Positions 1 through 64,000 of a stretch of 64,000 nt of DNA are shown here, piece after piece (positions within the stretch are counted from its first letter, which is position 1; the number at the start of each line of letters is the position of its first letter). The notes beneath the pieces are model-generated. The model saw nothing but the letters and a program-made list of their open reading frames with translations, did not search any database and was not told the origin of the DNA. Where the stretch lies: contig CAKPMY010000001.1 of NCBI GenBank assembly GCA_934168245.1, forward strand, positions 68,761-132,760, in the 5' to 3' direction. This DNA is from an uncultured Bacilli bacterium. GTDB taxonomy: Bacteria; Bacillota_I; Bacilli_A; RF39; UBA660. The position numbers were made by a program, and so were the translations under genes.

Positions 1-8465: not shown

Positions 8466-9315
8466 ACTCTTTATTTATAAACATAACAATAGTCTTTTCC
8501 TTACCATATTTCGAATAATCACTTAAAGCCTTTTTATTAACATAATCTTCAAACTTTAACCTATCAAAATTGACTATCTGTTCAGCAAAGTCCCTATCAT
8601 GTAAAAACTTTGTAAAACCATCGCTATATGCTAATATAATATCATCTTTTTCTAAATTAAAGCTCCCATATCTTATAAATTTTCTAACTACATCTTCTCC
8701 CGTAATCGCTCCATATGAAACACATCTGCCATCTTTTATATTATTAATATTATTTCGATAATCTCTTCTCACTATAACTCTAGCTTCTACTAAATTCCAT
8801 GGAATTCCTATCTTATTTATATATGGATCACTATAAAGTTCTTTATCATCTTCAGTTTGAAATTTAATATTCCCATTCTTACCATAAACAATAACTCCAC
8901 AGTCACATATATAGGCATAATTTAAAATATTATTTTCTATTCTAACGCAAGCCGCAACAGCTCCATAATAATCATTTTCTAAATAGTCACATTTTAAAAT
9001 GTATTTATTATTTAGCAATTTAACACTCTCATTACATTTTATTAATCTCTCATATAAACTTCCTGTAGCTATAGAAAATGTATCACATATCTCTCTAGCA
9101 GCCAAATAAGCTCCTGATGGATTTGGATATTTTTTAACAAACTCTTCTTGTGATATAGAAGCTAAATCACTACAACCAATCGGATCTCTTGTAATACCAT
9201 CCGCAACAATTGCTTCCATCTCTGAAGCAAAAAACTGATCTTCGATTGGAAACTTACCATCTACATTCTTTGTATTATCAAACGTATTTTTATATACTAA
9301 CATAAATATCATCAC
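8464..9315 (-). CDS. PP2C/SpoIIE-like serine phosphatase domain protein (PPM-type), 283 aa
   Basis: AIVADGITRD near the N-terminus and ILAYSDGFTKF near the C-terminus resemble PPM motifs 1 and 8. No TM. Confidence 0.4.
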   Translation of the reverse strand: MMIFMLVYKNTFDNTKNVDGKFPIEDQFFASEMEAIVADGITRDPIGCSDLASISQEEFVKKYPNPSGAYLAAREICDTFSIATGSLYERLIKCNESVKLLNNKYILKCDYLENDYYGAVAACVRIENNILNYAYICDCGVIVYGKNGNIKFQTEDDKELYSDPYINKIGIPWNLVEARVIVRRDYRNNINNIKDGRCVSYGAITGEDVVRKFIRYGSFNLEKDDIILAYSDGFTKFLHDRDFAEQIVNFDRLKFEDYVNKKALSDYSKYGKEKTIVMFINKE

Positions 9316-9426
9316 CGAATATATTATAAAAAATGTTTATTTAAGTTTCAATAACATCCACAAAAAAATAAATTGAAAAAGGAAGTGAATAGTGCTACAC
9401 CTAAGAAGATACGAGGAGAAATAAAA

Positions 9427-9828
9427 ATGGAAAAAGAAAAAGAAACGAACAAAGACAGCAAAAAAGATATTCAAGATACTAATAAAACTGAAACTAAAGA
9501 TGACCAAGTAACAAACACCACTGAAACAAAATATCCAGCACAAGAAACATCATCAGTACCACCACTTTCATCAAGAGCTTGTACTAGAAAATATCATTAT
9601 AAAAGTGACACTATGGATAATATTATTACTTTAAATGCCGATGGTACATTTAATGAAAAAACAACTTGGGGATTCCTAGTAAAAGAAGGAACCTACATAA
9701 TTCAAAATAAATCACTAATCACTGTATTTCATGCAGATGTTGTTGGACCAAAAACTAAAATAAACTATACAACAGAGTCTTACCTATTACACAAAAGAAT
9801 AAAACTTCCTACCCGGAAGTTTTTTTAA
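9427..9828 (+). CDS. Hypothetical protein, ~133 aa (K/E/T-rich N-terminus, beta-rich C-terminal half)
   Basis: Plus-strand ORF with an AGGAGAAATAAAAATG RBS. One of very few plus-strand genes here. Confidence 0.4.
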   Translation: MEKEKETNKDSKKDIQDTNKTETKDDQVTNTTETKYPAQETSSVPPLSSRACTRKYHYKSDTMDNIITLNADGTFNEKTTWGFLVKEGTYIIQNKSLITVFHADVVGPKTKINYTTESYLLHKRIKLPTRKFF

Positions 9829-9837
9829 TACATAATT

Positions 9838-10539
9838 TTAATACTTAAAGTTATTTGTATCTTTACTTTCTGCCTTTCCAGTAGATCTATCATCAAGCAT
9901 TTGCCCAAGTTCCCTAGTGTAATCTGCGTTTTGACTCTTTCTAGCATCTTTTTCCCTTTTATTTTTTTCCGCTTGCGAAAGTAATACCCCATCAATATCA
10001 GCCCCAGAGTCTCTCAATGATTTTAAATTATTCGCAATAGCAAGAGACGTCTCAAGTGAAGGATAACGATTAGTCCCATAACCATAATGACCGAACTCTT
10101 TCAAAATACCATAAAATTGGTTAATAAACTCTGGACTATTATCAACAATCGAAACTCCATGTGCCATTAAAAATAATCTATCATCCGAAAAATCAGGTAC
10201 ATATTTAGGCTGTTCTTTACCATGAAGTTTTTTAGTTTCAGCAGCTATTAACGCTTGTTCAGTAGAACTACTTTGATTTCTTCCCAACATTCTATTTAAA
10301 TAGTCCAAATCAGACGATCTAATACTTTGAGCATCAGGACCATTCGCAATAGCATTCATCTTTTTAATACTATCACTTATCATCGCATCAGCTTCCCTAA
10401 CTCTTCTTTTTGTTTCTTCTATTTCGCGTTCTTGTTCTCTTTTAATTTCTTCTACTCTTTTACTAAGATCTTCCTGACTATAATCATCACGTGCAGTATC
10501 TTGTTTATTTTTCTTTTTCTTATCAAATAGAAATCCCAT
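9838..10539 (-). CDS. Hypothetical protein with N-terminal coiled-coil, ~233 aa
   Basis: ORF with a TTAGGAGGT RBS before MGFLFDKKKK. No recognisable catalytic motif. Confidence 0.4.
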   Translation of the reverse strand: MGFLFDKKKKNKQDTARDDYSQEDLSKRVEEIKREQEREIEETKRRVREADAMISDSIKKMNAIANGPDAQSIRSSDLDYLNRMLGRNQSSSTEQALIAAETKKLHGKEQPKYVPDFSDDRLFLMAHGVSIVDNSPEFINQFYGILKEFGHYGYGTNRYPSLETSLAIANNLKSLRDSGADIDGVLLSQAEKNKREKDARKSQNADYTRELGQMLDDRSTGKAESKDTNNFKY

Positions 10540-10580
10540 ATAATACCTCCTAATATAAGGAAATTGTATCATTAACTTTT

Positions 10581-11201
10581 TTATATTTCAACAATATTGA
10601 CATTACATAAAGTAAAGTCATCGTCAAATTCTAATTTAAATGTTTGACAATATTTCCATTTACCATCAAAGAAAACTTTACCATCAAACTTATAATCACT
10701 ATCATAACTAACACTACACCATTTACCAAGTAAATACATCATCGAAGTTGAATGTGTTACTACTAAAATTCTCTTATCTTTATACTCTTCCATTACTTTC
10801 ATAAGAGCCAAATACATTCTATCTAAAACTTCTCTTCTCGACTCTCCGTCACCAATCTTATAATCATAATCATTGAATTGATGAATTTCAAAATCACTTG
10901 GCAATTCACTTAAATTCTTAATACCATGACACCTTTCATTAAATCCATCTGTAACATTTATAAGTAAATTATTTTTATAAGCAAAATACTTTGCCGTACT
11001 GATTGCTCTAGAAAAACTACTACTCCATACTGCATCTAAGTTATTAAATTCATCCATTAAACTGACTCTCTCAGCCAATTTTTCTCCATCAACACTTAAA
11101 ACAGTCTTCTTATTAGAAGTATAAAAATCCTCATTACTATCAATCATTCCTAATTGTTTTTTTATTATTTCTGAGTGTCTCATTAAATATACAGTCGTCA
11201 T
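10581..11201 (-). CDS. Histidine phosphatase superfamily (phosphoglycerate mutase-like) protein
   Basis: N-terminal VYLMRHSE (RHG/RHS catalytic His motif), later a conserved His region (VVTHSTSM). GGAGGTAATATG RBS. Confidence 0.6.
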   Translation of the reverse strand: MTTVYLMRHSEIIKKQLGMIDSNEDFYTSNKKTVLSVDGEKLAERVSLMDEFNNLDAVWSSSFSRAISTAKYFAYKNNLLINVTDGFNERCHGIKNLSELPSDFEIHQFNDYDYKIGDGESRREVLDRMYLALMKVMEEYKDKRILVVTHSTSMMYLLGKWCSVSYDSDYKFDGKVFFDGKWKYCQTFKLEFDDDFTLCNVNIVEI

Positions 11202-11339
11202 ATTACCTCCAAATATTATCAATACAAGTATATTATCTCACAAGTCCTAACTAATTTCATTTATTTTTTTTATTTATTCTGCATTATTTAAAATATTTAA
11301 TTGATATTTTGCTATTTCACATAATATATCAAATCTTTC

Positions 11340-12082
11340 TTATTTACTCTTACCAGCCTTAATTAATTCAGCATTATATGACTCTAAATTAGACAAAACA
11401 GTTAATTCATTTATTGTTGCATAATCTCTTATATTTGACGATTTAGGCATTTTCGGATTAAGTTCCCGCCATTTTTTTGCAGTCGTATTAAATAAAGCCA
11501 CATTTAAAATATCCGCCTCTTCTGCATACTTCAACCATTCCCTATCTTTATAATAATCAATATCTGGCAATATATAATTTTTTATGGCATCAGTATGTAT
11601 TAAATAATTATTTTTTGTAAGTATTCTCTTAACATCCCACTCTCTATTTTTATTTTCTAAATCTTTTAATCTTTCAAACTCTTTTATTAAATACAATTTA
11701 AAAACAGGACTTATTGAAGAAGCAAATTCAAATGCTATATCTTTATGAGCATAAGTTCCACCATATTTTCCACGTTTGGAATATATTCCTATTGCATTCG
11801 TTCTTTCACACCACTCGGTAACACTTAATGTAAATGTATGAAGTCTGCTGTTTTTCTAAACCCGTCGAATTCGACGGAATTAAAATTGGGATTATAAATT
11901 GATTCCCAAGTTCCTAAAAACTCTAAAGTTATTCTATTTCTAAGCCAATTCCTTATAACATCATCAGACTTTGACTTACCATCTTTAAATCTTCCAAAAT
12001 CAGATATACAAATATAATCATTATCATCAACATTTGTTATATTTATTTTAATATTTTGTACCTCTATTATTCTATTTGACAT
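11340..12082 (-). pseudogene. Frameshifted phage KilA-N domain (antirepressor-like) gene
   Basis: ORF 11825..12082 encodes the KilA-N N-terminal half (YICISDFGRFKDGKS...IRNWLRNRITLEFL) and stops at ...ADFIHLH*. In the -1 frame the sequence continues without a stop: FTLSVTEWCERTNAIGIYSKRGKYGGTYAHKDIAFEFASSISPVFKLYL..., matching the KilA-N core (GTWAHPDIAIEFARWLSPEF). It runs on into the 118-aa ORF (11340..11696). A single indel near 11822-11835 separates the frames. Confidence 0.6.
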
Positions 12083-12257
12083 ATATCCACCTCCATTAAT
12101 TTGTATTATCATGCTACAATGCAAACAAATGTTTGTCAATGTAATATTGTATATTAAATTTGAATTTTCCCACAAAAAAATACTTATAAATAAAAACACT
12201 CAAGTCACTACATACATGACTAAGTGTAATTTTCCTAAATAATTTTAATCTTCAATA

Positions 12258-13439
12258 TTAATAACCATATCCAGAAACTATTTTATAAGCAATATCTGTC
12301 AAAGTAGTATCATTTATTTCATCTACAACTACTATATCAGCACAATCAGAATTATACTTATCTAACATATATAATCGCGTATAATCTATATCAGTAATAT
12401 GATTGCCAAAGAAAATCAGTTTCATTTCATTACCAAGTTTAGGCTCCGTCATTATTCCCCCACCATAAGAATAATATTTTCCTTTAACATTATAAGTAGT
12501 TAACTTTTCTTCTTCTGAAACAACAATTTTTCTACCAACATTATACTCCTCCGCAGCCTCAGTAATTTCTGAATCCTTAAACGTATAATCAGAAGAAATA
12601 TAATTCAAATAAGCATATATTTTATTATTAACACTATAGATACTCCAATCAATAATCATTCCATTAATACTGTCTTCATAATCAGTATATGCATACATAG
12701 AATATTTATTATTCTCTTCTCCTTCTTCAACCCTAGTAAAACCATTAAACCAATCAGTTTCAAGATATTTATCTATTCCCCAAGGAAAATCATCATAAGA
12801 CTTCAACAAACCTCTTTCATTTAACTCATTTTTAAAATCTATCACCGTAGGTAATTTTGAAACATCTACTGCTATTTTATTTGGTGACATAATACTTAAT
12901 CTAAATACTATAAATGGTACAGCAAAAAATAAAACTATACCTACTAACCATTTTTTTACATTTAGATTAAAACATAGTAATAAAATTATTATACTAGGAA
13001 GAACTAAAAAAAGTATAAAACCAATTATTAATCCTAAACCAACTTCCCGCAAACCAAACTCATCATAAAGAAGAAACAAAATATATAAAATATCAACAAC
13101 AAGAGATAATATATTAAATACTTTAACCCTAGTTAATGCTTTTTCATTATTACTAAGTAAGTATTTTTTACAATTTTTAAGTCCCAAATAAAATAATATA
13201 ACAGGTACTGAAAGATATAATAATGCTATTATTGTAAGTCCCGTCCCCAAACCTTTCCACATATCACTAGTAGATGTGAAATCTAAAATAACAATCCCAC
13301 CCGCAAGAATTAACACTAAAATGAGAAGTCCAATTAATTCTTTACGAAATATATTAGAAACTTTATATAGTTTCTTTTGCCAATCATTTAATCCTTCTAA
13401 AATCTTTTCATTTTCATTCTCTTTACCACTCTTCTTCAC
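12258..13439 (-). CDS. Hypothetical polytopic membrane protein with a C-terminal extracytoplasmic domain, 393 aa
   Basis: 4-5 hydrophobic helices in the first 200 aa and a Y/D/N-rich soluble C-terminal half. No motif assigned. Confidence 0.45.
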   Translation of the reverse strand: MKKSGKENENEKILEGLNDWQKKLYKVSNIFRKELIGLLILVLILAGGIVILDFTSTSDMWKGLGTGLTIIALLYLSVPVILFYLGLKNCKKYLLSNNEKALTRVKVFNILSLVVDILYILFLLYDEFGLREVGLGLIIGFILFLVLPSIIILLLCFNLNVKKWLVGIVLFFAVPFIVFRLSIMSPNKIAVDVSKLPTVIDFKNELNERGLLKSYDDFPWGIDKYLETDWFNGFTRVEEGEENNKYSMYAYTDYEDSINGMIIDWSIYSVNNKIYAYLNYISSDYTFKDSEITEAAEEYNVGRKIVVSEEEKLTTYNVKGKYYSYGGGIMTEPKLGNEMKLIFFGNHITDIDYTRLYMLDKYNSDCADIVVVDEINDTTLTDIAYKIVSGYGY

Positions 13440-13745
13440 CGCTACAACTCCTTTATCTTATCTAGAGTATACCATAACTCTTTTATTTCTATCAACATTC
13501 AAATAAACTAAGAATTAAAAAGTCTAACTTTTTCCGCATACACAAAGCGATACATCAATTTGCAAATATACTTATAAATAAAAAATTAGAGTTTTTAGTT
13601 TTAATCTTTTTTGATGTGGATTCGATTCTATCGAGTCCATTTTTGTTTAATAATAACCTGAACGCACTTTCCTTATATACAAAAAAAACGGCTTTTTACA
13701 AGTCGTTTTAAATTTCCACTCGAAAAATCGAGTTTTCTATCAATC

Positions 13746-13832
13746 TGGTGCTCGTATCCGGACTTGAACCGGAACTCTATCGCTAGAAGTAGATTTTGAG
13801 TCTACCGCGTCTACCAATTCCGCCATACGAGC
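13746..13832 (-). tRNA. tRNA-Leu (anticodon CAA), 87 nt with long variable arm and encoded CCA
   Basis: Minus-strand sequence GCTCGTATGGCGGAATTGGTAGACGCGGTAGACTCAAAATCTAC...GGTTCAAGTCCGGATACGAGCACCA. Acceptor stem GCTCGTA/TACGAGC, anticodon loop CTCAAAA, T-arm GGTTCAAGTCC. Confidence 0.85.
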
Positions 13833-13924
13833 AACTACATATTGATTATAACATACTTTTTAAAATTTTGTTCCTCTAAATTACTAAAATATCTCTAAAT
13901 TCAAATTACTTCCAAAAAGCCAAC

Positions 13925-14584
13925 CTAATTAAACTTCAATTCAATATTAGTCTTACCACCCTTACTCTTTTCACTCTTTAAAATATTTACTTCTACCAAA
14001 GAATCATTATCCTTACGATCATAACATAAATATATTATATTTTCTAAATCCTTTAAAACCGACTCTTCTATTTCTAACTCATCTATAGTAATTTTATCCA
14101 TTCTAGGTAACTGACTTAATACTACTACTGCCACATCACATTTCTTTGCTAAAGACACTAATTCATTCAATATATAAGAATTAAAATCTCTCCTTCTAAC
14201 CGTACTAATAGTACATGGTATTAATTGCATATAATCAATAACAACTAAAGACAAATCTGTATTAGCCTTCTTTAACTCTACACACTGCCTAACTATATCC
14301 CGAACTGTATTATCACTACCATATTCATATATAAATACATTTTCTTTAGAATAATCCCTATTAAATAGCTTATTTATTCTTGCCAATACCTGTTTCAAAG
14401 ATAACTCATAATTAAATAAAGCACTCACTCCATTATCTTTATTATTGTTAACTACATTTAAAGCAAACGTACTTTTACCCATACCAGGTCTAGAACATAT
14501 TAAACTTATCCTACCTCTTTTTAACCCTTCACTACCTAACAAATTATCTACATTTTCAAAGCCTGTTCTTATTACATTACCCAT
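13925..14584 (-). CDS. Stand-alone DnaB-family helicase C-terminal (RecA-like ATPase) domain protein, 219 aa
   Basis: NVDNLLGSEGLKRGRISLICSRPGMGKSTFALNV (Walker A in DnaB-C context), ELSLKQVLARI, LVVIDYMQLI and VVLSQLPR match DnaB C-domain motifs. No N-terminal DnaB domain. Strong GGGAGG RBS. Confidence 0.6.
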   Translation of the reverse strand: MGNVIRTGFENVDNLLGSEGLKRGRISLICSRPGMGKSTFALNVVNNNKDNGVSALFNYELSLKQVLARINKLFNRDYSKENVFIYEYGSDNTVRDIVRQCVELKKANTDLSLVVIDYMQLIPCTISTVRRRDFNSYILNELVSLAKKCDVAVVVLSQLPRMDKITIDELEIEESVLKDLENIIYLCYDRKDNDSLVEVNILKSEKSKGGKTNIELKFN

Positions 14585-14754
14585 AGTATCCTCCCTAACT
14601 CCAAGAAAAAATCCACTTCATCTAAAACACTATTCTATAATAGTAACTACAAATTTACAAGTACACACTTGCAAGAAAAAGATCAATCTACCAACCATTT
14701 CCATTCAAAAAATGCCCACTTCCAACAACTTAAATCCAAATAAAAAAGAAGAAG

Positions 14755-15333
14755 TTATTCCTCAACCTCCTCTTTATACTTAGAAGTATATAAGTCTGAT
14801 TCTCCGCTCTCTTCTTTTTCACTCTCTTCAATAAAACTATTCATATCAGGTAAGTCCTTAATCGTAGACAAACCAAAATAATCTAAAAATTCACTAGTAG
14901 TCTCATACAAAATAGGTCTACCAGGTAAATCACTTCTACCAACTTCTTTTATAAATCCTTTCGCAACCAATTTTCTAATAATCTGAGTAGTCCCAACACC
15001 TCGCATTGTATCTATTTGTACTCTTGTAATTGGTTCATTATAAGCAATAATTGCCAAGGTCTCTAATGCTGCCTGACTCAAAGTATTAGTCTCCGGATTC
15101 TCTAAAAGTTTTTGATAGTACTCCCTATGTTCATACTTAGTCGTAAGTTTAAATCTATTACCTAAAAAATCTATTCTTAATCCTCTATTTTCATCTTCAT
15201 AATCATGCTTCAATTCATATAAAAGTCTCTTAGACCCTTCTTCATCTACTTCTAGGACATCTTCTATCTGATCCAGCGTAAGTCCTTCCTCACCCACAAC
15301 AAATAAAAGCCCCTCTAAAACTGCTTTCTTCAT
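14755..15333 (-). CDS. scpB: Segregation and condensation protein B
   Basis: MKKAVLEGLLFVVGEEGLTLDQI... with the typical ScpB winged-helix repeats. Follows scpA with a 2-nt gap. Confidence 0.85.
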   Translation of the reverse strand: MKKAVLEGLLFVVGEEGLTLDQIEDVLEVDEEGSKRLLYELKHDYEDENRGLRIDFLGNRFKLTTKYEHREYYQKLLENPETNTLSQAALETLAIIAYNEPITRVQIDTMRGVGTTQIIRKLVAKGFIKEVGRSDLPGRPILYETTSEFLDYFGLSTIKDLPDMNSFIEESEKEESGESDLYTSKYKEEVEE

Positions 15334-15335
15334 AC

Positions 15336-16040
15336 CTACACCGCCTCACAAATAATATCATCAAATGTCCCATTCTGAGTAATTGTAAGTTCATGACTCT
15401 TAGCCATTTCTAAAACCGCCAAGAAAGTCGCAATAACATACTCTTTAGAAACAACTGGAAAAAGTTCAAAAAATGATACTCTCTTCTTAGTCTTTAATAA
15501 ATTCTTAATATCATGTCTTCTCGATGAAACTGTAACTTCATTTACTGTAATCTTAGTTTGTAAAGGTTTAGTCTCCCTTTTTCTTTCCAAATACTTCTTA
15601 AACGCCTCTACCAAATCATCTAAAGTAACATCAGTCGTAATACTAACATCTTCTTCTACATAATTTCTAATATTTTCAGGTGCCTTAGTATAAATCTCTT
15701 TTCTTAAATTTTCCTTATCTTGAAGTACTTTAGTAATCTCCTTATATGCCTGATACTCTAACAGTCTATTAACAAGTTCTTCTCTTGGATCTTCTTCCTC
15801 TCCCTCATCATTCTTAGGATTAGGTAGTAACAACTTAGATTTTATTTCAATAAGTTCCGAAGCCATAACCAAATATTCAGATGCAATCTCTAAATTCATC
15901 TTCTCTTGTAAATCCAAATAATTCATATATTGTTCAGTAATCTTTTCTATTTCTATATCCATTATATTCATTTTACTTTCTTTAATAAGATGCAACAATA
16001 AATCTAATGGTCCTTCAAACTCATTAATCTTAAAATCCAT
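15336..16040 (-). CDS. scpA: Segregation and condensation protein A (kleisin)
   Basis: FEGPLDLLLHLIKESKMNIMDIEIEKITEQY N-terminal motif of ScpA. Confidence 0.85.
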   Translation of the reverse strand: MDFKINEFEGPLDLLLHLIKESKMNIMDIEIEKITEQYMNYLDLQEKMNLEIASEYLVMASELIEIKSKLLLPNPKNDEGEEEDPREELVNRLLEYQAYKEITKVLQDKENLRKEIYTKAPENIRNYVEEDVSITTDVTLDDLVEAFKKYLERKRETKPLQTKITVNEVTVSSRRHDIKNLLKTKKRVSFFELFPVVSKEYVIATFLAVLEMAKSHELTITQNGTFDDIICEAV

Positions 16041-16156
16041 ATCAAGAACCTACTTTCTAATAATGTCTACATTACAAGTATAACAAATTTTTCTCATTAA
16101 GAAAAATATATTTTATTTTTTACTCAAAAACACTTATAATATTCATAGGTGATTTT

Positions 16157-16459
16157 ATGAAACAATTCACAATGCGTGATGAAAAATTTATCTGCGAAAA
16201 CTGTCACAAAGAAGTATCTCCTCTAGGCTATACCGCAAGAGATCATTGTCCATATTGTCTTTACTCTAAACATGTTGATATAAATCCCGGCGATCGAGAA
16301 AATACTTGTAAAGGTCTTCTAAAACCAATCGGTATCGAAAAATTTAAAGATACTTACAAAATACTTTATCGTTGTGAAAAATGTCTCGAGCTTCATAAAA
16401 ATATAGTTGCTAAAGACGATGACATGAACATGATAATAAAAATATCAAGTAATAATTAA
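16157..16459 (+). CDS. RNHCP domain-containing zinc-binding protein, 100 aa
   Basis: FICENCHKEVSP...ARDHCPYCLYSKH...CEKCLE: R-x-H-C-P signature and four Cys pairs. Confidence 0.6.
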   Translation: MKQFTMRDEKFICENCHKEVSPLGYTARDHCPYCLYSKHVDINPGDRENTCKGLLKPIGIEKFKDTYKILYRCEKCLELHKNIVAKDDDMNMIIKISSNN

Positions 16460-16490
16460 ACCAGTCCAACTCCTTGAACTGGTTTTTATT

Positions 16491-16492
<2 letters not shown>
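16459..16492. terminator. Bidirectional intrinsic terminator between convergent genes
   Basis: AACCAGTCCAA-CTCC-TTGAACTGGTT stem (11 bp, 1 mismatch), flanked by TTTTTATTTT on the plus side and a U-rich run on the minus side. Sits between the stops at 16459 (+) and 16491 (-). Confidence 0.55.
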
Positions 16493-19289
<2,797 letters not shown>

Positions 19290-19356
19290 CTTATCACCTA
19301 CATTATTCTAATAATAGAATAACATATTTATAAAGAAAAAAACAGATACAATTCTG

Positions 19357-19707
19357 TTAATTTCTCGGTTTAAATATAAGGGCAAATACAAATGAAAATA
19401 TAATAGCAGCTGTAATACCCGTAGCCGTTAAATCAAACATTCCCATAAGTATTCCAACAACTCCCAAACTATTAGCCTTCGCCAAAGCCCCATGTATAAG
19501 TGAATGACCAAAACTAGTTATTGGTACCATTGCTCCTCCACCTACTACTTTAATAATATAGTCATACCAACTAAAACTATCTAAGAATGCTCCTACTACA
19601 ACTAAAATACTAGTTATATGCCCTGGAGTCAACTTAGTATTATCTAAAATTATTTGTGAAATCATACATACAAATCCACAAAACAAAAATGAATTAATAA
19701 GAAGCAC
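19357..19707 (-). CDS. spoVAEB: Stage V sporulation protein AE (SpoVAEB-type)
   Basis: 116-aa membrane protein: LPGHITSILVVVGAFLD...GGGAMVPITSFGHSL... typical of SpoVAEB. Start overlaps the spoVAD stop. Confidence 0.75.
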   Translation of the reverse strand: MLLINSFLFCGFVCMISQIILDNTKLTPGHITSILVVVGAFLDSFSWYDYIIKVVGGGAMVPITSFGHSLIHGALAKANSLGVVGILMGMFDLTATGITAAIIFSFVFALIFKPRN

Positions 19708-20699
19708 TATACCACCTCCAAACTAATAGCATGAGCAATAGAATTAATATTTTGTTTTTGATATAAAAGTGTTGGCGAAAATAAAGCCCCCGTTGCAATT
19801 AATAAAACTCTTCTTAACTTCTTAGTCTTAAGTTGATTATAAACATACCCATAGTTTACTAATGCACTACACACCGGACCCGATCCCCCTGCTAAAACTT
19901 CTGGTTGTTTTTCTAAATCATAAAGCATTACTCCACAATCATTATAGTTTTTACTTAAATCCATCTTATAATTAACTTCCATATAATCTTTAACAATCTC
20001 TTTTCCATATCTTCCTAAGTCTCCAGTCAAAATCAAATCATAATATTCAGGCCCTCTTCCAGTCTCATCAAAATGTCTCTTCATAACATCAATTGCCGCT
20101 GGAGCCATAACTCTACCCATATCATTAGGATCATTCTCATCCATATCAATAATCTTACCTAAAGTAGCACACTCAACTTTAACATCAGTCTTTTCATTAA
20201 CTAAGACAATAGAGGCTGCCCCAGTGGCTGTAAATGTTGCCCCTCTAGGTCTAGGAGCCCCATACTCCGTAGGATTTCTAAATTGTTTTTCGCTACTCAT
20301 ATTATGAGAAGAAACTACACATAAAGCATTCTTTACTTGTTTACTATTTATAAAATTAGCAGCAATTATCATCTCTAAAACACTACTACTACAAGCCCCA
20401 TACACACCTATAAAACCATTTCCATATCCTAAAGTTCCATAAGTAGAAGCCGTAATCTGATTAAGTAAATCTCCTCCAAGTACAATATCAAATTCATTCT
20501 TTAAAATACCTGTCTTCTTAACCGCATAACTAAGCGAATCTTTAACTAATTTTATCTCAGCCTTCTCCCAAGAATCTTCTCCAAAATATAAATCATTATA
20601 TGTCTTATCAAAATACTTCTTCAAAGGTCCATTCTTCTCATAAACACCTGCCACTAAAGCCGTATCTTTTACATAAACATTATTATACTTAAAAGTCAT
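19707..20699 (-). CDS. spoVAD: Stage V sporulation protein AD (thiolase/KAS-like)
   Basis: 330 aa: GVYGACSSSVLEMIIAANFI...GATFTATGAASIVL... matches the SpoVAD fold. Lies in a spoVAC-AD-AE arrangement. Confidence 0.85.
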   Translation of the reverse strand: MTFKYNNVYVKDTALVAGVYEKNGPLKKYFDKTYNDLYFGEDSWEKAEIKLVKDSLSYAVKKTGILKNEFDIVLGGDLLNQITASTYGTLGYGNGFIGVYGACSSSVLEMIIAANFINSKQVKNALCVVSSHNMSSEKQFRNPTEYGAPRPRGATFTATGAASIVLVNEKTDVKVECATLGKIIDMDENDPNDMGRVMAPAAIDVMKRHFDETGRGPEYYDLILTGDLGRYGKEIVKDYMEVNYKMDLSKNYNDCGVMLYDLEKQPEVLAGGSGPVCSALVNYGYVYNQLKTKKLRRVLLIATGALFSPTLLYQKQNINSIAHAISLEVV

Positions 20700-21139
20700 G
20701 CTCCACCTCCTATTAAGAATCTAATCATTCCAAAAAACCAAGCAGCAACAACCCCATATAAAATAACCGAACCTGCTAACTTAAAAATATTAGACCCAAT
20801 TCCATATATTGGACCCTCTTTTTTATAATCAAGTGCTGCACTAGTCATAGAATGTGCAAATCCTGTAATAGGTATCAATAAACCACACTTAAACTTTGTC
20901 ACTAACTTATCAAAAAAACCTAAAGCCGTAGATAAACTCGCAATAAATATCATAATAATAATCATAAATGTAGATGCCTCAGTCCTAGAAACATGATAAA
21001 GACAACATAATAATTCAATTATCCCTTCACCTAACATTCCAACTATTCCACCAACTATAAACGCCACTAAAGCATTCTTTCCTCTAGTCTCTTCTGCTTT
21101 ATGAATATCCGCAATTTTTTTATAACTTTTTTTATCCAT
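20696..21139 (-). CDS. spoVAC: Stage V sporulation protein AC
   Basis: ~147-aa four-TM protein: NALVAFIVGGIVGMLGE...ITGFAHSMTSAALDYKKEG... SpoVAC signature. Probable start at the MDKKSY Met. Confidence 0.8.
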   Translation of the reverse strand: MDKKSYKKIADIHKAEETRGKNALVAFIVGGIVGMLGEGIIELLCCLYHVSRTEASTFMIIIMIFIASLSTALGFFDKLVTKFKCGLLIPITGFAHSMTSAALDYKKEGPIYGIGSNIFKLAGSVILYGVVAAWFFGMIRFLIGGGA

Positions 21140-21211
21140 AATCATCACCAGTAATAGCATTTCCCAAATAAATAAAATAATACAAAAAACTTAAGAATAT
21201 TTCATCTTAAG

Positions 21212-21850
21212 TTATAAAGCCACTCTTAATTTTTCTAAAATCTTACCTTCTTTTCTAGAAACTTGTACTTGACTAATACCAAGTTCTCTACTTGCTTCAC
21301 TCTGAGTCATATCTTCATAATATCTAGCAATTATTAAATTCTTCTCTTCGACAGACAATCTACTAATCTCACGTTTTAAATCTAAAATTTCCGGACTAGT
21401 TTCCTTATCATATGAAGCAACAGAATTATAAAACTCTGGAAGTTCTTCATCCACACTATAATCTAAACTTCTAACATCCAAAGCCGCAACTCTTGCTTCT
21501 TCTATTTTCTCCTCATCTATTTCCAAAAATAAAGAAAGCTCCGTAGTAGTTGGTTCTCTTCCCAACCTTTGACTCATCTGTTCACTAGCCTTTTCAATAC
21601 TTTGATTCAATTTAACTAAATCACTAGATATTTTAACTAATCCTGCTTCTCTAACATATTTACGTACTTCTCCTAATACATAGTAATAAGCATATGTCGA
21701 AAACTTCGTATTTAAACTACTATCAAAATTATGATATGCATTAATTAATCCAATCATTCCTACCTGATACAAATCATCTCTTTCAAAATACTTTGTATAT
21801 CTCTGAATAATACCATATACTAATCCCTCATAATTTAATAGTTCTTCCAT
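21212..21850 (-). CDS. sigF: Sporulation sigma factor, SigF-like (sigma-70 family, short N-terminus), 212 aa
   Basis: Region 2 (YQVGMIGLINAYHNFD), region 3 and region 4 HTH (EASRELGISQVQVSRKEGKILEKLR). Sits in the spoIIAC position between a spoIIAA-like gene and spoVA genes. Confidence 0.65.
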   Translation of the reverse strand: MEELLNYEGLVYGIIQRYTKYFERDDLYQVGMIGLINAYHNFDSSLNTKFSTYAYYYVLGEVRKYVREAGLVKISSDLVKLNQSIEKASEQMSQRLGREPTTTELSLFLEIDEEKIEEARVAALDVRSLDYSVDEELPEFYNSVASYDKETSPEILDLKREISRLSVEEKNLIIARYYEDMTQSEASRELGISQVQVSRKEGKILEKLRVAL

Positions 21851-21860
21851 ACTCTCCTTT

Positions 21861-22193
21861 CTAAATACTAAAACACTTTAATGCCTCAAACTCATCCTTT
21901 ACATAAAATAATCTTGATGAATCTCTTATTCCCTTAAATACATCACTAATTCCACATAAAACTACTTTTCCACAACTTAAAAATATTTCAACTAATTTTC
22001 TTTGGAAATCCCTAAAAATATTTTCATCGGTCTGTCTTACATGATTAAAATCAAATATAAAAAAATGCATTCCCTGCTTATAAAGTAAATAATCTATTTC
22101 TTCATCTAGTTTCTTAAATGTCTTATTAGTTAAATCACCTTCTAACTTAATTACTGTAAATCCTTTAACTACTCCAACATCCATTTCTAACAT
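21861..22193 (-). CDS. STAS-domain anti-sigma-factor antagonist, SpoIIAA-like, 110 aa
   Basis: VIKLEGDL...VVLCGISDVFKGI STAS pattern. 10-nt gap to sigF. The canonical DSSG phosphoserine motif is not recognisable. Confidence 0.55.
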   Translation of the reverse strand: MLEMDVGVVKGFTVIKLEGDLTNKTFKKLDEEIDYLLYKQGMHFFIFDFNHVRQTDENIFRDFQRKLVEIFLSCGKVVLCGISDVFKGIRDSSRLFYVKDEFEALKCFSI

Positions 22194-22245
22194 GAATCCA
22201 CCTCTCTATATTAATATAATGTTAGTCTCTTTAATTATCTACCAA

Positions 22246-22288
22246 TTCGACAAAATCTGTCAAAATATTCGTTCGACAAATCTCGACA
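22246..22288 (-). promoter_or_regulatory. Cluster of Spo0A-box-like repeats (TGTCGAA x2, TGTCGAG x1 on the minus strand) upstream of the spoIIAA-like/sigF operon
   Basis: Plus strand reads ttcgaca (22246-22252), ttcgaca (22272-22278) and ctcgaca (22282-22288). These are reverse complements of the 0A-box consensus TGNCGAA, 55-95 nt upstream of the 22193 start. Confidence 0.45.
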
Positions 22289-22302
22289 AAAAAGAAGAAA
22301 AG

Positions 22303-23037
22303 TTAATACCTTTTCTCCCACTCAATCAACTTAGCATGTACCACAAACTTCTCTCTCGTATCATAACAAGTAGCCAAAGTAAGTATTTTATCACTTGGTA
22401 CAATTTCTAATTCATCATATTTAACTAAACTTCTCTTCTTAATTAAATCGATAAAATTTAAAAACTCCTCATTACTATCATAACCAGTATATAAATAATC
22501 ATTAGTATTCGTAATTCTATAAATACTAAATATTTTAAATATATAATTATTATAAGGAGTAGAAATATAAACTAACTTCTCACTACCATCTTTATTAATT
22601 AAATCTCGTAAACTTCCAAACATAGTTCCATCTTCTCTACCATGTCCATAAATAATATTATTACTAACTAAATCATCTATATCATTTCTATAATCTGTAT
22701 ATATCCATCCTGCATAATTAAAAGACTTATCATATGAATGAGTTAAATAGTAAGAATTATCTTTATGTTTAACAACTGGAAAATTAACAGAAGTATCATC
22801 TACTTTTATCCAAGCCACTACTTCATTATTAATTTTAGCAAGTTCTGTGAAATCAACAGAAAGAAAAGTACTAATTGGATTAATCTCTATCCTAGTAACT
22901 TCTTGAACTAACTTAATACTCTCTTTAGTCTTCTTATTATCTTCATTCCAATTAACAATATAAAAAAAAGAAAAGAGCATAGCGCCTAAAGAAGATATTA
23001 ATAAAACTATTGGTATTAACATTTTCTTCATATACAT
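22303..23037 (-). CDS. srtB: Class B sortase
   Basis: N-terminal TM, NSYYLTH, IIYGHG (His) and TLATCYD (TLxTC catalytic Cys), ~244 aa as for SrtB-type enzymes. Confidence 0.7.
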   Translation of the reverse strand: MYMKKMLIPIVLLISSLGAMLFSFFYIVNWNEDNKKTKESIKLVQEVTRIEINPISTFLSVDFTELAKINNEVVAWIKVDDTSVNFPVVKHKDNSYYLTHSYDKSFNYAGWIYTDYRNDIDDLVSNNIIYGHGREDGTMFGSLRDLINKDGSEKLVYISTPYNNYIFKIFSIYRITNTNDYLYTGYDSNEEFLNFIDLIKKRSLVKYDELEIVPSDKILTLATCYDTREKFVVHAKLIEWEKRY

Positions 23038-23045
23038 GCTCCTTT

Positions 23046-24251
23046 CTACAAAACATCTATATTATCATCTGTATTATTATCTATATTAGTATCATCCTTA
23101 GTCTTATCTTCAACTAAAGTATTCTGTATATAACCATCATTAGGAATATAAGAATTATTTAGACTTTCATTCGAAGTAGAAACAATAACCGGCTCTTCTG
23201 TAATGCCACTAACAGTATTAACATTAGCCTGACTCATACTTGGAGTCACATTCGCCGCATTAGCCTTACCTTGACTCACTTTCAAAGTTTCATTACTATC
23301 TACATTCAAAGTCTTATTCTCCAAATTACTATTAATCTGATTTATATCTAAAGCCTCATTATTAAAATTATTAACTATATTATTAGTATTAACACTTCTC
23401 TCTCTTCTTTTCTTTTCATACTTCTTTTTATCTCTAAGTACAAAGAATAATACTAACAATAATATTACAAAAACAAGTACTAAACTTAAATATAAAATCT
23501 TCTCATCTTTTCCTAACTTCTTCGTAACAGGTGTACTTTCTAAAACTTCAGGACTATATTCAACTCTAGTCCCACGTACTAGCAATCTATGTGTGTTTAT
23601 CGCATATGGTGTACAAGTAACTAGTGTTACATAATCTTCTCCTTCCTGAAGTTTTAAAGCCTCTATATCTGATGGTTCTACAACAAGTACTTGATCAACT
23701 TTATAAGCAAATACTTGATCTAAAATATAGACATAAAACATATCTCCATTTTGGAGTTGATTCAAATCAGTGAATAGTCTTGCTGAAGGCAATCCAGAAT
23801 GAGCCGATAACACTGCATGTGTTGTATCTCCTCCTACTGGAAAAGAACTACCTTCAACATGACCAACACCTTTTTGTAATACTTCATCACTTGTACCATG
23901 ATAGATAGGTATCTTAACATCTATCTTTGGTATTTGTAAATATCCCATCATTCCATTATCCCTAACATTTAAAATATTTAGGTATTCTTGAGACGTTGAT
24001 TGTTCTGGATTAGTAAAAGCATCAACAATATTAGAACCAGATATTCTACTATTATAAAGTCTAGCCTCATCAATCATTTCTTTATTCTTATTACTAGTAT
24101 TTGAAGATATATCACTAGAATAAGCTGTAATTACTTCAACTGCCTGATTAGAATTAATATAATTAATAACAACAGGATATAACATTATAGATAAACCTAT
24201 TAAAATACATATTGAAAATATAATAACAGGTATCTTTTTCTTTATATTCAA
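23046..24251 (-). CDS. srtC: Class C (pilus-polymerising) sortase with an unusual ~125-aa N/S/T-rich C-terminal cytoplasmic tail
   Basis: HAVLSAHSGL (His), TLVTCTPYAINTHRLLVRG (TLxTC plus Arg) and a C-terminal TM followed by a KKKYEKKRRER stop-transfer. The C-terminus then continues as a long low-complexity tail. Confidence 0.8.
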   Translation of the reverse strand: MNIKKKIPVIIFSICILIGLSIMLYPVVINYINSNQAVEVITAYSSDISSNTSNKNKEMIDEARLYNSRISGSNIVDAFTNPEQSTSQEYLNILNVRDNGMMGYLQIPKIDVKIPIYHGTSDEVLQKGVGHVEGSSFPVGGDTTHAVLSAHSGLPSARLFTDLNQLQNGDMFYVYILDQVFAYKVDQVLVVEPSDIEALKLQEGEDYVTLVTCTPYAINTHRLLVRGTRVEYSPEVLESTPVTKKLGKDEKILYLSLVLVFVILLLVLFFVLRDKKKYEKKRRERSVNTNNIVNNFNNEALDINQINSNLENKTLNVDSNETLKVSQGKANAANVTPSMSQANVNTVSGITEEPVIVSTSNESLNNSYIPNDGYIQNTLVEDKTKDDTNIDNNTDDNIDVL

Positions 24252-24252
24252 A

Positions 24253-25755
24253 TTATTCAGTTATTTCTTCTTTTTTATTACGATAAACAATAATAGCAAT
24301 AGCTGACGCTGCGATTACTAATAAACCAATGAAACTAAATAAAGAAGTACCCATACCACCAGTAAATGGTAATGTACCAGTTTCATATGCTGCTATATCA
24401 ACTCTATAATAACCAGTAACTGTACCTTCCGTAGCACCTGTTATTTTAACCTTTATAGGAACCGCATCTTTTGGTAATCCATATCCAGCAGCAGTAGAAG
24501 TTTGTTTTAAATAATATGTACCAGATTTAACACCAGCATAACTACCTCTACCATTAGTATCAGTAGTAATATCTCCTACTTTAGTACTTAATGCTGCATC
24601 AGAGTAAACCTCAAATTTAACATTAGATAACTTCTTAGAATTATCACTATTAGAATAGATAAATAATTCAATACCATATGTAAATGCTGATACATTAACT
24701 GCTGAAGTTGTAGTAGTAAGTGTACCATATGGATCATTTGCATATGTTAATACTGCACTATTTAAGTTACCTGCATCTCCTAATGTAGCACTACTATTAA
24801 GTTTAGCCTTATATTGAACTGTAACAGTAGTAGCATCAATATAACTAGTATTAAATACTATAGTAATCTTTTGTCCAGTAATTGTAGCCGTAGCAACAGT
24901 ATTACCAGAAGAGTTTTTAAATGTACCATTACTATTAGTTAAAGTAGTTGTTCCATACTTAATAGTCATTGTACTAAGTGCTGATAATGTAATACCATTT
25001 CCAACTGTATCAGTAATAGTATAAACAGTATTAGTTGCATTAGTAGGATATTGAGGAACAGTACCAACTAAAATATAAGTAAACTCTTGTCCAAAAGAAT
25101 AATCTCCTTCAAAATAACCTTCTGAACCAACATACTTAGTAAGTGAAGCATTACTAACTTTAGCAACTATAGTAGAATTGTTAATCTCCCAAGTAGTACC
25201 ATTTGCAACTGGAATAACATTTCCAACCATAACAGCATAAACATTAGTAGTAACACTAGGTATTACTAAATAAGCACCTGCCGCAACAGTACCAGTTGCT
25301 GTACTACCAGAAGTAGTTAAAGCCGTACTAGTAGTCGTATGATTCTTAACATATGTTGCATAAGCACTAACTAACTTATCTAATGTAGATTGAGTTCTAG
25401 TAGAACCAGATGTAATATCACCAGATGTCAAAGCATAATACTCATCTACTGTAAGATTTTTATAAGTACTACTAGAAGCAAGAAATGCCTTAAAACTAGT
25501 AGTAAATTCATAAGTCATTACATTAGAAGTAGCATTATAATAAACATCTAAAATCTTATATGCAACTAACCTATCAGCCGTCCCAACATTAGAAACAGTA
25601 ATAGTTCCTGTATTAGTTACTAATAAACTACTAGGATCGGTAGTACCTTTTTTACTACTATCAGTAGTAATTGTAACAGCATCTACATTTAAAAATATTC
25701 CAAATGTAAATATTGCAACCAATAACCCAATAATTTTCTTTTTCATTTTATACAT
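24253..25755 (-). CDS. LPXTG-type pilin subunit (sorting signal LPFTGG + TM + RNKKEE), paralogue 1, 500 aa
   Basis: Signal peptide, T/S/V-rich Ig-like sequence, E-box-like YYLKQTSTAAGYGLP and C-terminal TGTLPFTGGMGT...hydrophobic...YRNKKEE. Stop overlaps the srtC start. Confidence 0.7.
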   Translation of the reverse strand: MYKMKKKIIGLLVAIFTFGIFLNVDAVTITTDSSKKGTTDPSSLLVTNTGTITVSNVGTADRLVAYKILDVYYNATSNVMTYEFTTSFKAFLASSSTYKNLTVDEYYALTSGDITSGSTRTQSTLDKLVSAYATYVKNHTTTSTALTTSGSTATGTVAAGAYLVIPSVTTNVYAVMVGNVIPVANGTTWEINNSTIVAKVSNASLTKYVGSEGYFEGDYSFGQEFTYILVGTVPQYPTNATNTVYTITDTVGNGITLSALSTMTIKYGTTTLTNSNGTFKNSSGNTVATATITGQKITIVFNTSYIDATTVTVQYKAKLNSSATLGDAGNLNSAVLTYANDPYGTLTTTTSAVNVSAFTYGIELFIYSNSDNSKKLSNVKFEVYSDAALSTKVGDITTDTNGRGSYAGVKSGTYYLKQTSTAAGYGLPKDAVPIKVKITGATEGTVTGYYRVDIAAYETGTLPFTGGMGTSLFSFIGLLVIAASAIAIIVYRNKKEEITE

Positions 25756-25922
25756 CCTTTCTTTACTTTATATATAACAAATCATCCTAAAATATCACTC
25801 TTTACAAAGTTGAAGTATTTATAAAAAACTAATATTATAAAACAATTTTGTTACCCAAACTATTTAACCTACCTTATAATATATTTTAAACGTAAATGTA
25901 AAATTTTTCAATACAAACCACC

Positions 25923-25951
25923 TAAAAAAGACCTTCTTTTTAAGAAAGTCT
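25923..25951 (-). terminator. Terminator-like hairpin at the 3' end of pilin paralogue 2
   Basis: AGACCTTCTT-TTT-AAGAAAGTCT (10-bp stem, one mismatch) overlapping the stop codon, followed by a U6 run on the minus strand. Confidence 0.4.
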
Positions 25952-27436
25952 CTTATTCTTATTTTTCCCTCTATACAAACTAAATATCATAAAAGATGTA
26001 ATTATTACAACTAAACCTACCAAAGTATAAATAATTGTTCCAAGTCCTCCAGTAAATGGCAAAGTAGCAACCTTTATTGTTGGTATTTCTACTTTATAAT
26101 ATCCATCTATTGTTCCATCTACTGATCCATTTATTTTTACACTCATGCTTACTGTAGTTGCTAAACCATATCCTGTTGCTGTCTTAGTATTTTTTAAATA
26201 ATATGTACCAGCAGCCACACCTCTTAAAGTACCAACGCCATCACTACCTGTAGTTATAGTTCCAACTTTACGAGTTAGTCCTGAATCAGAATAAACATCA
26301 AACGTAACTCCAGATAACAATGTCGCCATATTATCTCTATCATAAACCAATAATTCAATACCATACGTATATGCTCCTACACTAACAGCCGTAGTCGTAG
26401 TTGTTCCTGTATAATATGGATCATTAGAATATGTCAAAGTCGCACTATTTAAGTTACCAAGCTCACCTAAAACAGCCCCAGTATTAAAGTTAGCCTTATA
26501 CTCAACTGTAATAGTACTATTAGTAATATAATTAGTATAAAAAGTAATTACTAAATTATTACCCGTAATACTAGCCGAACCAACAGTATTATCTGAAGAA
26601 TCTTTAAAAATACCATTATTATTAGTTAATGTAACACTTCCATCTCTAATACTAATATTATTAACTCCTGCAAAAGTTAATCCTGATCCAAGTGTATCTT
26701 TAATTGTATAAACAGTATTAGTAGCATTAGTAGGATATCTAGGAACAGTAGCAACTAAATAATAAGAAATATCATCCACAAGATAATAGTCTCTTTCAAT
26801 ATCTCCAATAGAACCAATTGACTTCGTAATAGAAGGTTCTGCTACTTTCGGTACAATAAAGGCATTACTCAAAAACCATTCACCAATATTATTAGGTTCA
26901 AATACAACATTCGCAACCATAACTGAATATATTTTTGCTGTAGCATTTGGTAATATCAAATAAGCCCCACTATATACGGGAGTAACAATATCAAGATATT
27001 CATCACTCACGATAGAATTAGTTTTTATATAAGTAGTATAAGCACTCATTAATTTATCTAACGTAGAATTTGTAACTGTAGAACCAGATGTAATATCACC
27101 AGATGTCAAATTAAAATAATCACCAACAGTTAAATTTTTATATGTAGAATTACTTGTTAAAAACTTCTTAAAATTACTAGTAAATTCATAAGTTATAACA
27201 TTACTAGTAGAATTATAAAAAGCATCTAATATCTTATACAAAGAAAAAGTATCATTACCAATATTAGTAGGATCTACATCTACACTTCCTCTAGAAGTTA
27301 TCAAATAACTATTCGTATCAACTGTACCTTTAGTATTAGAATCAACGGTAATATTAACTGCCTTTACATTGATAAACATACAAAAAACGACTAAAATAAT
27401 TACTCCAAATATCTTCTTCATACTACATCCTCTCAT
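25940..27436 (-). CDS. LPXTG-type pilin subunit (LPFTGG), paralogue 2 (most divergent), 498 aa
   Basis: Same architecture: signal peptide, conserved YKILDAFYNSTSNVITYEFT block, E-box YYLKNTKTATGYGL, ATLPFTGGLGT + TM + RGKNKNKR. Confidence 0.7.
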   Translation of the reverse strand: MRGCSMKKIFGVIILVVFCMFINVKAVNITVDSNTKGTVDTNSYLITSRGSVDVDPTNIGNDTFSLYKILDAFYNSTSNVITYEFTSNFKKFLTSNSTYKNLTVGDYFNLTSGDITSGSTVTNSTLDKLMSAYTTYIKTNSIVSDEYLDIVTPVYSGAYLILPNATAKIYSVMVANVVFEPNNIGEWFLSNAFIVPKVAEPSITKSIGSIGDIERDYYLVDDISYYLVATVPRYPTNATNTVYTIKDTLGSGLTFAGVNNISIRDGSVTLTNNNGIFKDSSDNTVGSASITGNNLVITFYTNYITNSTITVEYKANFNTGAVLGELGNLNSATLTYSNDPYYTGTTTTTAVSVGAYTYGIELLVYDRDNMATLLSGVTFDVYSDSGLTRKVGTITTGSDGVGTLRGVAAGTYYLKNTKTATGYGLATTVSMSVKINGSVDGTIDGYYKVEIPTIKVATLPFTGGLGTIIYTLVGLVVIITSFMIFSLYRGKNKNKRLS

Positions 27437-27472
27437 ACTATAATATCTATTACAATTTTACAAAGAAAAGCA

Positions 27473-27501
27473 TAAAAAAACAAGCCTTAACTTAGGCTTG
27501 T
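27473..27501 (-). terminator. Rho-independent terminator at the 3' end of pilin paralogue 3
   Basis: Perfect 8-bp stem ACAAGCCT / AGGCTTGT (loop TAACTT) overlapping the last codons, followed by U7 on the minus strand. Confidence 0.55.
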
Positions 27502-28991
27502 TCTTGCTCTTTTTTTCTATTATATAAAACGAATAGTAAAATTGCACTAACTACAGTAATTAAACCAATCATTGTATATAAAACTGTACCAATACTACCA
27601 GTAAATGGTAATGTTCCTGATTCAAACGCAGATACTTCTGCTATATAATAACCTTCAGTTTTACCTTCAGTAGAACCTTCGATTTTTACTTTAACAGGAA
27701 CTGCATCTCTTGGTAAATTATAACCAGGTGCAGTTGAAACTTGTTTTAAATAATAAGTACCTTCAGCAACACCAGGTAAAAGTGCTTTACCCTCAGAATC
27801 AGTAGTTACTTCACCAATTTTATTAGTTAATGATGAATCTGAATAAATTTCAAATTTAACACCAGATAATACTATACTATGATCTTTATCTGCATAAATT
27901 AATACTTCAATACCATAAGTAAATGCTGATGCATTAACTGCTGAAGTAGAATTAGTACCAGTTCCATATGGATCATTTGAATATGTCAATACAGCACTAT
28001 TTAAGTTTCCTGCTGAACCAACTGTAGCATTATTATTTAATTTTGCCTTATATTCAATTGTTACTGTAGTACTTAAAACATAATTAGTATCAAATACTAT
28101 AGTAAGTTTTTGTCCATTAACTGTAATAGTTGCTACTGTATTACCTGCAGCATTTTTAATTACACCATTAGAATTAGTTAATGTTGTATTACCATCTTTT
28201 ACAATTATAGTAGAAATACTTGATAATGTAATAGCATCACTAACTGTATCTACAATAGTATAAGTCTTATTAGTAGCATTAGTAGGATATTGAGGAACAG
28301 TACCAACTAAGAAGTATGAGAATTCTTCTCCAATTGAATAGTTACCATCAACATGTCCAATTGTACCAATTGACTTTGTAACTGAAGCAGTACTGATTTT
28401 TGCTTTTATTGTTACATCACTAATATTCCATTCATTACCATTAGCAACTGGAATAACATTTCCAACCATTACTGCATAAACACTAATTGTAGATTTAGGA
28501 ATAATTAAATAAGCACCTGCCTCAACAACAGCACCTGTTGCTCCTTCACTAGCAGTATAAGCCAAATCAGTTCCAGCAACTGCATGAGTTTTTACATAAG
28601 CAGCATATAAACTAACTAACTTATCTAATGTAGATTGAGTTCTAGTAGAACCAGATGTAATATCACCAGATGTTAAATTATAATATTGATCAACTGTAAG
28701 ATTTTTATAATCTGTAGTAGTAGCCAAGAATGCTTTAAAATCACTAGTAAACTCATAAGTAAATACATTAGTAGATGCATTATAGAATGTATCTAAAATC
28801 TTATAAGCAACTAAAGAATCAGTTGTTGGAGCATTAGTAATATTAATAGCACCTTGACTAGTTACTAATGCACTATTTGTATCAATAGTACCTTTTTTAC
28901 TTGTATCAGTCGTTATTGTTTCTGCATTAACATTTAGTACAAGTCCAAATGTAAATATAGCAACTAACAACCCAATAATTTTCTTATTCAT
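27492..28991 (-). CDS. LPXTG-type pilin subunit (LPFTGS), paralogue 3, 499 aa
   Basis: Near-identical signal peptide to paralogue 1 (KKIIGLLVAIFTFG), same conserved blocks, E-box YYLKQVSTAPGYNLP, SGTLPFTGSIGT + TM + NRKKEQ. Confidence 0.7.
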   Translation of the reverse strand: MNKKIIGLLVAIFTFGLVLNVNAETITTDTSKKGTIDTNSALVTSQGAINITNAPTTDSLVAYKILDTFYNASTNVFTYEFTSDFKAFLATTTDYKNLTVDQYYNLTSGDITSGSTRTQSTLDKLVSLYAAYVKTHAVAGTDLAYTASEGATGAVVEAGAYLIIPKSTISVYAVMVGNVIPVANGNEWNISDVTIKAKISTASVTKSIGTIGHVDGNYSIGEEFSYFLVGTVPQYPTNATNKTYTIVDTVSDAITLSSISTIIVKDGNTTLTNSNGVIKNAAGNTVATITVNGQKLTIVFDTNYVLSTTVTIEYKAKLNNNATVGSAGNLNSAVLTYSNDPYGTGTNSTSAVNASAFTYGIEVLIYADKDHSIVLSGVKFEIYSDSSLTNKIGEVTTDSEGKALLPGVAEGTYYLKQVSTAPGYNLPRDAVPVKVKIEGSTEGKTEGYYIAEVSAFESGTLPFTGSIGTVLYTMIGLITVVSAILLFVLYNRKKEQEQA

Positions 28992-29130
28992 AATATTCGT
29001 CCTTTCTTTTCTTTATATATAACAAACCCAATCCAAATATCATTAAACTATCTACGAGCTGCAGTTACTCATATTCACCTAAACAACATCTGAATAAAGA
29101 TTTTGCTACCTAAATTAATTAATTATTTTC

Positions 29131-29946
29131 TTATCCTTCACTAGAAGTATTTTGATTATCTTGATTCATATTCTGATTATTAATCTGATTATTGTCTTGA
29201 TTATCTACCTGATTAATAACCGAATTATCACTCTGAGTAGTAACTTGACTATCTATTTGATTTACATTCATACTACCCGCATCAGTCTTCTTATTATTCT
29301 TCTTCTTTTTGATAATAAGTACAATCGCCACAATAAATATAATTAAAGCAATTCCAAATATCGCAACATATAGATATATAGTATCAGCTGTATATGGAGG
29401 ATCTACTCCGCCATCTCCTGGATTAACATTCAAAGATTTAGCCTCAGTCTTAGCAAAAACACTTAAATCATACATATAAACATCTTGAATTTCGTTAAAA
29501 TTAGGTAAACTGACTAATAATGGTCCAGATGAATATTCATAATCCTCAGTCTTCTTACTATCAACTCTAATTAAATACAATCCCACTTTTAAATCTTTAA
29601 AAGTAAATTCTCCATTACTATCAGTCTTCGTACTAGCAATATAATTAATATTATTATCACTTATATACTTATTAAGTTTACTAGTATAATCATCCCATTC
29701 AAAACTCTCTAATGTATTAACATCTTCTGTATATCCTACAAACTCATCAACATAAGTATATTTAGCCAACTCACTCATATCAGCAATCTTGTATAAATAA
29801 ACATTAGTATCTGTAATATTAACATCACTGTAATTATACTTACCTATTATACTAGTCAATCTATTAACTTCAATTTCTGCATTTACATTAGTAATAGTAA
29901 AGAAGAATGCTACTATAAAAACAACTAATAATTTAATTTTTTTCAT
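29131..29946 (-). CDS. Small CnaB-like surface protein with C-terminal TM anchor and Q/N-rich cytoplasmic tail, 271 aa (candidate minor/basal pilus component)
   Basis: Signal peptide, TDSNGEFTFKDLKVGLYLIRVDSKK (CnaB/prealbumin-like motif) and a TM helix preceded by VNPGDGGVDPPYTADT (no canonical LPXTG). KKKKNNKK stop-transfer is followed by a ~50-aa Q/N-rich tail. Start abuts the stop of the upstream gene. Confidence 0.45.
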   Translation of the reverse strand: MKKIKLLVVFIVAFFFTITNVNAEIEVNRLTSIIGKYNYSDVNITDTNVYLYKIADMSELAKYTYVDEFVGYTEDVNTLESFEWDDYTSKLNKYISDNNINYIASTKTDSNGEFTFKDLKVGLYLIRVDSKKTEDYEYSSGPLLVSLPNFNEIQDVYMYDLSVFAKTEAKSLNVNPGDGGVDPPYTADTIYLYVAIFGIALIIFIVAIVLIIKKKKNNKKTDAGSMNVNQIDSQVTTQSDNSVINQVDNQDNNQINNQNMNQDNQNTSSEG

Positions 29947-31992
29947 CTACATACCCTCCATCTTTCTTCTCATGTATAATACATATCCACAAGATGCACA
30001 AACTATAACAATAAATCCACCTACTATATAAGGTATATTACCAACACCACCGGTATTAGGTAACATATCTATTTTATCGTTTACAAGATCAACTGTAACT
30101 ACACCTGTTGTATTCGTAATCGTTTGATTTTTAAATGTAATATTACCTGAAGTATCTACAACTACGGTATACGTATCTGGCAATAGTACATATCCTGTTT
30201 GAACTCTAGTTTGTTTTAAATAATATGTAGTACCAGGAATTAAATCAGTAAACTCTAATCCCTCTGCAACTTTAGAAGCATCACTCAAGTTAGAATTACT
30301 ATATAAACTAAATTTACCATCTGATAATACTGTTCCATCATCACTATCTGTCAAATTAACTTTTAATGCCACATTTGCAACTTTAAATGCCACTGAAACT
30401 TTATAATCTTGTGATGTATCTAAGTAATAATAATTATCTGCTAAAGCACCAGTAATTTCTACTGAATTTACATAATCAGCAACTATTTTATCTGTTGCGG
30501 TAAATGTTGCATTAAGAGTAACACTTGCTCCCGCCGCTATTGTACCAATTTTAACTATTTGATCACTAAGTAATGTATAAGATGTACTAGTTGTAAATGT
30601 TGCTCCTGTAAGATATTCTTGTACCATTACATCTTTAATCGGTATACTGGCTGTATTTGTAACTGTAATTTGGAATGGAACTACTTCTCCCTTTTTATAA
30701 CTTGCTTTTTTATTTGGTATTGTAATTGTAATCGTTGGAGAGAAATATCCAGAGAATAACATCCATTCACCATAAATAACTACATCTTCTTCAGGCATTT
30801 CAAATGTCTTACTCTTATACCAACCTAAGAATTTATAACCTGTTGCTACTGGATCATCCGCAACTGTTATTGTTTCTCCTGGTGCATAAGCCACTGTCGC
30901 TGGTAATAGACTATCAGCATTACTAGGCATAACTGAACCTTGGAACTGATAAGAAACATTATATTTAATTAATTCAAACTTACCAGTAATTGAAACATTC
31001 TTACTAGGCATCTGGAATATTCCATCAGTTAGACTAACATCTGTTGATGTCCAACCTAAGAACCTATATCCATTAATAACATCTCCGGCCTTTAATGAAT
31101 CAACAATTACATCATCCCCAGCCCCATAAGATTTAGGAGTTGGTGAAATAAATCCATCTGGAACATTACCAGATACAGAATACGTAACTGTATATTTTGT
31201 TTTTGCTGTAAAACTACCCGTAAATACTACATTGCTAGAAGGCATTGTAAACGAATTATTAGTAACTGTAACATTACTAGTAGACCACCCAGAGAAAGTA
31301 TAACCTGCTACTGTCGGATTAGCCTCAACACCAACTGTTGTACCAGCACTATATGAGTTAGTTGTAGGAACAGGTGCTCCATCAGGAACTGTACCTGTAT
31401 ATTTATAAGTTACTGTATATAAAGTAGCCTCTTCATCACCCATAAATACATGTACTGTATTTGATTTAAAAGAGAAATCATTTTCTCTAGCAAAAGCCGT
31501 ATTATAAAAATCTAGTCTTTTTCCATTTGGCAAATCAGGAGTAGTCGTAACAACACCTACAGTCAACTTACAACCTGCCTGTAAATTCTTTACTTTAAAC
31601 GAAACTGTCCTTGTTGCACTATCATATACCAATCCAGCACTATCTCCAACGACATAACCAGGACAACTAGTACCATCACTACGTTTAACTGCCCCTATCG
31701 TACCATCACTCGTTGTAACAAATTCTTTAAATGTTAATCCATCAGGTAACTTATCTTCAACATATATATAATCACTACTAACATTAGCAGTAACAGTATC
31801 ACTAGAAGAAACTGCTTTAGCATCCTTACCATCATAAATAACATCAATATAATAAGTTAAGTCGCTATTAGGTGCTACTCTGGCTCCAGATTCCAAAGGA
31901 ACTGCAAAAGATCTATTGATAATAACAATCAATAAAGCAACAAATAAAGACAAAGAAAGACCAATAATAATATTTCGTTTCTTGTTCTTCAT
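29947..31992 (-). CDS. LPNTG-anchored surface protein with three Listeria-Bacteroides (Flg_new) repeats and a C-terminal CnaB/E-box domain (candidate tip or ancillary pilin/adhesin), 681 aa
   Basis: Signal peptide. Repeats with AGYTFSGW, NGYRFLGW and TGYKFLGWY. E-box-like YYLKQTRVQTGY. MLPNTGGVGN + TM + RRK at the C-terminus. Confidence 0.65.
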   Translation of the reverse strand: MKNKKRNIIIGLSLSLFVALLIVIINRSFAVPLESGARVAPNSDLTYYIDVIYDGKDAKAVSSSDTVTANVSSDYIYVEDKLPDGLTFKEFVTTSDGTIGAVKRSDGTSCPGYVVGDSAGLVYDSATRTVSFKVKNLQAGCKLTVGVVTTTPDLPNGKRLDFYNTAFARENDFSFKSNTVHVFMGDEEATLYTVTYKYTGTVPDGAPVPTTNSYSAGTTVGVEANPTVAGYTFSGWSTSNVTVTNNSFTMPSSNVVFTGSFTAKTKYTVTYSVSGNVPDGFISPTPKSYGAGDDVIVDSLKAGDVINGYRFLGWTSTDVSLTDGIFQMPSKNVSITGKFELIKYNVSYQFQGSVMPSNADSLLPATVAYAPGETITVADDPVATGYKFLGWYKSKTFEMPEEDVVIYGEWMLFSGYFSPTITITIPNKKASYKKGEVVPFQITVTNTASIPIKDVMVQEYLTGATFTTSTSYTLLSDQIVKIGTIAAGASVTLNATFTATDKIVADYVNSVEITGALADNYYYLDTSQDYKVSVAFKVANVALKVNLTDSDDGTVLSDGKFSLYSNSNLSDASKVAEGLEFTDLIPGTTYYLKQTRVQTGYVLLPDTYTVVVDTSGNITFKNQTITNTTGVVTVDLVNDKIDMLPNTGGVGNIPYIVGGFIVIVCASCGYVLYMRRKMEGM

Positions 31993-32114
31993 ATTGCATC
32001 TCCTTCCTTTATACTATAAACACCTACTATACAAATTAATTATAGCAAAGTAACATTTCAAATTCAAGATAGCAATTATAAAAACCATCTAATTAGTAAT
32101 AAAAGTATATAAAC

Positions 32115-35100
32115 CTATGCAAGAATAAGAACATAAGGATTAGTAGAGGTACCATCACCATAATCAACCTTCATACCAGGTTTAATTGATACAACTGGCC
32201 TAAAATCATTAGAAAAACTAGTCAAACAATACCGAACAAAGGTATTCATATTTACATTTGGACCGTATACTGCAATTCGTGAATTATCAGTTGTTGTACT
32301 TAGAGGTGACATAGTCCAAAAATTTAAAGTACCTAAATATGAAAACGAATAGTATCTACCGGCTAATAAAACCTCATCATAAGTAAGTAATCCAACTGGA
32401 TATTTTAAACCATTTGTTGTAGTAAACTTATCATAGCTGTTATTGCACTTAAGTAACGACGATGCACCATTAAAAAATAAATCATAACCAAAGAAACGTA
32501 CATCGCTAGAGGCAGCAATTTTTCCAATAATTGTATTTTCACTTACCAAAGATGTAGTTATAATTTCACGATTATTACAAAATGTTGCATCTTCCAAATA
32601 ATCTGTATAACTTGTCATATTATTCTTATACCATGTTTCGATCGTAGTTTTCGCATTAGAATCATTAATATTATTAAAAACCTTGGCTTCTTTAAAGGCT
32701 TGTAAATTATAAGCATTAATATCATAATAGGAAATAGTCTCATTTTTATAGTAAATTAAATATTTAACGGAAGCACACTTTGTATTTTCACTAAAACAAG
32801 TGTAGTTATAGCCCTTTGTCAATGTTTCAAATTCATTATATAAATTAGTCACTGACAGACTAATCGTATCTTGCAAAACATATTGTGTACCATCCCATTG
32901 TTCCCAGTTACCAAAAATAATTTTCTTATTTGCAGCCTGTGTTTTTAAATCCGAAGCCAATGAGCCATCATTAAGAGAAACGTATGTCAGATTACCTTCA
33001 TTATAAGAAATAACATAATATATATTAGAACAAGAAACATCAGAAGAATCTGGACACACATAATAATCCGCCAGAGTTTCATATTTTTCTGCCCATACTA
33101 TTTTTTGACCAATGTAACTTGCCACCTTATAATTTCCACTACTATAAGTTGCAGAAGTAGAAGCATTCATATATATTGGAACATAATAAGCCTCAGTAGA
33201 AGTCCCTCCAACTATATAAACAGGTTCACTGCAACTACTAGAACCATCTAAACAAGTATAATATTTTTTATATGAAGTACTCCAAGTATCCTGAGTAGCA
33301 TTATTAAGAACATAAGTACCATCAAAATTGTTACGTTGTAATGAAGAATAACTAGAAGTAAAATAGTATTTTCCAGTACCCATTGTTTGAGTCTTACTTA
33401 TATTAATAGTACTAGTAGTTAATCCCAATACATCATACCATTTAGGCATAGTATATGTTTTTACTTTTTCAAGACTTCCATACATATAACCAACACTAGC
33501 AATAGAACCAGGATCAGTATTAAAAGCACCTTTTCCTATACTACAAGCAGTATTAGTACACTGATTATTACTATTAGGAAGACCATTATATAATATCTTT
33601 ACACCACCAGTATCGGTAGTTCTAACTATTTTCCAACAAAATCCAGCAAACAACAAGTTATTATCATCAATAGAACCATGATAATAATGAATTGGATAAT
33701 TATCATTTGCAGTTGAAGAATAAGTATAAACTCCTTTATTTGTAGTCGTAGTACTAGTAAGATCTAAATTAGTATCCAAAGTAGCCTTACCTGCCACAAT
33801 ATCATATAAAGTAGCAGCCTCATAAATAGTTCCATCCACAGTTTTATTCATAGAAGCCTTAGCCCAAGTTGCTTTCAAAGTAACCGCATAAGGTGGCATA
33901 ACAAAATTAGTACCCTTACGTTCAACATTAGTATCATCTATTTGCCAGCCCTTAAACTCATAACCAGCACACACTGGAACAGTACTAGAAATATCAACTA
34001 CACTAAATGGATTATGATAAATAGTATATGGCAAATGATTTATTGTACAATCAGAAGGAGCATTTCCATCATAAACAACAGGATAGGCATTAGCAAGAGC
34101 CGGAGTGTCAGTACTAATAATGGTCTCAGAAACATCACCAATCTTATAATTGATTGCTACCTTTCTAAAAAGTGGATATACACCAACTGCACCTTCCGAA
34201 TACTTATCTTTTAATTTTAAATCAAAACTCATTGTAACAGGAAATCCTGTAGCAAGTCGATTATCTGAACCTTCATTACCAAAAAACCATATCATTCTTG
34301 CACCAATAATATTGCCTGAAGTACCAAATGTTACATTTGGTTTGATATTATCAATAGAAAAAACATCAGTATTTATCAAAGTATCAATACTAAATAAATC
34401 ATAATCTACATATCGCACCATATAATCTATGTTTGAAATAATTCTATAAAAAGAAGAAAGATCAGTTCCAACATATTGAACATCACTCATTTCTTTTAAA
34501 ATATCACTTTTGTTTCCACCAACATTATACTGAACAGCAAAAAAGTTTTTTATTTCTGGATAGTTTTTTCTGATATTATTATACGTTTCCTTTTCTTTTC
34601 CCATATCTCGAGCCGGATCACCATCAGTAATTAATACAACCCAAATATCATTGTCACCATAATCAGTAGAAGTTTCAAGGAGTTCATTTAAAGCATCTAA
34701 TGCCGAATAGTAACTAAGCCCAGTACTCCCATCTAAATTACCATATGATGTTGAGTTAAGTTCAGTAAGATCAGTACCAAAATCACTTGCTATCTCGGCT
34801 ACTGAATTAAATTTTATAACTGCTAAAGAGTTATCACTATTTTTTGAAAGAAAACTTCGTCCAAATGCACGAATACGGTTTTTCATTGTAGTAATATCTA
34901 TAGTATCATCCACTAACAATACTAAATCTATAGGTTTAATATCTTTTGCCATAGCAACACTATCAAGTTTAAAAGTTACTCGTACTCTGCCCTTAGAAAC
35001 CCATTCTGCATTTACATCAATATTCCAACTTCCAGGATCATCGTCTTCAGATGAAAGTTTTGTTGATTGATATGTGATGTTTTTAACTTCCACATCTGCC

Positions 35101-35207
35101 GCAAATGAATTAGTAAGTGTAAATACAAAAACAAAAATTAAAATTAAAGATAATAAAAATAATAAAGACTTCTTTTTAGTAAAAAAACTAAAGACTTTCT
35201 TTAACAT
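32115..35207 (-). CDS. Giant secreted vWA-domain protein with a Flg_new repeat and C-rich C-terminal region; no sortase signal; 1030 aa
   Basis: Signal peptide. vWA-like DLVLLVDDTIDIT...VVLITDGDP. CAGYEFKGWQ repeat. Long Y/T/S/C-rich C-terminal 550 aa ending ...KVDYGDGTSTNPYVLILA with no TM or LPXTG. Confidence 0.55.
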   Translation of the reverse strand: MLKKVFSFFTKKKSLLFLLSLILIFVFVFTLTNSFAADVEVKNITYQSTKLSSEDDDPGSWNIDVNAEWVSKGRVRVTFKLDSVAMAKDIKPIDLVLLVDDTIDITTMKNRIRAFGRSFLSKNSDNSLAVIKFNSVAEIASDFGTDLTELNSTSYGNLDGSTGLSYYSALDALNELLETSTDYGDNDIWVVLITDGDPARDMGKEKETYNNIRKNYPEIKNFFAVQYNVGGNKSDILKEMSDVQYVGTDLSSFYRIISNIDYMVRYVDYDLFSIDTLINTDVFSIDNIKPNVTFGTSGNIIGARMIWFFGNEGSDNRLATGFPVTMSFDLKLKDKYSEGAVGVYPLFRKVAINYKIGDVSETIISTDTPALANAYPVVYDGNAPSDCTINHLPYTIYHNPFSVVDISSTVPVCAGYEFKGWQIDDTNVERKGTNFVMPPYAVTLKATWAKASMNKTVDGTIYEAATLYDIVAGKATLDTNLDLTSTTTTNKGVYTYSSTANDNYPIHYYHGSIDDNNLLFAGFCWKIVRTTDTGGVKILYNGLPNSNNQCTNTACSIGKGAFNTDPGSIASVGYMYGSLEKVKTYTMPKWYDVLGLTTSTINISKTQTMGTGKYYFTSSYSSLQRNNFDGTYVLNNATQDTWSTSYKKYYTCLDGSSSCSEPVYIVGGTSTEAYYVPIYMNASTSATYSSGNYKVASYIGQKIVWAEKYETLADYYVCPDSSDVSCSNIYYVISYNEGNLTYVSLNDGSLASDLKTQAANKKIIFGNWEQWDGTQYVLQDTISLSVTNLYNEFETLTKGYNYTCFSENTKCASVKYLIYYKNETISYYDINAYNLQAFKEAKVFNNINDSNAKTTIETWYKNNMTSYTDYLEDATFCNNREIITTSLVSENTIIGKIAASSDVRFFGYDLFFNGASSLLKCNNSYDKFTTTNGLKYPVGLLTYDEVLLAGRYYSFSYLGTLNFWTMSPLSTTTDNSRIAVYGPNVNMNTFVRYCLTSFSNDFRPVVSIKPGMKVDYGDGTSTNPYVLILA

Positions 35208-35369
35208 ATTTTTCTCCTGTCTGTCTGTCTAAGGATAGATTTTTTCTGTTTATTTGCCAACATATTTATCACCATCTTTACTATTCTTAACCATAATAAT
35301 TGTACTATATAGTATAGTTTTTTTCAAGTATCAGAAAAATCAAAAAAGACATCATCCTAAGACGACATC

Positions 35370-35921
35370 TTATATAAATAAATACTCTGGTTTTTTATAA
35401 TTCAAAGAATAATTTTTATCATCTCTATATTCTTCAACTAAGACTACTTTCTCTTCTTCTAAACTCTTCTTAACATCAATTATTCTTTGATTCCTAGAAC
35501 CTCTAAAATAAATATCTAAACTCTTCTCTTCCAAAACAAATTTACCATCTACTAATATATCAATATAATCTAATAATTTTCTTTGTTTTGGATTATTAAT
35601 AATAGTCTCATATGTAAAGCCTGTATAACACCAAACACTAAGTCCCATCTCTTTCGCAGCCTTACATATTTCTATACAAGCGTCACTTTGACACATTGGA
35701 TCTCCTCCAGATAAAGTTATTCCATCTTGTCCCTCTATATTTTTTAACTCTTCAATAACTTCTTTTATATCTACTAGAAATCCTCCATTAAAATCATGTG
35801 TCCCAGGGTTATGACAGCCTTTACAGTTATGTGGACACCCTTGAGTCCACACAACTGTCCTTATTCCTTCACCATCTACTATTGAATCTGGTTGTAAATC
35901 AGCGGCTAATCTAATTTCCAT
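35370..35921 (-). CDS. nrdG: Anaerobic ribonucleoside-triphosphate reductase activating protein (radical SAM)
   Basis: CPHNCKGCHNP radical-SAM cluster motif of NrdG, ~180 aa, immediately downstream of nrdD. Confidence 0.85.
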   Translation of the reverse strand: MEIRLAADLQPDSIVDGEGIRTVVWTQGCPHNCKGCHNPGTHDFNGGFLVDIKEVIEELKNIEGQDGITLSGGDPMCQSDACIEICKAAKEMGLSVWCYTGFTYETIINNPKQRKLLDYIDILVDGKFVLEEKSLDIYFRGSRNQRIIDVKKSLEEEKVVLVEEYRDDKNYSLNYKKPEYLFI

Positions 35922-36124
35922 TCTTGCATTCGTCTTTTAATAAGTCTTTTACTCCAGAATGTTTTACACGATCCCTTTCTTCTGCTCTTTTACCATTATT
36001 AAATCTTGAAACATCTCCTGCTAAATATCCTGTAACTCTTCTAATTCTTTCAAACTTTTCTCCTTCGCCAACTATTTTTTCCATAAATATTCCTCCTACT
36101 TCTTTTAATTAATTATTTATTTAT

Positions 36125-38440
36125 TTATCTACCACAACACTCAGGTGCTGTAATTTGTTCTATTGGAACTCCCTCAAATTCATGTCTTCCACATCCTGGA
36201 CAAACATCATTAATTACACCAACATATCCACATACTGGATCTCTATCTACTGGATGGTTAATAGCTCCATAACCAATACCAGACTCTTTCATTATACGAA
36301 TAACCTTTTCAAAAGCATCAACGTTACTAGCAACATCTCCATCTAATTCAATATAAGAAATATGTCCACCATTAGTTAATTCATGATAAGGTGCTTCAGT
36401 CTTAAGTTTATCAGCAATACTAATATTATAATAAACCGGTACATGGAATGAATTAGTATAATATTCTCTATCAGTAACACCTTTAATCTTTCCATAAATT
36501 GCTTTATCAATAGATGTAAATCTACCAGATAATCCTTCTGCTGGAGTAGCTAAACAAGTAAAGTTTAAATTATATTTAGCCGAATTTTCATCACATCTAT
36601 TTCTCATAAACTTAATAATTTCAAGTCCTAATTTTTGACTTGCTTTACTCTCGCCATGATGTTCCCCAGTTAAAGCTTTTAAACATTCAGCAAGACCAAT
36701 AAATCCGGTTGATAAAGAACCATGTTTCCATACTTTTCTAAGTCTATCAGTTGGTTTTAACTTCTCACCATTAGTCCAAACTCCTTGTCCTAATAAGAAT
36801 GGGAAGTTATATGAATGTTTACTACATTGAACTTCAAATCTTTCAAGTAATTGATCACGAACCTTATCCATAATCTCTCCAAGTTCTTCATAAAAACCTT
36901 TCATATCTGCTTTATCTCTTTCTTTTAAAGCAATACCATGTTTAATACCAAGTCTTGGTAAATTAATTGTTGTAAATGATAAATTTCCTCTACCTGTAAC
37001 AACTTGATTATCTGGAGAAGTAACATCTGCTAAAACTCTTGTACGACATCCCATATAAGCTATTTCTGTATTAACATTTCCCGGTTTATAAAATTGTAAA
37101 TTAAATGGAGCATCTACAAATGCAAAGTTAGGGAAAAGTCTCTTAGCAGAAACTTTACAAGCTAATTTAAATAAATCATAGTTAGGATCTTCTTTATTAT
37201 AGTTAACTCCTTCTTTTACTTTAAATATTGATACTGGGAATATTGGAGTCTCTCCATTACCTAAACCTCTATCAGTTGCTAAAAGTAAATTTCTAGTAAC
37301 CATTCTTCCTTCTGGAGAAATATCAGTACCAAAGTTTACTGAAGAAAACGGTACTTGGGCACCGGCTCTAGAGTGCATTGTATTTAAATTATGAACAAAA
37401 GCTTCCATTGCTTGTTGTGTAGCTCTATCAGTCTTTTGTAAAGCCTTCTCACTTGCTAATTTAAATATTTCTTTTACTCTATCTGATCCTTTTTGATAAT
37501 CACTAAACTCTTCTAAATTAACTTCAATTGACTCTATCTTATCAATCTCACGAATAATTCTATCTAAATTAATAACACCAATAAAACCATCCAAATCTAA
37601 AAAGTCATATACAGTTTGTTTAAATTGTTTCTTAAATGTTTTTAAAACACCAGGAGCCAAATAATAATCAAGCGCTGGTATAGATTGTCCACCATGTTGA
37701 TCATTTTGATTAGCTTGAATAACTATAGCAGCCAAAGAACTATAAGTTGAAATATCTTGTGGAGGTCTTACATACCCATGTCCCGTATCAAAACCATTCT
37801 TAAATAATCTTGATAAATCTATCTGACAACAAGTAGTAGTACCCATTGCTAAGAAATCCATATCGTGAATGTGAATCTCACCTTCATCATGCATCTTAGC
37901 ATATTCTGGTTTCATTAAATATGCCTTAGCAAATTCTCTTGAAACTGTCGAACCATATTGAAGCATAGTACCCATTGGACTATTACCATCAATATTAGCA
38001 TTTTCTCTTTTTGCATCTTCTTCATTAGCAGACTTAAGTCCTAAATTCTCTAGCGATTTTAAAAACTTATGAGTCTTCTTATCATCAAAGAATGATTGAC
38101 GAGATTGTGCTCTTCTTTCACGATATTCTGAAAAAGATTTATAAACATCCTCATATCCTTTAGAAGATAATTCATCTTCAATAAAATCTTGAATTTGTTC
38201 AATTTGGAACTTATCAGTATTTTTTGCTTCTTTTTCGATTCTCTTTAAAACAGCCTGATACACTTTTTGAATATCTTTACTATCATATTTACGAAGTTTA
38301 TCATCTTCACCATTATCTATTGAAACACTATCAAAGCCTTTCTTTATTGCTAAAGCTATTTTAGTCTCATCAAATGGTACTTTCTTTCCATTTCTCTTAA
38401 CGACCATTAATTGGTCTAATTTGTCGCTTACTTCTACCAT
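36125..38440 (-). CDS. nrdD: Anaerobic ribonucleoside-triphosphate reductase (class III), paralogue 1, 771 aa
   Basis: N-terminal ATP-cone (VVKRNGKKVPFDETKI), glycyl-radical region PVCGYVGV and a C-terminal Cys cluster (CPGCG...CCG). Confidence 0.9.
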   Translation of the reverse strand: MVEVSDKLDQLMVVKRNGKKVPFDETKIALAIKKGFDSVSIDNGEDDKLRKYDSKDIQKVYQAVLKRIEKEAKNTDKFQIEQIQDFIEDELSSKGYEDVYKSFSEYRERRAQSRQSFFDDKKTHKFLKSLENLGLKSANEEDAKRENANIDGNSPMGTMLQYGSTVSREFAKAYLMKPEYAKMHDEGEIHIHDMDFLAMGTTTCCQIDLSRLFKNGFDTGHGYVRPPQDISTYSSLAAIVIQANQNDQHGGQSIPALDYYLAPGVLKTFKKQFKQTVYDFLDLDGFIGVINLDRIIREIDKIESIEVNLEEFSDYQKGSDRVKEIFKLASEKALQKTDRATQQAMEAFVHNLNTMHSRAGAQVPFSSVNFGTDISPEGRMVTRNLLLATDRGLGNGETPIFPVSIFKVKEGVNYNKEDPNYDLFKLACKVSAKRLFPNFAFVDAPFNLQFYKPGNVNTEIAYMGCRTRVLADVTSPDNQVVTGRGNLSFTTINLPRLGIKHGIALKERDKADMKGFYEELGEIMDKVRDQLLERFEVQCSKHSYNFPFLLGQGVWTNGEKLKPTDRLRKVWKHGSLSTGFIGLAECLKALTGEHHGESKASQKLGLEIIKFMRNRCDENSAKYNLNFTCLATPAEGLSGRFTSIDKAIYGKIKGVTDREYYTNSFHVPVYYNISIADKLKTEAPYHELTNGGHISYIELDGDVASNVDAFEKVIRIMKESGIGYGAINHPVDRDPVCGYVGVINDVCPGCGRHEFEGVPIEQITAPECCGR

Positions 38441-38736
38441 AAATTAACCTCCACATAAGTAACATTCTTTCCTTCATTTTAGAAACTAATTATAAAAAAA
38501 TCAATACAAAAAATGACACTTTTTTTACCATTTTTTTCAATACGTTGATATATAAAGAAAAGCTCCAAAAACTTTTTTTGTTCGATTTACGACAATTGAC
38601 ATTTTTATACATTTAAGAAAATTGCAACAGCACATTTTTTATTTTTTTGCAAGTGTTTTTCAACCAATTTCCTTATTTTTCAACAAAACAGTATTTCCAT
38701 AAAAGAAAAAAATTAAAAAAATGTAAAAATCATTTT

Positions 38737-39207
38737 TTACAATTTCTTAATTTTTGTATCAGTTGAACCAAAACCTCCATTTCTAGAACCAAATGCATTA
38801 TCGTTATCAACAACTAAATATTTTGTAAACACAACTTGTCCTATTACATCGCCTTTCTTAACCTCAATGTCATGATCACTACAGTTAAAATAAGCAAAGT
38901 AAAAATGTCCATCATTATCTGGATTACCATAATAATCTGCATCTATTAATCCTACACTATTTGCCATTAAAAACCCTTTCTTAGGCCCAGAACTACGATT
39001 TAATAATAAATAGCATTCATCATCCATACAATAAGCCTTTAAGCCTGTTGGAATAAGTGTAGGCTTAATTCCTGGTTTATACATAGGAATAACTATATCT
39101 TCCGCTGCTTCAACATCATATCCAGCCGAATGGGCTGTCTTTCTAACCGGTAAATTAATTCCTTTATCTTCATATCCTTTTACTACTTCAAATCCACGTT
39201 TTCTCAT
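38737..39207 (-). CDS. dut: dUTP diphosphatase
   Basis: RSSGPKKGF, GLIDADYYG and RNGGFGSTD dUTPase motifs, 156 aa. Confidence 0.85.
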   Translation of the reverse strand: MRKRGFEVVKGYEDKGINLPVRKTAHSAGYDVEAAEDIVIPMYKPGIKPTLIPTGLKAYCMDDECYLLLNRSSGPKKGFLMANSVGLIDADYYGNPDNDGHFYFAYFNCSDHDIEVKKGDVIGQVVFTKYLVVDNDNAFGSRNGGFGSTDTKIKKL

Positions 39208-39749
39208 TATACTTCTCCTTTTAATATCTTATTATTATCTATATATAAATTAATAATTCCAGTATCTAAACTACTTCTAACATCAATAATCCTCTGATTA
39301 CTACTCCCAACATAATGTAACTTTTCTAAAGCCAGACTCAATACAAATCTTCCCTCTAATAAAACATCAACATTATCTAAAATCGTTTCTAAGTTTTTAT
39401 CTTCTTTTACTTCTTTCATTAACTCTTCCCAAGTATATCCAGTATAACACCAAATATTCTTATCAGGAAATTTACTCTTAATCTCTTTAACTAATAAACT
39501 AACTTCTTCTCTATTCCCAACATATAAAGGATCTCCTCCTGATAAAGTTAAGCCACTACACCAACTCTTCTCTAATTCAGCAAATACTTCCCTCTTAGCC
39601 TCCTCATCAAAGATAAGTCCATCATTAGCATCCCAAGTAATTGGATTCTGACAAGCCTGACAATGATGAGAACATCCTGCTAGCCATAACACTACTCTAA
39701 GTCCATCCCCATTTAACATATCAGCCTTTGTAATATTATGGTATCTCAT
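39207..39749 (-). CDS. nrdG: Anaerobic RNR activating protein, paralogue 2
   Basis: LAGCSHHCQACQNP radical-SAM motif, 180 aa. Start overlaps the upstream stop (ATGA). Confidence 0.85.
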   Translation of the reverse strand: MRYHNITKADMLNGDGLRVVLWLAGCSHHCQACQNPITWDANDGLIFDEEAKREVFAELEKSWCSGLTLSGGDPLYVGNREEVSLLVKEIKSKFPDKNIWCYTGYTWEELMKEVKEDKNLETILDNVDVLLEGRFVLSLALEKLHYVGSSNQRIIDVRSSLDTGIINLYIDNNKILKGEV

Positions 39750-40066
39750 AACTTCTCAACATCCCCATGACTATAATATAAGACTGGTTTATTTAATAAT
39801 TCAGCCCATTCAATCTGACTCTTAGTACTACTACCAATATAACCATCTTTATCAATAACAATAACTATATCACTACGACATACCTTCATTTTAGCAGCCG
39901 TATCTAATATCTTCTTAGTCCCAACCCCACATTCTGGTACTTCTCCAGATTGATTATAAACAGACGGAGTAAACACTAAATATCCTTTCAAAGCCAATTT
40001 CTCTTCAACCGCTAAAAAGACATCCCTAAATTTAGTACTTCCAATCAATAAAACAACACTATACAT
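39746..40066 (-). CDS. Hypothetical small protein (106 aa) embedded between nrdD2 and nrdG2; possibly a Rossmann-like nucleoside-deoxyribosyltransferase-like fold
   Basis: ORF tightly coupled on both sides: 1 nt after the nrdD2 stop, and its stop overlaps the nrdG2 start. The VVLLIGS...DIVIVIDKDGYIGSST pattern suggests a small alpha/beta fold. Family assignment is a guess. Confidence 0.4.
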   Translation of the reverse strand: MYSVVLLIGSTKFRDVFLAVEEKLALKGYLVFTPSVYNQSGEVPECGVGTKKILDTAAKMKVCRSDIVIVIDKDGYIGSSTKSQIEWAELLNKPVLYYSHGDVEKL

Positions 40067-42196
40067 CTACATCGACTTCCTTTCTGATATTTCAACCATC
40101 TTTGCATTACTAAGCATTGTATCCCCATGTACTCTAGAATAAGACAAATATCCATTCATTCTATCAATTTTAGTTAAATCACTACTACCACACTTAGGAC
40201 ATACATCCATATCTAACTCCTCATGTCCACAACTATTACAATAAGCCAGACTCAAATTAACTCCTTCATAAAAACCTAGCTCCATTGCCCTTTCTATATA
40301 AGTAAGCATAGCCTCATTATTATAACTTAAATTATAACGTACATATTGAATACGTCCACCCTTAAATAATTCCCAAAAACGATTCTCTAAATCCTGTTTT
40401 TCAATACCAGTAATATCTTCCCATACTCCACAATGGAAACTATTAGAAACATACTCTCTCGAACTTACTCCTTCAATAACTCCATACTTCTTTCTAAATT
40501 GTTTAATCTGCAATCCACATAAATTCTCAGCGGGAGTACCATATATTGCATATAAAACATGATCTTCTTCTTTAAACTCTAATATCTTCTTATTAATATA
40601 TTTTAAAACCTCTAAAGCAAACTCCCCATCTTCAACAATACTCTTTCCATTATATAAAACTTGTAACTCATTCAAAGCCGTTATTCCAAAAGATGCTGTT
40701 GAAGATTTAAGTATTGGTTCTATTGCCTCCTCTGGTTTTAAATTACCTCCATAAAATCCTCCCTGACAATAAGCAAGAGGATTAGTAGAAGCCTTTCTCT
40801 TCGCCAAATATCTATAAGTCCTAATATGAACCCTTCTAATCATTTCCAAATAATAATCTAAAACTTCATAAAAGTCTCTTTGCTCTTCTCTAGCCTTTGC
40901 TAAAATCATCGGTAAATGTAATGACACCGCTCCTATATTAAATCTTCCTATAAAAACTGGTTTATCATTTTTATCTTCAGGATTCATTCCGCCTCTTTCA
41001 TACCAAGGAGATAAAAATGCCCTACATCCCATCGGACTAACAACTCTTTTATATTTTTTATACATCTCACAGACATAACCTTCTCCAGTTAATGATAAAT
41101 AATCTGGATACATTGTCTTTTGACTACACTTGATCGCTGCTAAAAAATTATCTCTTAACTCGCCACCCTTACCATGCAATTTCTTATCATATAAAAATAC
41201 TAATTTAGGAAACAAAGTCGGTCTTTTAAATCCCTTCTTCCCCTGTCCTTCTCTATGTACATCTAATATAACCCTACTAATAAGTTTCGCATAAGGATCC
41301 GTATCAATTCCAAATGAAAAAGTCACAAACGGATAATCTCCTCTACTAGAACTAACTGTATTAAGTTTATATTCTATTCCTTGGTACCCTTGTTCACATT
41401 CTCTTTTTACTTTCTCCCAAGCATATTTATCTGCTTCATCTTTAAAAGTATCTCCCTTAATATCCAAATACTCATTATAATATTTTTTATAAGTCATCTT
41501 TGCATATTTTTTAAGTATTGTATCAACCTCAGGTACTGTAAATCCACCATACTGCATAGCCGTAGTATTAATAATAACATCACCCATAACATTAAAAGCT
41601 GTCTGTAATGTCTTAGGTTCTGTATACCATATATTACTCATCTCAAACCCATCTTTTAATACATTAGCCATATCAAATAAACAACAATTCATCGTATCAC
41701 GTCTTGCACTCATATCATGTATATAAATATACCCATCTTTACAAGCCTCTATCTCATTAGCCGTTAAAAAGAATTTCTTATAAAGTTCTTTATTCAAACT
41801 ATTATAAATCAAACATCTCTGTGTAGTAACTAAAGCACTATCCATATTAGCACATTCTTTATCTCCAATATAAGTAATTACTTGTGCCTTTTTATATACT
41901 TTATCCAATATATGAACTATCTCTTTTTTATAATCTCTATATTCTCTATAACTTCTCGCAACTATTGGATTAATCTGCTCTAAAGCTGCCTCTACAAAAT
42001 TATGTACTTGTTCTACACTAGGATTAGTAGTCTGTGTATTAATCATATCTTTAACTATTAAAACAATTTTTTCAACTGCCTCATCTGTTAAATTAACCAT
42101 TACTCTCTCAGTGCTAGTCTTAACAGCCTTTCTTATTCTATCTGCATCAAACTTCTCTAAATTACCATTTCTTTTTACTATCTTAATCTCTTGCAT
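40067..42196 (-). CDS. nrdD: Anaerobic ribonucleoside-triphosphate reductase (class III), paralogue 2, 709 aa
   Basis: ATP-cone (IVKRNGNLEKFDADRI), CNSCGHE...CPKCGS zinc ribbon and RMNGYLS glycyl-radical region. Confidence 0.9.
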   Translation of the reverse strand: MQEIKIVKRNGNLEKFDADRIRKAVKTSTERVMVNLTDEAVEKIVLIVKDMINTQTTNPSVEQVHNFVEAALEQINPIVARSYREYRDYKKEIVHILDKVYKKAQVITYIGDKECANMDSALVTTQRCLIYNSLNKELYKKFFLTANEIEACKDGYIYIHDMSARRDTMNCCLFDMANVLKDGFEMSNIWYTEPKTLQTAFNVMGDVIINTTAMQYGGFTVPEVDTILKKYAKMTYKKYYNEYLDIKGDTFKDEADKYAWEKVKRECEQGYQGIEYKLNTVSSSRGDYPFVTFSFGIDTDPYAKLISRVILDVHREGQGKKGFKRPTLFPKLVFLYDKKLHGKGGELRDNFLAAIKCSQKTMYPDYLSLTGEGYVCEMYKKYKRVVSPMGCRAFLSPWYERGGMNPEDKNDKPVFIGRFNIGAVSLHLPMILAKAREEQRDFYEVLDYYLEMIRRVHIRTYRYLAKRKASTNPLAYCQGGFYGGNLKPEEAIEPILKSSTASFGITALNELQVLYNGKSIVEDGEFALEVLKYINKKILEFKEEDHVLYAIYGTPAENLCGLQIKQFRKKYGVIEGVSSREYVSNSFHCGVWEDITGIEKQDLENRFWELFKGGRIQYVRYNLSYNNEAMLTYIERAMELGFYEGVNLSLAYCNSCGHEELDMDVCPKCGSSDLTKIDRMNGYLSYSRVHGDTMLSNAKMVEISERKSM

Positions 42197-42251
42197 AATT
42201 ACTTCTCCTACTCTATGTATAAAATTCTATCTTAATAAAAAAAATATTACT

Positions 42252-42265
42252 GTTGCATTTGCAAC
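42252..42265. promoter_or_regulatory. 14-bp perfect palindrome GTTGCA-TT-TGCAAC in the divergent nrdD2 / crp-fnr intergenic region (candidate operator)
   Basis: Read directly; located 56 nt from the nrdD2 start and 45 nt from the regulator start. Confidence 0.3.
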
Positions 42266-42309
42266 TAATACAAAAATTTGCTAAAATAAAAATACAAGGA
42301 CTGATTAAA

Positions 42310-42933
42310 ATGATTGAAACTATTGAAAAAGACAAACTCATTTACTTTAAAAAAAACTTGTCAAACTGTGTCAATGTCTCTAAAAAGGTATACACTAACA
42401 AACAATTAATAATAAGTAACTTTTCTACTAAAAAACAAATTGGTTTTATAACTTATGGAAAAGCCTCTATTATCAAAACTGACATCAATGGTAACACCAC
42501 TATTATGAGGGAATTAAAAGAGGATGACATCTTCTCTAATTTATTTTTTCAACACTCTGAAGATGAAATTTATATTATTAGTAATAATGAAACTGAAGTA
42601 ATTTTTATTGACTACTATACTATCTTAAAAAATTGTAATAAAGGTTGTCCCTTCCACAATAACTTAGTAATTACTCTTTTCGATTTACTTATAAAGGATA
42701 ATCGTAAACAAAATGAAAAAATAGAACTCTTATCTCAAAAAACAGTTCGTGATAAAATACTCTATTTCTTAAAACAAAGAATGAACAAGGACAACATTTT
42801 TAAAGTAACAACCTCATACAAAGCCATTGCTGAATACATCGTCGTAGATAGAAGTAACTTAATGCGTGAATTAAACAAACTAGAAAAAGAAAACCTCATC
42901 GAAAGAAATAAAAATACCATCAAAATAAAATAG
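42310..42933 (+). CDS. CRP/FNR-family transcriptional regulator (cNMP-binding-like domain + C-terminal HTH)
   Basis: C-terminal YKAIAEYIVVDRSNLMRELNKLEKENLI HTH typical of the Crp/Fnr family. Start is at an internal Met with an AAGGA RBS. Confidence 0.65.
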   Translation: MIETIEKDKLIYFKKNLSNCVNVSKKVYTNKQLIISNFSTKKQIGFITYGKASIIKTDINGNTTIMRELKEDDIFSNLFFQHSEDEIYIISNNETEVIFIDYYTILKNCNKGCPFHNNLVITLFDLLIKDNRKQNEKIELLSQKTVRDKILYFLKQRMNKDNIFKVTTSYKAIAEYIVVDRSNLMRELNKLEKENLIERNKNTIKIK

Positions 42934-42989
42934 AAGTCTCTCATAAAGTTTAATATTATGAAAGTCTTCTATTTTTCTTTTTCTAAATC

Positions 42990-44207
42990 CTAATCTACTA
43001 CTACTATAGTCTCTATAGTTCCAACATTACCAACTTCATCATAGGCCTTTATTATAACTCTTTTGCCTTCAGCACTAGTCGAATCAGTAAAAGGTGAAGT
43101 ATAAAAGTAATGATATGTATTATCACAAGTAGAACTAGCATTGCCAGAATCATTTTCACACCATGCCCTAAGAAGAACATTTAGAAATGTTCCAACCGCT
43201 CTAATCTCATACTTTTTTTCAACATTATCTCCGTCCGGATAAGTATAAGTCCATTTAACGATACCAGAACCATTTTCTTCGAAATCTACTTTTAGATACC
43301 TATAAGTAGCAATGTATGGTTTCAATTCAAGCGATGTTACACTTTTCAACTTAGGCGGTTCATTATCAAAAAGCAACTCTCCAGAAGCAACATTATCAGT
43401 ATAGGAATTTCCATTTATATCTACCATTCGTATTGGTTTCGCAATCAAATAAAGTCTACCTGTAACACCTTGTAAGATTACAGTTCTCTCCATTTGTTTT
43501 GTGCCTGCTGAATTACCAAATGAGATTGCACCAGCAGTACCAGCAACCTGATTATTACCAGCAGCATCTGTAGCCAAGTAATAAGAAACAACCGTATTAG
43601 CCGCAAAACTATCATCGGAAGTAACCTTTATAGTAGCTTTTCTATTCCTCTTCCAAGTACTTCCATCTTCTGGTGAAATTGAAATTGTAAAATTACCAGT
43701 ACCTATTACAACAGTACCACCACCTCCGGAGCCGCCAGAACCGCCTCCTCCGCCAGGAGTTTCGCCACCACCAGGACTTGCTCCACCTGGGCAAACCTCT
43801 AAATGATCTGTTTGATACTCAACTTTTCCAGAACTAGAAACACACTTCAAAAACACTTTATAAGTATCTACACCATTTTTTCTTACAACATGGACATAAG
43901 TCTGATTATTATCACAAGTTATTCCTCCTGTTAAATAATCCTTTGCTAAAGTCTTGGCCTTTAATTCCGAAAAAGGAATATCAGCACATCCAGTAGTAGC
44001 ATACCCAAACAAATCTGGACTATTAGAGTCAACATAAAGTTTTGCTGAATCTTTCAACGTATCTCCATAAGTAATAAACTTCTGTAATCTATTTTTTGCC
44101 TGTAACTGTTGTACCTCTGGTAAAGCCAAAATAGATATAAGTCCCATAATTGTTATAGTAACTAAAACTTCAACTAAAGTAAAACCTTTATTATTTATTC
44201 TCTTCAT
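42990..44207 (-). CDS. Type IV pilin-like protein (prepilin-type N-terminal cleavage/methylation domain), large (405 aa) with Gly-rich linker
   Basis: MKRINNKGFTLVEVLVTITIMGLISILALP: G/FTLVE prepilin peptidase site with Glu at +5. PGGGETPGGGGGSGGSGGGG linker. No pilB/pilC/pilT in the window. Confidence 0.6.
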   Translation of the reverse strand: MKRINNKGFTLVEVLVTITIMGLISILALPEVQQLQAKNRLQKFITYGDTLKDSAKLYVDSNSPDLFGYATTGCADIPFSELKAKTLAKDYLTGGITCDNNQTYVHVVRKNGVDTYKVFLKCVSSSGKVEYQTDHLEVCPGGASPGGGETPGGGGGSGGSGGGGTVVIGTGNFTISISPEDGSTWKRNRKATIKVTSDDSFAANTVVSYYLATDAAGNNQVAGTAGAISFGNSAGTKQMERTVILQGVTGRLYLIAKPIRMVDINGNSYTDNVASGELLFDNEPPKLKSVTSLELKPYIATYRYLKVDFEENGSGIVKWTYTYPDGDNVEKKYEIRAVGTFLNVLLRAWCENDSGNASSTCDNTYHYFYTSPFTDSTSAEGKRVIIKAYDEVGNVGTIETIVVVD

Positions 44208-44280
44208 AAATAAAACACACCCTTTATCCTAAAGTAATTATAACATAAAAAAATATGTACACAAATACATATTTTTATTA

Positions 44281-45882
44281 TTACATAAATAAACCAGTAA
44301 CTCCAACAAACAACACAATAATAAAGAATGCTAAGAATAACAAATAAATAAACTTAAGGAAACCATAAGAATAACATCTCTTAACTTTACCATCGATTGT
44401 CATTGTATAAACTTCAATATAAGGAACAGGACTACGTTTATACCAACCTTTTACCAAAACTTTCTTCCCAAAATACTTACTAGATCTAAATAAAGCAAAT
44501 AATTTATTAATTATAAATAAAGGTTGATCATAATCTAAAAACACAATACCAGTATCATCTCTAATTACAAAATCCTCATTAAGTATACATCCAGGATTAC
44601 CTCTACCTATTATTTCTCCTTCTATAACACAAGGAATAGCCCTTACTCCAGATACTTTAACTTCTCCTAATAATTCAGAAACAGTCGTTTCCTTATAATT
44701 CCTATTTGGATGAGCCTTACTAAAAGTTACAAATACTGCTGCCATAATTAAAGTTCCACAAATACCAAATGCAAGCAACATATCCCATTCATTAATTCCA
44801 AATAGAATAAATACACCTACTGAAACTAAAAATGCTAAGAATGGTAAATATTTTATAATTACTTCAACAATAAAGTCATCTACAAATGATTCATCTTGTT
44901 TTAAATCAAACTCAATATAAGGTTCTAATCCATATTCTTTACTCATTTTAGATAATGCCAATAATCTTCTTGATATTAATGGATGTGTAGAATTTAATTG
45001 ATACCACTTAGCCCAAACATTCCACATTTCCCACTTCATAGCATTCTTAATTCTATCTTTAGAAACTTCTCCATTATTATAACTAGTAACAATAAGAGTC
45101 TTAGAAGTCCTAGCATCAAAAATACCAAGTGTATTCTTACTTGCTACTGAAACTTTTCCTTCTCTAGTAGTATTAGCACTAAGTCCATATCCTATCTTTA
45201 CTAAAGCCGATGCTAATAAATTAGGATTTTTTAATTCTTCCGCAGCAAAACTATCTGCATAATATTCTCTAACTCTAGATAACCATAAAATTATATACTG
45301 GCAAATTATATATAAAATATAAGCAACATATCCAATAACTGCTAATTTAGAAGAATCATTATCTCCATCACTAGATGCAAAGAACTCATAAACTGAATAT
45401 AAAACTAAAGGTACTAATTGAGCAACAGTCATAAATAACATATCATAATGTACTGCATGTCCCATCTCATGAGCAACTACAGCTTTAACTTCATCTTCAC
45501 TAAGTAGTTCAAAAACACCTCTCGTTAAAATAATTCTAGCATCATTCTTAGTATGTCCATAAGTAAAAGCATTAGGAGCCCCATCATCAATATATCCAAT
45601 TCTAGGATATTTCATATCATGTTCTTGACATATTTTTTCTATAAATTCTTTTAAGTATGCTGGCATCTCTCTATCAAATTTAGCCCGATATAACCATCTC
45701 ATTGTTAAATCAGTTAAAAATGGTGATATTAAAAATTGAATAATTAAAACAATTATACTAGCAATCAATGCATATAAAACCGGAAACTCACATACCATAC
45801 AAACCGCTATTGCCACTATGACTAAAATACCATATAAGCATGAAATTGTAATAAGTGATATTCCTGCCAATCCCTTTTTCAT
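44281..45882 (-). CDS. M48-family (HtpX/Ste24-like) zinc metallopeptidase, polytopic membrane protein with extra C-terminal domain, 533 aa
   Basis: VVAHEMGHAVHYD (HExxH) between TM helices, with additional TM helices and a ~200-aa C-terminal region. Confidence 0.7.
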   Translation of the reverse strand: MKKGLAGISLITISCLYGILVIVAIAVCMVCEFPVLYALIASIIVLIIQFLISPFLTDLTMRWLYRAKFDREMPAYLKEFIEKICQEHDMKYPRIGYIDDGAPNAFTYGHTKNDARIILTRGVFELLSEDEVKAVVAHEMGHAVHYDMLFMTVAQLVPLVLYSVYEFFASSDGDNDSSKLAVIGYVAYILYIICQYIILWLSRVREYYADSFAAEELKNPNLLASALVKIGYGLSANTTREGKVSVASKNTLGIFDARTSKTLIVTSYNNGEVSKDRIKNAMKWEMWNVWAKWYQLNSTHPLISRRLLALSKMSKEYGLEPYIEFDLKQDESFVDDFIVEVIIKYLPFLAFLVSVGVFILFGINEWDMLLAFGICGTLIMAAVFVTFSKAHPNRNYKETTVSELLGEVKVSGVRAIPCVIEGEIIGRGNPGCILNEDFVIRDDTGIVFLDYDQPLFIINKLFALFRSSKYFGKKVLVKGWYKRSPVPYIEVYTMTIDGKVKRCYSYGFLKFIYLLFLAFFIIVLFVGVTGLFM

Positions 45883-45974
45883 AAATAAGCACCTCTCTCT
45901 ATATTAAGAATAGCATAAACTTTTTCATAAAATTACAACAAAAAAGAAAAAAAGTAAAGTTTTACACAACTTTA

Positions 45975-48131
45975 CTATCTAGGTAATAAACTCAAACTAA
46001 CTTTACCTTTTTCTAATGAAATATCATCTACATAACAATCAACTATATCTCCAACACTAACTACTTCACTAGGATGTTTAATATACTTAGTTGTAAGTTT
46101 AGAAATATGAGCAAGTCCATCATTATGAAGTCCAATATCTATAAATGCTCCAAAGTCAACTACATTTCTAACTGTACCTTGTAACTTCATACCAATAGAT
46201 AAATCTTTAATATCTAAAACATCACTCTTAAGTAATGGTTGTGGCATTTCATCTCTAGGATCTAGATTAGGTTTCTTTAAGGAAGCAATAACATCTTCTA
46301 AAGTATAAATATCAGTACCAATCTTATCTTTATATTCTTCTAAATTAATACTATCAAGTTTCTTAATTAACTCATCCTTACCAATCATATCCATACTACA
46401 ACCTAAATCACTTAGTATCTTTAATGCAACATCATAACTTTCTGGATGAATTGCTGTTGAATCTAAAATATTATCTCCATCAACCACTCTTAAAAAACCA
46501 ATTGCTTGTTCATAAGCCTTATCAGATAATAATTTCTTCTTTCTTATCTCATCTCTAGAAGTAATTTTACCTATTTTTTCACGATACTCAATTATCTTTT
46601 CAATTGCCTTCTTCGTAATACCAGATACATACTTTAATAATGAAGGAGAGGCCGTATTAATATTAACACCAACACTATTTACACACTTCTCAACTACAAA
46701 GTCTAATGAACTAGATAATTTCTTCTGTGAAACGTCATGTTGATATAATCCAACTCCAATACCATCTGGTGGAATTTTTACAAGTTCAGCCAAAGGATCT
46801 TGAAGCCTTCTACCTATACTAACTGCACTTCTCTTTTCAACTGCTAAATCAGGAAACTCCTCTATCGCAATAGGAGAAGCACTATAAATAGAAGCACCAG
46901 CCTCAGATACAATTACATACTTACAATCTAAATTATATTCCTTAATCATATCAGCACAAAACTTCTCAGATTCACGCGAAGCCGTACCATTACCAATCGC
47001 AATAATTGATACATTATATCTCTTTATAAGTTGTACTACAACCTCTTTAGATAAACGAACTCTCTCTTCTGTATTACCATTTAAAAATGGTTTAATAACA
47101 GTCGAATCTAAATACTTTCCATTCTTATCAACAACAGCCAACTTACATCCATTAACAAAACCTGGATCAAATGCTAAAACTACTCTTTCTTTCATAGGCG
47201 GAGTTAAAAGTAAAGCCTCTAAATTCTTTCCAAAATTATCAATAGCAGCCTCTTCTCCTACCTCAGTTAAATCACTTCTAATCTCCCTTTCAATAGAAGG
47301 TTCAATTAATCTCTTATAAGAATCAAGTATTGCCTCTTTTACAGTATCAACTACAAAAGACTTATCATTCTTAATAATCTTCTTTTCTAAATAAGATAAA
47401 ACTCCTTCTTTATCTATATCAATACTAACACTAAGTACCTTTTCATTTTCTCCTCTATTTAAAGCAAGTATTCTATGTGGCTTAATATATTTAACCGGTT
47501 CTTGATAAGAATAATACATCTCATATATTTTAGTACTATCTATATCTTCCCCTTTTTTCTTAGTAGAACTAATAATACCATTCTTATAAAAATAACTACG
47601 TATCCATTTACGATAACTAGCATTATCACTAATCCATTCAGCAATAATATACTTAGCCCCTTCAATACATTTCTCTACTGGTAAATCCTCTTTTACAAAC
47701 TTACTCGCTAAGTCTTCTAAATTACCATTCATAGGAAAACTCATAATCATCTTTGCCAAAGGTTCAAGTCCTAAAGCAATAGCCTCAGTAGCCTTAGTCT
47801 TCTTTTTCTCTTTATATGGTCTATATAAATCTTCTACTTCTACTAATTTACTACATTTCAAAATAGAATCTCTTAATTCATCAGTAAGAAGTCCCTTCTC
47901 ATCTATTAAACGTATAACATCTTCTTTACGTTTTAATAAATTAACTTGGTATTCATAAACCTCATTAATTTTTCTAATCTCTTCTTCATCTAAAGCCCCA
48001 GTAGCCTCTTTTCTATACCGCGCTATAAAAGGTATAGTATTACCCCCACTAAGTAACTCTAATACTACTGTAACTTGTTTAGTACTAACTCCCAAGTCAT
48101 TAGCAATCTCATTAATAATCATTTCATTCAT
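45975..48131 (-). CDS. tex: Transcription accessory protein Tex (YqgF/HhH/S1 domains)
   Basis: N-terminal ...TIPFIARYRKEATG... Tex signature, ~718 aa, C-terminal S1 domain (GTVRNVVDFGAFIDIG). Confidence 0.85.
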   Translation of the reverse strand: MNEMIINEIANDLGVSTKQVTVVLELLSGGNTIPFIARYRKEATGALDEEEIRKINEVYEYQVNLLKRKEDVIRLIDEKGLLTDELRDSILKCSKLVEVEDLYRPYKEKKKTKATEAIALGLEPLAKMIMSFPMNGNLEDLASKFVKEDLPVEKCIEGAKYIIAEWISDNASYRKWIRSYFYKNGIISSTKKKGEDIDSTKIYEMYYSYQEPVKYIKPHRILALNRGENEKVLSVSIDIDKEGVLSYLEKKIIKNDKSFVVDTVKEAILDSYKRLIEPSIEREIRSDLTEVGEEAAIDNFGKNLEALLLTPPMKERVVLAFDPGFVNGCKLAVVDKNGKYLDSTVIKPFLNGNTEERVRLSKEVVVQLIKRYNVSIIAIGNGTASRESEKFCADMIKEYNLDCKYVIVSEAGASIYSASPIAIEEFPDLAVEKRSAVSIGRRLQDPLAELVKIPPDGIGVGLYQHDVSQKKLSSSLDFVVEKCVNSVGVNINTASPSLLKYVSGITKKAIEKIIEYREKIGKITSRDEIRKKKLLSDKAYEQAIGFLRVVDGDNILDSTAIHPESYDVALKILSDLGCSMDMIGKDELIKKLDSINLEEYKDKIGTDIYTLEDVIASLKKPNLDPRDEMPQPLLKSDVLDIKDLSIGMKLQGTVRNVVDFGAFIDIGLHNDGLAHISKLTTKYIKHPSEVVSVGDIVDCYVDDISLEKGKVSLSLLPR

Positions 48132-48198
48132 TATGTCTAACCTCTTTCAAATAGTATATTTTAATTATAACTCAAACTCTAAAAAGAAAAAAGGGAGT

Positions 48199-50433
48199 TT
48201 ACACTCCCTTCATAATTTTAATAGCGACATCATAAGCATTTTCTAAGTCTACAAAATGTTTATCTATATATTCCTTATCCCCATCTTTACTTTTTAATTC
48301 ATGTAAGAAACTAATATTAGCCAACTTAGTAAATCCTAAATACTTACAATCACTCTTTAATGAATGTACTTCTATAGAATAATTAGCCAAATCTCCTTCT
48401 TCTTTATATTTCTTTATATTTGCCCATTTACTATCTATTGAATTTAAGAAGTCTTTTAATGTAACTTCATACATATTCATATCTCCTAGTAATTCTAAAG
48501 CCTTATCTACTTGTACCCCATTCTTTCTCAAATACTCTTCTTTTGTCTCTGATCCTTTATCTATTTCACTATTCTCAACTACTGTAACTGTCGATACTTC
48601 TTCTTCTTTTTCTTTTAATACTGAACTAAGTACTCTAACTAATTCATCTTTTTCTATTGGTTTAGCCAAATAATCACTAAATCCTAATTCCAAGTACTCT
48701 TCTTTTGCTCCTGAAATAGCATTTGCTGTTAAGGCTACTACTGGCACTATAAATCCTGGCATTTCTTTTAATTTTATAAATGTTTCTCTACCTGACATCT
48801 TAGGCATCATATCATCCATAAATATTAAATCATACTTTTCTCCCATACTAATCTTATCTAAACAATCAAATCCTGAATTAACACAAGTAATATTATTAGC
48901 CCCATGTTTTTCTAATAATTTAGATGCTACTTTTAAATTCAAGTTATTATCATCTACTAATAATATCTTTACGTCTTTTAAATCTACATCTTTCTTTATA
49001 ACTTTAGGTTTCTCTTCCTCTACTACTTCTGCAACTTTTACAATTTCTGTACTAATCTTCTGTGGTATCATAACTGTAAATTTTGTTCCTGATCCATATA
49101 CTGTATGAACTGCTATTTGTCCACCCATTAGTTCTACTAATTGTTTTGTAATTGCAAGTCCTAATCCGGTACCTTCTATAGTACTGTTTCTATCTTCATC
49201 AAGTCTTTGAAATTTAGAAAATAAGTTCTTAACAGCCTCTTGCTTAATACCTCTTCCTGAATCTTCTACCGCAACAACTAATTTAGTCATATCTTCTTCA
49301 TTAACACAAGTAACTTCGCATCTAACAAATCCTTTATCTGTATACTTAACTGCATTAGATAATAAATTAGATATAATTTTCTTAATATTATTAACATCTC
49401 CATATAAAGCCGGAGGAACGTCTGGTGCTATATAAGAAGAGAACTTAATACCCTTCTCAACTGCTTTAGGTTCAAACATACCAATAACTTCTTTTAATGT
49501 ACTTCTAGTATCATAAGAAATATTAACAAGTTCCAACTTACCAGACTCAATCTTAGAAATATCAAGTATACCATTAACTATTTCTAACAAAGTCTTAGAG
49601 GCATTAACAATATCTTTAGCATTTTCTTTAGCATCAGTCAAATTATTAGAATTAACTATACAATCACTAAATCCAACTATAGCATTCAAAGGAGTCCTAA
49701 TCTCATGTGACATACTAGATAAAAACTCAGTCTTAGCCCTATTAGCCCTATCAGCATCATCTTTAGCCTTTTCTAATTGTTCGACCATTTTCATATCTGG
49801 ATTTTCAATAGTAAAGTACATAACATAAATGGTTATAGAATGAACTGAAACCATTAATAAATATTCCGGCTTTAAAAATTGAATAACAGTAGCAATAGAA
49901 CCTAAAATAATTAAAGTTAATAATGGTATATACTTTTTCAAATTATTTCGATTAAAAGATAAGCAAATTTTCATAACAGACAAAGCCACATAAACAACAG
50001 TCAAAATATAAACCAAATAAACTGAAAAACCAGTCGGAATTACTAAATCTTTAGTATGTGTATATGACAATGGCAGACAAATTTCAATTAACACCAAAAA
50101 CAAGATGATATACTTATACATTTTATTTCTTTTTTCACGATTAGAAATAACATTAACATACATAGAAAAAAAAGATAACCAAAACACATAATATACTAAA
50201 ATTAATTTAGAACTCAATAAATATACAAATGAATTATAAGAAATATCCAAATTCAAAAGTACATAATTTACAATTTCAAACAAAGTGCCCAAGAAAGTAA
50301 ATACTAATAACTTTGAATATAGTCTTGTTTCTAAATGAGTAGAACGTTTTCTAGAAAAAAAGATAATAATCAAAATAAAAACATAAATAAAACCACAGAT
50401 TGTAAAAGTTATATTTGCCATATCACACATCAC
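48199..50433 (-). CDS. Hybrid sensor histidine kinase (multi-TM sensor, HisKA, HATPase_c, receiver, C-terminal HPt)
   Basis: H-box EFLSSMSHEIRTPLNAI, G-boxes (DSGRGI, GTGLGL), receiver ILLVDDN...DLIFMDDMMPKMSG and HPt-like HSLKSDCKYLGF. Confidence 0.8.
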   Translation of the reverse strand: MMCDMANITFTICGFIYVFILIIIFFSRKRSTHLETRLYSKLLVFTFLGTLFEIVNYVLLNLDISYNSFVYLLSSKLILVYYVFWLSFFSMYVNVISNREKRNKMYKYIILFLVLIEICLPLSYTHTKDLVIPTGFSVYLVYILTVVYVALSVMKICLSFNRNNLKKYIPLLTLIILGSIATVIQFLKPEYLLMVSVHSITIYVMYFTIENPDMKMVEQLEKAKDDADRANRAKTEFLSSMSHEIRTPLNAIVGFSDCIVNSNNLTDAKENAKDIVNASKTLLEIVNGILDISKIESGKLELVNISYDTRSTLKEVIGMFEPKAVEKGIKFSSYIAPDVPPALYGDVNNIKKIISNLLSNAVKYTDKGFVRCEVTCVNEEDMTKLVVAVEDSGRGIKQEAVKNLFSKFQRLDEDRNSTIEGTGLGLAITKQLVELMGGQIAVHTVYGSGTKFTVMIPQKISTEIVKVAEVVEEEKPKVIKKDVDLKDVKILLVDDNNLNLKVASKLLEKHGANNITCVNSGFDCLDKISMGEKYDLIFMDDMMPKMSGRETFIKLKEMPGFIVPVVALTANAISGAKEEYLELGFSDYLAKPIEKDELVRVLSSVLKEKEEEVSTVTVVENSEIDKGSETKEEYLRKNGVQVDKALELLGDMNMYEVTLKDFLNSIDSKWANIKKYKEEGDLANYSIEVHSLKSDCKYLGFTKLANISFLHELKSKDGDKEYIDKHFVDLENAYDVAIKIMKGV

Positions 50434-50497
50434 CCTATATTAAGTATAACACTCATACATAAATATTTCAAAATAAAAAAGAACAATAACCTCAACA

Positions 50498-52501
50498 TTA
50501 TTGCTCTCCGGCTTTACTAGTCAAATGTTTTTTGAAAAAAACTTTTGCACCTTTATGTTCGTTAATACTTTGCTGTGAAACATTTCTATATATTTCAGTT
50601 AACTCTCCAATTTTTTCTTTCATCATTAAATTTCTAGGTATTGTATCTAATTCATGGTAAAAAGCAGGCAAATGATTTCTATCTAAATTCGATAAAATAG
50701 TTCCAAAAACTTGAGCTTCTATTTTCCGCTTTGATTCTACAGAAGTATCGTCATCATACACAACAAAACAAGCCGGTACCTCTTTTTCTTTATCATCTGG
50801 AACACCTATAACAGCACAGTCTTTAATACCCGGAACTTTTTTAATTACACCCTCAATTTTGGGAGTCCATACTTTATGGCCCTCTCTAACAATTAAGCCA
50901 GATTTTCTTCCGGCAAAAAACACATGACCGGAAGGATCCAAATATCCTAAATCCCCAGTGTGATACCATACAGTACCATCATTATGTGTAATTATAGCCT
51001 CACTAGTACTTTGTTCATCTTTATAATACTCCTTAAAAACATTAGGATTGGTAGCAAGATAGCAAATTTCCCCAATTTCATAGTACATCAATCCTAAATC
51101 ATAATCTTCTTTACCAATATCACGCATAGAATTTTCTTCATCATATTCAAATATTGCCATATCATTGCCAGGAAACACCACACCAACAGAACCAACAGAA
51201 TAAGTATCTTTATTTTTTAACACACCATTAGGATTCAAAGCAGGACCACAAGTCTCTGAAGTACCTAAAGCATTTTCCACAATAGCACTTGAACCACATT
51301 TTTTCATAACTGAATTAGTCTTTTGTTCCAAACCAATTTCAAGAGAATCACCACCAGAAATCAAATGACGTTTGCCACTGAAATCAACACTTTTACCCTT
51401 TTTTTCACATTGTTCAACATATTCGCAAATTCTTTGCAATAAAAGCGGACCAAGTAAAATAACAGAACTTTCATCCTTTAAAAATTCTTCAACGCATTTC
51501 TTCGGATTAAACATAGGGCTCAAGGAAGTGGTAACTCCCCATACAATTGCTAATACTATATCATACCAAAAATAAGAACTTGAAGGTGGCATTGGATTAA
51601 ACATTGAATCATTATCATCAATATCAAACTCTGAATACAATTGCTTATAAGCAGAACTTAAAAAATTTTCATTAGTTGTAACAACACCCTTTGATTTGCC
51701 AGTCGACCCACTAGTTGGAAATATTGCAGCATTTTCATTTGCTTCATATGGTTCAGCAATTTCATTTATAGTGAATTTCATATCAACATACGGAGATATA
51801 GCTTCTTCAAAACTTATCCACTTACCACTCTTATCATTTCTAATTTTAAGCAATGATACTTTATCCAACAAATTAACTATAGATTTTTTGGCAAAAGGAA
51901 CAAAAGGCAAGGAGCCAGACATAGGTAAATAGACAATATGTTCTAATTGATCATAATCAATATTTTTCATTTGATTGTATGACAAACCTAAAGCAATTAA
52001 ATGCCTAGAATTTGATTCTCTTAAACACTCAGTTATTGCATTATTATCACTCATAGGATCAATAGGTCTGATTGTTGCCCCTATCAAATTAGCAGCAAAA
52101 AAAGCATAGATCGCCTCAGGAACGGATGGCGAACACATTACAATAATATCACCTTTTTTAACATTAAATCGTTCTTTTAAAGAATAAGCAAAAGATAAAC
52201 TCTTATCAACCAGTTCTCCGAAAGTAACTTTCTTTTCACAACGATATGCAATATTATTGCGAATACTATTTGCCTTTTCTAAGGCTACAACACTAATTCT
52301 TTGATGCGGAAAATCGGCTTCTAAAACTTGCTTATCAAAAAACTGACGATATGGTCTATCTTGTTTTCCATATCCTGTAAGTTCAGTTCCTAATTTATTT
52401 TCGGTATCTTCAACAATTTTTTCAACATCAGCATAGGACAAATTTTTACTAGAATTTTCCTGTGCATTTTTGAAAATCAACTCTAGTATATCAACATCCA
52501 T
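50498..52501 (-). CDS. AMP-dependent synthetase/ligase (acyl-CoA synthetase-like)
   Basis: AMP-binding motif AAIFPTSGSTGKSKGVVTTNENF and C-terminal YHTGDLGY / GRKSGLI motifs. Confidence 0.75.
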   Translation of the reverse strand: MDVDILELIFKNAQENSSKNLSYADVEKIVEDTENKLGTELTGYGKQDRPYRQFFDKQVLEADFPHQRISVVALEKANSIRNNIAYRCEKKVTFGELVDKSLSFAYSLKERFNVKKGDIIVMCSPSVPEAIYAFFAANLIGATIRPIDPMSDNNAITECLRESNSRHLIALGLSYNQMKNIDYDQLEHIVYLPMSGSLPFVPFAKKSIVNLLDKVSLLKIRNDKSGKWISFEEAISPYVDMKFTINEIAEPYEANENAAIFPTSGSTGKSKGVVTTNENFLSSAYKQLYSEFDIDDNDSMFNPMPPSSSYFWYDIVLAIVWGVTTSLSPMFNPKKCVEEFLKDESSVILLGPLLLQRICEYVEQCEKKGKSVDFSGKRHLISGGDSLEIGLEQKTNSVMKKCGSSAIVENALGTSETCGPALNPNGVLKNKDTYSVGSVGVVFPGNDMAIFEYDEENSMRDIGKEDYDLGLMYYEIGEICYLATNPNVFKEYYKDEQSTSEAIITHNDGTVWYHTGDLGYLDPSGHVFFAGRKSGLIVREGHKVWTPKIEGVIKKVPGIKDCAVIGVPDDKEKEVPACFVVYDDDTSVESKRKIEAQVFGTILSNLDRNHLPAFYHELDTIPRNLMMKEKIGELTEIYRNVSQQSINEHKGAKVFFKKHLTSKAGEQ

Positions 52502-52622
52502 GTACTTTCACCCCTTCAATTGCCGCTTATTATACCACAAAAAGTAAAAAATATCAAGTAAAAGGAAGAATACACTCTCCTCTTCCTAAATTGTATAATA
52601 TCTAAATTTTTAAATCAAGTAC

Positions 52623-53267
52623 CTAAAATCCAATTCTAAGTACCTCAAACTTGGTATTATAATTAACTCCATCTATATTAGCCAAGTATTCAGAAGGATA
52701 AAGTAAATCGAATAAAGCCGTTCTATTAAATCCTATGGCTCCACCTCTATCTAAAACAATACCTAAAAAAGACTCATTCTCAAAACTTACTCTAACTATT
52801 GTTCCAAATGGATAAGACTTATCCCCTGCTAGTATTCTAACATTACCATAATAATTATCATAATAATAAATAGTTCCATCTCCAACATATTTCCCATATG
52901 CTACATAACCAGAACATCCATAACAATCAGGTCCATATCTAGACAATTTACCATATTGTACCTCAACGACATCATTAAGAACAGGCTCAGTAATAGCCTC
53001 ACTCCAAACAGTATCAGCATCTATATCTATATCATTATCATTAACAATAACATTATCACTACTCATTTCCTCATTACTATTACTATCAACACCTACTTCT
53101 TCTTCCACAACTTCAGACTTATCTATTATCTCTTTAGAAGCATATACATACTTAGTATCTACCATACTAGTTTCTTCTCTTAAAACAACTGCTCCTACTG
53201 TTAATATACACATAGCATAAAATAATATATATTTATAATTTTTCATAAAAAAACTCCCTGTAGGCAT
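52623..53267 (-). CDS. 3D-domain (MltA/YocH-like) cell-wall-associated protein, 214 aa
   Basis: N-terminal TM/signal. C-terminal ILAGDKSYPFGTIVRV...VLDRGGAIGFNRTALFDLLY resembles the 3D domain three-Asp core. Confidence 0.5.
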   Translation of the reverse strand: MPTGSFFMKNYKYILFYAMCILTVGAVVLREETSMVDTKYVYASKEIIDKSEVVEEEVGVDSNSNEEMSSDNVIVNDNDIDIDADTVWSEAITEPVLNDVVEVQYGKLSRYGPDCYGCSGYVAYGKYVGDGTIYYYDNYYGNVRILAGDKSYPFGTIVRVSFENESFLGIVLDRGGAIGFNRTALFDLLYPSEYLANIDGVNYNTKFEVLRIGF

Positions 53268-53317
53268 TACAATACCATATTTACAGGAAGTTTACAACAC
53301 TTTACATAATTTGGCAA

Positions 53318-54214
53318 TTACTCTGCTGTTCTTTCACACGTATATCCAGATGCATACATATTCTTTTCTATTTCATCAATACTTTGTTCATTTTTAAACT
53401 CTGGATAAACACCTCCAGCCTCTACATAAGCCGAAGTAACAAGTTCGATATCTAAAGTCGTATAATCTAAAACTTGTTTTTCTATAACAGTACCACCAGA
53501 TTGCTCACAAGTAACTCTAATTCCTCCAAGAGTAGCGGCTTGTTCTTGAAGAATACCACACTTAGTCATTATTTCAGCCAAAGGATCTGCATCCGCTCTA
53601 GCATCCCCAGTAGTTGTAGTAATATGTGTAAGTTTATTTAGTTTACTATCTTCAAATCTAAATTGTCCAGTATACTCTATATTAAAAATACTAGTAGTCT
53701 TATTCAACTTACAAGTCAATAATCCAGATGTAATAGCCGGAGTATTTGCTTGATCTCTCTCAGCCTTCTTCAATGATATGAAAGAACTTATATCAGGTAA
53801 AAAATATATCAATCCAAACATAAATATAAAGAATATTATCATCAACGTATATTTAGCCTTACTAACAGGAACTGCTACATATTGTTCTTGTTGTGCCCTC
53901 TCTTGTCTTCTCTTCTCCACTAACTCCTCAGACATCTTCTTAGACATAATAACAGTCGTACTCTTTTCTTCTTTCTTTCCAAAAAGATTAACTTTATCAC
54001 CGACATTATTTGGATTAGGCATACCATTACTACTAGTATCACTAGCATTAGTATTAGTACTAACATTATTACTATTAACACTATTATTTATATTATTAGA
54101 TTCTCCTCCAAAATTATTTATAACTTCATTAGAATTAGAACCAACTACATTAGGAGTAACATTAGAAGTATTATCTTGTTCTACATTATTATTAGGATTT
54201 ACATTATTATCCAT
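53318..54214 (-). CDS. Hypothetical membrane-anchored protein (N-rich cytoplasmic N-terminus, one TM, extracytoplasmic C-domain), 298 aa
   Basis: ORF with a poly-N/S low-complexity N-terminus, a single hydrophobic helix (YTLMIIFFIFMFGLIYFL) and no assigned motif. Confidence 0.4.
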   Translation of the reverse strand: MDNNVNPNNNVEQDNTSNVTPNVVGSNSNEVINNFGGESNNINNSVNSNNVSTNTNASDTSSNGMPNPNNVGDKVNLFGKKEEKSTTVIMSKKMSEELVEKRRQERAQQEQYVAVPVSKAKYTLMIIFFIFMFGLIYFLPDISSFISLKKAERDQANTPAITSGLLTCKLNKTTSIFNIEYTGQFRFEDSKLNKLTHITTTTGDARADADPLAEIMTKCGILQEQAATLGGIRVTCEQSGGTVIEKQVLDYTTLDIELVTSAYVEAGGVYPEFKNEQSIDEIEKNMYASGYTCERTAE

Positions 54215-54256
54215 ACTTGTCTCCCTCCTATTCTTCTATCATTATAACATACAATT

Positions 54257-54883
54257 CTATCTTAAACTAGTAACTTTTTCTTGAAAATCATCACTACCTA
54301 CTATATAACTACCAGAAGTAACTATATCAACACCATTACATAACTCCCTAGTCCTATCATTAACTCCTCCATCTATATTAATAACAGCCTTTGAATTATA
54401 GGCATCAAGCAATGCTCTAACTTTTTCAATTCTCTTACTTGATTCAGGTATAAACTCCTGTCCCCCTTTACCAGGTTCAACACTCATAATTAAAACTAAA
54501 TCTATATATGGTAAATAAGGAACTAATTCACTTACTTTAGTATTAGGCTTTATTGCTAAACCTGCTTTAATAGAATAACTATGTATTAACTTTAAACTCT
54601 CTTCTATATCTTGATCTACTTCGACATGAAAAGTTATATATTCTGTATTAAGTTCTGCATATAAAGGAATATATTTACTTGGATTTTCTACCATTAAATG
54701 AACATCTAACCTCTTAGAAGTATACTTATATATATTCTTCATCTCACTAAAAGGCATCGTCTTATTCTTAACAAATCTCCCATCCATTATATCTACATGT
54801 ATATAATCTACATCTGTTTCATTTAATTTAACTAAATCTTTAACTAAATTTTTACAACTTAAAAACGAAGCACTAACTTTCAT
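54257..54883 (-). CDS. rpe: Ribulose-phosphate 3-epimerase
   Basis: IHVDIMDGRFVKN and LIMSVEPGKGGQEF motifs of Rpe, ~208 aa, downstream of rsgA as in the Bacillus ylo cluster. Confidence 0.8.
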   Translation of the reverse strand: MKVSASFLSCKNLVKDLVKLNETDVDYIHVDIMDGRFVKNKTMPFSEMKNIYKYTSKRLDVHLMVENPSKYIPLYAELNTEYITFHVEVDQDIEESLKLIHSYSIKAGLAIKPNTKVSELVPYLPYIDLVLIMSVEPGKGGQEFIPESSKRIEKVRALLDAYNSKAVINIDGGVNDRTRELCNGVDIVTSGSYIVGSDDFQEKVTSLR

Positions 54884-55714
54884 CTACTTATCCTCCCCTA
54901 TAAAATTCAAATAATTATTATATCTACTCTCTAATATATTTCCATTCGAAACATTCATCTTTACAACACATTCTTTTTCTTTTGTATGCATACAATCTTT
55001 AAATGGACAAGGAAACTCTCTAAATTCTCTAAAAGCATCTCTAATTTCTTCTTTACTATACTTATTAAAATCTAATGCTGAAAAACCTGGAGTATCCATA
55101 ACTTTCCCATTATATATTTCAAATAATTCTACAACTCTCGTCGTATGTCTACCTCTACCTAAAGCAATAGATACCTCTCCTGTTTCCAAATTCCACTCTG
55201 GATTAATCTTATTTAATAATGTACTTTTACCAGCCCCAGTCTGCCCCGTAAATACACTAGTCTTATCTTTAATTAATGCCTTTATCTTAAAAACATCCCT
55301 ATTAGATACAACTTTATAGCCAATCTCTTCATAATATTTTAATATCTCATCTACTTCTTTTAACTTATCACTATCTACTAAATCTTCTTTAGTTATACAA
55401 ATAATTGCTTCTACATTATGTAACTCCATAAGTACTAACAACTTATCTAACAAATTCAAAGAAAAATCTGGATTTACTAAACTTGTAATTATAAAGGCTT
55501 GATCAATATTACTTACTTTTGGTCTTTCAAATTCATTTTTTCTCGGTAATATCTTCTCTATTAATTTTTTATCACTACTGAAAAGAACATAATCACCTAC
55601 TACTGGTGTAATATGTTCTTTTCTAAATATTCCTCTACATTTACAAGGATAAACTTTATCTTCACAACTAACATAATGTAAATCACTAACTATTTTTATT
55701 ATTTGTCCTTGCAT
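54884..55714 (-). CDS. rsgA: Ribosome small-subunit-dependent GTPase A (RsgA/YjeQ/CpgA)
   Basis: Circularly permuted GTPase: GQTGAGKSTLLN Walker A and C-terminal zinc-finger Cys cluster CPFKDCMHTKEKECVV. Confidence 0.85.
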   Translation of the reverse strand: MQGQIIKIVSDLHYVSCEDKVYPCKCRGIFRKEHITPVVGDYVLFSSDKKLIEKILPRKNEFERPKVSNIDQAFIITSLVNPDFSLNLLDKLLVLMELHNVEAIICITKEDLVDSDKLKEVDEILKYYEEIGYKVVSNRDVFKIKALIKDKTSVFTGQTGAGKSTLLNKINPEWNLETGEVSIALGRGRHTTRVVELFEIYNGKVMDTPGFSALDFNKYSKEEIRDAFREFREFPCPFKDCMHTKEKECVVKMNVSNGNILESRYNNYLNFIGEDK

Positions 55715-55726
55715 ATATCCCCCATA

Positions 55727-57535
55727 TTAATTTGTCTTATTATCTTTATTATCACTATTATTCTTATTATCCGTATTATCTTTATTATCTTTGTCCTTAT
55801 CTGTATCAGGAGTTGGTTCTTTAGCAAACGTAACTTTTATTTTAGTCTTTTTATATATTGGTGTACCTGCCGCTCTAGATTGACTAATTACTTTACCTGG
55901 AGCATAAGCCGTAGTCTCTTGATAGTCAGGAGTCAACTCTAAATCATACTTTGTACAGAATGCCTCTACATCATCTATTGTCCAACCTTCAGCATTCATA
56001 TCTGGGAACTTATCAATAATATCTGGAATATATAGTATTATTGAATCTCCTTTTTTAACTTCTGAACCTGCCGCTAAAGACTGTCCTATAATTTCTTGTT
56101 CATCATACTCTTTATCATTATCTGTAGGCTCTTTTTTCTCTACTGTAACTTTTAATCCATACTTAGTCTCCAGTATTGTCTGTATTTCTATATAATTCTT
56201 ACCAGTATAATCTTCTATCTCATATACTTCTTCTCCTAATGACTTATATATTGTCACCACAGTACCTGGTTTAACACTTCTTCCTTCTTCTGGATCTGTT
56301 CTTGTAACTCTATTTTTATCTATTGTTGAAGAAGCCTCTGTCTTAATCTTAGTATCTACTTCTAAGCCTAATGCTTGTAATTTCTTCTCACAAACACTAA
56401 TCTTTTCTCCTTCACAAGTAGGCACTGTAACTGGCTTTTCATTAGAAAGTGCTGGAAACACAAAGAACACAACAACTAATGCTAGTAAAAGTAACCCAAA
56501 TATTACTGACAAGATAATGATAACTATATTACTTTTCTTTTCTACAAACTCATCACTATCTTCTACTTTTGTCGCCACTTTTTCAGTATCTTCTTCTACT
56601 TCTTTATCATTATCTTCATCTTTTTTACTAACTTCTTGTTTCTTTATTTTCTTTGTATTTTCATTCTCATGTTCTGGATACTTATATTGATAAACTGGCT
56701 CATCCATACGATCATCATCAAGTGCTGTAAGTAAATCTTCATGCATACTTCTTGCATCATCATATCTATTTTTTGGATTTTTAGCCGTTGCTTTACGTAT
56801 TATATTTTCAATACTTTGTGGTATTGCTGGATTCTCATCTCTTAAACTTGGTAATGGATCCCTCATATGTTTAAGTGCTATCTCTACGGCATTATCTCCT
56901 CTAAATGGTAAACTACCACTTAACAATTCATAAAAGATAATACCCATTGAGTATATGTCACTTTTAATTGTACAACCTTTTCCAGATGCCTGTTCAGGTG
57001 GTAAATAATGAACACTACCCATAACTGAATTTGTTTGTGTAAGCTGTGTTGAATTAAGTGCCATGGCTATACCAAAATCTGTAATCTTAATTTGTCCATC
57101 ATCTTTAATCATAATATTTTGAGGCTTTAAATCTCTATGAATAATATATGAGTCGTGTGCATGAGCCATACCATCAGTAAGTTGTAACATAATATCAATG
57201 GCCTCAGACAAAGTAAGTGTTCCTCTCTTCTTCAGCAACTGTTTCAAAGTCTTACCTTCAATATATTCCATTACTATATAATAAAGTCCATTATCTTCTC
57301 CTACATCATACATCTCTACTATATTAGGATGTGCTAAAGAAGATGCAGATAATGCTTCTCTTTGAAATCTTCTAACAAACTTCTCATCATTAGATAAATC
57401 TCCTCTTAAAACTTTAATTGCCACATTTCTATCTAGTATCGTATCATAGCCCAAATAAACATTGGCCATTCCACCTTCACCAATTGATCTTATTATTTCA
57501 TAACGATCGTTTATTTTCTGACCCTTTGTAATCAC
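55727..57535 (-). CDS. prkC: Ser/Thr protein kinase with extracellular PASTA-like repeats (PrkC-type)
   Basis: Hanks kinase motifs (GEGGMANVY, AIKVL, HRDLKPQNIMI, DFGIA, SVHYLPPEQ), a TM helix and C-terminal PASTA-like segments. Directly downstream of the PP2C gene. Confidence 0.85.
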   Translation of the reverse strand: MITKGQKINDRYEIIRSIGEGGMANVYLGYDTILDRNVAIKVLRGDLSNDEKFVRRFQREALSASSLAHPNIVEMYDVGEDNGLYYIVMEYIEGKTLKQLLKKRGTLTLSEAIDIMLQLTDGMAHAHDSYIIHRDLKPQNIMIKDDGQIKITDFGIAMALNSTQLTQTNSVMGSVHYLPPEQASGKGCTIKSDIYSMGIIFYELLSGSLPFRGDNAVEIALKHMRDPLPSLRDENPAIPQSIENIIRKATAKNPKNRYDDARSMHEDLLTALDDDRMDEPVYQYKYPEHENENTKKIKKQEVSKKDEDNDKEVEEDTEKVATKVEDSDEFVEKKSNIVIIILSVIFGLLLLALVVVFFVFPALSNEKPVTVPTCEGEKISVCEKKLQALGLEVDTKIKTEASSTIDKNRVTRTDPEEGRSVKPGTVVTIYKSLGEEVYEIEDYTGKNYIEIQTILETKYGLKVTVEKKEPTDNDKEYDEQEIIGQSLAAGSEVKKGDSIILYIPDIIDKFPDMNAEGWTIDDVEAFCTKYDLELTPDYQETTAYAPGKVISQSRAAGTPIYKKTKIKVTFAKEPTPDTDKDKDNKDNTDNKNNSDNKDNKTN

Positions 57536-58284
57536 TATTTGTCACCTTCTTTTTCTAAAGTCAAATAAGCAACCGAAATATTATCTGTTCCCCCACGATT
57601 ATTCGCTTTTCTAATCAATCTCTCTACCTTTTCCTCTACACTACCTTCCCCAAGTAGTACTTTCTCTATTTGTTCTCTATCTAACATATTAGTAAGTCCA
57701 TCACTACATAATAGAACTTCTCTAATATTCATATCCATATCACATTCAAATATATCAACGTCTACATTAAGTGCAGCACCTAATGCTTTCATCAATACAT
57801 TTTTCTTTGGATGAATACTAGCCTCTTCTTTAGTAAGTTCCCCTGCACTAACTAATAGATTAACTAATGTATGATCATATGTAACTTTTCTTAATTCATC
57901 ATCTTTAAGTACAAATCCAGAAGAATCTCCTACATTACCAAACAATAAATAGTCTTTTGTATATACTGCAAGTACTAATGTCGTACCCATTCCTTTACTC
58001 TCTGGATGTGTCTTTTCATGTTGAAATATCAAAGTATTTATTTCATCTACTGCATCTCTTATCCAGTTTATTGCACTGACCTTTGTTAAATGAAAAAATG
58101 TCTCTTTAAAATGTTTACCTAAATAACCTATCGCTATAGAACTAGCAACTTCTCCTGCAGAGTGTCCTCCCATTCCATCTGCAATAGCCATTAAGTATTC
58201 ATTATCACTATTTTTAACTATAATTACACTATCTTCATTATGATCTCTAACTTTACCTGCATCAGTTAAATAAAATGATCTCAT
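57535..58284 (-). CDS. stp: PP2C-family Ser/Thr phosphatase (Stp/PrpC)
   Basis: DAGKVRDHNED, IADGMGGHSAGEVAS and LLCSDGLTN motifs. Overlaps the prkC start. Confidence 0.85.
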   Translation of the reverse strand: MRSFYLTDAGKVRDHNEDSVIIVKNSDNEYLMAIADGMGGHSAGEVASSIAIGYLGKHFKETFFHLTKVSAINWIRDAVDEINTLIFQHEKTHPESKGMGTTLVLAVYTKDYLLFGNVGDSSGFVLKDDELRKVTYDHTLVNLLVSAGELTKEEASIHPKKNVLMKALGAALNVDVDIFECDMDMNIREVLLCSDGLTNMLDREQIEKVLLGEGSVEEKVERLIRKANNRGGTDNISVAYLTLEKEGDK

Positions 58285-59303
58285 ACTTCCTCCTTCTTAC
58301 TTCTAAGTTGTCCACAAGCAGCACTAATATTACCACCAAATTCTTTTCGTATTGTTACACTTATATTATTTTTTTTAAGTATATCATAGAACTTCATAAT
58401 TTGAACAGTACTACTTCTCTTAAAGTTTAAATTATTAGTCTCATTATAAGGAATCAAATTAATGTAACAGTTCATTCCTTTAACTAAATTACTTAATTCT
58501 ACTGCACACTCTACACTATCATTAATTCCCTCTAATAATACATATTCAAATGTAATCCTTCTATTAGTTTTATTATAATACTTTTTTAACGCCGGTATCA
58601 ATACATCTAAAGGATATGCTTTATTAATTGGCATTATCTTATCTCTTATCTCATTATTAGGAGCATGTAAACTAATTGCTAAATTAAACTGTAAATCTAA
58701 TTTACTAAACTCTTCTATTTTTGGTACTATTCCACAAGTAGATACTGTTATATGTCTAGCCCCTATCGCTATTCCTTTAGGATGATTAATTATCTTTAAG
58801 AATTTTACCAAGTTATCATAATTATCAAATGGTTCTCCAATTCCCATCACTACAACATGACTAATTCTCTCTCCTAACTCTTCTTCTATCATAAGTATTT
58901 GTAATACCATTTCATACGCTCCTAGATTACGTACTTTTTTTCTTCTTCCAGACTCACAAAACTTACATCCCATATTACAACCAACTTCTGATGAAACACA
59001 TACACTATTACCATAATCATGTCTCATTAAAACAGCCTCTATATGTTCTCCATCAAAAAGTTCAAACAAGCACTTACAAACATCCTTATCTTTTTCAACA
59101 CTAACTATCTTTAATCTATCTATACTATAATCACTAGAAACTCTTTCTAATAATTCTTTTTTAATATTTGTAACTTCTTCATAACTTTTAATTCTCTTCT
59201 CATACAACCAAGAAAATAACTGATCAGCATGAAACTTCTTAGAACCTATCTCTATAAAGTAATTTTCTAATTCTTCAAGTGTTAATCCATATATATTATT
59301 CAT
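58281..59303 (-). CDS. rlmN: 23S rRNA/tRNA adenine-C2 methyltransferase RlmN (radical SAM)
   Basis: CVSSEVGCNMGCKFCESG radical-SAM motif, C-terminal ISAACGQL, ~340 aa. Confidence 0.85.
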   Translation of the reverse strand: MNNIYGLTLEELENYFIEIGSKKFHADQLFSWLYEKRIKSYEEVTNIKKELLERVSSDYSIDRLKIVSVEKDKDVCKCLFELFDGEHIEAVLMRHDYGNSVCVSSEVGCNMGCKFCESGRRKKVRNLGAYEMVLQILMIEEELGERISHVVVMGIGEPFDNYDNLVKFLKIINHPKGIAIGARHITVSTCGIVPKIEEFSKLDLQFNLAISLHAPNNEIRDKIMPINKAYPLDVLIPALKKYYNKTNRRITFEYVLLEGINDSVECAVELSNLVKGMNCYINLIPYNETNNLNFKRSSTVQIMKFYDILKKNNISVTIRKEFGGNISAACGQLRSKKEEV

Positions 59304-59357
59304 TCTAAATCACCCATCAATCTACAACCTATTATATCACAACATATAAAAAAATTG

Positions 59358-60086
59358 CTAATCTATTGGATTAACAATCTCACTAACTTTACCAAAGTCA
59401 CTATAATCTATCGTAATAGTAAAAGTATTATTACATATCTTCTTATATTTACCATAACTATCTAATACTATTCCTATCTTATAAATATCTCCATTACTAT
59501 TAGTAGTAAACATAATCTCATTAGGAATCTCTTCTATATCTATATTAATACCCTCTAATTTAGATACTATATTAGCACTAAGTATTTTATATGAATATGT
59601 AACTTTCCCAGTCTCATACTCTGTTTTTGATATAAATGTAGCCTCACTAAATACACTATCTATTTTTTTTATATCTAAAAAATCTTTAAATAGATATGGA
59701 TCTTCACTCATTAACCAATTCCCACTAGCATTAGTATAATAAGTATCCTTATTTTTATAATATCCTACACCATTCACTGTAAATAACTCACTATTATTAC
59801 TTTTATCCCCTACATAATTATAACTAATTCCATCTATATTAATATTATAATTAAATTTATAATTCCCCTGTTCTATTAAACTTATTCCTAAATTATTACT
59901 ACTACTATTATTTTTATTATTATCTACATAATTATTATTTCTAGGTCCCATTCTTGCTAATATTGCTATTCCAAGAAAAAATATAAAGTAAAAACCAAAG
60001 AAAAGTATTGCTCTTCCTTTAGATGTCTTTCTCATTTCTTTAATTTTATTAATTATTTCACTTATATTTTTACCTATATTCTTCAT
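59358..60086 (-). CDS. Hypothetical membrane-anchored N/Y-rich protein, 242 aa (occupies the position where rsmB is expected)
   Basis: Single N-terminal TM and a low-complexity N-rich linker, with no methyltransferase motifs. Confidence 0.4.
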   Translation of the reverse strand: MKNIGKNISEIINKIKEMRKTSKGRAILFFGFYFIFFLGIAILARMGPRNNNYVDNNKNNSSSNNLGISLIEQGNYKFNYNINIDGISYNYVGDKSNNSELFTVNGVGYYKNKDTYYTNASGNWLMSEDPYLFKDFLDIKKIDSVFSEATFISKTEYETGKVTYSYKILSANIVSKLEGINIDIEEIPNEIMFTTNSNGDIYKIGIVLDSYGKYKKICNNTFTITIDYSDFGKVSEIVNPID

Positions 60087-61034
60087 CTATTTTAACACCT
60101 TACCAATTAAATTCTTATCATGTAACCCATTTATATAACTACTAGCACTCATTCTCTTCTTCCCAAATGGTTTTATATCTGTAAGTATTATTTCTCCATC
60201 TAAAGTCATAACACCTATACCTTCTTTATAAAGTCCTGTTACTTCTCCTATCTCTTTATTAGTAAATTTTCTCTCACTAATCTCTGCTCTATATATTTTA
60301 AATTCATCTCCATCTACTAATAAATTAGCCCCTGGTACTGGCGATAATCCTCTTATCTGATTAAATACTTCCCTTCTAGTTTTACCTAAATCTATATGTT
60401 CTTCTTCTCTTTTTATATTATAAGCATACGTAACTTCTTCTTCATTTTGTTTAATTCTTTTATTTGTCCCCTCTATAATACTAGGCATAGTCTCAAGTAA
60501 TAATTCTTTTCCCATAATACTAAGTCTATCATGTAAACTCTCTAAATTATCACTATCTAATATTTCGGTTTCCTTAGTAGAAATAATATCTCCATTATCC
60601 ATCTTTTTATCCATATACATAATAGTAATACCTGTCTTACTATATCCATCTATAATCGCTTTATGTATTGGTGCCCCTCCCCTTAATTTAGGAAGTAATG
60701 ATGCATGTACATTTATACATCCAAGTCTAGGATAATCTAATATTGCACTAGGTATAATTTGTCCATAAGCACAAGTTACTATAATGTCTGGATTAAGTTT
60801 TAATATATCTTCATACTCTTCTTTTATCTTTTCTGGTTGTAATACTAAAATATTATGTTTAAGAGCAACTTCTTTTATCGGTGTATTAACTAACTCTTGT
60901 TTTCTTCCTACTCTTTTATCAGGCTGACTAACAACTCCTACTACTTCATAATTTTCAATTAAACCTTCAAGTATTGGAACTGCAAAGTCAGGTGTCCCCA
61001 TAAATACAACTCTAGTTTTATTCATTATTATCAT
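60087..61034 (-). CDS. fmt: Methionyl-tRNA formyltransferase
   Basis: RVVFMGTPDFAVPIL, SQPDKRVGRKQEL and HASLLPKLRGGAPI motifs. Confidence 0.85.
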   Translation of the reverse strand: MIIMNKTRVVFMGTPDFAVPILEGLIENYEVVGVVSQPDKRVGRKQELVNTPIKEVALKHNILVLQPEKIKEEYEDILKLNPDIIVTCAYGQIIPSAILDYPRLGCINVHASLLPKLRGGAPIHKAIIDGYSKTGITIMYMDKKMDNGDIISTKETEILDSDNLESLHDRLSIMGKELLLETMPSIIEGTNKRIKQNEEEVTYAYNIKREEEHIDLGKTRREVFNQIRGLSPVPGANLLVDGDEFKIYRAEISERKFTNKEIGEVTGLYKEGIGVMTLDGEIILTDIKPFGKKRMSASSYINGLHDKNLIGKVLK

Positions 61035-62215
61035 CCTCTACTAATCATTATAATCGTAATAAGTACTCCTAATGTAATAAGTACAGATCCTACTAACATC
61101 AATATAGATGCTCTTCCATAGGCATTAATTATCTTATCACTATTATAATTATTTTGTCTATTTTTTACCTCTTCCTGTTCTCTTCTTTTTCTATTAATAA
61201 TAGCCTTATAATTACTAATATTAATAACTCTAATATCACTAGCACTAATCATACTTCTAATCTCTATCTTATTATTAATACAATTAAATATTTTTCCTAA
61301 GGAACTACCCAAGTCACAACTAGTACTATCTTTAATTATTTTATCTATATCATCTAAATAATTAATCCCAAAAACACTTCTCTTAACGGCCATAATACTA
61401 ACAGTAGAAGTATCTGTCTTTAACTTCTTCCACTCATCTGAACAAGTCTTAATAATATCTTTCTTATATGCCTCTCCTACTCCTAATCTCCTCATAAGTA
61501 AATTAAGATTACTAAAGCATCCAAAATAATCATTCTTAAAATAAGCTGTTCTCAAATAATTCTTACTATTAATCTTACTATCTCCTAATATTTTATAAAA
61601 ATACATTGGAGCAGCATAAGCATAAAAACATCCTAATACAAAACTATCTGTAAAATAAACACAATTCTCATTAAAATTCTTATTAATTATACTTTCCCCA
61701 TCTTTTACAAGTATCTTATCCATTTGTATAAACTTCTCATAAGAATTATGATATTGTTCTGGTATCATTCCTTTTCTTATAATCTGTTCTTTATAAGCGG
61801 TAGGAAATCCATGAAATACATAGCCATTAACTATATACTTATCATAAACATATTTAATAATGTACTCTTTCGCTAAATCATCTTCTCTATTTTCAAGTCC
61901 TAATTTTATTGCACAAATCTTCCCAAGTACTTTATTTATTCCTTCATTTATATCTACAACATCACCTAATTTTTTAAGTAATTTTCTAACCTGCATAATA
62001 TAATCATCTAAGTAAAACTCATCTTCTACTATAACTTGATACTTATATAATGCATCATAAAATATAAAAAGACTACAAGTAGAATCATAAAACTTCTCAT
62101 AATTATCATAAAATGTACTTTTCTTATTTACATAACTATTACTAGTAATAATCTCATCTACAAACTCTACTACGTCTCTTCTTTTAAAGATTCGCTCTAA
62201 CACACGCCTCACCAA
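61031..62215 (-). CDS. Hypothetical protein with C-terminal TM anchor, 394 aa (occupies the position where def is expected; no deformylase motifs)
   Basis: Long ORF overlapping the fmt start by 4 nt. No HExxH or EGCLS deformylase motifs. Y/F/K-rich. Confidence 0.4.
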   Translation of the reverse strand: MVRRVLERIFKRRDVVEFVDEIITSNSYVNKKSTFYDNYEKFYDSTCSLFIFYDALYKYQVIVEDEFYLDDYIMQVRKLLKKLGDVVDINEGINKVLGKICAIKLGLENREDDLAKEYIIKYVYDKYIVNGYVFHGFPTAYKEQIIRKGMIPEQYHNSYEKFIQMDKILVKDGESIINKNFNENCVYFTDSFVLGCFYAYAAPMYFYKILGDSKINSKNYLRTAYFKNDYFGCFSNLNLLMRRLGVGEAYKKDIIKTCSDEWKKLKTDTSTVSIMAVKRSVFGINYLDDIDKIIKDSTSCDLGSSLGKIFNCINNKIEIRSMISASDIRVINISNYKAIINRKRREQEEVKNRQNNYNSDKIINAYGRASILMLVGSVLITLGVLITIIMISRG

Positions 62216-62232
62216 CCTAAAACAAGTCTATA

Positions 62233-62493
62233 TTAATTATTTGTAAACCACAAAATAGCATAATATAAACTTCCAAGTATTATAAAAGCCAGTAAACATA
62301 AAAGTACTATTCTAACAAATATATTATTTCTATCCATATATGCATCATAATTCTTTGCTGCATTATCCATAACTCTATCAAACTCTTCTGAATTCTTTTT
62401 ATTTGTCTCTAACTTTTTAAAACTATCATCTTGATATGAATTATCTGTATTCTCAGCCTGTTCTACTATCTTACTAAAAAAACTATTTCCCAT
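62233..62493 (-). CDS. Small hypothetical membrane protein, 86 aa
   Basis: Short ORF with a single C-terminal TM helix (IFVRIVLLCLLAFIILGSLYYAILWF). Confidence 0.3.
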   Translation of the reverse strand: MGNSFFSKIVEQAENTDNSYQDDSFKKLETNKKNSEEFDRVMDNAAKNYDAYMDRNNIFVRIVLLCLLAFIILGSLYYAILWFTNN

Positions 62494-62533
62494 ACAAACA
62501 ACTCCTATTCTACTAATAGAATATCACAAATTA

Positions 62534-64000
62534 TTAAAAATGACTAGGATTAAAATTAACATCTATCTTTATATTTCTATTATCTTTATAATGATCTATT
62601 ACTTTATTAAGTACTTCTCTTAAATCCTCATCTTTTTTATATTTAAGTATAATTCCATATCTATATATATTATTAAGTTTAAATATCGTACAAGGTGAAG
62701 GACCAAGTATTATCATATTAATTAATTTATTATGAAATAGTTTTGTAATCTTAAGTGACTCTTCATATATATATTTATTATCTTTCCCAGATATTTTTAC
62801 ATAACAAATATAGTAATATGGTGGATATTTCAATTCTCTTCTAATACTCATTTCTTTATTGTAAAATCCTAAGTAATCATGTCTTTTTGTATATTGTATT
62901 GCATAATGTTCTGGATTAAATGTCTGTATTACTACTTCTCCTTCTTTATCACTTCTACCCGCTCTCCCTGCTACTTGTGCTAGTAATGAAAAGGTTGTCT
63001 CACTACTTCTAAAATCTGGTATATTCAAACTAGTATCGGCATTTATTACCCCGACTAATGTCACATTATCGAAGTCAAGCCCTTTACTAACTATCTGTGT
63101 TCCAAGTAATATATCATACTCATGATTTTTAAAGGCTTTAATCATCTTCTCATGCATACCCTTACGACTAGCAGTATCAAAGTCCATTCTTAAAATCCGA
63201 CTCTCTGGAAATAACTTATTTAACTCTTCTTCTACTTTTTCTGTTCCGACTCCCAAATCATTAATAGACTTTTCATGACATTCTGGACAGGTATCATAAA
63301 CTTTCGTCCCATATCCACAGTAATGACATCTAAGTGTTCTACTACTTTTATGATAAGTAAGTGTAATATCACAATTAGGACACTTAAATGTATACCCACA
63401 ATTCTTACAAGTAACAAATGATGAATATCCTCGTCTATTAAGTAATAATATAATCTGTTCATTTTTTAAAAGTCGCTTACTAATTGCCTCCAATAGTACT
63501 GGTGAAAAATGTCCCTTAGTCTTAGAAATCATCTCATTCATATCAATTATATTTATATGCGGTAAACTCTTACCATTAATACGATTAGGTAATTCCAGTA
63601 ATTTAAACACACCTTTCTTAGCTCTCGCAAATACTTCTAAAGACGGAGTAGCACTTCCCATTATAACTGGACAATTATGATATTTACCTCTAAGTAAAGC
63701 AATATCTTTCGCATTATATCTAGGATTAGAATCATCTTGTTTATAAGAATCACTATGCTCCTCATCTATAATAATCATTCCAATATTATTTAAAGGTGCA
63801 AATATAGCACTTCTAGCCCCAATAACTATCTTAGCCTCTCCCTTAACAATTCTTCTCCACTCATCATACTTTTCTCCATCAGATAAAGCCGAATGAATTG
63901 CTGCTATATTATCTCCAAATCTCTTCTGAAACCTTAAAACCATCTGTGGAGTTAAACTAATCTCAGGTACCAACACTATACTAGTTTTGCCTTTATTTAA
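62534..64000 (-). CDS. priA: Primosomal protein N' (PriA), C-terminal ~490 aa; gene continues beyond the window end
   Basis: ...LVPEISLTPQMVLRFQKRFG...IIDEEHSDSYKQDD (helicase motif II DEEH), Cys-rich zinc-binding insert (CKNCGYTFKCPNCD...CHYCG) and helicase C-terminal motifs. No start codon in the window. Confidence 0.8.
   Translation of the reverse strand, partial: LNKGKTSIVLVPEISLTPQMVLRFQKRFGDNIAAIHSALSDGEKYDEWRRIVKGEAKIVIGARSAIFAPLNNIGMIIIDEEHSDSYKQDDSNPRYNAKDIALLRGKYHNCPVIMGSATPSLEVFARAKKGVFKLLELPNRINGKSLPHINIIDMNEMISKTKGHFSPVLLEAISKRLLKNEQIILLLNRRGYSSFVTCKNCGYTFKCPNCDITLTYHKSSRTLRCHYCGYGTKVYDTCPECHEKSINDLGVGTEKVEEELNKLFPESRILRMDFDTASRKGMHEKMIKAFKNHEYDILLGTQIVSKGLDFDNVTLVGVINADTSLNIPDFRSSETTFSLLAQVAGRAGRSDKEGEVVIQTFNPEHYAIQYTKRHDYLGFYNKEMSIRRELKYPPYYYICYVKISGKDNKYIYEESLKITKLFHNKLINMIILGPSPCTIFKLNNIYRYGIILKYKKDEDLREVLNKVIDHYKDNRNIKIDVNFNPSHF

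Follow-up and report, generated by a model that had tools for sequence, protein, structure and literature searches.

A spoIIA-like locus without spoIIAB in an uncultured RF39 bacterium pairs a SpoIIAA-like STAS gene with a SigF-like sigma factor gene

Gene order and the identity of the sigma factor

The window analyzed here is a 64-kb stretch of DNA from an uncultured, small-genome gut bacterium that belongs to the order RF39, family UBA660 and genus CAG-877 in the GTDB taxonomy. A STAS gene, a sigma factor gene and the genes spoVAC, spoVAD and spoVAE follow one another in this order on the minus strand:

21861-22193, minus strand: STAS gene (110 aa)
21851-21860, minus strand: 10-nt spacer between the STAS and sigma genes, TAG-AAAGGAGAGT-ATG, which is the Shine-Dalgarno site of the sigma gene
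21212-21850, minus strand: SigF-like sigma factor gene (212 aa)
20696-21139 (probable start), minus strand: spoVAC
19707-20699, minus strand: spoVAD
19357-19707, minus strand: spoVAE, the last gene of a spoVA block that spans 19357..21139

A first-pass annotation had described a spoIIA-like operon in which the STAS gene lies 10 nt before the sigma gene with no spoIIAB at this position, followed by intact spoVAC, spoVAD and spoVAE genes. The coordinates and the spacing were confirmed, and all three spoVA genes are intact by their matches to Pfam and NCBIfam models. The spacer consists of the Shine-Dalgarno site alone and thus leaves no room for spoIIAB. The same order of STAS, sigma and spoVA genes without a kinase gene is found in the genomes of about 53 related species, where the STAS and sigma genes are separated by a few to about 14 nt or overlap, and where the spoVAC-AD-AE genes, if the DNA reaches that far, follow the sigma gene directly or past an insert of 1-3 kb. 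The kinase-less arrangement of the STAS and sigma genes recurs in 5/5 informative contexts from more distant STAS relatives, with P0264 and P0334 left out because their contigs were too short to inform.

The sigma factor contains regions 2, 3 and 4 (Sigma70_r2, Sigma70_r3 and Sigma70_r4, all above the gathering thresholds), as in group 3 of the sigma-70 family. Its nominal top match among the NCBIfam models is the SigB/F/G subfamily (TIGR02980), at 167.8 bits relative to a cutoff of 234.35, followed by SigF (TIGR02885), at 163.3 bits relative to an equivalog cutoff of 321.45. The SigF model ranks above SigG (113-121 bits) and SigB (92 bits), all scores being below the cutoffs. Its best relative of solved structure is sigma-F of G. 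stearothermophilus (1L0O_C, E 1.3e-37). The annotation was also right that the protein is short: the alignment to 1L0O_C begins at residue 39 of the latter and residue 9 of the former, so that about 30 N-terminal residues are missing. The SigB/F/G core model, which has 227 positions, is still covered from position 12 to 224. Across the family, the length ranges from 211 to 222 aa, and dN/dS values of 0.08-0.24 (the pairs that include the L011 sigma gene being invalid) indicate purifying selection. An apparent 5' truncation of the sigma gene in L025, L026, L027, L029 and L037 was dismissed as an artefact of ORF calling, since the reading frame runs on upstream without a canonical start codon; a non-canonical start codon is likely in these genomes.

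Genomic context also points to sigma-F, with synteny of the STAS, sigma and spoVA genes in about 50 loci. The ranking of the models, the spoVA synteny and the predicted Spo0A-box promoter described below agree in suggesting that the sigma factor is SigF-like. One could instead imagine that the pair represents some other STAS-sigma module, such as a stress module of the RsbV/sigma-B type that has lost RsbW, given that the sigma factor falls below every equivalog cutoff in NCBIfam and that the broad SigB/F/G subfamily is nominally its top match. We find this very improbable because the SigF model outscores the SigB model by 163 to 92 bits, the closest solved relative is a sigma-F protein, the STAS protein finds its best structural and profile matches in SpoIIAA rather than in RsbV or RsbS, and the operon has both a Spo0A-box promoter and a spoVA neighborhood that matches the spoIIA-spoVA order of B. 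subtilis.

The locus resembles the spoIIA system of B. subtilis and Geobacillus (spoIIAA-spoIIAB-sigF, with SpoIIE) in that a gene for a STAS protein of the SpoIIAA fold is located upstream of a gene for a SigF-like sigma factor in one operon, with Spo0A boxes in the promoter and a spoVA operon with a forespore-type promoter immediately downstream. The differences are that spoIIAB is missing, that Asn and Ile replace Ser58 and Gly59 of the STAS protein, that the sigma factor is shortened at its N-terminus, that spoVAA and spoVAB are absent, that the scores of the STAS and sigma proteins fall far short of the equivalog cutoffs, and that SpoIIE is reported to be absent from the order. The nearest cultivated spore-forming relatives, Turicibacter sanguinis and the Erysipelotrichales, are likewise gut Bacilli with strongly reduced sets of sporulation genes (10.1101/2022.02.25.481979; PMC13492147), but these have kept adjacent genes for SpoIIAA, SpoIIAB and sigma-F, in T. 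sanguinis as spoIIAA-spoIIAB-sigF (PMC13492147).

Predicted promoters of the operon and of spoVAC

The region upstream of the STAS gene contains the following features:

22293..22319, minus strand: hairpin followed by a T-run, terminator of the upstream class B sortase gene
22282-22288, minus strand: TGTCGAG, the distal 0A-like box and the least conserved one, 95 nt before the ATG
22272-22278, minus strand: TGTCGAA, the second predicted Spo0A box, part of the conserved sequence TTTGTCGAACGAA, 85 nt before the ATG
22258..22263, minus strand: TTGACA between the boxes, family consensus ttTGtcat
22246-22252, minus strand: TGTCGAA, the proximal predicted Spo0A box, part of TTTTGTCGAA, 59 nt before the ATG
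22213..22241, minus strand: likely core promoter with a weak -35 TAGATA, a 17-nt spacer and a -10 TATATT (9/12 matches)

The hairpin is the sole terminator-like site identified by the scan between positions 21100 and 22400, where 0.1 would be expected from shuffled sequences, and analogous hairpins precede the 0A boxes in the relatives. Because it terminates the sortase gene, the STAS and sigma genes should form an operon with a promoter of their own. Three 0A-box-like heptamers had been placed 55-95 nt upstream of the STAS gene, and they are indeed located at 59, 85 and 95 nt. A single TGTCGAA is weak evidence when taken alone, with 7 copies in the window and 2.3 expected, but a pair of TGTCGAA heptamers separated by 15-25 nt is unique in the window and was obtained in 0/100 shuffles. 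The proximal heptamer is perfectly conserved in 51/53 anchored upstream regions, including those of species with STAS proteins of only about 40% identity. The exceptions are L047 (TGTCGGA) and L008 (TGTCTAA), the latter being anchored on its distal box for this reason. The second box, 26 nt upstream of the proximal one, shows at least 80% conservation in the 53 regions, while the family consensus at the distal box, TTTGTC.A, stays below 80%.

The -10 TAtAtT is conserved across the family 29 nt downstream of the proximal box, whereas the -35 is not. The predicted proximal box abuts the -35 of the likely core promoter, which is the position of an activator. The TTGACA between the boxes may represent a third 0A box that has degenerated, or else it may serve as an alternative -35; together with a GATAAT located 18 nt downstream it gives a promoter score of 11/12. 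Inspection by eye revealed no GAAT -10 at the spacing required for a sigma-H-type promoter ahead of the STAS gene. At the sequence level, the predicted 0A boxes and their phylogenetic footprint at 51/53 loci are in keeping with a Spo0A-dependent promoter.

Two further features separate the sigma gene from spoVAC:

21184..21211, minus strand: AT-rich hairpin CTTAAGA-N8-TCTTAAG followed by T6, directly 3' of the sigma stop codon, read from the sequence
21155..21183, minus strand: predicted forespore-type (sigma-F/sigma-G-like) promoter before spoVAC, consisting of GTATT, 13 nt and GGGAAATGCTA

The hairpin, which was missed by the terminator scan because its stem contains too few G-C pairs, probably acts as an attenuator or terminates transcription weakly, and similar hairpins follow the sigma gene in the relatives. 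In nearly all loci, spoVAC is preceded by a conserved GTATa and then by a -10 that is GGnnAnAnTA-like or CATAnTA-like, a combination that fits the consensus sequences of sigma-F and sigma-G in B. subtilis.

These promoters are of importance for the question of whether the genes are decaying relics, in which case RF39 would not sporulate and the STAS protein and the sigma factor would either be leftovers that regulate nothing or have acquired a function unrelated to spores. Reductive evolution with the loss of many sporulation genes is documented in these orders (PMC10868615), one classifier, SpoMAG, assigns a sporulation probability of 0% to RF39 MAGs (PMC12536801), and spores have never been observed in the order, which has no cultured member. 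Yet dN/dS values of 0.07-0.30 for the STAS and sigma genes, the intact spoVAC-AD-AE genes and the conservation of 0A boxes and forespore-type promoters across species with highly divergent STAS proteins are difficult to reconcile with decay. As circumstantial evidence, the few taxa that were passed on to chicks alongside spore-forming families included RF39 sequence variants (PMC7028958). We consider it unlikely that the genes are relics.

Loss of the kinase and of the phosphorylation site

The STAS protein belongs to the STAS family by its match to PF01740 (24.4 bits, cutoff 22.6). Its top NCBIfam match is SpoIIAA (TIGR02886), at 22.8 bits relative to an equivalog cutoff of 114.75, and a profile built from the family matches SpoIIAA 1AUZ at E 1.7e-7. 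The AF2 model (pLDDT 85) has SpoIIAA 1THN_B as its top match in the PDB with a TM score of 0.82, the SpoIIAA chains together having scores of 0.79-0.82, and the UsfX-RsfB complex 8IH8 is also among the structural matches. The STAS gene evolves under purifying selection (dN/dS 0.07-0.30).

In SpoIIAA, the phosphorylatable Ser58 is part of a DSSG motif at the start of helix alpha-2. The motif had been reported to read TDEN in the STAS protein. The loss of the phospho-serine was upheld, but the alignment was one residue off: in the profile alignment to 1AUZ, D56-S57-S58-G59 corresponds to D56-E57-N58-I59, and hence the motif reads DENI with Asn58 in the position of Ser58. Residue 58 is Ser or Thr in 11/54 core members of the family and in 17/104 outer members, and no neighboring Ser or Thr is conserved. 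According to our own interpretation, the residues in this position in the core members are mostly of the N-cap type (N, S, D, T and G). We conclude from these alignments and the predicted fold that the STAS protein is a divergent descendant of SpoIIAA without the phospho-acceptor.

A phmmer search (--max) for SpoIIAB, which covered every ORF of 45 aa or more from the window and from 60 loci, gave no candidate, all matches having E>2; the query was the G. stearothermophilus sequence, checked against PDB 1TIL_A. Nor does any of about 60 loci contain a kinase gene within 6-10 kb of the STAS-sigma pair. A GHKL kinase or anti-sigma gene between the STAS and sigma genes, the hallmark of spoIIA partner switching, is absent from the window, the 60 loci and the five outer-group contexts. 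The window encodes no HATPase_c_2-like protein, its sole HATPase_c domain being part of a hybrid histidine kinase of 744 aa, and its only PP2C protein (57535-58284, 249 aa) is encoded beside a PASTA Ser/Thr kinase, in the arrangement of PrpC and PrkC.

Since gene presence and absence were tabulated by Field et al. (2024; PMC10868615), the loss of spoIIAB in RF39 was already known: both spoIIAB and spoIIE are largely missing, the latter being reduced or absent, while many sporulation genes have been kept. The published absence of spoIIAB is based on KEGG-orthologue annotation in a fast-evolving lineage, and a very divergent kinase could escape such calls, because the STAS protein itself is far below the SpoIIAA cutoff. 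To this the present analysis adds the anatomy of the locus that is left and the degeneration of the phosphorylation site.

The annotation had left open whether SpoIIAB is encoded elsewhere or whether partner switching in this lineage is reduced or takes an alternative form. If SpoIIAB or an equivalent kinase or anti-sigma factor were encoded elsewhere in the genome, the classical partner switch could still work. Apart from the sensitivity of orthologue-based calls and the scope of our own search (the window and about 60 loci), this option draws on 16/104 outer STAS members that retain Ser/Thr58 together with Gly59, some of them with the full DSSG motif, as in P0270, which could mean that a kinase persists in some lineages. 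It is countered by Asn58 and Ile59 in the protein from the window, by the scarcity of Ser/Thr58 in the core members with no conserved substitute nearby, by the lack of any kinase gene in the vicinity or of a HATPase_c_2-like protein in the window, and by the reported loss of the matching phosphatase gene spoIIE (PMC10868615). We regard a kinase encoded elsewhere as quite unlikely. The second option is favored by the kinase-less gene order in near and distant relatives, the unconserved phospho-acceptor and the SigF-like nature of the sigma factor.

A hypothesis for sigma-F control without phosphorylation

We think it likely that the locus is the orthologous spoIIA operon of the RF39 bacterium, from which spoIIAB has been deleted and which has been reduced to a phosphorylation-independent pair of a STAS protein and a sigma factor. 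With the spoIIAB gene gone from the operon and the phospho-site of the partner protein lost, the lineage probably controls sigma-F by means that are not yet known. The SpoIIAA-derived STAS protein and sigma-F would be expressed from a bicistronic operon whose promoter is activated by Spo0A through two to four 0A boxes, which are phased and adjoin a weak -35, and the holoenzyme of the sigma-F/G type would then read forespore-type promoters such as the one ahead of the adjacent spoVAC-AD-AE operon. With SpoIIAB apparently gone, and SpoIIE reported to be missing as well, partner switching driven by phosphorylation would no longer exist, with which the loss of Ser58 and Gly59 agrees.

Purifying selection maintains the STAS gene, and its close linkage to the sigma gene is never broken, from which we infer that the STAS protein still acts on sigma-F without being phosphorylated. 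The most likely mode is that it binds sigma-F directly, as a stoichiometric holding factor or anti-sigma factor; less likely, it may antagonize an anti-sigma factor that is not a kinase. Against direct binding, no STAS protein is known to bind a sigma factor in this way. A SigF-family partner switch that is independent of the kinase cycle exists in Mycobacterium tuberculosis, where SigF is controlled by UsfX, RsfA and RsfB; UsfX reportedly lacks kinase activity and RsfA is regulated by redox state rather than by phosphorylation. In that system, however, the anti-sigma factor UsfX is still present as the target of the STAS proteins, whereas no anti-sigma factor was identified at the RF39 locus.

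The proximity or overlap of the STAS stop and sigma start codons, the mirror-tree value and two invariant surface-helix motifs in the STAS family (YLLYKQGMH and KLVEIFLSCGK) lend weak support to a link between the two proteins. The partial correlation between the STAS and sigma trees is 0.48, which is nearly equaled by the value of 0.44 for sigma and SpoVAD, and this co-evolution signal is therefore not specific; the top value, 0.69, was obtained for SpoVAC and SpoVAE.

SpoIIAA, SpoIIAB and SpoIIE are regarded as universal in endospore formers and provide the textbook mechanism by which sigma-F activity is restricted to the forespore, and spoIIAB was one of nine genes found in every predicted spore-former in a survey from 2025 (PMC12536801). 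This rule appears not to hold in a large and widespread lineage of gut bacteria, which has kept sigF, spoVA and the Spo0A-box and forespore-type promoters while dropping the kinase and the phospho-site. This would imply that compartment-specific activation of sigma-F can be reached in some other way, or that the genes serve a reduced developmental program. Classifiers that rely on spoIIAB as a marker gene will call such lineages non-sporulating, with consequences for estimates of host-to-host transmission of gut bacteria.

In its boldest form, which we consider possible but doubtful, the hypothesis is that RF39 makes endospores without SpoIIAB and SpoIIE, that the STAS protein is a direct, phosphorylation-independent regulator of sigma-F, and that sigma-F consists of two separately translated polypeptides in some species. 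Direct regulation of this kind, if true, would amount to a two-component STAS-sigma switch, a mode of sigma factor control that has not been described before.

The sigma genes of some relatives are split. The break separates region 2.2 from region 2.3 within domain sigma-2, and the genes are otherwise ordinary and SigF-like. Programmed +1 frameshifting was considered an unlikely explanation, the codons before the stop not being slippery and each C-terminal half having an ATG of its own. SigO-RsoA of B. subtilis is a two-subunit sigma factor with the functions of region 2 and region 4 on separate proteins; the split genes would resemble it in dividing sigma function between two polypeptides, with the break in the RF39 relatives falling between regions 2.2 and 2.3 instead.

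Gene order and the search for a kinase

The STAS and sigma genes of the window are separated by a 10-nt spacer (AAAGGAGAGT) that holds a ribosome-binding site and nothing else. The first-pass annotation had described a spoIIA-like operon in which the sigma gene comes right after the STAS gene with no spoIIAB between them, and this is confirmed by the gene order, the spacer and the lack of a SpoIIAB match.

Features of the STAS-sigma locus
Immediately before the 0A boxes: terminator-like hairpin belonging to the sortase gene upstream
22246-22252, 22272-22278 and 22282-22288: 0A-box heptamers
21861-22193, minus strand: STAS gene, 110 aa
21212-21850, minus strand: sigma gene, 212 aa
3' of the sigma gene: AT-rich hairpin
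21155-21183: conserved forespore-type promoter motif upstream of spoVAC, at the equivalent position in the related loci (L007-L067)
19357-21160, minus strand: spoVAC, spoVAD and spoVAE, downstream of the sigma gene; probable spoVAC start at 21139

A 288-kb metagenomic scaffold encodes proteins identical to those of the window, and identity to the proteins of "Mycoplasma sp. CAG:877" is 96-97%. In GTDB, the genus CAG-877 belongs to family UBA660 of order RF39 (PMC10868615, supplement). The G+C content is ~29%. With a STAS-family profile, 54 loci were recovered from GTDB species genomes, all in MAGs of uncultured gut bacteria from humans, rabbits, goats and mice that are labeled "Bacilli," "Tenericutes" or "Mycoplasma sp." The sigma gene directly follows the STAS gene in all loci with sufficient sequence, with a gap of a few to ~14 nt or an overlap, and spoVAC-AD-AE come next in nearly all, immediately or past a 1-3 kb insert. 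In B. subtilis, spoVA also lies right after spoIIA, and the synteny thus supports orthology; this is an orthologous spoIIA locus without spoIIAB. When 1.84 billion representative proteins were searched exhaustively with the family profile, only 258 relatives came up at E <= 1e-3. In all five of the more distant members with usable contigs (P0243, P0249, P0270, P0271 and P0296) the next gene after the STAS gene is a sigma gene, which is complete in four (216-221 aa) and cut by the contig end after 69 codons in P0271; spoVAC-AD-AE lie downstream in two of the five.

A SpoIIAB query, checked against PDB 1TIL_A, gave no match better than E = 2 among all ORFs of 45 aa or more from the window and from 60 related loci (phmmer --max). 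In the Pfam annotation precomputed for the identical scaffold, which spans the whole window, the only HATPase_c domain lies inside a 744-aa hybrid histidine kinase, and the one PP2C protein has a PASTA kinase as its partner, the PrpC/PrkC arrangement. A divergent kinase encoded elsewhere in the genome, unlinked to the locus, seems improbable; spoIIAB and spoIIE are largely missing across RF39 in an annotation limited to genomes >95% complete (Field, Bowerman and Hugenholtz; PMC10868615), the only mention of this loss that we found in the literature. The loss of spoIIAB is thus already published as a presence/absence result, and what is new here is the anatomy of the locus: a degenerate phospho-site, a shortened sigma factor and a conserved promoter architecture. 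Elsewhere, spoIIAB is one of nine genes present in 63/63 spore-formers predicted by SpoMAG (PMC12536801), and Turicibacter sanguinis retains SpoIIAA, SpoIIAB and sigma-F as neighbors (PMC13492147).

A SpoIIAA fold without the phospho-acceptor

The STAS protein passes the Pfam STAS model, and its top NCBIfam match is SpoIIAA, far under the cutoff. Its AF2 model has a STAS fold (pLDDT 85, pTM 0.81), to which the closest PDB structures are the SpoIIAA chains of SpoIIAB complexes (TM 0.82), and the family profile matches SpoIIAA 1AUZ (E 1.7e-7). There, the SpoIIAA residues D56-S57-S58-G59 are matched by D56-E57-N58-I59, which puts Asn58 in the place of Ser58; the earlier reading of the site as TDEN is one residue off. 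In the set of 54 sequences formed by the window protein and its GTDB-locus relatives, position 58 is N in 21, S in 8, K in 7, D in 5, G in 4, A in 4 and T in 3, and residue 59 is hydrophobic; among outer representatives, D56 is kept in 91/104 and G59 in 88/104, with Ser/Thr58 in only 17/104. From this composition, we read residue 58 as a likely helix N-cap and not as a conserved site of phosphorylation. The gene product thus has the SpoIIAA fold, and no phospho-acceptor is conserved in it.

Despite this loss the STAS protein is constrained, with near-invariant motifs YLLYKQGMH(Y/F)F and KLVEIFLSCGK. Purifying selection acts on both genes at similar levels (dN/dS 0.07-0.30 for STAS, 0.08-0.24 for sigma). 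That the pair is vestigial in a non-sporulating lineage is therefore, in our view, unlikely. In favor of it, RF39 MAGs score 0% in SpoMAG (PMC12536801); against it, if only circumstantially, the few taxa that chicks received along with spore-forming families included "Mollicutes RF39" sequence variants (PMC7028958).

The option of a reduced partner switch, raised in the first-pass annotation, is supported. The phospho-driven switch would be gone, and the STAS protein would have a phosphorylation-independent role tied to sigma-F. Our preferred, still tentative, version is that it binds sigma-F directly, as might be suggested by the invariant co-location and coupling of the genes, conserved helix surfaces and a co-evolution signal that is non-specific. 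A demonstration of a kinase-free STAS-sigma mechanism, or of sporulation, would sharply raise the interest of the locus.

The sigma factor and its variants

Sigma-70 regions 2, 3 and 4 are all present, and the NCBIfam models rank SigB/F/G (168 bits) and SigF (163) above SigG (113-121) and SigB (92), all under the cutoff. The closest solved structure is G. stearothermophilus sigma-F (E 1.3e-37), making a non-SigF module a very remote prospect; the alignment begins at residue 39 of that protein versus residue 9 of the window protein, which is shortened in comparison.

Five related species have their SigF-like gene divided into two overlapping ORFs.

Split sigma genes in related loci
L015: 6376-7066
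L041: 6324-7014
L044: 6324-7017
L045: 5659-6343
L056: 6329-7010

The split falls within the loop that joins region 2.2 to region 2.3 (...AYxNY / KFSTYAYYYVLGEV), and the C-terminal half is each time in the +1 frame with its own ATG. The sequence differs at each of the five junctions, and dN/dS is 0.11-0.28 for both halves, which may form a two-polypeptide sigma factor. The split arose at least twice, since L015 stands apart from the other four on the SpoVAD tree. In another sub-clade (L025, L026, L027, L029 and L037, at ~6340-6440), the frame is open upstream to the usual N-terminus, where there is no ATG, GTG or TTG, suggesting a non-canonical start at ATC, ATT or ATA.

Promoters and neighboring genes

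The three heptamers reported upstream of the operon were all located. Anchored on the proximal box, 53 upstream regions give the consensus TTTGTC.A-N-TTTGTCGAACGAA-N-ttTGtcat-N-TTTTGTCGAA, followed 29 nt further on by a -10-like TAtAtT and then a Shine-Dalgarno site; the proximal TGTCGAA is perfect in 51. The box-N19-box pair occurs once in the window and never in 100 shuffles. The boxes adjoin a weak -35, the same geometry as at Spo0A-activated promoters such as spoIIG.

Likewise, a forespore-type promoter is conserved before spoVAC, with GTATa and a -10 of GGnnAnAnTA-like or CATAnTA-like form, resembling the sigma-F and sigma-G consensus promoters of B. subtilis. This points, in our view, to an active forespore-type holoenzyme in the lineage. 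The -10 of this same operon alternates across species between the sigma-F-like and sigma-G-like forms, leaving room for either one or two forespore sigma factors in RF39.

Directly 3' of spoVAE in the CAG-877 group lies a gene for a 932-aa protein (16491-19289; 55-74% identity) with no Pfam match. It has a zinc-ribbon-like motif at the N-terminus (CNRCGANL...CNLCG), a very long low-complexity tract that is rich in Asn, with ~20 in a row at one point, a transmembrane segment, and a large domain at the C-terminus. The window also holds an anaerobic ribonucleotide reductase pair in two copies (36125-42196), in which NrdD-like genes (771 and 709 aa) are each followed by a radical-SAM activase, with a dUTPase gene between the copies. 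Finally, a large pilus/adhesin locus (22303-35207) is found in this genome labeled "Mycoplasma"; its sortases fit a walled RF39 cell better than a mollicute.

Pilus/adhesin locus
22303-24251: 401-aa sortase and class B sortase
24253-28991: three tandem SpaA-type pilin genes, ~500 aa each
29947-35207: Flg_new/CLIPPER-repeat surface proteins

Follow-up and report, generated by a model that had tools for sequence, protein, structure and literature searches.

A predicted SpaA-type pilus locus with a non-standard base-pilin sorting signal and an anchor-less giant putative adhesin in an uncultured gut Bacilli bacterium

The window, a stretch of 64,000 nucleotides from an uncultured Bacilli bacterium, carries eight minus-strand genes between positions 22303 and 35207. 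These open reading frames were found at exactly the coordinates of the original prediction, which had described a pilus and adhesin island with two sortases. A regular-expression scan of all window ORFs for a C-terminus composed of P.T, a hydrophobic stretch and a basic tail revealed five proteins with sorting signals, all of them encoded within 22303-35207. The genes and the elements associated with them are the following:

35346-35371: terminator-like hairpin of nrdG, just before the promoter-like site of the giant gene
35299-35327, minus: promoter-like TTGAAA-17-TACAAT upstream of the giant gene (consensus match only)
32115-35207, minus: giant adhesin of 1030 aa, predicted to be secreted or membrane-tethered; vWA domain at about residues 90-265, InlB-B/Flg_new_2 repeat at residues 414-451, then a beta-rich middle region and a putative C-terminal DUF6273-like (C-type-lectin-like) domain
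35100-35108: invariant SFA (residues 34-36) ending the N-terminal hydrophobic helix of the giant
34896-34910: degenerate MIDAS motif DDTID of the giant
32039-32067, minus: promoter-like TTGAAT-17-TG-TATAAT with extended -10 (consensus match only)
29947-31992, minus: 681-aa candidate tip adhesin
31903-31911: SFA in the signal peptide of the 681-aa protein
30049-30063: LPNTG of the 681-aa protein (residues 644-648)
29131-29946, minus: 271-aa predicted one-domain base pilin
29437-29457: FAKTEAK of the base pilin, with Lys166 in YDLSVFAK
29383-29400: base-pilin sorting signal PPYTAD (residues 183-188), followed by a membrane-spanning helix, KKKK and a 50-aa N/Q-rich cytoplasmic tail
27492-28991, minus: shaft pilin A, 499 aa
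28392-28409: Lys198 of pilin A in W188...IKAK
27597-27611: LPFTG of pilin A (residues 461-465)
27476-27505, minus: terminator-like hairpin (12-bp stem and T-run) overlapping the pilin A stop codon
25940-27436, minus: shaft pilin B, 498 aa
26840-26857: Lys197 of pilin B in IVPK
26048-26062: LPFTG of pilin B
25921-25951, minus: hairpin and T-run at the end of pilin B, GAGACTTTCTT...AAGAAGGTCTTTTTT
24253-25755, minus: shaft pilin C, 500 aa
25153-25170: Lys199 of pilin C in IVAK
24358-24372: LPFTG of pilin C
23046-24251, minus: class C sortase, 401 aa
23613-23627: TLVTC of the class C sortase
22303-23037, minus: class B sortase, 244 aa
22366-22380: TLATC of the class B sortase (residues 220-224)
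22293-22319, minus: terminator-like hairpin closing the cluster

The borders are free of mobile-element genes, as had been predicted, with nrdG upstream and the gene of a STAS protein downstream; in one relative (L085), an IS91-family transposase is found at the upstream border. The "sigF locus" said to neighbour the cluster is only partly recovered: a SigF-like sigma factor and the STAS protein are encoded there, followed by spoVAC/AD/AEb, but the sigma factor is divergent (163 bits against a cut-off of 321) and spoIIAB is absent from this locus. The host is an uncultured, low-GC, spore-former-like gut Bacilli bacterium, in which the pilus locus is chromosomal and of the SpaA type. Pilin folds, pilin-motif lysine and sortase cut-offs all agree that 22303-35207 is a sortase-assembled pilus locus, real but fairly ordinary; its two less ordinary features are the non-standard anchoring signal of the base subunit and the anchor-less giant adhesin.

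Each shaft pilin matches GramPos_pilinBB (PF16569) and SpaA (PF17802) over the Pfam cut-offs as well as TIGR04226, and ends in LPFTG, a membrane helix and a basic tail. Foldseek revealed a three-domain shaft fold, the top matches being CppA (E=3e-25), T6, S. sanguinis PilA, BcpA and SpaD. The pilin motif is degenerate (I-[KV]-[AP]-K); all 15 sequences compared, the three paralogues among them, share W188...K198, which aligns with the CppA pilin motif WNYDVTINPK. The pilins of the original prediction thus possess both the CnaA/CnaB folds and the pilin lysine. Of the residues that could take part in intramolecular isopeptide bonds (Lys-Asn/Asp with a catalytic Glu/Asp), K206, D248 and N329/N331/N339 are kept in the D2 domain (TIGR04226, 54.7 bits); in D3, the C-terminal CnaB domain, invariant Y366 and Q417 stand where Lys and the E-box Glu are canonical. 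The class C sortase has N- and C-terminal membrane helices, a low-complexity cytoplasmic tail of roughly 145 aa and the catalytic His and Arg; it scores 283.5 bits against NF033745 (cut-off 160) and matches the pneumococcal SrtC (3g66) at E=1e-60.

The presence of three paralogues had been considered unusual, but related species carry 0, 1, 2 or 3 shaft-pilin copies at the syntenic locus. The paralogues share 49-67% identity, pilin B being the most divergent copy (49% to pilin A, compared with 64% for pilin C), and their differences are spread evenly across all domains. Both the variable copy number and this even spread would suit alternative, separately expressed shaft variants that serve antigenic or functional switching and are not co-polymerised, a possible if somewhat doubtful reading. 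The terminator-like hairpins after pilins A and B and the promoter-like sites in intergenic gaps point in the same direction; a strong hairpin occupies the same place after the pilin-A orthologue in four relatives (L005, L006, L027 and L085), and L005 has the element at the end of pilin B too. Neither invertible-promoter repeats nor recombination cassettes were found, however, and the common lysine and LPFTG signal imply that one sortase could mix all three. The seeming allele diversity in database matches also speaks against switching, being a clustering artefact (median pairwise identity 96%). Co-polymerisation of the three pilins remains the preferred reading.

The 681-aa protein comprises a conserved N-terminal domain, two Flg_new/Flg_new_2 repeats, DUF11 and a SpaA-fold stalk domain; its N-terminal 560 aa show 49-68% identity across 12 relatives. 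Judged by its motifs and gene neighbourhood, it is likely the pilus tip. In a syntenic locus (L095), the shaft pilin is absent, while the giant, the 681-like protein (LPNTG), the base pilin (PPYTGD), SrtC and SrtB are kept, a gene content that fits SrtC joining the tip directly to the base. The cluster might instead build two structures, a tip-less LPFTG pilus made by SrtC and, separately, the 681-aa protein as an adhesin that SrtB or a housekeeping sortase fixes to the wall, with or without the giant. For this unlikely arrangement, it can be argued that 681-like proteins vary at their C-terminal ends (LPNTG, IPNTID, NPITRT, xPITGx or none) and are also found without pilins, that LPNTG differs from the LPFTG of the pilins, and that a promoter-like site precedes the 681-aa gene (within the 122-bp gap separating it from the giant gene), with a terminator-like hairpin following pilin A. 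The combination of SpaA-fold stalk and LPNTG, however, occurs on 681-like proteins of SpaA-type loci only, the tip-base-shaft-sortase gene order is conserved, and SrtC is kept in L095, where it could act on nothing but the 681-aa protein and the base pilin; these points favour the 681-aa protein as the tip of a single fibre.

The 271-aa protein had been described as a small CnaB-like anchored protein. It is anchored, by PPYTAD and not by LPXTG, but it is of the pilin D1 type and not clearly CnaB: a profile built on it aligns to D1 of SpaD (E=3e-07), Spa2 and SpaA, and K166, the sole invariant lysine of the mature protein, aligns on the YPK pilin-motif lysine in the profile alignment, which identifies it as a predicted one-domain base pilin. 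All 21 homologues examined, with identities as low as 33%, keep the pattern xPxTxD (P184, T186, D188), and PPYTAD is the only non-LPXTG signal in the window. Class B sortases recognise NPQTN in S. aureus, NPKTG in B. anthracis and [SP]PxTG in C. difficile; no class B signal of the form [PVL]P[YNQK]Tx[DS] is known to have been described. The 50-aa tail past the basic stretch is atypical of sorting signals, and shorter-tailed orthologues exist.

The class B sortase has its catalytic residues and exceeds the cut-off of TIGR03064 by a narrow margin (160.2 against 153.75 bits), so that the two sortases pass the cut-offs of the classes predicted for them and the locus is not confined to housekeeping-class enzymes. 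The proposed analogy to FCT/PI-type islands is not supported for this enzyme, which is far nearer to the Isd-type SrtBs (B. anthracis, 139 bits; S. aureus, 118 bits) than to Spy0129 (60 bits). In FCT/PI-2 islands, the class B enzyme is the pilus polymerase; here, a true class C sortase is present. SrtB shares a locus with SpaA-type pilus genes in 12 of 14 informative relatives, the 14 SpaA-type loci coming from an independent metagenome sample, and is also adjacent in L005, L006, L027, L055, L083 and L085. Judging from these neighbourhoods and the motif, the non-standard signal of the base pilin seems to be matched to the neighbouring class B sortase. That SrtB is unrelated to the pilus, serving a substrate such as an Isd/NEAT-type haem-uptake protein encoded elsewhere, while a housekeeping sortase anchors the base pilin, appears quite improbable. 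Its sequence is indeed nearest to Isd-type enzymes, the base pilin does not match TIGR03063, the NCBIfam model of SrtB-target signals, at E<=0.01, and two SpaA-type loci with an xPxTx[DS] base pilin (L118 and L163) have no SrtB within the sequence seen. Against this stand the single non-LPXTG signal of the window being located on the base pilin, the SrtC-SrtB adjacency, which is kept down to about 33% base-pilin identity (L083), and the absence of NEAT or haem-uptake genes from the 64-kb window. Moreover, a locus without pilins and SrtC (L016) encodes a 681-like adhesin ending in IPNTID and a membrane helix; the only gene after it is a class B sortase (189.5 bits), the sole sortase there. A role of SrtB in the pilus is the favoured assignment.

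The giant protein was correctly predicted to be devoid of a cell-wall anchor. Its C-terminus reads ...GDGTSTNPYVLILA and carries no sorting signal, nor does any of 15 aligned homologues at 30-80% identity; all 15 finish in a conserved G-D-G-[ST]-x-x-x-P-Y-[VI] motif, the end of a conserved globular domain. The vWA fold is genuine, with pilus tip adhesins as nearest structures (SpaC, E=3e-14; PitA; Mfa5). The family is large and unnamed (721 clusters at E<=1e-30); most members are encoded far from any sortase and away from pili, and the window copy is sequence-identical in 16-19 contigs. In relatives, the gene is found on either side of the pilus core or is missing upstream. Of 61 informative loci picked without reference to the giant, 50 have a giant-family gene beside a 681-like one, and the two genes form a conserved adhesin gene pair in the host lineage. 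That the giant is itself the tip pilin, like SpaC, RrgA, GBS104 and PitA, is highly improbable despite its structural neighbours, its usual tip position as first cluster gene and its linkage to the pilus core in many relatives, since covalent incorporation needs the sorting signal that all these copies lack, most of its family is far from sortases, its gene is downstream of srtB or missing upstream in L027, L085 and L088, and the family also pairs with BsaA/SipW fibre loci without SpaA pilins. The description "tip-like" was abandoned on these grounds. From its sequence, the giant is probably not a sortase substrate, but an exported protein with two putative ligand-binding modules, the vWA and the C-type-lectin-like DUF6273 domain. 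It is most likely a co-expressed adhesin and may be tethered by its N-terminal helix or docked non-covalently on the 681-aa protein; any physical link to the fibre is one that we infer.

PF19789 (DUF6273) matches 12 of 26 C-termini of the giant family (best E=1.4e-5), the window copy not being among them, and residues 839-1030 have a pLDDT below 35 in the AF2 model; the C-lectin fold is assigned from these weak Pfam matches in relatives and from the conserved VR position. DUF6273 is described as a C-lectin-like domain targeted by diversity-generating retroelements (DGRs) (PMC10743442, PMC11792537). In several relatives, the C-terminal domain of the giant family is a DGR target: VR, TR and reverse transcriptase are present in L034, L015 and L018, the VR lying at the C-terminal end of the domain, followed by the TR and a reverse transcriptase with IGxxxSQ/YMDD, and 20 of 22, 17 of 18 and 22 of 22 mismatches of the VR/TR pairs fall on TR adenines. 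The window giant was also considered as a DGR variable protein but shows no such signature: tblastn did not find a reverse transcriptase for it (best E=0.55), a TR-like repeat was not found, and the VR-equivalent region is not GC-rich (GC 0.28-0.35, like the remaining gene).

Building on what was computed (which genes are present and linked, the classes of the sortases, the folds of the pilins, and the conserved lysines and signals), we consider it probable that a SpaA-type pilus locus has been combined with the lineage-conserved adhesin pair, and that the fibre is assembled in the following manner, the subunit order and all enzyme-substrate assignments being deduced from adjacency and motifs. 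The class C sortase would cleave the LPNTG of the 681-aa adhesin and link it to Lys198 of a shaft pilin. The same enzyme would then polymerise pilins A, B and C head-to-tail through LPFT-Lys bonds, and at the fibre end, the last shaft subunit would be coupled to Lys166 of the base pilin. Finally, the class B sortase would cleave PPYT/AD of the base pilin and attach the complete fibre to the peptidoglycan. Wall anchoring of textbook pili is carried out by a housekeeping sortase, and such an enzyme elsewhere in the genome may be the anchoring enzyme here.

The SpaA-type pili (C. diphtheriae SpaABC, C. perfringens Cpp/CppA, S. sanguinis PilABC) likewise have a class C sortase beside its substrates, the same three-domain shaft with a D1-D2 junction lysine on WxxxVxxYPK, LPxTG signals, and the same tip-shaft-base logic including a small base pilin with its own lysine. 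The window locus differs from them in four respects: (i) the base-pilin signal is xPxTxD instead of LPxTG; (ii) the locus encodes a class B sortase instead of depending on a housekeeping enzyme of class A/E; (iii) the C-terminal CnaB domain of the shaft is without the usual Lys and E-box Glu; (iv) the candidate tip has Flg_new/DUF11 modules and not vWA. The C. perfringens necrotic-enteritis (NE) pilus (VR-10B CnaA-FimA-FimB) also has a sortase-B-type signal annotated on its base pilin, FimB, and SrtB1 in or beside the locus (PMC8088525). It lacks a class C sortase, polymerisation being thought to fall to its class B enzyme, and it has a SipA-like signal peptidase, whereas the window has a class C sortase and no such peptidase in the locus. 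Streptococcal FCT/PI-2 islands (Spy0129, SrtG1, SipA, PitA) similarly combine a class B-fold sortase with non-LPXTG signals (EVPTG, VTPTG), and one of the best structural matches of the giant is their vWA adhesin, PitA; in the window, in contrast, the polymerase is of class C, SrtB is only distant to Spy0129, a SipA/LepA gene is lacking and the vWA protein is devoid of a sorting signal. Isd-type class B sortases, the best sequence matches, are encoded beside a substrate with an xPxTx-form signal as well; the window substrate is pilin-like and not a NEAT haem receptor. The C-terminal domain of part of the giant family matches DUF6273, as found in DGR-diversified DUF6273/C-type-lectin proteins (phage tentaclins, Faecalibacterium prophage targets), and the reported VR position agrees with that in giant relatives (PMC10743442, PMC11792537); in contrast to phage tail targets, members of the giant family are cellular proteins, about 1000 aa long and with vWA at the N-terminus, and their genes are chromosomal and adjoin sortase or BsaA fibre genes. 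Finally, the giant and 681-like pair is common to at least 22 related loci of the BsaA/TasA-type, SipW-dependent fibres (C. perfringens BsaA), which add BsaA-family proteins, SipW, an xPxT-anchored 214-aa protein and a small sortase. All of these added genes are absent from the window, where SpaA-type pilins accompany the pair.

Sortase pili are well understood in pathogens; to our knowledge, they have hardly been mapped out in uncultured Bacilli with reduced genomes, a common group in the mammalian gut. An ORF listing of the window returns eight contiguous minus-strand genes, from 35207 down to 22303, at exactly the coordinates of the original prediction:

35370-38440, nrdG/nrdD, upstream flank (ORF listing)
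35371-35346 and 22319-22293, terminator-like hairpins at both cluster ends
32115-35207, minus strand, 1030-aa vWA protein (hereafter "giant")
29947-31992, minus strand, 681-aa LPNTG protein, candidate tip
29131-29946, minus strand, 271-aa putative base pilin
27492-28991, minus strand, shaft pilin A, LPFTG
25940-27436, minus strand, shaft pilin B, LPFTG
24253-25755, minus strand, shaft pilin C, LPFTG
23046-24251, minus strand, class C sortase (SrtC)
22303-23037, minus strand, class B sortase (SrtB)
21212-22193, STAS protein and SigF-like sigma factor (the so-called sigF locus), then spoVAC/AD/AEb, downstream flank

The two sortases are borne out by profile matches: class C by NF033745 (283.5 bits, cut-off 160) and class B by TIGR03064 (160.2 bits, cut-off 153.75). 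So are the three ~500-aa pilins, which have GramPos_pilinBB, SpaA-fold and TIGR04226 isopeptide-domain matches in Pfam and NCBIfam, all above cut-off; in the same libraries, the 681-aa protein carries Flg_new/Flg_new_2 repeats, DUF11 and a SpaA-fold domain in addition to its LPNTG. When every ORF of the 64-kb window is scanned with the pattern 'P.T + hydrophobic stretch + basic residues', ends of the sorting-signal type are found in five proteins only, every one within the cluster. The locus has the tested defining features of a SpaA-type sortase pilus cluster.

The same locus is present, identical, in several independent gut-metagenome contigs. A horizontal-transfer signature can be dismissed, as the GC content of the cluster equals that of its flanks and the flanking genes are syntenic in relatives; the weaker GC skew of the cluster is consistent with its Thr/Ser/Asn-rich coding content. 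Upstream, two tandem anaerobic ribonucleotide reductase pairs (35370-42196), an arrangement syntenic in relatives, encode NrdD (771 aa) with NrdG (183 aa), and an NrdD-like protein (709 aa) with a 106-aa ORF and an NrdG-like protein (180 aa); a dUTPase gene lies between the pairs. Downstream, the sigma gene follows the STAS gene after 10 bp, with no spoIIAB anti-sigma kinase gene between them, and precedes spoVAC, spoVAD and spoVAEb; the STAS protein matches SpoIIAA weakly (22.8 bits, cut-off 114.75), and the sigma factor is a divergent SigB/F/G-family member (163 bits with the SigF model versus 321). In one relative, an IS91-family (Y2) transposase gene (L085:6621-7799) takes the place that the giant gene has in the window, between nrdG and the 681-aa gene, and a giant paralogue is located downstream of srtB, which indicates a rearrangement at the locus. 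Elsewhere in the window, a 932-aa protein (16491-19289) has a zinc ribbon at its N-terminus, a membrane helix, a Peptidase_C11 domain of the clostripain family and an ~250-aa Asn-rich low-complexity region that includes a run of >20 Asn; Asn-rich expansions seem to be common in the source genome. A 405-aa protein (42990-44207), type IV pilin-like by its prepilin-type N-terminal methylation motif and adjoined by a Crp-family regulator gene on the opposite strand, suggests that a component of another, unrelated pilus or pseudopilus is encoded close to the sortase pilus locus.

The AlphaFold prediction for pilin A (mean pLDDT 77) shows three domains of beta-structure. Foldseek ranks shaft pilins highest against it: C. 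perfringens CppA (E=3e-25), S. pyogenes T6, S. sanguinis PilA, B. cereus BcpA and C. diphtheriae SpaD. A profile built from 15 members of the family, among them the three paralogues of the window, pairs W188...K198 with WNYDVTINPK, the pilin motif of CppA, and K206 with the lysine on the first strand of D2; K198, K206, D248 and N329/N331/N339 are invariant. The C-terminal CnaB domain departs from this pattern: invariant Y366 and Q417 occupy the usual positions of the isopeptide Lys and the E-box Glu, and the domain therefore probably forms no isopeptide bond. The D1 loop LTSGDITSGSTRTxSTLD (pilin A residues ~109-120, window 28632-28667, with equivalent positions in pilins B and C) is nearly invariant in all paralogues and orthologues; such conservation, despite a model confidence below pLDDT 50, suggests a functional site, e.g. 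for modification, sortase docking or ligand binding.

The three paralogues share 49-67% identity, spread evenly over the domains. Strong hairpins with T-runs lie 3' of pilin A and of pilin B at positions kept in relatives, and neither invertible elements nor recombination cassettes are found between the paralogues, only paralogous coding repeats and chance short matches. Copy number at the locus varies among relatives: zero in L095, one in L006, L055, L085 and L091, two in L027, L101 and L112, and three in the window, L005, L088, L093 and L142. Two apparent oddities of the family were discarded: the ~110 '90% clusters' at ~70% identity, which had suggested hypervariable alleles, are a clustering artefact (pairwise median 96%), and a 'MPVTKS' sorting motif in pilin-B orthologues is a regex artefact, the true LP[FY]TG lying a few residues downstream.

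The base pilin itself has only weak SpaA/CnaB and anchor matches; its homologues are annotated as GramPos_pilinD1 or SpaA. Across 21 aligned homologues, the most distant at 33% identity, the C-terminal signal is an invariant P-x-T-x-D rather than LPXTG (PPYTAD in the window; VPYTAD, VPNTYD, VPKTID, VPQTSD and LPNTYD in homologues), followed by a membrane helix and basic residues, and K166 is the sole invariant lysine of the mature protein. The family profile matches the N-terminal D1 domain of SpaD (E=3e-07), Spa2 and SpaA, and aligns K166 of YDLSVFAK precisely with the YPK lysine in both 'WNYNVVAYPKN' and 'WLYDVHVYPKN'. On the strength of this match and of the position of K166, the protein is predicted to be a D1-only pilin with the pilin-motif lysine immediately before its own sorting signal; this layout is what a fibre-terminating base pilin requires.

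SrtB is a plausible partner for this signal. It is nearest to anchoring class B sortases (B. anthracis, 139 bits; S. aureus, 118; C. difficile, 96) and far from the pilus polymerase Spy0129 (60 bits). It occurs alongside an xPxTxD pilin in L005, L006, L027, L055, L083 and L085/86, and in 12 of 14 informative SpaA-type loci of an independent metagenome sample. One further locus (L016) is syntenic with the window (nrdG ... sigF), yet lacks the pilins and SrtC: its 681-like adhesin terminates in IPNTID and a membrane helix, and its sole sortase is of class B (189.5 bits). A precedent exists in the C. perfringens NE pilus, whose base pilin FimB has a sortase-B-type signal (PMC8088525). The co-occurrence in relatives, the L016 pairing and the FimB precedent lead us to infer that SrtB anchors the base pilin and, through it, the whole fibre.

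Both SrtC and the base pilin carry Asn/Gln-rich cytoplasmic tails: ~145 aa after the last membrane helix of SrtC (residues ~255-401, window 23046-23480) and 50 aa in the base pilin (residues ~222-271, window 29131-29282). In relatives, SrtC tails are of similar length and unconserved sequence with an acidic-hydrophobic end (IDVL, IEIL, IDLL, IDVI, TETI); in a sister species, the base-pilin tails terminate in E[DE]TI.

Of the sortase substrates in the operon, the 681-aa protein comes first; it has a SpaA-fold stalk and LPNTG. Its place in the fibre is illuminated by a syntenic locus (L095, with sigF and spoVA downstream), in which the order is giant, 681 (LPNTG), base (PPYTGD), SrtC and SrtB, with zero shaft pilins; the retention of SrtC is understandable only as a means of linking the 681-aa protein to the base-pilin lysine. 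The PDB yields chance matches only for this protein. The C-terminus of 681-like proteins tracks their context: LPNTG where SpaA pilins are present, no signal where the module is of the BsaA kind, and NPITRT, xPITGx or NPITLD in other contexts. An SFA motif ends the N-terminal hydrophobic segment of both the giant (35100-35108) and the 681-aa protein (31903-31911); it is invariant (S34-F35-A36) in 15 giant homologues and also present in relatives of the 681-aa protein. In other loci, the BsaA proteins encoded nearby have SipW-type signals with a similar [ST]FA[YA]F; the window holds no SipW gene, BsaA genes or further giant paralogues.

The giant had been taken for a vWA tip-like pilin, a reading that does not survive: neither the window copy nor 15 homologues (30-80% identity) have a sorting signal, the defining feature of such a pilin, and all 15 end instead in a conserved globular motif, ...RP[AVS][VI]S[LI]...G[DN]G[ST]xxxPY[VI]. 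By sequence, the giant has a sub-threshold VWA_2 match and one Flg_new_2 repeat only, and neither it nor its C-terminal domain has a PDB sequence relative, even at E<=10. The family is large (3747, 2330 and 721 clusters of 50% identity at E<=1e-3, 1e-10 and 1e-30), with >573 genomic copies, often several per genome, in uncultured gut 'Bacilli' MAGs, 'Mycoplasma sp. CAG:877' and 'uncultured Erysipelotrichaceae'. DUF6273 matches the C-terminal 190 residues in 12 of 26 diverse members; two papers describe this domain as C-type-lectin-like and place the variable region of targets of diversity-generating retroelements (DGRs) at its C-terminal end (PMC10743442, PMC11792537). Related genomes carry complete cassettes of this kind between giant-family and 681-like genes:

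L034:3657-6256, DGR cassette
L015:3015-5415, DGR cassette
L018:12655-15093, DGR cassette

In these three loci, a 497-aa RT with IGxxxSQ and YMDD lies between the two genes, and the 3' end of the giant gene, just before GVRPxxSL, is repeated downstream; 20/22, 17/18 and 22/22 VR/TR mismatches fall at TR adenines, and the VRs have a GC of 0.57-0.63 within loci of 0.29-0.33. The layout is a VR in the 3' end of the giant gene, a TR 300-430 bp downstream, then the RT (~497 aa); cassettes also occur in L119, L120, L125, L126, L128, L143 and L161, and RT-bearing loci beyond L034, L015 and L018 appear in the metagenome sample. Neither an RT (best tblastn E=0.55) nor a TR nor a GC-rich VR is present for the giant gene of the window, whose exact protein sequence recurs in 16-19 contigs. 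The window giant belongs to a DGR-targeted adhesin family without being diversified itself, and it is not a tip pilin. A literature search for DGR, sortase and pilus returned no paper combining all three.

Loci collected by way of the giant give a mixed picture: many copies are solitary, and ~17 adjoin a 681-like gene plus one of two modules, either SpaA pilins with SrtC and SrtB, or BsaA-family (TIGR04090) proteins with SipW, an xPxT-anchored 214-aa protein and a small unclassified sortase. With this selection bias removed, by scanning metagenome contigs with an alignment of the N-terminal 560 residues of the 681-aa protein, a giant-family gene is adjacent in 50 of 61 informative 681-like loci (82%), immediately upstream in 44 and downstream of srtB in six. 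The giant/681-like pair is a conserved unit, the fibre or anchor being interchangeable.

The BsaA arrangement (L037:13273-18355, L034:6189-11328, L017:13-5591 and ~20 metagenome loci, e.g. L117, L119, L120 and L147) comprises two BsaA-family SipW-dependent proteins, an archaeal-type SipW signal peptidase, the ~214-aa protein, with xP[ND]Txx and a membrane helix at its C-terminus, and a sortase of ~200 aa that cannot be placed in any curated class (highest score with class C, 80 bits, cut-off 160); a sortase coupled to a BsaA/TasA-like fibre locus may merit its own study. Elsewhere, one 1843-aa ORF (L040:6466-11997) encodes a 681-like protein, with NPLTK and a membrane helix at its end, continuous in frame with a giant-family protein that keeps its own N-terminal helix. 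It was rejected as a 'Rosetta-stone' fusion, since the sorting-signal-like NPLTK and two membrane helices lie between the halves; the ORF, whether a genuine fusion or the result of a lost stop codon, looks like two neighbouring genes run together in frame and contributes little.

The pilus operon, the core finding, is ordinary; the interest lies mainly in the SrtB motif and the modular adhesin pair. A fuller model, doubtful as a whole, is as follows: The anchor-less giant would dock non-covalently on the conserved N-terminal domain of the 681-aa protein, forming a two-part adhesin. This lineage of uncultured gut Bacilli would mount the pair interchangeably on SpaA-type pili, as in the window, on BsaA/SipW fibres, or directly on the cell wall via varied sorting signals; in some species, a DGR would hyper-mutate its lectin head; and class B sortases would have, in [PVL]P[YNQK]Tx[DS], a further recognition motif, new and reserved for the anchoring of pili. 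If the reading of the locus given further above is right, labour would be divided between SrtC, polymerising the fibre, and a dedicated SrtB, anchoring it via the new xPxTxD signal, with a minimal shaft-less 'tip-base' version in a sister species; evolution would have plugged a modular adhesin pair into two unrelated fibre systems, one member being a retroelement-diversified lectin in some genomes. Such a pair would make the host- or glycan-binding specificity of these commensals directly testable.

Under the fuller model, the giant would be the first non-covalent subunit of a sortase pilus, and the two-part adhesin a Gram-positive counterpart of retroelement-diversified pilus tip adhesins. 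Four features set the locus apart from textbook sortase pili: it encodes its own class B sortase, matched to a base-pilin signal other than LPXTG; the last domain of the shaft is devoid of the isopeptide residues; the tip candidate is a Flg_new/DUF11 protein; and there is a linked partner with vWA and putative C-lectin domains.

Follow-up and report, generated by a model that had tools for sequence, protein, structure and literature searches.

Organization of the locus

The window, i.e., the whole 64-kb stretch of DNA that was analysed, comes from a genome with a GC content of 29% and carries a run of surface-protein and sortase genes on its minus strand. A tandem trio, named P3, P2 and P1 from first to third, lies upstream of two sortase genes, one of class C and one of class B. 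The earlier note on this DNA had read the trio as three tandem paralogous pilin genes, and all three are indeed intact open reading frames at the positions listed here.

32115..35207, minus strand: VWA-domain protein of 1030 aa that heads the locus and lacks a sorting signal
29947..31992, minus strand: LPNTG surface protein of 681 aa with Flg_new, DUF11 and SpaA domains and an LPXTG anchor
29131..29946, minus strand: minor pilin-like protein of 271 aa with weak SpaA and pilin matches
27492..28991, minus strand: P3, first shaft-type pilin paralogue, ORF of 499 aa with LPFTG
25940..27436, minus strand: P2, middle shaft-type pilin paralogue, ORF of 498 aa with LPFTG
24253..25755, minus strand: P1, third shaft-type pilin paralogue, ORF of 500 aa with LPFTG
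23046..24251, minus strand: class C (pilus-polymerising) sortase, srtC (NF033745, 283.5 bits against a cut-off of 160, aligned from residue 14)
22303..23037, minus strand: class B sortase, srtB (TIGR03064, 160 bits)
22319..22293, minus strand: terminator after srtB, from the hairpin scan

Sequence inspection showed that a single base separates the TAA stop codon of P1 from the TTG start of srtC, an arrangement that fits translational coupling and not the fusion of the two genes that had been proposed. The 271-aa protein carries a non-LPXTG motif, PPYTAD, ahead of its membrane anchor (VPNTFD or PPNTID in homologues), and may be a substrate of the class B sortase or a base pilin. The 681-aa protein is a candidate tip pilin or adhesin. 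We noticed that the VWA-domain gene is missing from the locus head, or lies after srtB, in the comparison loci L002, L043-L045 and L048.

Shaft-type pilin paralogues

Profile searches detected PF16569 (48-52 bits), TIGR04226 (55-56 bits) and PF17802 (42-43 bits) domains and an LPFTG sorting signal in each of P1, P2 and P3. The sorting-signal profiles PF00746 and TIGR01167 matched P1 and P3, with P2 just below the cut-off, and the SpaH/EbpB major-pilin model NF033902, with 59.7 bits, stayed below its cut-off of 95. At the N terminus all three proteins have MKK, then a hydrophobic stretch and NV(D/K/N)A; at the C terminus, LPFTG precedes a membrane anchor and a basic tail. Their PDB sequence matches are CppA, T6 and the pilins of S. 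sanguinis, the last being the strongest (E = 5.5 × 10−23). The AF2 model of P3 (pLDDT 78) consists of three Ig-like domains, and the best Foldseek matches to it are shaft pilins, with CppA (5xcc) at E = 3 × 10−26, T6 at 8 × 10−24 and PilA at 1.5 × 10−21.

C. perfringens CppA (5xcc, 6ixy), S. pyogenes T6 (4p0d) and B. cereus BcpA (3kpt) have, like the paralogues, three Ig-like (CnaB / reverse-IgG) domains, isopeptide-domain signatures, an LPXTG-type sorting signal and a class C sortase encoded next to them. They rank as the best matches by sequence and fold, yet are only 17-22% identical. In contrast to these pilins, P1, P2 and P3 lack the canonical YPKN motif (the YPTN at residues 235-238 belongs to the middle domain), and their C-terminal E-box-like motif, YYLK(Q/N)xxTAxGY, has Gln or Asn where YxLxETxAPxGY has Glu. 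There are also three shaft-type genes here, whereas the CppA, T6 and BcpA loci have one. An invariant lysine (K198 in P3), in the context I(V/K)(A/P)K(V/I), occurs in the linker between the N-terminal and middle domains, 8 residues ahead of an invariant K206. It aligns with a lysine of the S. sanguinis pilins and is a candidate for the residue that accepts the threonine of the next subunit. Since a signal peptide, the linker lysine and LPFTG are common to all three paralogues, the adjacent class C sortase could presumably polymerise any of them.

Expression signals

Four candidate regulatory elements lie in and around the trio.

29017..29110, minus strand: conserved stem-loop of ~95 nt in the P3 leader (dG -27.2, z -2.9)
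27476..27505, minus strand: intrinsic-terminator-like hairpin over the P3 stop codon, 12-bp stem then T-run (dG -18.5, z -4.2)
25926..25954, minus strand: weaker terminator-like hairpin over the P2 stop codon, then a U-run (dG -12.6, z -3.2)
25883..25911, minus strand: promoter-like site TTGAAA-17-TAAAAT ahead of P1-srtC-srtB, its hexamers and spacing kept in L001, L002 and L003

By the criterion of a hairpin plus U-run, the P3 and P2 hairpins are predicted Rho-independent terminators, and their free energies agree with the earlier description of terminators over both stops, P2 being the weaker. At the position matching the P3 terminator, L001 and L002 have a different hairpin and T-run. The conserved leader previously noted for P1 and P3 corresponds to a 27-nt segment, TTTGTTATATATAAAG(A/T)AAAGAAAGGA, found with one mismatch in P3 (29026..29000) and P1 (25781..25755), and this segment is the 3' arm of the P3-leader stem-loop. 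Across 8 species, the 36 pairs of the stem-loop are mostly retained via one-sided changes, with 1 compensatory pair, and the stem-loop had no Rfam match. A leader and a terminator also occur at the S. gallolyticus Pil1 sortase-pilus operon, whose expression depends on the leader region and terminator (PMC3894217); the resemblance is a lead only, and, unlike in Pil1, a repeat-containing leader peptide was not found at this locus.

Each paralogue has its own RBS, and P2 begins 55 nt downstream of P3. The real starts of P1 and P2 are probably the second ATGs (25746 and 27421, respectively), judging from RBS spacing, a stop codon there in orthologues, and gene calls in other assemblies; P0147 is the P1 protein started at its second ATG. 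With the predicted terminators and the conserved promoter-like site before P1, it is plausible that the paralogues are expressed at differing levels.

Age of the trio and selection

Trios are present in L001, L002, L041 and L048-L050. In at least 2 sister species the trios are orthologous and keep the same gene order. Each copy is closest to its own orthologue in the sister species, not to its paralogue, and 181 alignment sites support orthology in a site-pattern count. The orthologues in L001 and L002 are 87% identical for P3 and 80-81% for P1, and the positional orthologues of P2 just 55-56%. These comparisons show the triplication to be old; purifying selection on each copy preserves it. 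A silent or variant cassette, as the earlier note had considered, is at odds with three full-length genes that each have an RBS, a signal peptide, a sorting signal and dN/dS values of 0.17 (P3), 0.25 (P1) and 0.41-0.48 (P2). A tandem triplication of recent date whose copies continue to diverge, close to the recent duplication first suggested, would suit the tandem arrangement, the similar gene lengths and the leader segment common to P1 and P3, but it is ruled out by the same-order trios in sister species, conflicts with the divergence of P1 from P3 (64% protein and 74% DNA identity), of P2 from both (49-53% and 64-66%) and with paralogue dS of 0.50-0.83, and deserves virtually no credence.

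P2 evolves much faster than P1 and P3, and many relatives carry a single shaft-type copy.

Evidence for exchange between P1 and P3 in other strains

Comparing copy number and sequence across strains, as the earlier note had suggested, turned up single-gene hybrids and an internal patch in addition to the trios, all in assemblies. The segments involved, with the tracts at which P1 and P3 are identical in this genome, are as follows.

28611..28673, minus strand: 63-nt exact tract, P3 copy, identical to 25366..25428
25366..25428, minus strand: 63-nt exact tract, P1 copy, encoding TSGDITSGSTRTQSTLDKLVS
25205..25230, minus strand: 26-nt exact tract, P1 copy (P3 partner 28444..28469), adjoining the 5' edge of the L046 patch
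25125..25204, minus strand: P1 segment replaced by P3 sequence in L046 (donor equivalent 28364..28443)
25037..25071, minus strand: 35-nt exact tract, P1 copy, encoding LVGTVPQYPTNA (P3 partner 28276..28310)

P1 of the conspecific strain L046 carries an 80-110 nt patch derived from P3, with P3-type states at 26/32 diagnostic sites in alignment columns 545-640 and at 14/351 outside (Fisher p = 1 × 10−24). The patch segment codes for the linker in which the conserved Lys198 and Lys206 lie, and P1 orthologues retain P1-type states across it. It is the one clear conversion patch (P3 into P1) among about 8 conspecific alleles, as read from assemblies.

Among 35 database proteins we found four P3::P1 hybrids (L043, L044, L045 and L047), with four different breakpoints, and no P1::P3 hybrid; P3::P1 is the polarity that deletion between copies predicts. 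Over 290-293 diagnostic sites, L043, L044 and L045 switch cleanly once each, at differing positions. The L047 hybrid belongs to this species and has its crossover inside the 63-nt tract. P2 was not seen in the hybrid loci. In L043-L045 the hybrid is the sole shaft-type gene of the locus and is apparently viable. Concerted site patterns outnumbered control patterns (32 vs 12), clustering at alignment nt 465-767 and 916-1173, and paralogue dS was 0.50 within the genome vs 0.61-0.71 across genomes; the concerted-site excess could partly reflect lineage-specific codon usage or subunit co-adaptation. The gene conversion between copies that had been proposed is supported: these alignments point to occasional patch exchange or fusion of P1 and P3, mainly from other genomes, and exchange looks rare.

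The comparison sequences are metagenome assemblies throughout, and the hybrids and the L046 patch might be assembly chimeras of the paralogues, in which case no evidence of recombination would be left beyond this window. Hybrids are rare (four vs about 650 members of pure P3' and P1' clusters). The 2.1-kb L047 scaffold is joined at the 63-nt exact repeat and matches this strain with 100% identity on either side of it, so it may be a chimera, and the L045 breakpoint overlaps the longest common tract, 29 nt, in a k=31 assembly. However, the L043 junction falls within 6 nt between diagnostic sites and that of L044, on a 1.19-Mb scaffold, within at most 20 nt, far below any assembly k-mer; the longest exact tract common to the paralogues in L002 is 29 nt. 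The L046 patch would require two switches within ~100 nt on a k141 contig, with a common stretch of just 5 nt at its 3' edge. Moreover, the polarity is the same in 4/4 hybrids, which are just 89-95% identical to one another and so come from diverged lineages. We regard chimerism as an improbable source of the whole signal.

Identical tracts in this genome

The earlier note had reported long identities between P1 and P3, and both tracts exist, although their positions had been misquoted: the quoted P1 coordinates were 5-10 nt off, and at the quoted positions the stretches gave 21/63 and 9/35 matches. P2 does diverge inside the 63-nt tract, as had been observed. The note had also allowed that the tracts are merely conserved in all homologues, which applies to one of them. 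The 35-nt tract lies in the family's highest synonymous-conservation window (0.70-0.78 vs 0.64 overall), is largely common to P2 and distant homologues, and reaches about the 95-99th percentile of codon-column shuffles. Its place in the region of peak synonymous conservation indicates that it is explained by conservation, not conversion.

The 63-nt tract, which in the AF2 model corresponds to a conserved low-pLDDT loop and the first part of a helix, behaves differently, its family-wide synonymous conservation being average (44th percentile). The run exceeds all 2000 codon-column shuffles (maximum 60), and 21 identical codons in a row have p = 0.002 in a permutation with amino-acid identity fixed. 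The P1/P3 pairs of L001 and L002 have common runs of just 8-9 codons. Within the tract, 3-8 synonymous sites separate orthologues from the window, and ~5 separate the L001 paralogues from each other. Within the species, the P3 copy in L042 and L048 is 3-4 nt off P1. Set against these data is the account that no exchange occurred in this genome and that the tracts have stayed unchanged since duplication through protein constraint and the limited codon choice of a genome with 29% GC. Every site of the 63-nt tract is in the apparent ancestral (majority) state, so both copies may simply be unchanged; its first 29-36 nt are also identical in P2, L004 and L007, distant homologues have the first 36 nt in common with it, and it contains no orthology-diagnostic site in any species. 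L046, in turn, displays P1/P3 exchange directly. On balance, stasis of the tract seems rather unlikely to us, and the alignment points to a probable copied patch between P1 and P3.

Evolutionary and functional interpretation

The explanation that we favour, with good confidence in it as a whole, places the region in a locus for a sortase-assembled pilus, where it forms the block of shaft subunits. The host would be an uncultured, spore-forming gut bacterium of the Bacilli with low GC, to which 'Mycoplasma sp. CAG:877' is the closest named record. In this explanation the old three-copy block undergoes occasional P1/P3 exchange and probably has graded expression. As direct repeats ~3.2 kb apart with patches of exact identity, P3 and P1 recombine now and then. 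Short non-reciprocal patches pass from one gene to the other, as L046 shows for P3 into P1 and as is probable for the 63-nt tract here, and unequal crossovers join P3 to P1 with loss of P2, as hybrid genes in several assemblies show. The outcome is mosaic shaft subunits and a copy number varying between 3 and 1 among strains. Expression is probably graded from P3, with its conserved structured leader and strong terminator, through P2, 55 nt on and with the weaker terminator, to P1, which would use its own conserved promoter-like site and be translationally coupled to srtC-srtB. Both the sortase pilus locus and tandem-paralogue recombination are of already known kinds.

A more far-reaching and tentative idea, which we doubt, is that the trio acts as a population-level shaft-shuffling system in which three co-polymerisable pilins are kept in tandem. 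The identity islands (63-nt and 26-nt tracts) would then be both products and substrates of recombination, and repeated conversion and 3-to-1 collapse would yield mosaic shaft antigens, including lysine-linker swaps, with host IgA or phage as the selecting agents. The fast-changing P2 and a locus that as a whole has diverged unusually deeply would both belong to this diversification. We know of no such shuffling system for the sortase-assembled pili of gut commensals.

A somewhat stronger competitor, still short of an even chance, is that the copies have divided roles, with P3 as main shaft, P1 as basal or terminating subunit, P2 as variable accessory pilin, and P1/P3 exchange as incidental. 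S. sanguinis PilA (8wxd), PilB (8wg6, 8wgg) and SSA1632 (9uvr) are likewise three homologous pilins of similar size and the same fold, in one operon with one class C sortase, and the PDB titles assign them distinct roles (shaft, basal or major); these three and the basal pilin EbpB all have the shaft-pilin fold. Separate expression signals (P1 would be co-expressed with the sortases), the retention of each paralogue as a distinct orthologous lineage and the far faster evolution of P2 agree with such a division. Conversely, LPFTG and the conserved lysine linker are the same in all three paralogues, a single P3::P1 hybrid apparently suffices as sole shaft-type gene and many relatives have one copy, while the 271-aa minor pilin and class B sortase are already base candidates. 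The S. sanguinis operon also differs from this locus, which adds the tip-like protein, the minor pilin and the class B sortase, and we know of no inter-paralogue recombination among the S. sanguinis pilins.

Returning to an old block with occasional exchange, recombination between tandem copies is well known as a source of surface-protein variation; here it is seen in a sortase-built pilus. As in recombining tandem clusters of the emm/enn and lpl type, we find direct-repeat paralogues, strains with P2-less hybrids and an internal patch, the last two in assemblies only. In group A Streptococcus, M and M-like proteins form mosaics (PMC9993116), and in some lineages recombination between the adjacent paralogues emm and enn produced a 5'-upstream::3'-downstream hybrid with the intervening DNA deleted (PMC6321872). 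The hybrids here have the same form, although they involve pilins and not coiled-coil M proteins; the emm-enn fusion swept a clinical lineage (PMC6321872), whereas our hybrids are rare, break at several independent points and are known from metagenome assemblies only. Tandem-paralogue recombination similarly alters copy number in the S. aureus lpl cluster, the moved unit running from the 3' end of one gene through the spacer into the 5' end of its neighbour (PMC2568036). Unlike lpl lipoproteins, the products here are presumed to be polymerised subunits, and a short internal conversion patch is seen in addition.

The locus also resembles Neisseria pilE/pilS, where short patches move non-reciprocally between pilin paralogues and alter the fibre subunit. 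That system concerns a type IV pilin and draws on silent cassettes that are truncated and lack a promoter, through a dedicated mechanism of high frequency, whereas the copies here are complete and apparently expressed, and their exchange looks rare. Silent donor copies of the pilE/pilS type were rejected, as all three genes are complete and no further pilin fragments were found in the 64-kb window. An orphan 134-aa N-terminal pilin fragment occurs in 'Mycoplasma sp. CAG:877' only.

Pilus locus and shaft-pilin identity

Sortase pili rank among the major adhesins and antigens of Gram-positives and are usually described with a single shaft subunit in each locus. Here, a single pilus locus with three shaft-type subunits spans window positions 22303..35207 on the minus strand. 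The host is an uncultured gut member of Bacilli whose closest named records are 'Mycoplasma sp. CAG:877' (L001) and MAG HGM10852 (L002). The genes are listed in transcription order.

Genes of the pilus locus
35207..32115, minus strand, 1030-aa VWA protein without sorting signal
31992..29947, minus strand, 681-aa LPNTG surface protein
29946..29131, minus strand, 271-aa minor pilin-like protein
28991..27492, minus strand, P3 pilin
27436..25940, minus strand, P2 pilin
25755..24253, minus strand, P1 pilin
24251..23046, minus strand, class C sortase (srtC)
23037..22303, minus strand, class B sortase (srtB), the last sortase, followed by a terminator

By domains, fold, sorting signal and sortase neighbourhood, the P1-P3 genes qualify as shaft pilins. 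Each product matches PF16569 (Gram-positive backbone pilin), PF17802 (SpaA/CnaB) and the isopeptide-domain model TIGR04226, and carries LPFTG, a membrane anchor and a basic tail at its C-terminus. The AlphaFold model of P3 has three Ig-like domains (pLDDT 78), and its best structural matches are shaft pilins, namely C. perfringens CppA (E = 3e-26), S. pyogenes T6, S. sanguinis PilA/PilB/SSA1632 and BcpA; the best PDB sequence matches are the same set. P1-P3 depart from the canonical pattern at both the pilin-motif lysine and the E-box glutamate. An invariant linker residue, Lys198, is the candidate acceptor lysine, through which SrtC would polymerise all three pilins. A reading of YPTN as a degenerate pilin motif was discarded, as the AlphaFold model places this sequence within the middle domain. 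The true starts of P1 and P2 are probably their second ATGs, on the evidence of ribosome-binding-site spacing, of a stop codon that orthologues carry at that point and of public gene calls, which begin P1 at its second ATG, giving a product shorter than the 500-aa ORF.

The large VWA-domain protein is mobile within the pilus locus; it lies upstream in the window (32115..35207) and downstream of srtB in L002 (13428..16454) and L043-L045, and is not at the upstream position in L044, L045 and L048. The 271-aa protein has no LPXTG and carries PPYTAD directly ahead of its membrane anchor (VPNTFD, PPNTID or VPNTYD in homologues). It would be a class B sortase substrate or base pilin, and the two proteins may form a dedicated substrate-enzyme pair anchoring the pilus base. 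In one conspecific P2 allele (L042, 4434..5906), LPFAG replaces LPFTG and the C-terminal tail is shorter and divergent, reflecting either genuine inactivation of the sorting signal or errors close to where a low-coverage contig ends.

Beyond the terminator after srtB lie a STAS-domain gene, a sigF-like gene and spoVA genes. The STAS-domain protein (SpoIIAA-like, 110 aa) and, 10 nt on, the sigF-like sigma factor occupy 21212..22193 on the minus strand; the spoIIAB anti-sigma kinase gene is missing between them, as in all related loci examined. Further along (16491..19289, minus strand), a 932-aa clostripain-family (Peptidase_C11) protein combines an N-terminal zinc ribbon with a very long Asn-rich low-complexity region containing ~20 consecutive Asn.

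Age of the trio and selection on its members

The earlier note proposed recent duplication or ongoing gene conversion, with one copy possibly a silent or variant cassette. Orthologous trios and the divergence among the copies rule out a recent duplication. P1 and P3 share 64% protein and 74% DNA identity, P1 and P2 53% and 66%, and P2 and P3 49% and 64%. The order P3-P2-P1-srtC-srtB recurs in the sister species L001 and L002, in L041 (99.1% identical over 16 kb) and in the conspecific L048-L050 (96-98%), and the nearest relative of each copy is its own orthologue (P3 87%, P1 81%, P2 56%). In a quartet analysis of the window and L001, 181 sites favour orthology. Remoter relatives carry two copies (P2-like then P3-like) or one, and dN/dS is 0.17 for P3, 0.25 for P1 and 0.41-0.48 for P2. 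Together, these observations show that the trio is old, with its genes intact and selected, and therefore that none of the copies is decaying or silent. We found no additional pilin fragments in the 64-kb window except the homologous C-terminal domain of the 681-aa protein.

Divergence is unevenly distributed around the locus. P2 (25940..27436) shares just 55-56% protein identity with its positional orthologues (L001 2892..4349, L002 8349..9818); the flanking sigF and spoIIAA of those genomes are 95-97% identical to the window's in DNA. Synonymous divergence in the pilus locus (0.36-0.76) is far above that of the flanks (0.10-0.20), which suggests, from these comparisons, either old alleles held by selection or replacement of the locus via inter-lineage transfer.

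Conversion patch and hybrid genes in natural assemblies

A conversion patch and hybrid pilin genes occur in natural assemblies, so that the proposal of gene conversion between P1 and P3 stands, carried mainly by strains other than that of the window. The patch is found in L046, a strain of the window's species whose flanking genes are 95-97% identical. Apart from one segment turned to P3 sequence, where 19 consecutive diagnostic sites are P3-type, the L046 P1 matches that of the window at 97-98% identity; P3-type sites number 26/32 in alignment columns 545-640 vs 14/351 elsewhere (Fisher p = 1e-24). Because sister-species P1 orthologues retain P1-type states across this region, the transfer ran from P3 to P1. 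The 5' edge of the patch adjoins a 26-nt tract identical in P1 and P3 and the 3' edge has just 5 shared bases, which excludes a k-mer chimera for this k141 contig. The patch encodes NGNEWNISDVTIKAKISTASVTKSIGT, the linker with invariant Lys198 and Lys206.

Three sister-species assemblies, L043, L044 (a 1.19-Mb scaffold) and L045, have one pilin gene where the trio is expected. Each gene is a P3'::P1' hybrid that switches cleanly and only once: at alignment nt 1073-1080 in L043, 717-737 in L044 and 1242-1276 in L045. Assembly collapse is unlikely, at least for L043 and L044, since two of the three junction windows are no longer than 20 nt and the longest exact tract common to the L002 paralogues is 29 nt. 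A P3::P1 hybrid on a 2.1-kb scaffold of the window's species (L047) is 100% identical to the window on either side of a crossover within a 63-nt P1/P3 identity; it could be a true deletion allele or a chimera that arose in assembly through the repeat.

We then scored 35 database proteins at 72 diagnostic residues, yielding 15 P1-type (one with the patch), 16 P3-type and four P3::P1 hybrids with four different breakpoints; none of the 35 was a P1::P3 hybrid. This polarity is the prediction of deletion between direct repeats. RecA-type recombination between such repeats would yield both patches and deletions, using identical islands. We did not find P2 taking part in the exchange: its polymorphisms match P1/P3 states near the background rate and are unclustered.

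Identical tracts and the signal within the window

Identical P1/P3 stretches exist as the earlier note reported, although the sequences at its positions were not identical when compared, and we re-derived the positions. Exact matches extend over 63 nt (P1 25366..25428, P3 28611..28673), 35 nt (P1 25037..25071, P3 28276..28310) and 26 nt (P1 25205..25230, P3 28444..28469). P2 indeed differs within the long tract, sharing only its first 29-33 nt.

Whether constraint rather than conversion accounts for these identities has a different answer for each tract. Across the whole family, synonymous conservation peaks in the part of the gene that holds the 35-nt tract, which is thus explained by conservation. 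For the 63-nt tract, family-wide synonymous conservation is of average strength (0.63 vs 0.64 overall, 44th percentile), so conservation does not explain it. The 63-nt run is longer than in all 2000 codon-column shuffles, and 21 identical codons in a row are reached with p = 0.002 when amino-acid identity is kept constant. Within the tract, orthologues differ from the window at 3-8 synonymous positions, and in L001 and L002 the runs common to P1 and P3 extend over only 8-9 codons. The alternative is that ancestral sequence was merely retained in both copies. The tract is present in all four conspecific P1 alleles, and 3-4 mismatches to it are found in P3 of L042 and L048; we rejected the L042 variants as unconverted ancestral states because they are private and derived, and they are therefore uninformative on the direction of conversion. 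On balance, we consider the 63-nt identity a reasonably probable conversion footprint.

Beyond the tracts, sites at which the window paralogues share one state and the L001 paralogues another number 32 vs 12 for the control pattern, and cluster at nt 465-767 and 916-1173. P1/P3 dS is 0.50 within the genome vs 0.61-0.71 between genomes, and codon identity at conserved residues is 0.74 vs 0.66-0.70. The signal of exchange inside the window, as read from these patterns, is modest but consistent. Exact inter-copy repeats of 26-63 nt are a pitfall for short-read assembly and for gene-copy calls in metagenomes.

Encoded in the 63-nt tract (window about 28632..28667; P3 residues 109-120) is GDITSGSTRTQS, a strongly conserved motif predicted to form a flexible loop (pLDDT below 50) preceding an N-domain helix. 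A loop conserved yet disordered in the model suggests a functional site, e.g., a sortase or partner contact. On a second scaffold of Mycoplasma sp. CAG:877 (L037, 9989..10393), an orphan 134-aa ORF comprises a signal peptide and the start of the pilin N-domain; it is 55% identical to P1 and ends right behind an LTSG..STLDKLVS motif, just past the equivalent of the 63-nt tract.

Relation to known systems

Recombining tandem paralogues comparable to P1/P3 are found in emm-enn fusions (PMC6321872, PMC9993116) and in the S. aureus lpl cluster (PMC2568036). The pilin trio lacks the hallmarks of cassette-based antigenic variation. Judged by PDB titles, the S. sanguinis three-pilin operon is the closest structural parallel. 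Literature on sortase pili with duplicated shaft pilins or gene conversion offered analogies only, with no direct precedent found. Thus, the mechanism is familiar, while an exchangeable shaft trio swapping its lysine linker in a gut commensal's sortase pilus is without precedent in the literature searched.

This gut lineage holds three shaft-type subunits with one sorting signal, and its natural variants exchange sequence and collapse into hybrids. Should fibres mix their subunits or alternate between them, a commensal would have a simple genetic way to vary its pilus surface, and the natural chimeras would reveal which parts of a pilin can be exchanged, among them the lysine linker that would serve in polymerisation.

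Expression signals and the P2-P1 spacer

The earlier note's leader segment shared by P1 and P3 and its hairpins overlapping the P3 and P2 stops were all confirmed. Contrary to that note, P1 is not fused to srtC; a TAA stop and one base precede a TTG start, which is supported by the class C sortase model aligning from residue 14. The P3 3' end has a strong hairpin and U-run (a different hairpin and T-run in L001 and L002), P2 begins 55 nt past P3, and a weaker terminator lies at the P2 end. The 184-nt spacer ahead of P1 contains TTGAAA-17-TAAAAT, which L001-L003 retain, together with the leader element's 3' arm. Read from these signals, expression of the trio would be graded: P3 would be made in excess, P2 would depend on read-through, and P1-srtC-srtB would form a separate unit.

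The leader ahead of P3 (29017..29110, minus strand) is a stem-loop of ~95 nt with 36 pairs (dG -27.2, z -2.9), conserved before P3-type genes in eight species (L001, L002, L004-L008, L028). Most pairs are kept through one-sided changes and one is compensatory. The leader matches no Rfam family, the only Rfam match in the whole window being a tRNA. Sequence conservation in the stem-loop exceeds that of the pilin coding region, and its 3' arm is found again before P1. Because in single-copy relatives the upstream minor-pilin gene has a similar 3' end (membrane anchor and KK tail), the stem-loop may be a relic brought along in the duplication.

The P2-P1 spacer (window 25756..25939; L001 4350..10009; L048 13162..14292) is an insertion hot spot. 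The 5.6-kb insert of L001 encodes a protein resembling S24/S26 signal peptidases, a DUF5305 protein and two others that match no family, and a DDE_Tnp_1 transposase sits in the spacer of L048-L050.

Follow-up and report, generated by a model that had tools for sequence, protein, structure and literature searches.

Two class III (anaerobic) ribonucleotide reductase (RNR) modules lie side by side in the analysed DNA, a stretch of 64,000 nt that is called the window here, and one of them appears to encode its catalytic subunit, NrdD, in two pieces. Both modules are predicted to use formate, yet they differ in architecture. Module A has a complete single-chain NrdD of 709 aa, while module B would combine a 771-aa barrel protein that lacks a glycyl-radical loop with a separately encoded 57-aa peptide that carries one. 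We put the probability of this explanation, taken jointly with all its parts, at about 70%.

Organisation of the locus

The region that was followed up (35370-42196, genes on the − strand) holds two adjoining class III modules, and the two nrdD, two nrdG, dut and 106-aa ORFs were all found on that strand and at the positions given in an earlier sequence-only reading of this DNA (Table 1). Module A consists of a Crp/Fnr-like gene, a palindromic site, nrdD (709 aa), the gene of a 106-aa protein referred to here as x106, nrdG and dut. Module B is made up of the large nrdD (771 aa), a 57-aa ORF and nrdG. As had been proposed, both NrdD proteins carry an ATP-cone together with the NRDD domain in profile searches. 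A radical-SAM activase adjoins each nrdD, and both NrdG proteins score above the TIGR02491 cut-off. The paralogues are strongly diverged in pairwise alignment, with 24% identity between the NrdDs and 39% between the NrdGs, and the NrdDs score under different NCBIfam models, TIGR02487 for the 709-aa and NF005497 for the 771-aa protein. These matches and identities confirm that two divergent class III systems stand next to dut. The layout had also been described as uncommon, but the tandem arrangement is no one-off and is kept in about 20 related loci. The gene list and the divergence of the earlier reading are thus borne out, while its treatment of the 771-aa protein as a complete NrdD is not.

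Searches for regulatory RNA and DNA elements gave little. An Rfam search of 35000-43000 returned no riboswitch or intron at E ≤ 0.1, no NrdR box was found near either nrd operon (their total across the window is at chance level), and a promoter scan detected no more sites than in shuffled sequences, the only notable element being the terminator after nrdG.

Table 1. Features of the two RNR modules and their flanks, by position in the window
Feature	Position	Strand	Basis or remark
Terminator-like hairpin, 11-bp stem then T run	35346..35371	−	Closes second operon
nrdG, activase of split enzyme, 183 aa	35370..35921	−	TIGR02491 162.7 bits, cut-off 126
Small subunit of split RNR, 57 aa (MEKIVGEGEKFERIRRVTGYL...)	35911..36084	−	Own AGGAGGA, RRVTGYL loop
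Large subunit of split class III RNR, 771 aa	36125..38440	−	NF005497; P. copri NrdD match
dut, dUTPase, 156 aa, last gene of first operon	38737..39207	−	PF00692, NF010561, phrog_135
nrdG, activase of 709-aa enzyme, radical SAM, 180 aa	39207..39749	−	TIGR02491 183.8 bits, cut-off 126
x106, 106 aa, nucleoside 2-deoxyribosyltransferase/DNPH1/DUF4406-like fold	39746..40066	−	Fold comparison
nrdD, complete single-chain class III RNR catalytic subunit, 709 aa	40067..42196	−	TIGR02487, Pfam NRDD
Perfect palindrome GTTGCA-NN-TGCAAC	42252..42265	.	Start 69 nt upstream of nrdD ATG
Crp/Fnr-family regulator, 207 aa from ATG	42310..42933	+	HTH_Crp_2 and weak cNMP_binding match

The large subunit lacks a glycyl-radical loop

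The 771-aa protein has the ATP-cone, the NRDD barrel, the βA cysteine (Cys204), the finger loop Met463-Gly-Cys465-Arg and a zinc ribbon (D734/C737/C747/C750) of the D/H...C...CxxC form that is the same in split and unsplit relatives. It scores 1002 bits against NF005497 (cut-off 764), yet this match ends at position 715 of 746 and the Pfam NRDD match at position 533 of 562, that is, 29-31 positions early. Likewise, the alignment with P. copri NrdD (8p23; E 3e-170) runs from residue 8 to residue 709 of its 743. The chain stops 19 residues beyond the ribbon motif CPGCGR (residue 752), and there is no RxxGY motif downstream of the ribbon. On these alignments, the 771-aa ORF is an incomplete NrdD, without a glycyl-radical site.

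The sequence-only reading had contrasted the zinc and glycyl-radical C-termini of the two enzymes through the motifs PVCGY and RMNGY. These motifs are not homologous; what truly sets the two enzymes apart is the split in one of them. PVCGY was rejected as a radical motif, as it aligns with the first zinc knuckle and not with RMNGY; its counterparts are CLDCGY in P. copri NrdD and CNSCGH in the 709-aa protein. The terminal CCG, with its Cys-Cys pair, was likewise rejected as a completion of the zinc site, the tail cysteines being variable among relatives.

A separately encoded glycyl-radical peptide

The 203-nt 'gap' between the 771-aa nrdD and nrdG is occupied by an overlooked ORF of 57 aa, seen in the translations, which has an AGGAGGA Shine-Dalgarno (SD) site 7 nt upstream of its ATG and overlaps the start of nrdG by 11 nt. 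Its product carries the glycyl-radical loop RRVTGYL, in which Gly19 is the predicted radical residue. The peptide matches NRDD/NrdD models only (precomputed Pfam assignment PF13597) and, within the NrdD profiles, only the last 35 or so positions. It aligns with residues 707-740 of P. copri NrdD, and the two pieces tile that protein, the large one over 8-709 and the small one over 707-740. A homology search found 1811 relatives of the peptide; the best 120 of the 1811 are all 53-83 aa long, and their contigs reach 1.8 Mb.

The break falls at the point where, according to the P. copri paper, the zinc site gives way to the Gly711 loop, and it lies in a domain shown there to be mobile. Because the segment (E/D)GVx(F/I)E(R/K)I is retained at the end of the large chain and occurs again at the start of the small one, the sequences suggest a fission by duplication of the junction. 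The repeated segment may possibly serve as a strand-pairing docking site.

Lacking a glycyl-radical loop, the 771-aa protein needs a separate one. The peptide could instead be an optional repair part for oxygen-cleaved 709-aa NrdD, in the way that GrcA/YfiD acts for pyruvate formate-lyase (PMC13450708), and both enzymes do coexist here. This is unlikely, as the peptide resembles the C-terminus of the PRK07111/P. copri type and not that of the 709-aa type, its gene lies between the truncated nrdD and nrdG in nearly all split loci, and most split genomes show no 709-aa type nearby.

Distribution and maintenance of the split

The split is real and maintained. It is present in 57 of 80 related GTDB species loci, all split genomes being metagenome-assembled, and a detailed set of 60 split loci comprises these 57 together with three metagenome contigs. 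Throughout this set, the small ORF encodes 50-61 aa, starts with ATG (60/60) and contains an invariant RR[IV]TGYL. Gene callers in independent assemblies also predict the small ORF, with a Pfam NRDD match. The layout is common: many uncultured Bacilli/Mycoplasmatota of the gut share it, as do some of their phages. Among 80 viral contigs with an NrdD of the 771-aa type, 17 are split, 56 are unsplit and 7 are without a glycyl-radical ORF in the available sequence. In a neighbour-joining tree, several unsplit relatives are placed among the split ones, and the history of the split may be one fission plus transfers or several separate events. A literature search found no paper describing a split class III RNR of this kind.

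Could the 771-aa gene be a pseudogene decaying after a nonsense mutation, with the 57-aa ORF as a leftover and the 709-aa enzyme doing the work? A complete second NrdD does lie 4 kb away in the same genome, and phages have fragmented nrdD genes of unknown cause, for instance phiAS4. However, 57 species-level genomes share this break, and in most of them no second nrdD lies within 6 kb. The small ORF keeps its start codon, nearly always its SD motif, and its radical motif, with a dN/dS of about 0.11 (300 pairs); the large ORF is intact and 66-85% identical among split species, and nrdG comes next after the small ORF in nearly all split loci. Decay is therefore distinctly unlikely. In this organism, the split enzyme could nevertheless be dispensable, because a complete NrdD is also present.

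It can also be asked whether the two ORFs are rejoined by frameshift, read-through, translational bypass, an intron or an intein, given that group I introns or inteins are frequent in phage nrdD genes (T4, Lactococcus phage 949, Clostridium phage c-st). The spacers between the large and small ORFs argue otherwise: they measure 1-176 nt (median 21 nt), too short for an intron or intein, and contain several stop codons, and the three relative frames are about equally frequent (21/21/18 across the 60 split loci). Moreover, Rfam finds no intron, and the small ORFs carry their own start signals, an ATG in every case and an SD-like motif in 59 of 60. Rejoining is thus extremely improbable. Interrupted or fragmented phage nrdD genes (T4 sunY, Lactococcus phage 949, c-st, phiAS4) likewise come in several pieces, but their break points are elsewhere, and most of them either undergo RNA or protein splicing that restores one chain or have an unknown status. 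In the present case nothing intervenes between the pieces, and the small ORF is equipped with translation signals of its own.

Current annotation treats the large subunits as ordinary NrdD; the peptides are named 'anaerobic ribonucleoside-triphosphate reductase' or 'hypothetical'.

Proposed model of a two-component glycyl radical enzyme

Oxygen destroys glycyl radical enzymes by cleaving the chain at the radical glycine, damage for which GrcA/YfiD of pyruvate formate-lyase is the sole known remedy. The model that we favour for module B, with some reserve, is an obligatory two-component glycyl radical enzyme, that is, an RNR in which a free radical peptide of 50-60 residues docks into a barrel protein without a radical site of its own. 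The large protein would supply the ATP-cone, the barrel, the thiyl-radical finger loop and the zinc ribbon, while the buried radical-glycine loop and the C-terminal tail would be made as a separate peptide. NrdG would abstract a hydrogen from Gly19 of the free peptide, and the charged peptide would then insert its loop into the barrel beside Cys465 and act there as the radical store, in parallel with the covalent C-terminus of P. copri or T4 NrdD. When oxygen cleaves at the radical glycine, just the 57-residue peptide would be lost, which is a likely benefit of the design. The cell could in this way replace the oxygen-sensitive part cheaply, and activity could be controlled through the supply of peptide.

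The closest precedents are GrcA/YfiD and T4 Y06I, which, like the 57-aa peptide, are small stand-alone homologues of the C-terminal glycyl-radical loop of a partner enzyme. GrcA/YfiD is charged by the enzyme's activase and works in trans within the large protein's barrel (PMC13450708), a role that the peptide may share; its sequence also overlaps a strand kept by the large protein (PMC13450708), as is the case here. GrcA is nevertheless an optional repair part, whose partner has its own radical domain, while the 771-aa protein has none and its peptide would be obligatory. In addition, GrcA (127 aa) serves a formate lyase with a PFL-type radical domain, whereas here the partner is an RNR, the match is to the NRDD profile and the small chain is 50-61 aa long and encoded within the nrdD-nrdG operon.

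Single-chain P. copri NrdD (8p23; NF005497/PRK07111) shows the same collinear order of ATP-cone, barrel, MGCR, ribbon, glycine loop and tail, and has an adjacent, dedicated NrdG. By comparison, the chain is cut here between the zinc ribbon and the glycine loop, the large piece ending in about 20 extra residues and the small one starting with about 10. Split RNRs encoded by two consecutive ORFs, which assemble non-covalently and are functional, are exemplified by the class II NrdJa/NrdJb and by the 'genes-in-pieces' NrdA of Aeromonas phage Aeh1. These belong to other RNR classes, have other break points and do not detach the radical-bearing element: the detached part of NrdJ is a zinc-finger/IscU-like reductant-shuttling domain, and the break in Aeh1 NrdA was caused by insertion of a homing endonuclease.

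According to a June 2026 review, stand-alone glycyl-radical (spare-part) proteins are known only for formate lyases, and whether such parts exist for further glycyl radical enzymes is a question still awaiting an answer (PMC13450708). If the model is correct, an RNR that is always built as a barrel plus a detachable radical peptide answers this question, and the peptide would correspond to the GrcA/YfiD spare part while being built in and obligatory. A peptide of about 6.5 kDa would also be a minimal substrate for studying how the activase recognises and charges the glycine loop. The model bears on how the essential synthesis of DNA precursors survives oxygen pulses in small-genome gut anaerobes, and surveys that use length or the glycine motif will misclassify split NrdDs.

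Reductant type of the two enzymes

Formate-type NrdDs, NrdD1 in the scheme of Wei et al., combine a single-cysteine finger loop after Met (MGCR) with a βA cysteine and have no second loop cysteine (PMC9669993 section 2.5, PMC4493059), while the thioredoxin-type NrdD2 and NrdD3 have a double-cysteine finger loop (SCCR, MCCR or QCCR) (PMC9669993, PMC4493059). The finger loops read YMGCR in the 771-aa and PMGCR in the 709-aa protein, with CC at βA in both, and the alignments show the double-cysteine loop (SCCR, MCCR, QCCR) in neither NrdD. Going by motifs, both enzymes are thus predicted to be of the formate type.

The sequence-only reading saw here two complete NrdD/NrdG systems, whose C-termini reflect different reductants (formate as against thioredoxin or glutaredoxin). 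Such a view fits the strong divergence of the NrdDs and NrdGs and their different NCBIfam models. It is very improbable, since both NrdDs bear the formate-type signature of MGCR and βA cysteine, and the 771-aa protein has no glycyl-radical motif, its 'PVCGY' being a zinc knuckle.

Module A and its regulation

The 709-aa NrdD scores 537 bits against TIGR02487 (cut-off 326) and matches PF13597 with E 2.4e-110, covering Pfam NRDD to position 560 of 562. It has βA Cys170, the finger loop Met388-Gly-Cys390-Arg, the zinc ribbon C653/C656/C666/C669 and the radical glycine Gly682 (RMNGY), all in one chain, and its alignments with 9d3x and T4 NrdD extend through the glycine loop. It is 62% identical to the NrdD of a viral contig (L143) and 47% identical to that of Vibrio phage ICP1. 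By these comparisons, module A is a conventional single-chain NrdD with its activase that resembles phage-borne versions. MT835545.1, the best 'phage' match of this NrdD (66% identity), was dropped as evidence of phage origin, being an unverified scaffold that looks bacterial. The dUTPase matches NF010561 with E 1.8e-45, under the cut-off of that model.

The Crp/Fnr-like gene is divergent from the 709-aa nrdD; its mechanical ORF begins at TTG 42253, and the length in Table 1 is counted from the ATG. A homologue of 58-100% identity lies divergently upstream of the 709-type nrdD at every locus that has this nrdD. The palindrome is the sole match in the window, with 0.06 expected, and it recurs exactly 67-89 nt upstream of the 709-type nrdD in 20 of 21 related loci, with one mismatch in the remaining locus. 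It is a candidate operator of the Crp/Fnr-like regulator, to which module A probably responds. As the palindrome and the Crp/Fnr-like gene are found upstream of the 709-aa operon only, different regulation of the two modules, which had been suggested before, is plausible. Overall, the earlier interpretation is partly supported: regulation and the nucleotide-handling fold of x106 find backing, the proposed reductants and the C-terminal comparison do not.

The 106-residue protein x106

The x106 ORF is indeed wedged between nrdD and nrdG, abutting the former and overlapping the latter by 4 nt. The superfamily fold comparison gives it the fold of NDT, DNPH1 and MilB, which agrees with its suggested role as a nucleotide-handling accessory, and the ORF is conserved, with 71 close homologues and 6362 cluster representatives in a profile search. 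It belongs to a large, phage-rich family. Sequence-level similarity to named families is low: x106 has no match to PF05014 or PF14359 at the gathering score and none to any Pfam model above threshold, DUF4406 is touched below threshold by 7 of 26 relatives, sequence-profile searches against PDB chains gave no meaningful match, and PHROGs holds no family for it. The hhalign comparison of the x106 family with human DNPH1, whose query sequence was checked against PDB entries, was not significant (E 0.06).

In 15 sister species the same nrdD-nrdG-dut cluster occurs without this gene, and other genomes have homologues with 59-62% identity at other places, contrary to the suggestion that it is specific to this RNR system. 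Because of its absence from these sister species, x106 is, as far as sequence comparison goes, an optional passenger from a phage-rich DNPH1/deoxyribosyltransferase-like family.

Position 84 is Gln in 68/68 close homologues of x106, while Glu is near-invariant at the equivalent position of wider relatives (177/190) and of viral ones (80/80). Judged by motif and secondary-structure place, Gln84 would stand where the catalytic Glu of NDT/DNPH1 lies, in the helix after strand 4. The family His, present in 145/190 wider relatives, is replaced by Ala, Thr or Val in all close homologues. The probable function of x106 is to bind a deoxynucleotide or nucleoside, not to cleave it. That it is instead an active dNMP N-glycosidase or deoxyribosyltransferase, tuning the deoxynucleotide pool of the reductase through residues other than 84, is possible but doubtful. 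The fold speaks for such activity, as do the subfamily-specific invariant polar residues E21, Y29, Q39, D72 and Y76 and the phage relatives that adjoin nrdD-nrdG and dut in 15 of 80 contigs; the replacement of both the Glu and the His, and the lack of the gene in sister species with the same cluster, speak against it. Compared with its closest known relatives, DNPH1 (Rcl), NDT, DUF4406 and 1T1J-type proteins, x106 is minimal in length and has Gln instead of Glu.

Organization of the anaerobic ribonucleotide reductase region

Every gene of the nrd region lies on the minus strand and is transcribed in an order starting from the 709-aa nrdD. The sequence-only reading had recognized two divergent class III (anaerobic) ribonucleotide reductase (RNR) systems next to dut, and this holds at the level of both domain content (ATP-cone and NRDD in the two large proteins, an activase family shared by the two NrdGs, and a dUTPase) and divergence, the NrdD paralogues being 24% identical and the NrdG paralogues 39%. 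Several RNR copies of the same class per genome are common (PMC4390871), and the duplication is unremarkable as such.

Features of the class III RNR region, in order of transcription (positions in the window)
Feature	Size	Position	Strand	Match or placement
nrdD	709 aa	42196..40067	-	ATP-cone + NRDD (Pfam, NCBIfam)
x106	106 aa	40066..39746	-	ORF
nrdG	180 aa	39749..39207	-	TIGR02491
dut	156 aa	39207..38737	-	dUTPase (Pfam, NCBIfam)
Spacer, dut to 771-aa nrdD	296 nt
nrdD	771 aa	38440..36125	-	ATP-cone + NRDD (Pfam, NCBIfam)
57-codon ORF	57 aa	36084..35911	-	between 771-aa nrdD and nrdG
nrdG	183 aa	35921..35370	-	TIGR02491

The window (1-64000) contains 29 ORFs of 250 aa or more, every one on the minus strand; its G+C content is ~29%, and its GC skew stays strongly negative from end to end (-0.19 to -0.50). 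This gene-strand bias is extreme, and comparable bias is seen in Bacillota and Mollicutes-like genomes. The region is flanked by genes for a 1030-aa protein with a signal peptide and faint Flg_new_2 matches (32115-35207) and for a 405-aa protein (42990-44207) whose N-terminus resembles that of type IV pilins (KGFTLVEVLV) and which contains a linker rich in Gly.

The radical-glycine loop of the 771-aa NrdD is encoded by a separate gene

The 771-aa NrdD is not complete: the part it lacks is encoded by a gene of its own. Profile matches to the protein end ~30 positions early (Pfam NRDD 533/562, NF005497 715/746), and the match to its best solved relative, the Prevotella copri NrdD (8p23, E 3e-170), stops at residue 709 of 743. 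Read in three frames, the 203 nt that separate this nrdD from nrdG hold a 57-codon ORF with AGGAGGA 7 nt upstream of its ATG. Its product, MEKIVGEGEKFERIRRVTGYLAGDVSRFNNGKRAEERDRVKHSGVKDLLKDECKNGN, covers only the last ~35 positions of NrdD models, and peptide residues 11-44 align with P. copri NrdD 707-740, i.e., the radical-glycine loop and the tail after it. In the P. copri structure, residues 676-739 form a mobile C-terminal domain in which a zinc site is followed by the buried Gly711 loop and then by the tail (PMC11226230). The P. copri domain is mobilized by dATP. The break point falls exactly between the zinc ribbon, which is kept by the large chain, and the glycine loop.

This alignment corrects the earlier assignment of PVCGY as the radical site of the large protein: PVCGY aligns with the first zinc knuckle (CLDCGY in P. 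copri, CNSCGH in the 709-aa paralogue), and the counterpart of RMNGY in the 709-aa protein is RRVTGY, carried by the small ORF. The terminal Cys-Cys, also pointed out in the sequence-only reading, is variable and dispensable to it, the ribbon common to split and unsplit relatives being H/D...C...CxxC with Asp replacing the first cysteine. Many large-subunit tails (36125-36180 in the window; compared loci L014-L080) finish in CC or CxC (ECCGR, NCCE, CGCGR and others), and many small peptides of L014-L080 are also cysteine-terminated (KCCEN, CSCTK, DECKNGN); the tail cysteines of both subunits are variable rather than universal.

Distribution and maintenance of the split

A species survey with the 771-aa protein as query and one genome per species returned 80 loci, mainly from uncultured gut "Bacilli bacterium", "Tenericutes/Mycoplasmatota", Candidatus Faecimonas, Onthousia, Pelethosoma and Coprovivens, with Clostridium sp. 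CAG:609 also among the sources. The nrdD gene is split, with its radical-glycine loop encoded by a separate small ORF, in 57/80; it is single-chain in 20/80, including Holdemania, Ruminococcaceae and other Clostridia, and the available sequence contains no glycyl-radical ORF in 3/80. Single-chain relatives read ...CPGCGRTEADGVKFERIRRITGYL... at this point. Two NrdD-like ORFs from one Clostridia MAG (Lapin-028_bin33; L079 6001-8178 and L084 1260-3422), 58-60% identical to the 771-aa protein, finish just past the barrel (...GIGYGAIRSGVKF), with the zinc ribbon and the glycine loop both missing; no glycyl-radical ORF is present in the L079/L084 sequence examined. This truncation is more extreme than the split form.

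The split is kept by selection and is no accident of one assembly. The same small ORF is called in independent metagenome assemblies, and at the 60 split loci analyzed in detail (57 species loci plus three metagenome contigs) it is 50-61 aa long, always starts with ATG (60/60) and is associated with a Shine-Dalgarno-like motif in all except one case (59/60), while RR[I/V]TGYL is invariant. The median dN/dS of the small ORF is 0.11 (first 44 codons, 25 species). Homologues of the peptide number 1811 in the protein database (E <= 1e-3), for which NCBI uses the names "anaerobic ribonucleoside-triphosphate reductase" or "hypothetical protein"; none of the best 120 falls outside 53-83 aa, and some occur on hundreds of contigs, up to 1.8 Mb in size. 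Decay of a split nrdD is very unlikely given such conservation. The gap from the large-ORF stop to the small ORF measures 1-176 nt (median 21), and the frame of the small ORF relative to the large one is 0, 1 or 2 at 21, 21 and 18 of the 60 loci, respectively. Rejoining of the two ORFs by read-through, frameshifting, bypassing, an intron or an intein is ruled out, since the spacers are too short, contain stops and use all three frames, and an Rfam search for an intron gave no match.

A separate glycyl-radical ORF is also found in 17/80 viral contigs with this NrdD type, in some cases with an N-terminal extension of ~50 residues. In viral contigs L182 (4767-5069), L221 (~4880-5113) and L239 (~6060-6341), a shared extension (…EIAAY…KYG..L.G..I…LTY…) precedes FERIRRITGYL, and in L239, L245 and L200 a distance of 1.1-1.9 kb separates the small ORF from the large ORF.

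Origin of the fission

Single-chain relatives have a single (E/D)GVKFERI segment, located between the ribbon and the glycine loop. Split forms carry one copy at the end of the large chain (EGVPIEQI here) and a second at the start of the small chain (GEKFERI), and the presence of the segment in both chains points to a duplication across the junction. A neighbour-joining tree groups the majority of split forms into a single large clade, where a few unsplit forms are interspersed, and puts one split form among distant Clostridia, a pattern that would fit either one fission followed by transfers or several fissions.

Relation to known split and spare-part systems

Functionally, the 57-aa peptide comes closest to GrcA/YfiD, the spare-part protein of pyruvate formate-lyase. 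According to a June 2026 review, formate lyases are the sole glycyl radical enzymes with known spare-part proteins, the others being undetermined (PMC13450708). Unlike GrcA, the 57-aa peptide would be an obligatory partner, because the large protein is without a radical loop. Other RNRs encoded in pieces are known, namely NrdJa/NrdJb in class II and the class I enzyme of phage Aeh1, and phage nrdD genes can be fragmented or can contain introns or inteins (PMC9669993, PMC3653736). In none of these cases is the element that bears the radical set free as a conserved subunit with its own translation. A published description of a class III RNR with a detached peptide was not found in the literature searched, which had few subscription journals, and an earlier mention is possible. 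The two-piece class III RNR with a predicted autonomous glycyl-radical peptide is an undescribed and widespread variant, and the function of the split enzyme is predicted from conservation.

Both reductases carry a formate-type signature

Class III enzymes are divided by their finger loop: a single-Cys loop after Met, MGCR, characterizes the E. coli and T4 enzymes, which are formate-dependent via a Met-Cys thiosulfuranyl radical, while double-cysteine loops are SCCR/MCCR with thioredoxin and QCCR for NrdD3 (PMC9669993, PMC4493059). The finger loop reads YMGCR (Cys465) in the 771-aa protein, which also has βA Cys204, and PMGCR (Cys390) in the 709-aa protein, which also has βA Cys170, so both NrdDs would, by their motifs, be of the formate type. 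What the sequence-only reading had described is partly ordinary, a pair of class III systems with dut that would both be formate type, and partly mistaken, in its C-terminal motifs and in the different reductants proposed from them.

Regulation and phage links of the 709-aa nrdD module

The suggestion that the two systems are regulated differently is supported and plausible. A perfect palindrome, GTTGCA-NN-TGCAAC (42252-42265), starts 69 nt upstream of the 709-aa nrdD ATG, between this gene and a divergent Crp/Fnr-family gene (42310..42933), and is the single match in the window against 0.06 expected. The site recurs without change 67-89 nt ahead of this nrdD in 20/21 related loci, the remaining locus having one mismatch, and a Crp/Fnr-family regulator gene is found in all 21. 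Upstream of the split nrdD there is nothing comparable to the palindrome and regulator, and no NrdR boxes were found. The palindrome is probably the operator of the Crp/Fnr-like regulator; it differs from the classical FNR box, TTGAT-N4-ATCAA.

The order nrdD(709)-nrdG-dut-nrdD(771)-peptide-nrdG is kept in ~20 loci, all with a large subunit at least 82% identical to this one, and more distant split species have no second nrdD within 6 kb. The 709-aa module looks like part of a mobile, phage-shared pool of nucleotide-metabolism genes, because its NrdD matches the phage family phrog_487 end to end and is 47% identical to the NrdD of Vibrio phage ICP1 and 62% identical to that of a viral contig, which also bears nrdG and an x106-like gene. 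The nucleotide-metabolism cargo of the module varies, since in one related species (L010 6860-8396 / L011 3760-5296) the operon of the 709-aa nrdD also contains a 149-aa ORF that matches no family, placed between nrdG and dut, and, downstream of dut, a gene for thymidine kinase. One further compared locus, L094 (MT835545.1 25685-35884), deposited as 'UNVERIFIED: Bacteriophage sp.', is probably bacterial DNA; its nrdD is surrounded by lookalikes of thioredoxin reductase, DapF and a MATE-type transporter (translations judged by eye).

The x106 gene

The ORF between the 709-aa nrdD and its nrdG, x106, had been proposed as a possible redox or nucleotide-handling accessory specific to this system. 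It is conserved (71 close homologues, 54-100% identity) and has no Pfam domain. Its fold agrees with nucleotide handling: its AlphaFold model (pLDDT 93) matches nucleoside 2'-deoxyribosyltransferases and DNPH1 (Foldseek, TM ~0.7). Specificity for this system is not supported: 15 sister species have the same cluster without x106, nrdD there being followed directly by nrdG. Homologues of 66-100% identity occupy the same nrdD/nrdG slot; others, 59-62% identical, have different neighbours: an RNHCP-domain gene and argS in one setting, and tex and a gene for a sporulation sigma factor, one on each side, in another.

A profile search retrieved 6362 cluster representatives, many with two tandem copies and a few matching DUF4406 or a deoxyribosyltransferase model below threshold; profile comparison of the x106 family with DNPH1 was not significant. 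In the wider family, strand 1 is followed by CGS[T/M][K/R]F and strand 4 by GYIGxSTxxEIEYA. The Glu of the second motif is present in 177/190 wider-family domains and 80/80 viral copies, and a His at alignment position 58 in 145/190. From the motif and predicted secondary structure, we infer that this Glu would occupy the place of the catalytic nucleophile of NDT and DNPH1. In the x106 subfamily, Glu is replaced by Gln (68/68) and His by Ala, Thr or Val. The ability to cleave glycosidic bonds has probably been lost from x106, which may only bind a deoxynucleotide; an active enzyme that uses other catalytic residues is a possible but less likely alternative. Phage contigs frequently carry Glu-type relatives (at least 466 matches); in 15/80 cases nrdD or nrdG is no more than 5 kb away, often as nrdD-nrdG-x106-like with dut nearby. 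Our reading is that x106 would be an optional passenger from a phage nucleotide-metabolism family.

Outside nrd clusters, x106 homologues have a small RNHCP-domain (PF12647) gene either as a direct neighbour or at a distance of 3.5 kb (L005 7673-8324; L012 6001-6324 and 9783-10085), and in L012 the x106 homologue runs over the stop of a gene whose 276-aa product is Thr-rich and is predicted to have a membrane anchor. The database protein P0068 (117 aa; 19 members, 23 contigs) joins an NrdD ATP-cone-like start (…ILIIKRNGNLEEFDPERIEKTF) to the C-terminal ~85 residues of an x106 homologue, which would fit a deletion that removed nrdD and fused its first codons to x106.
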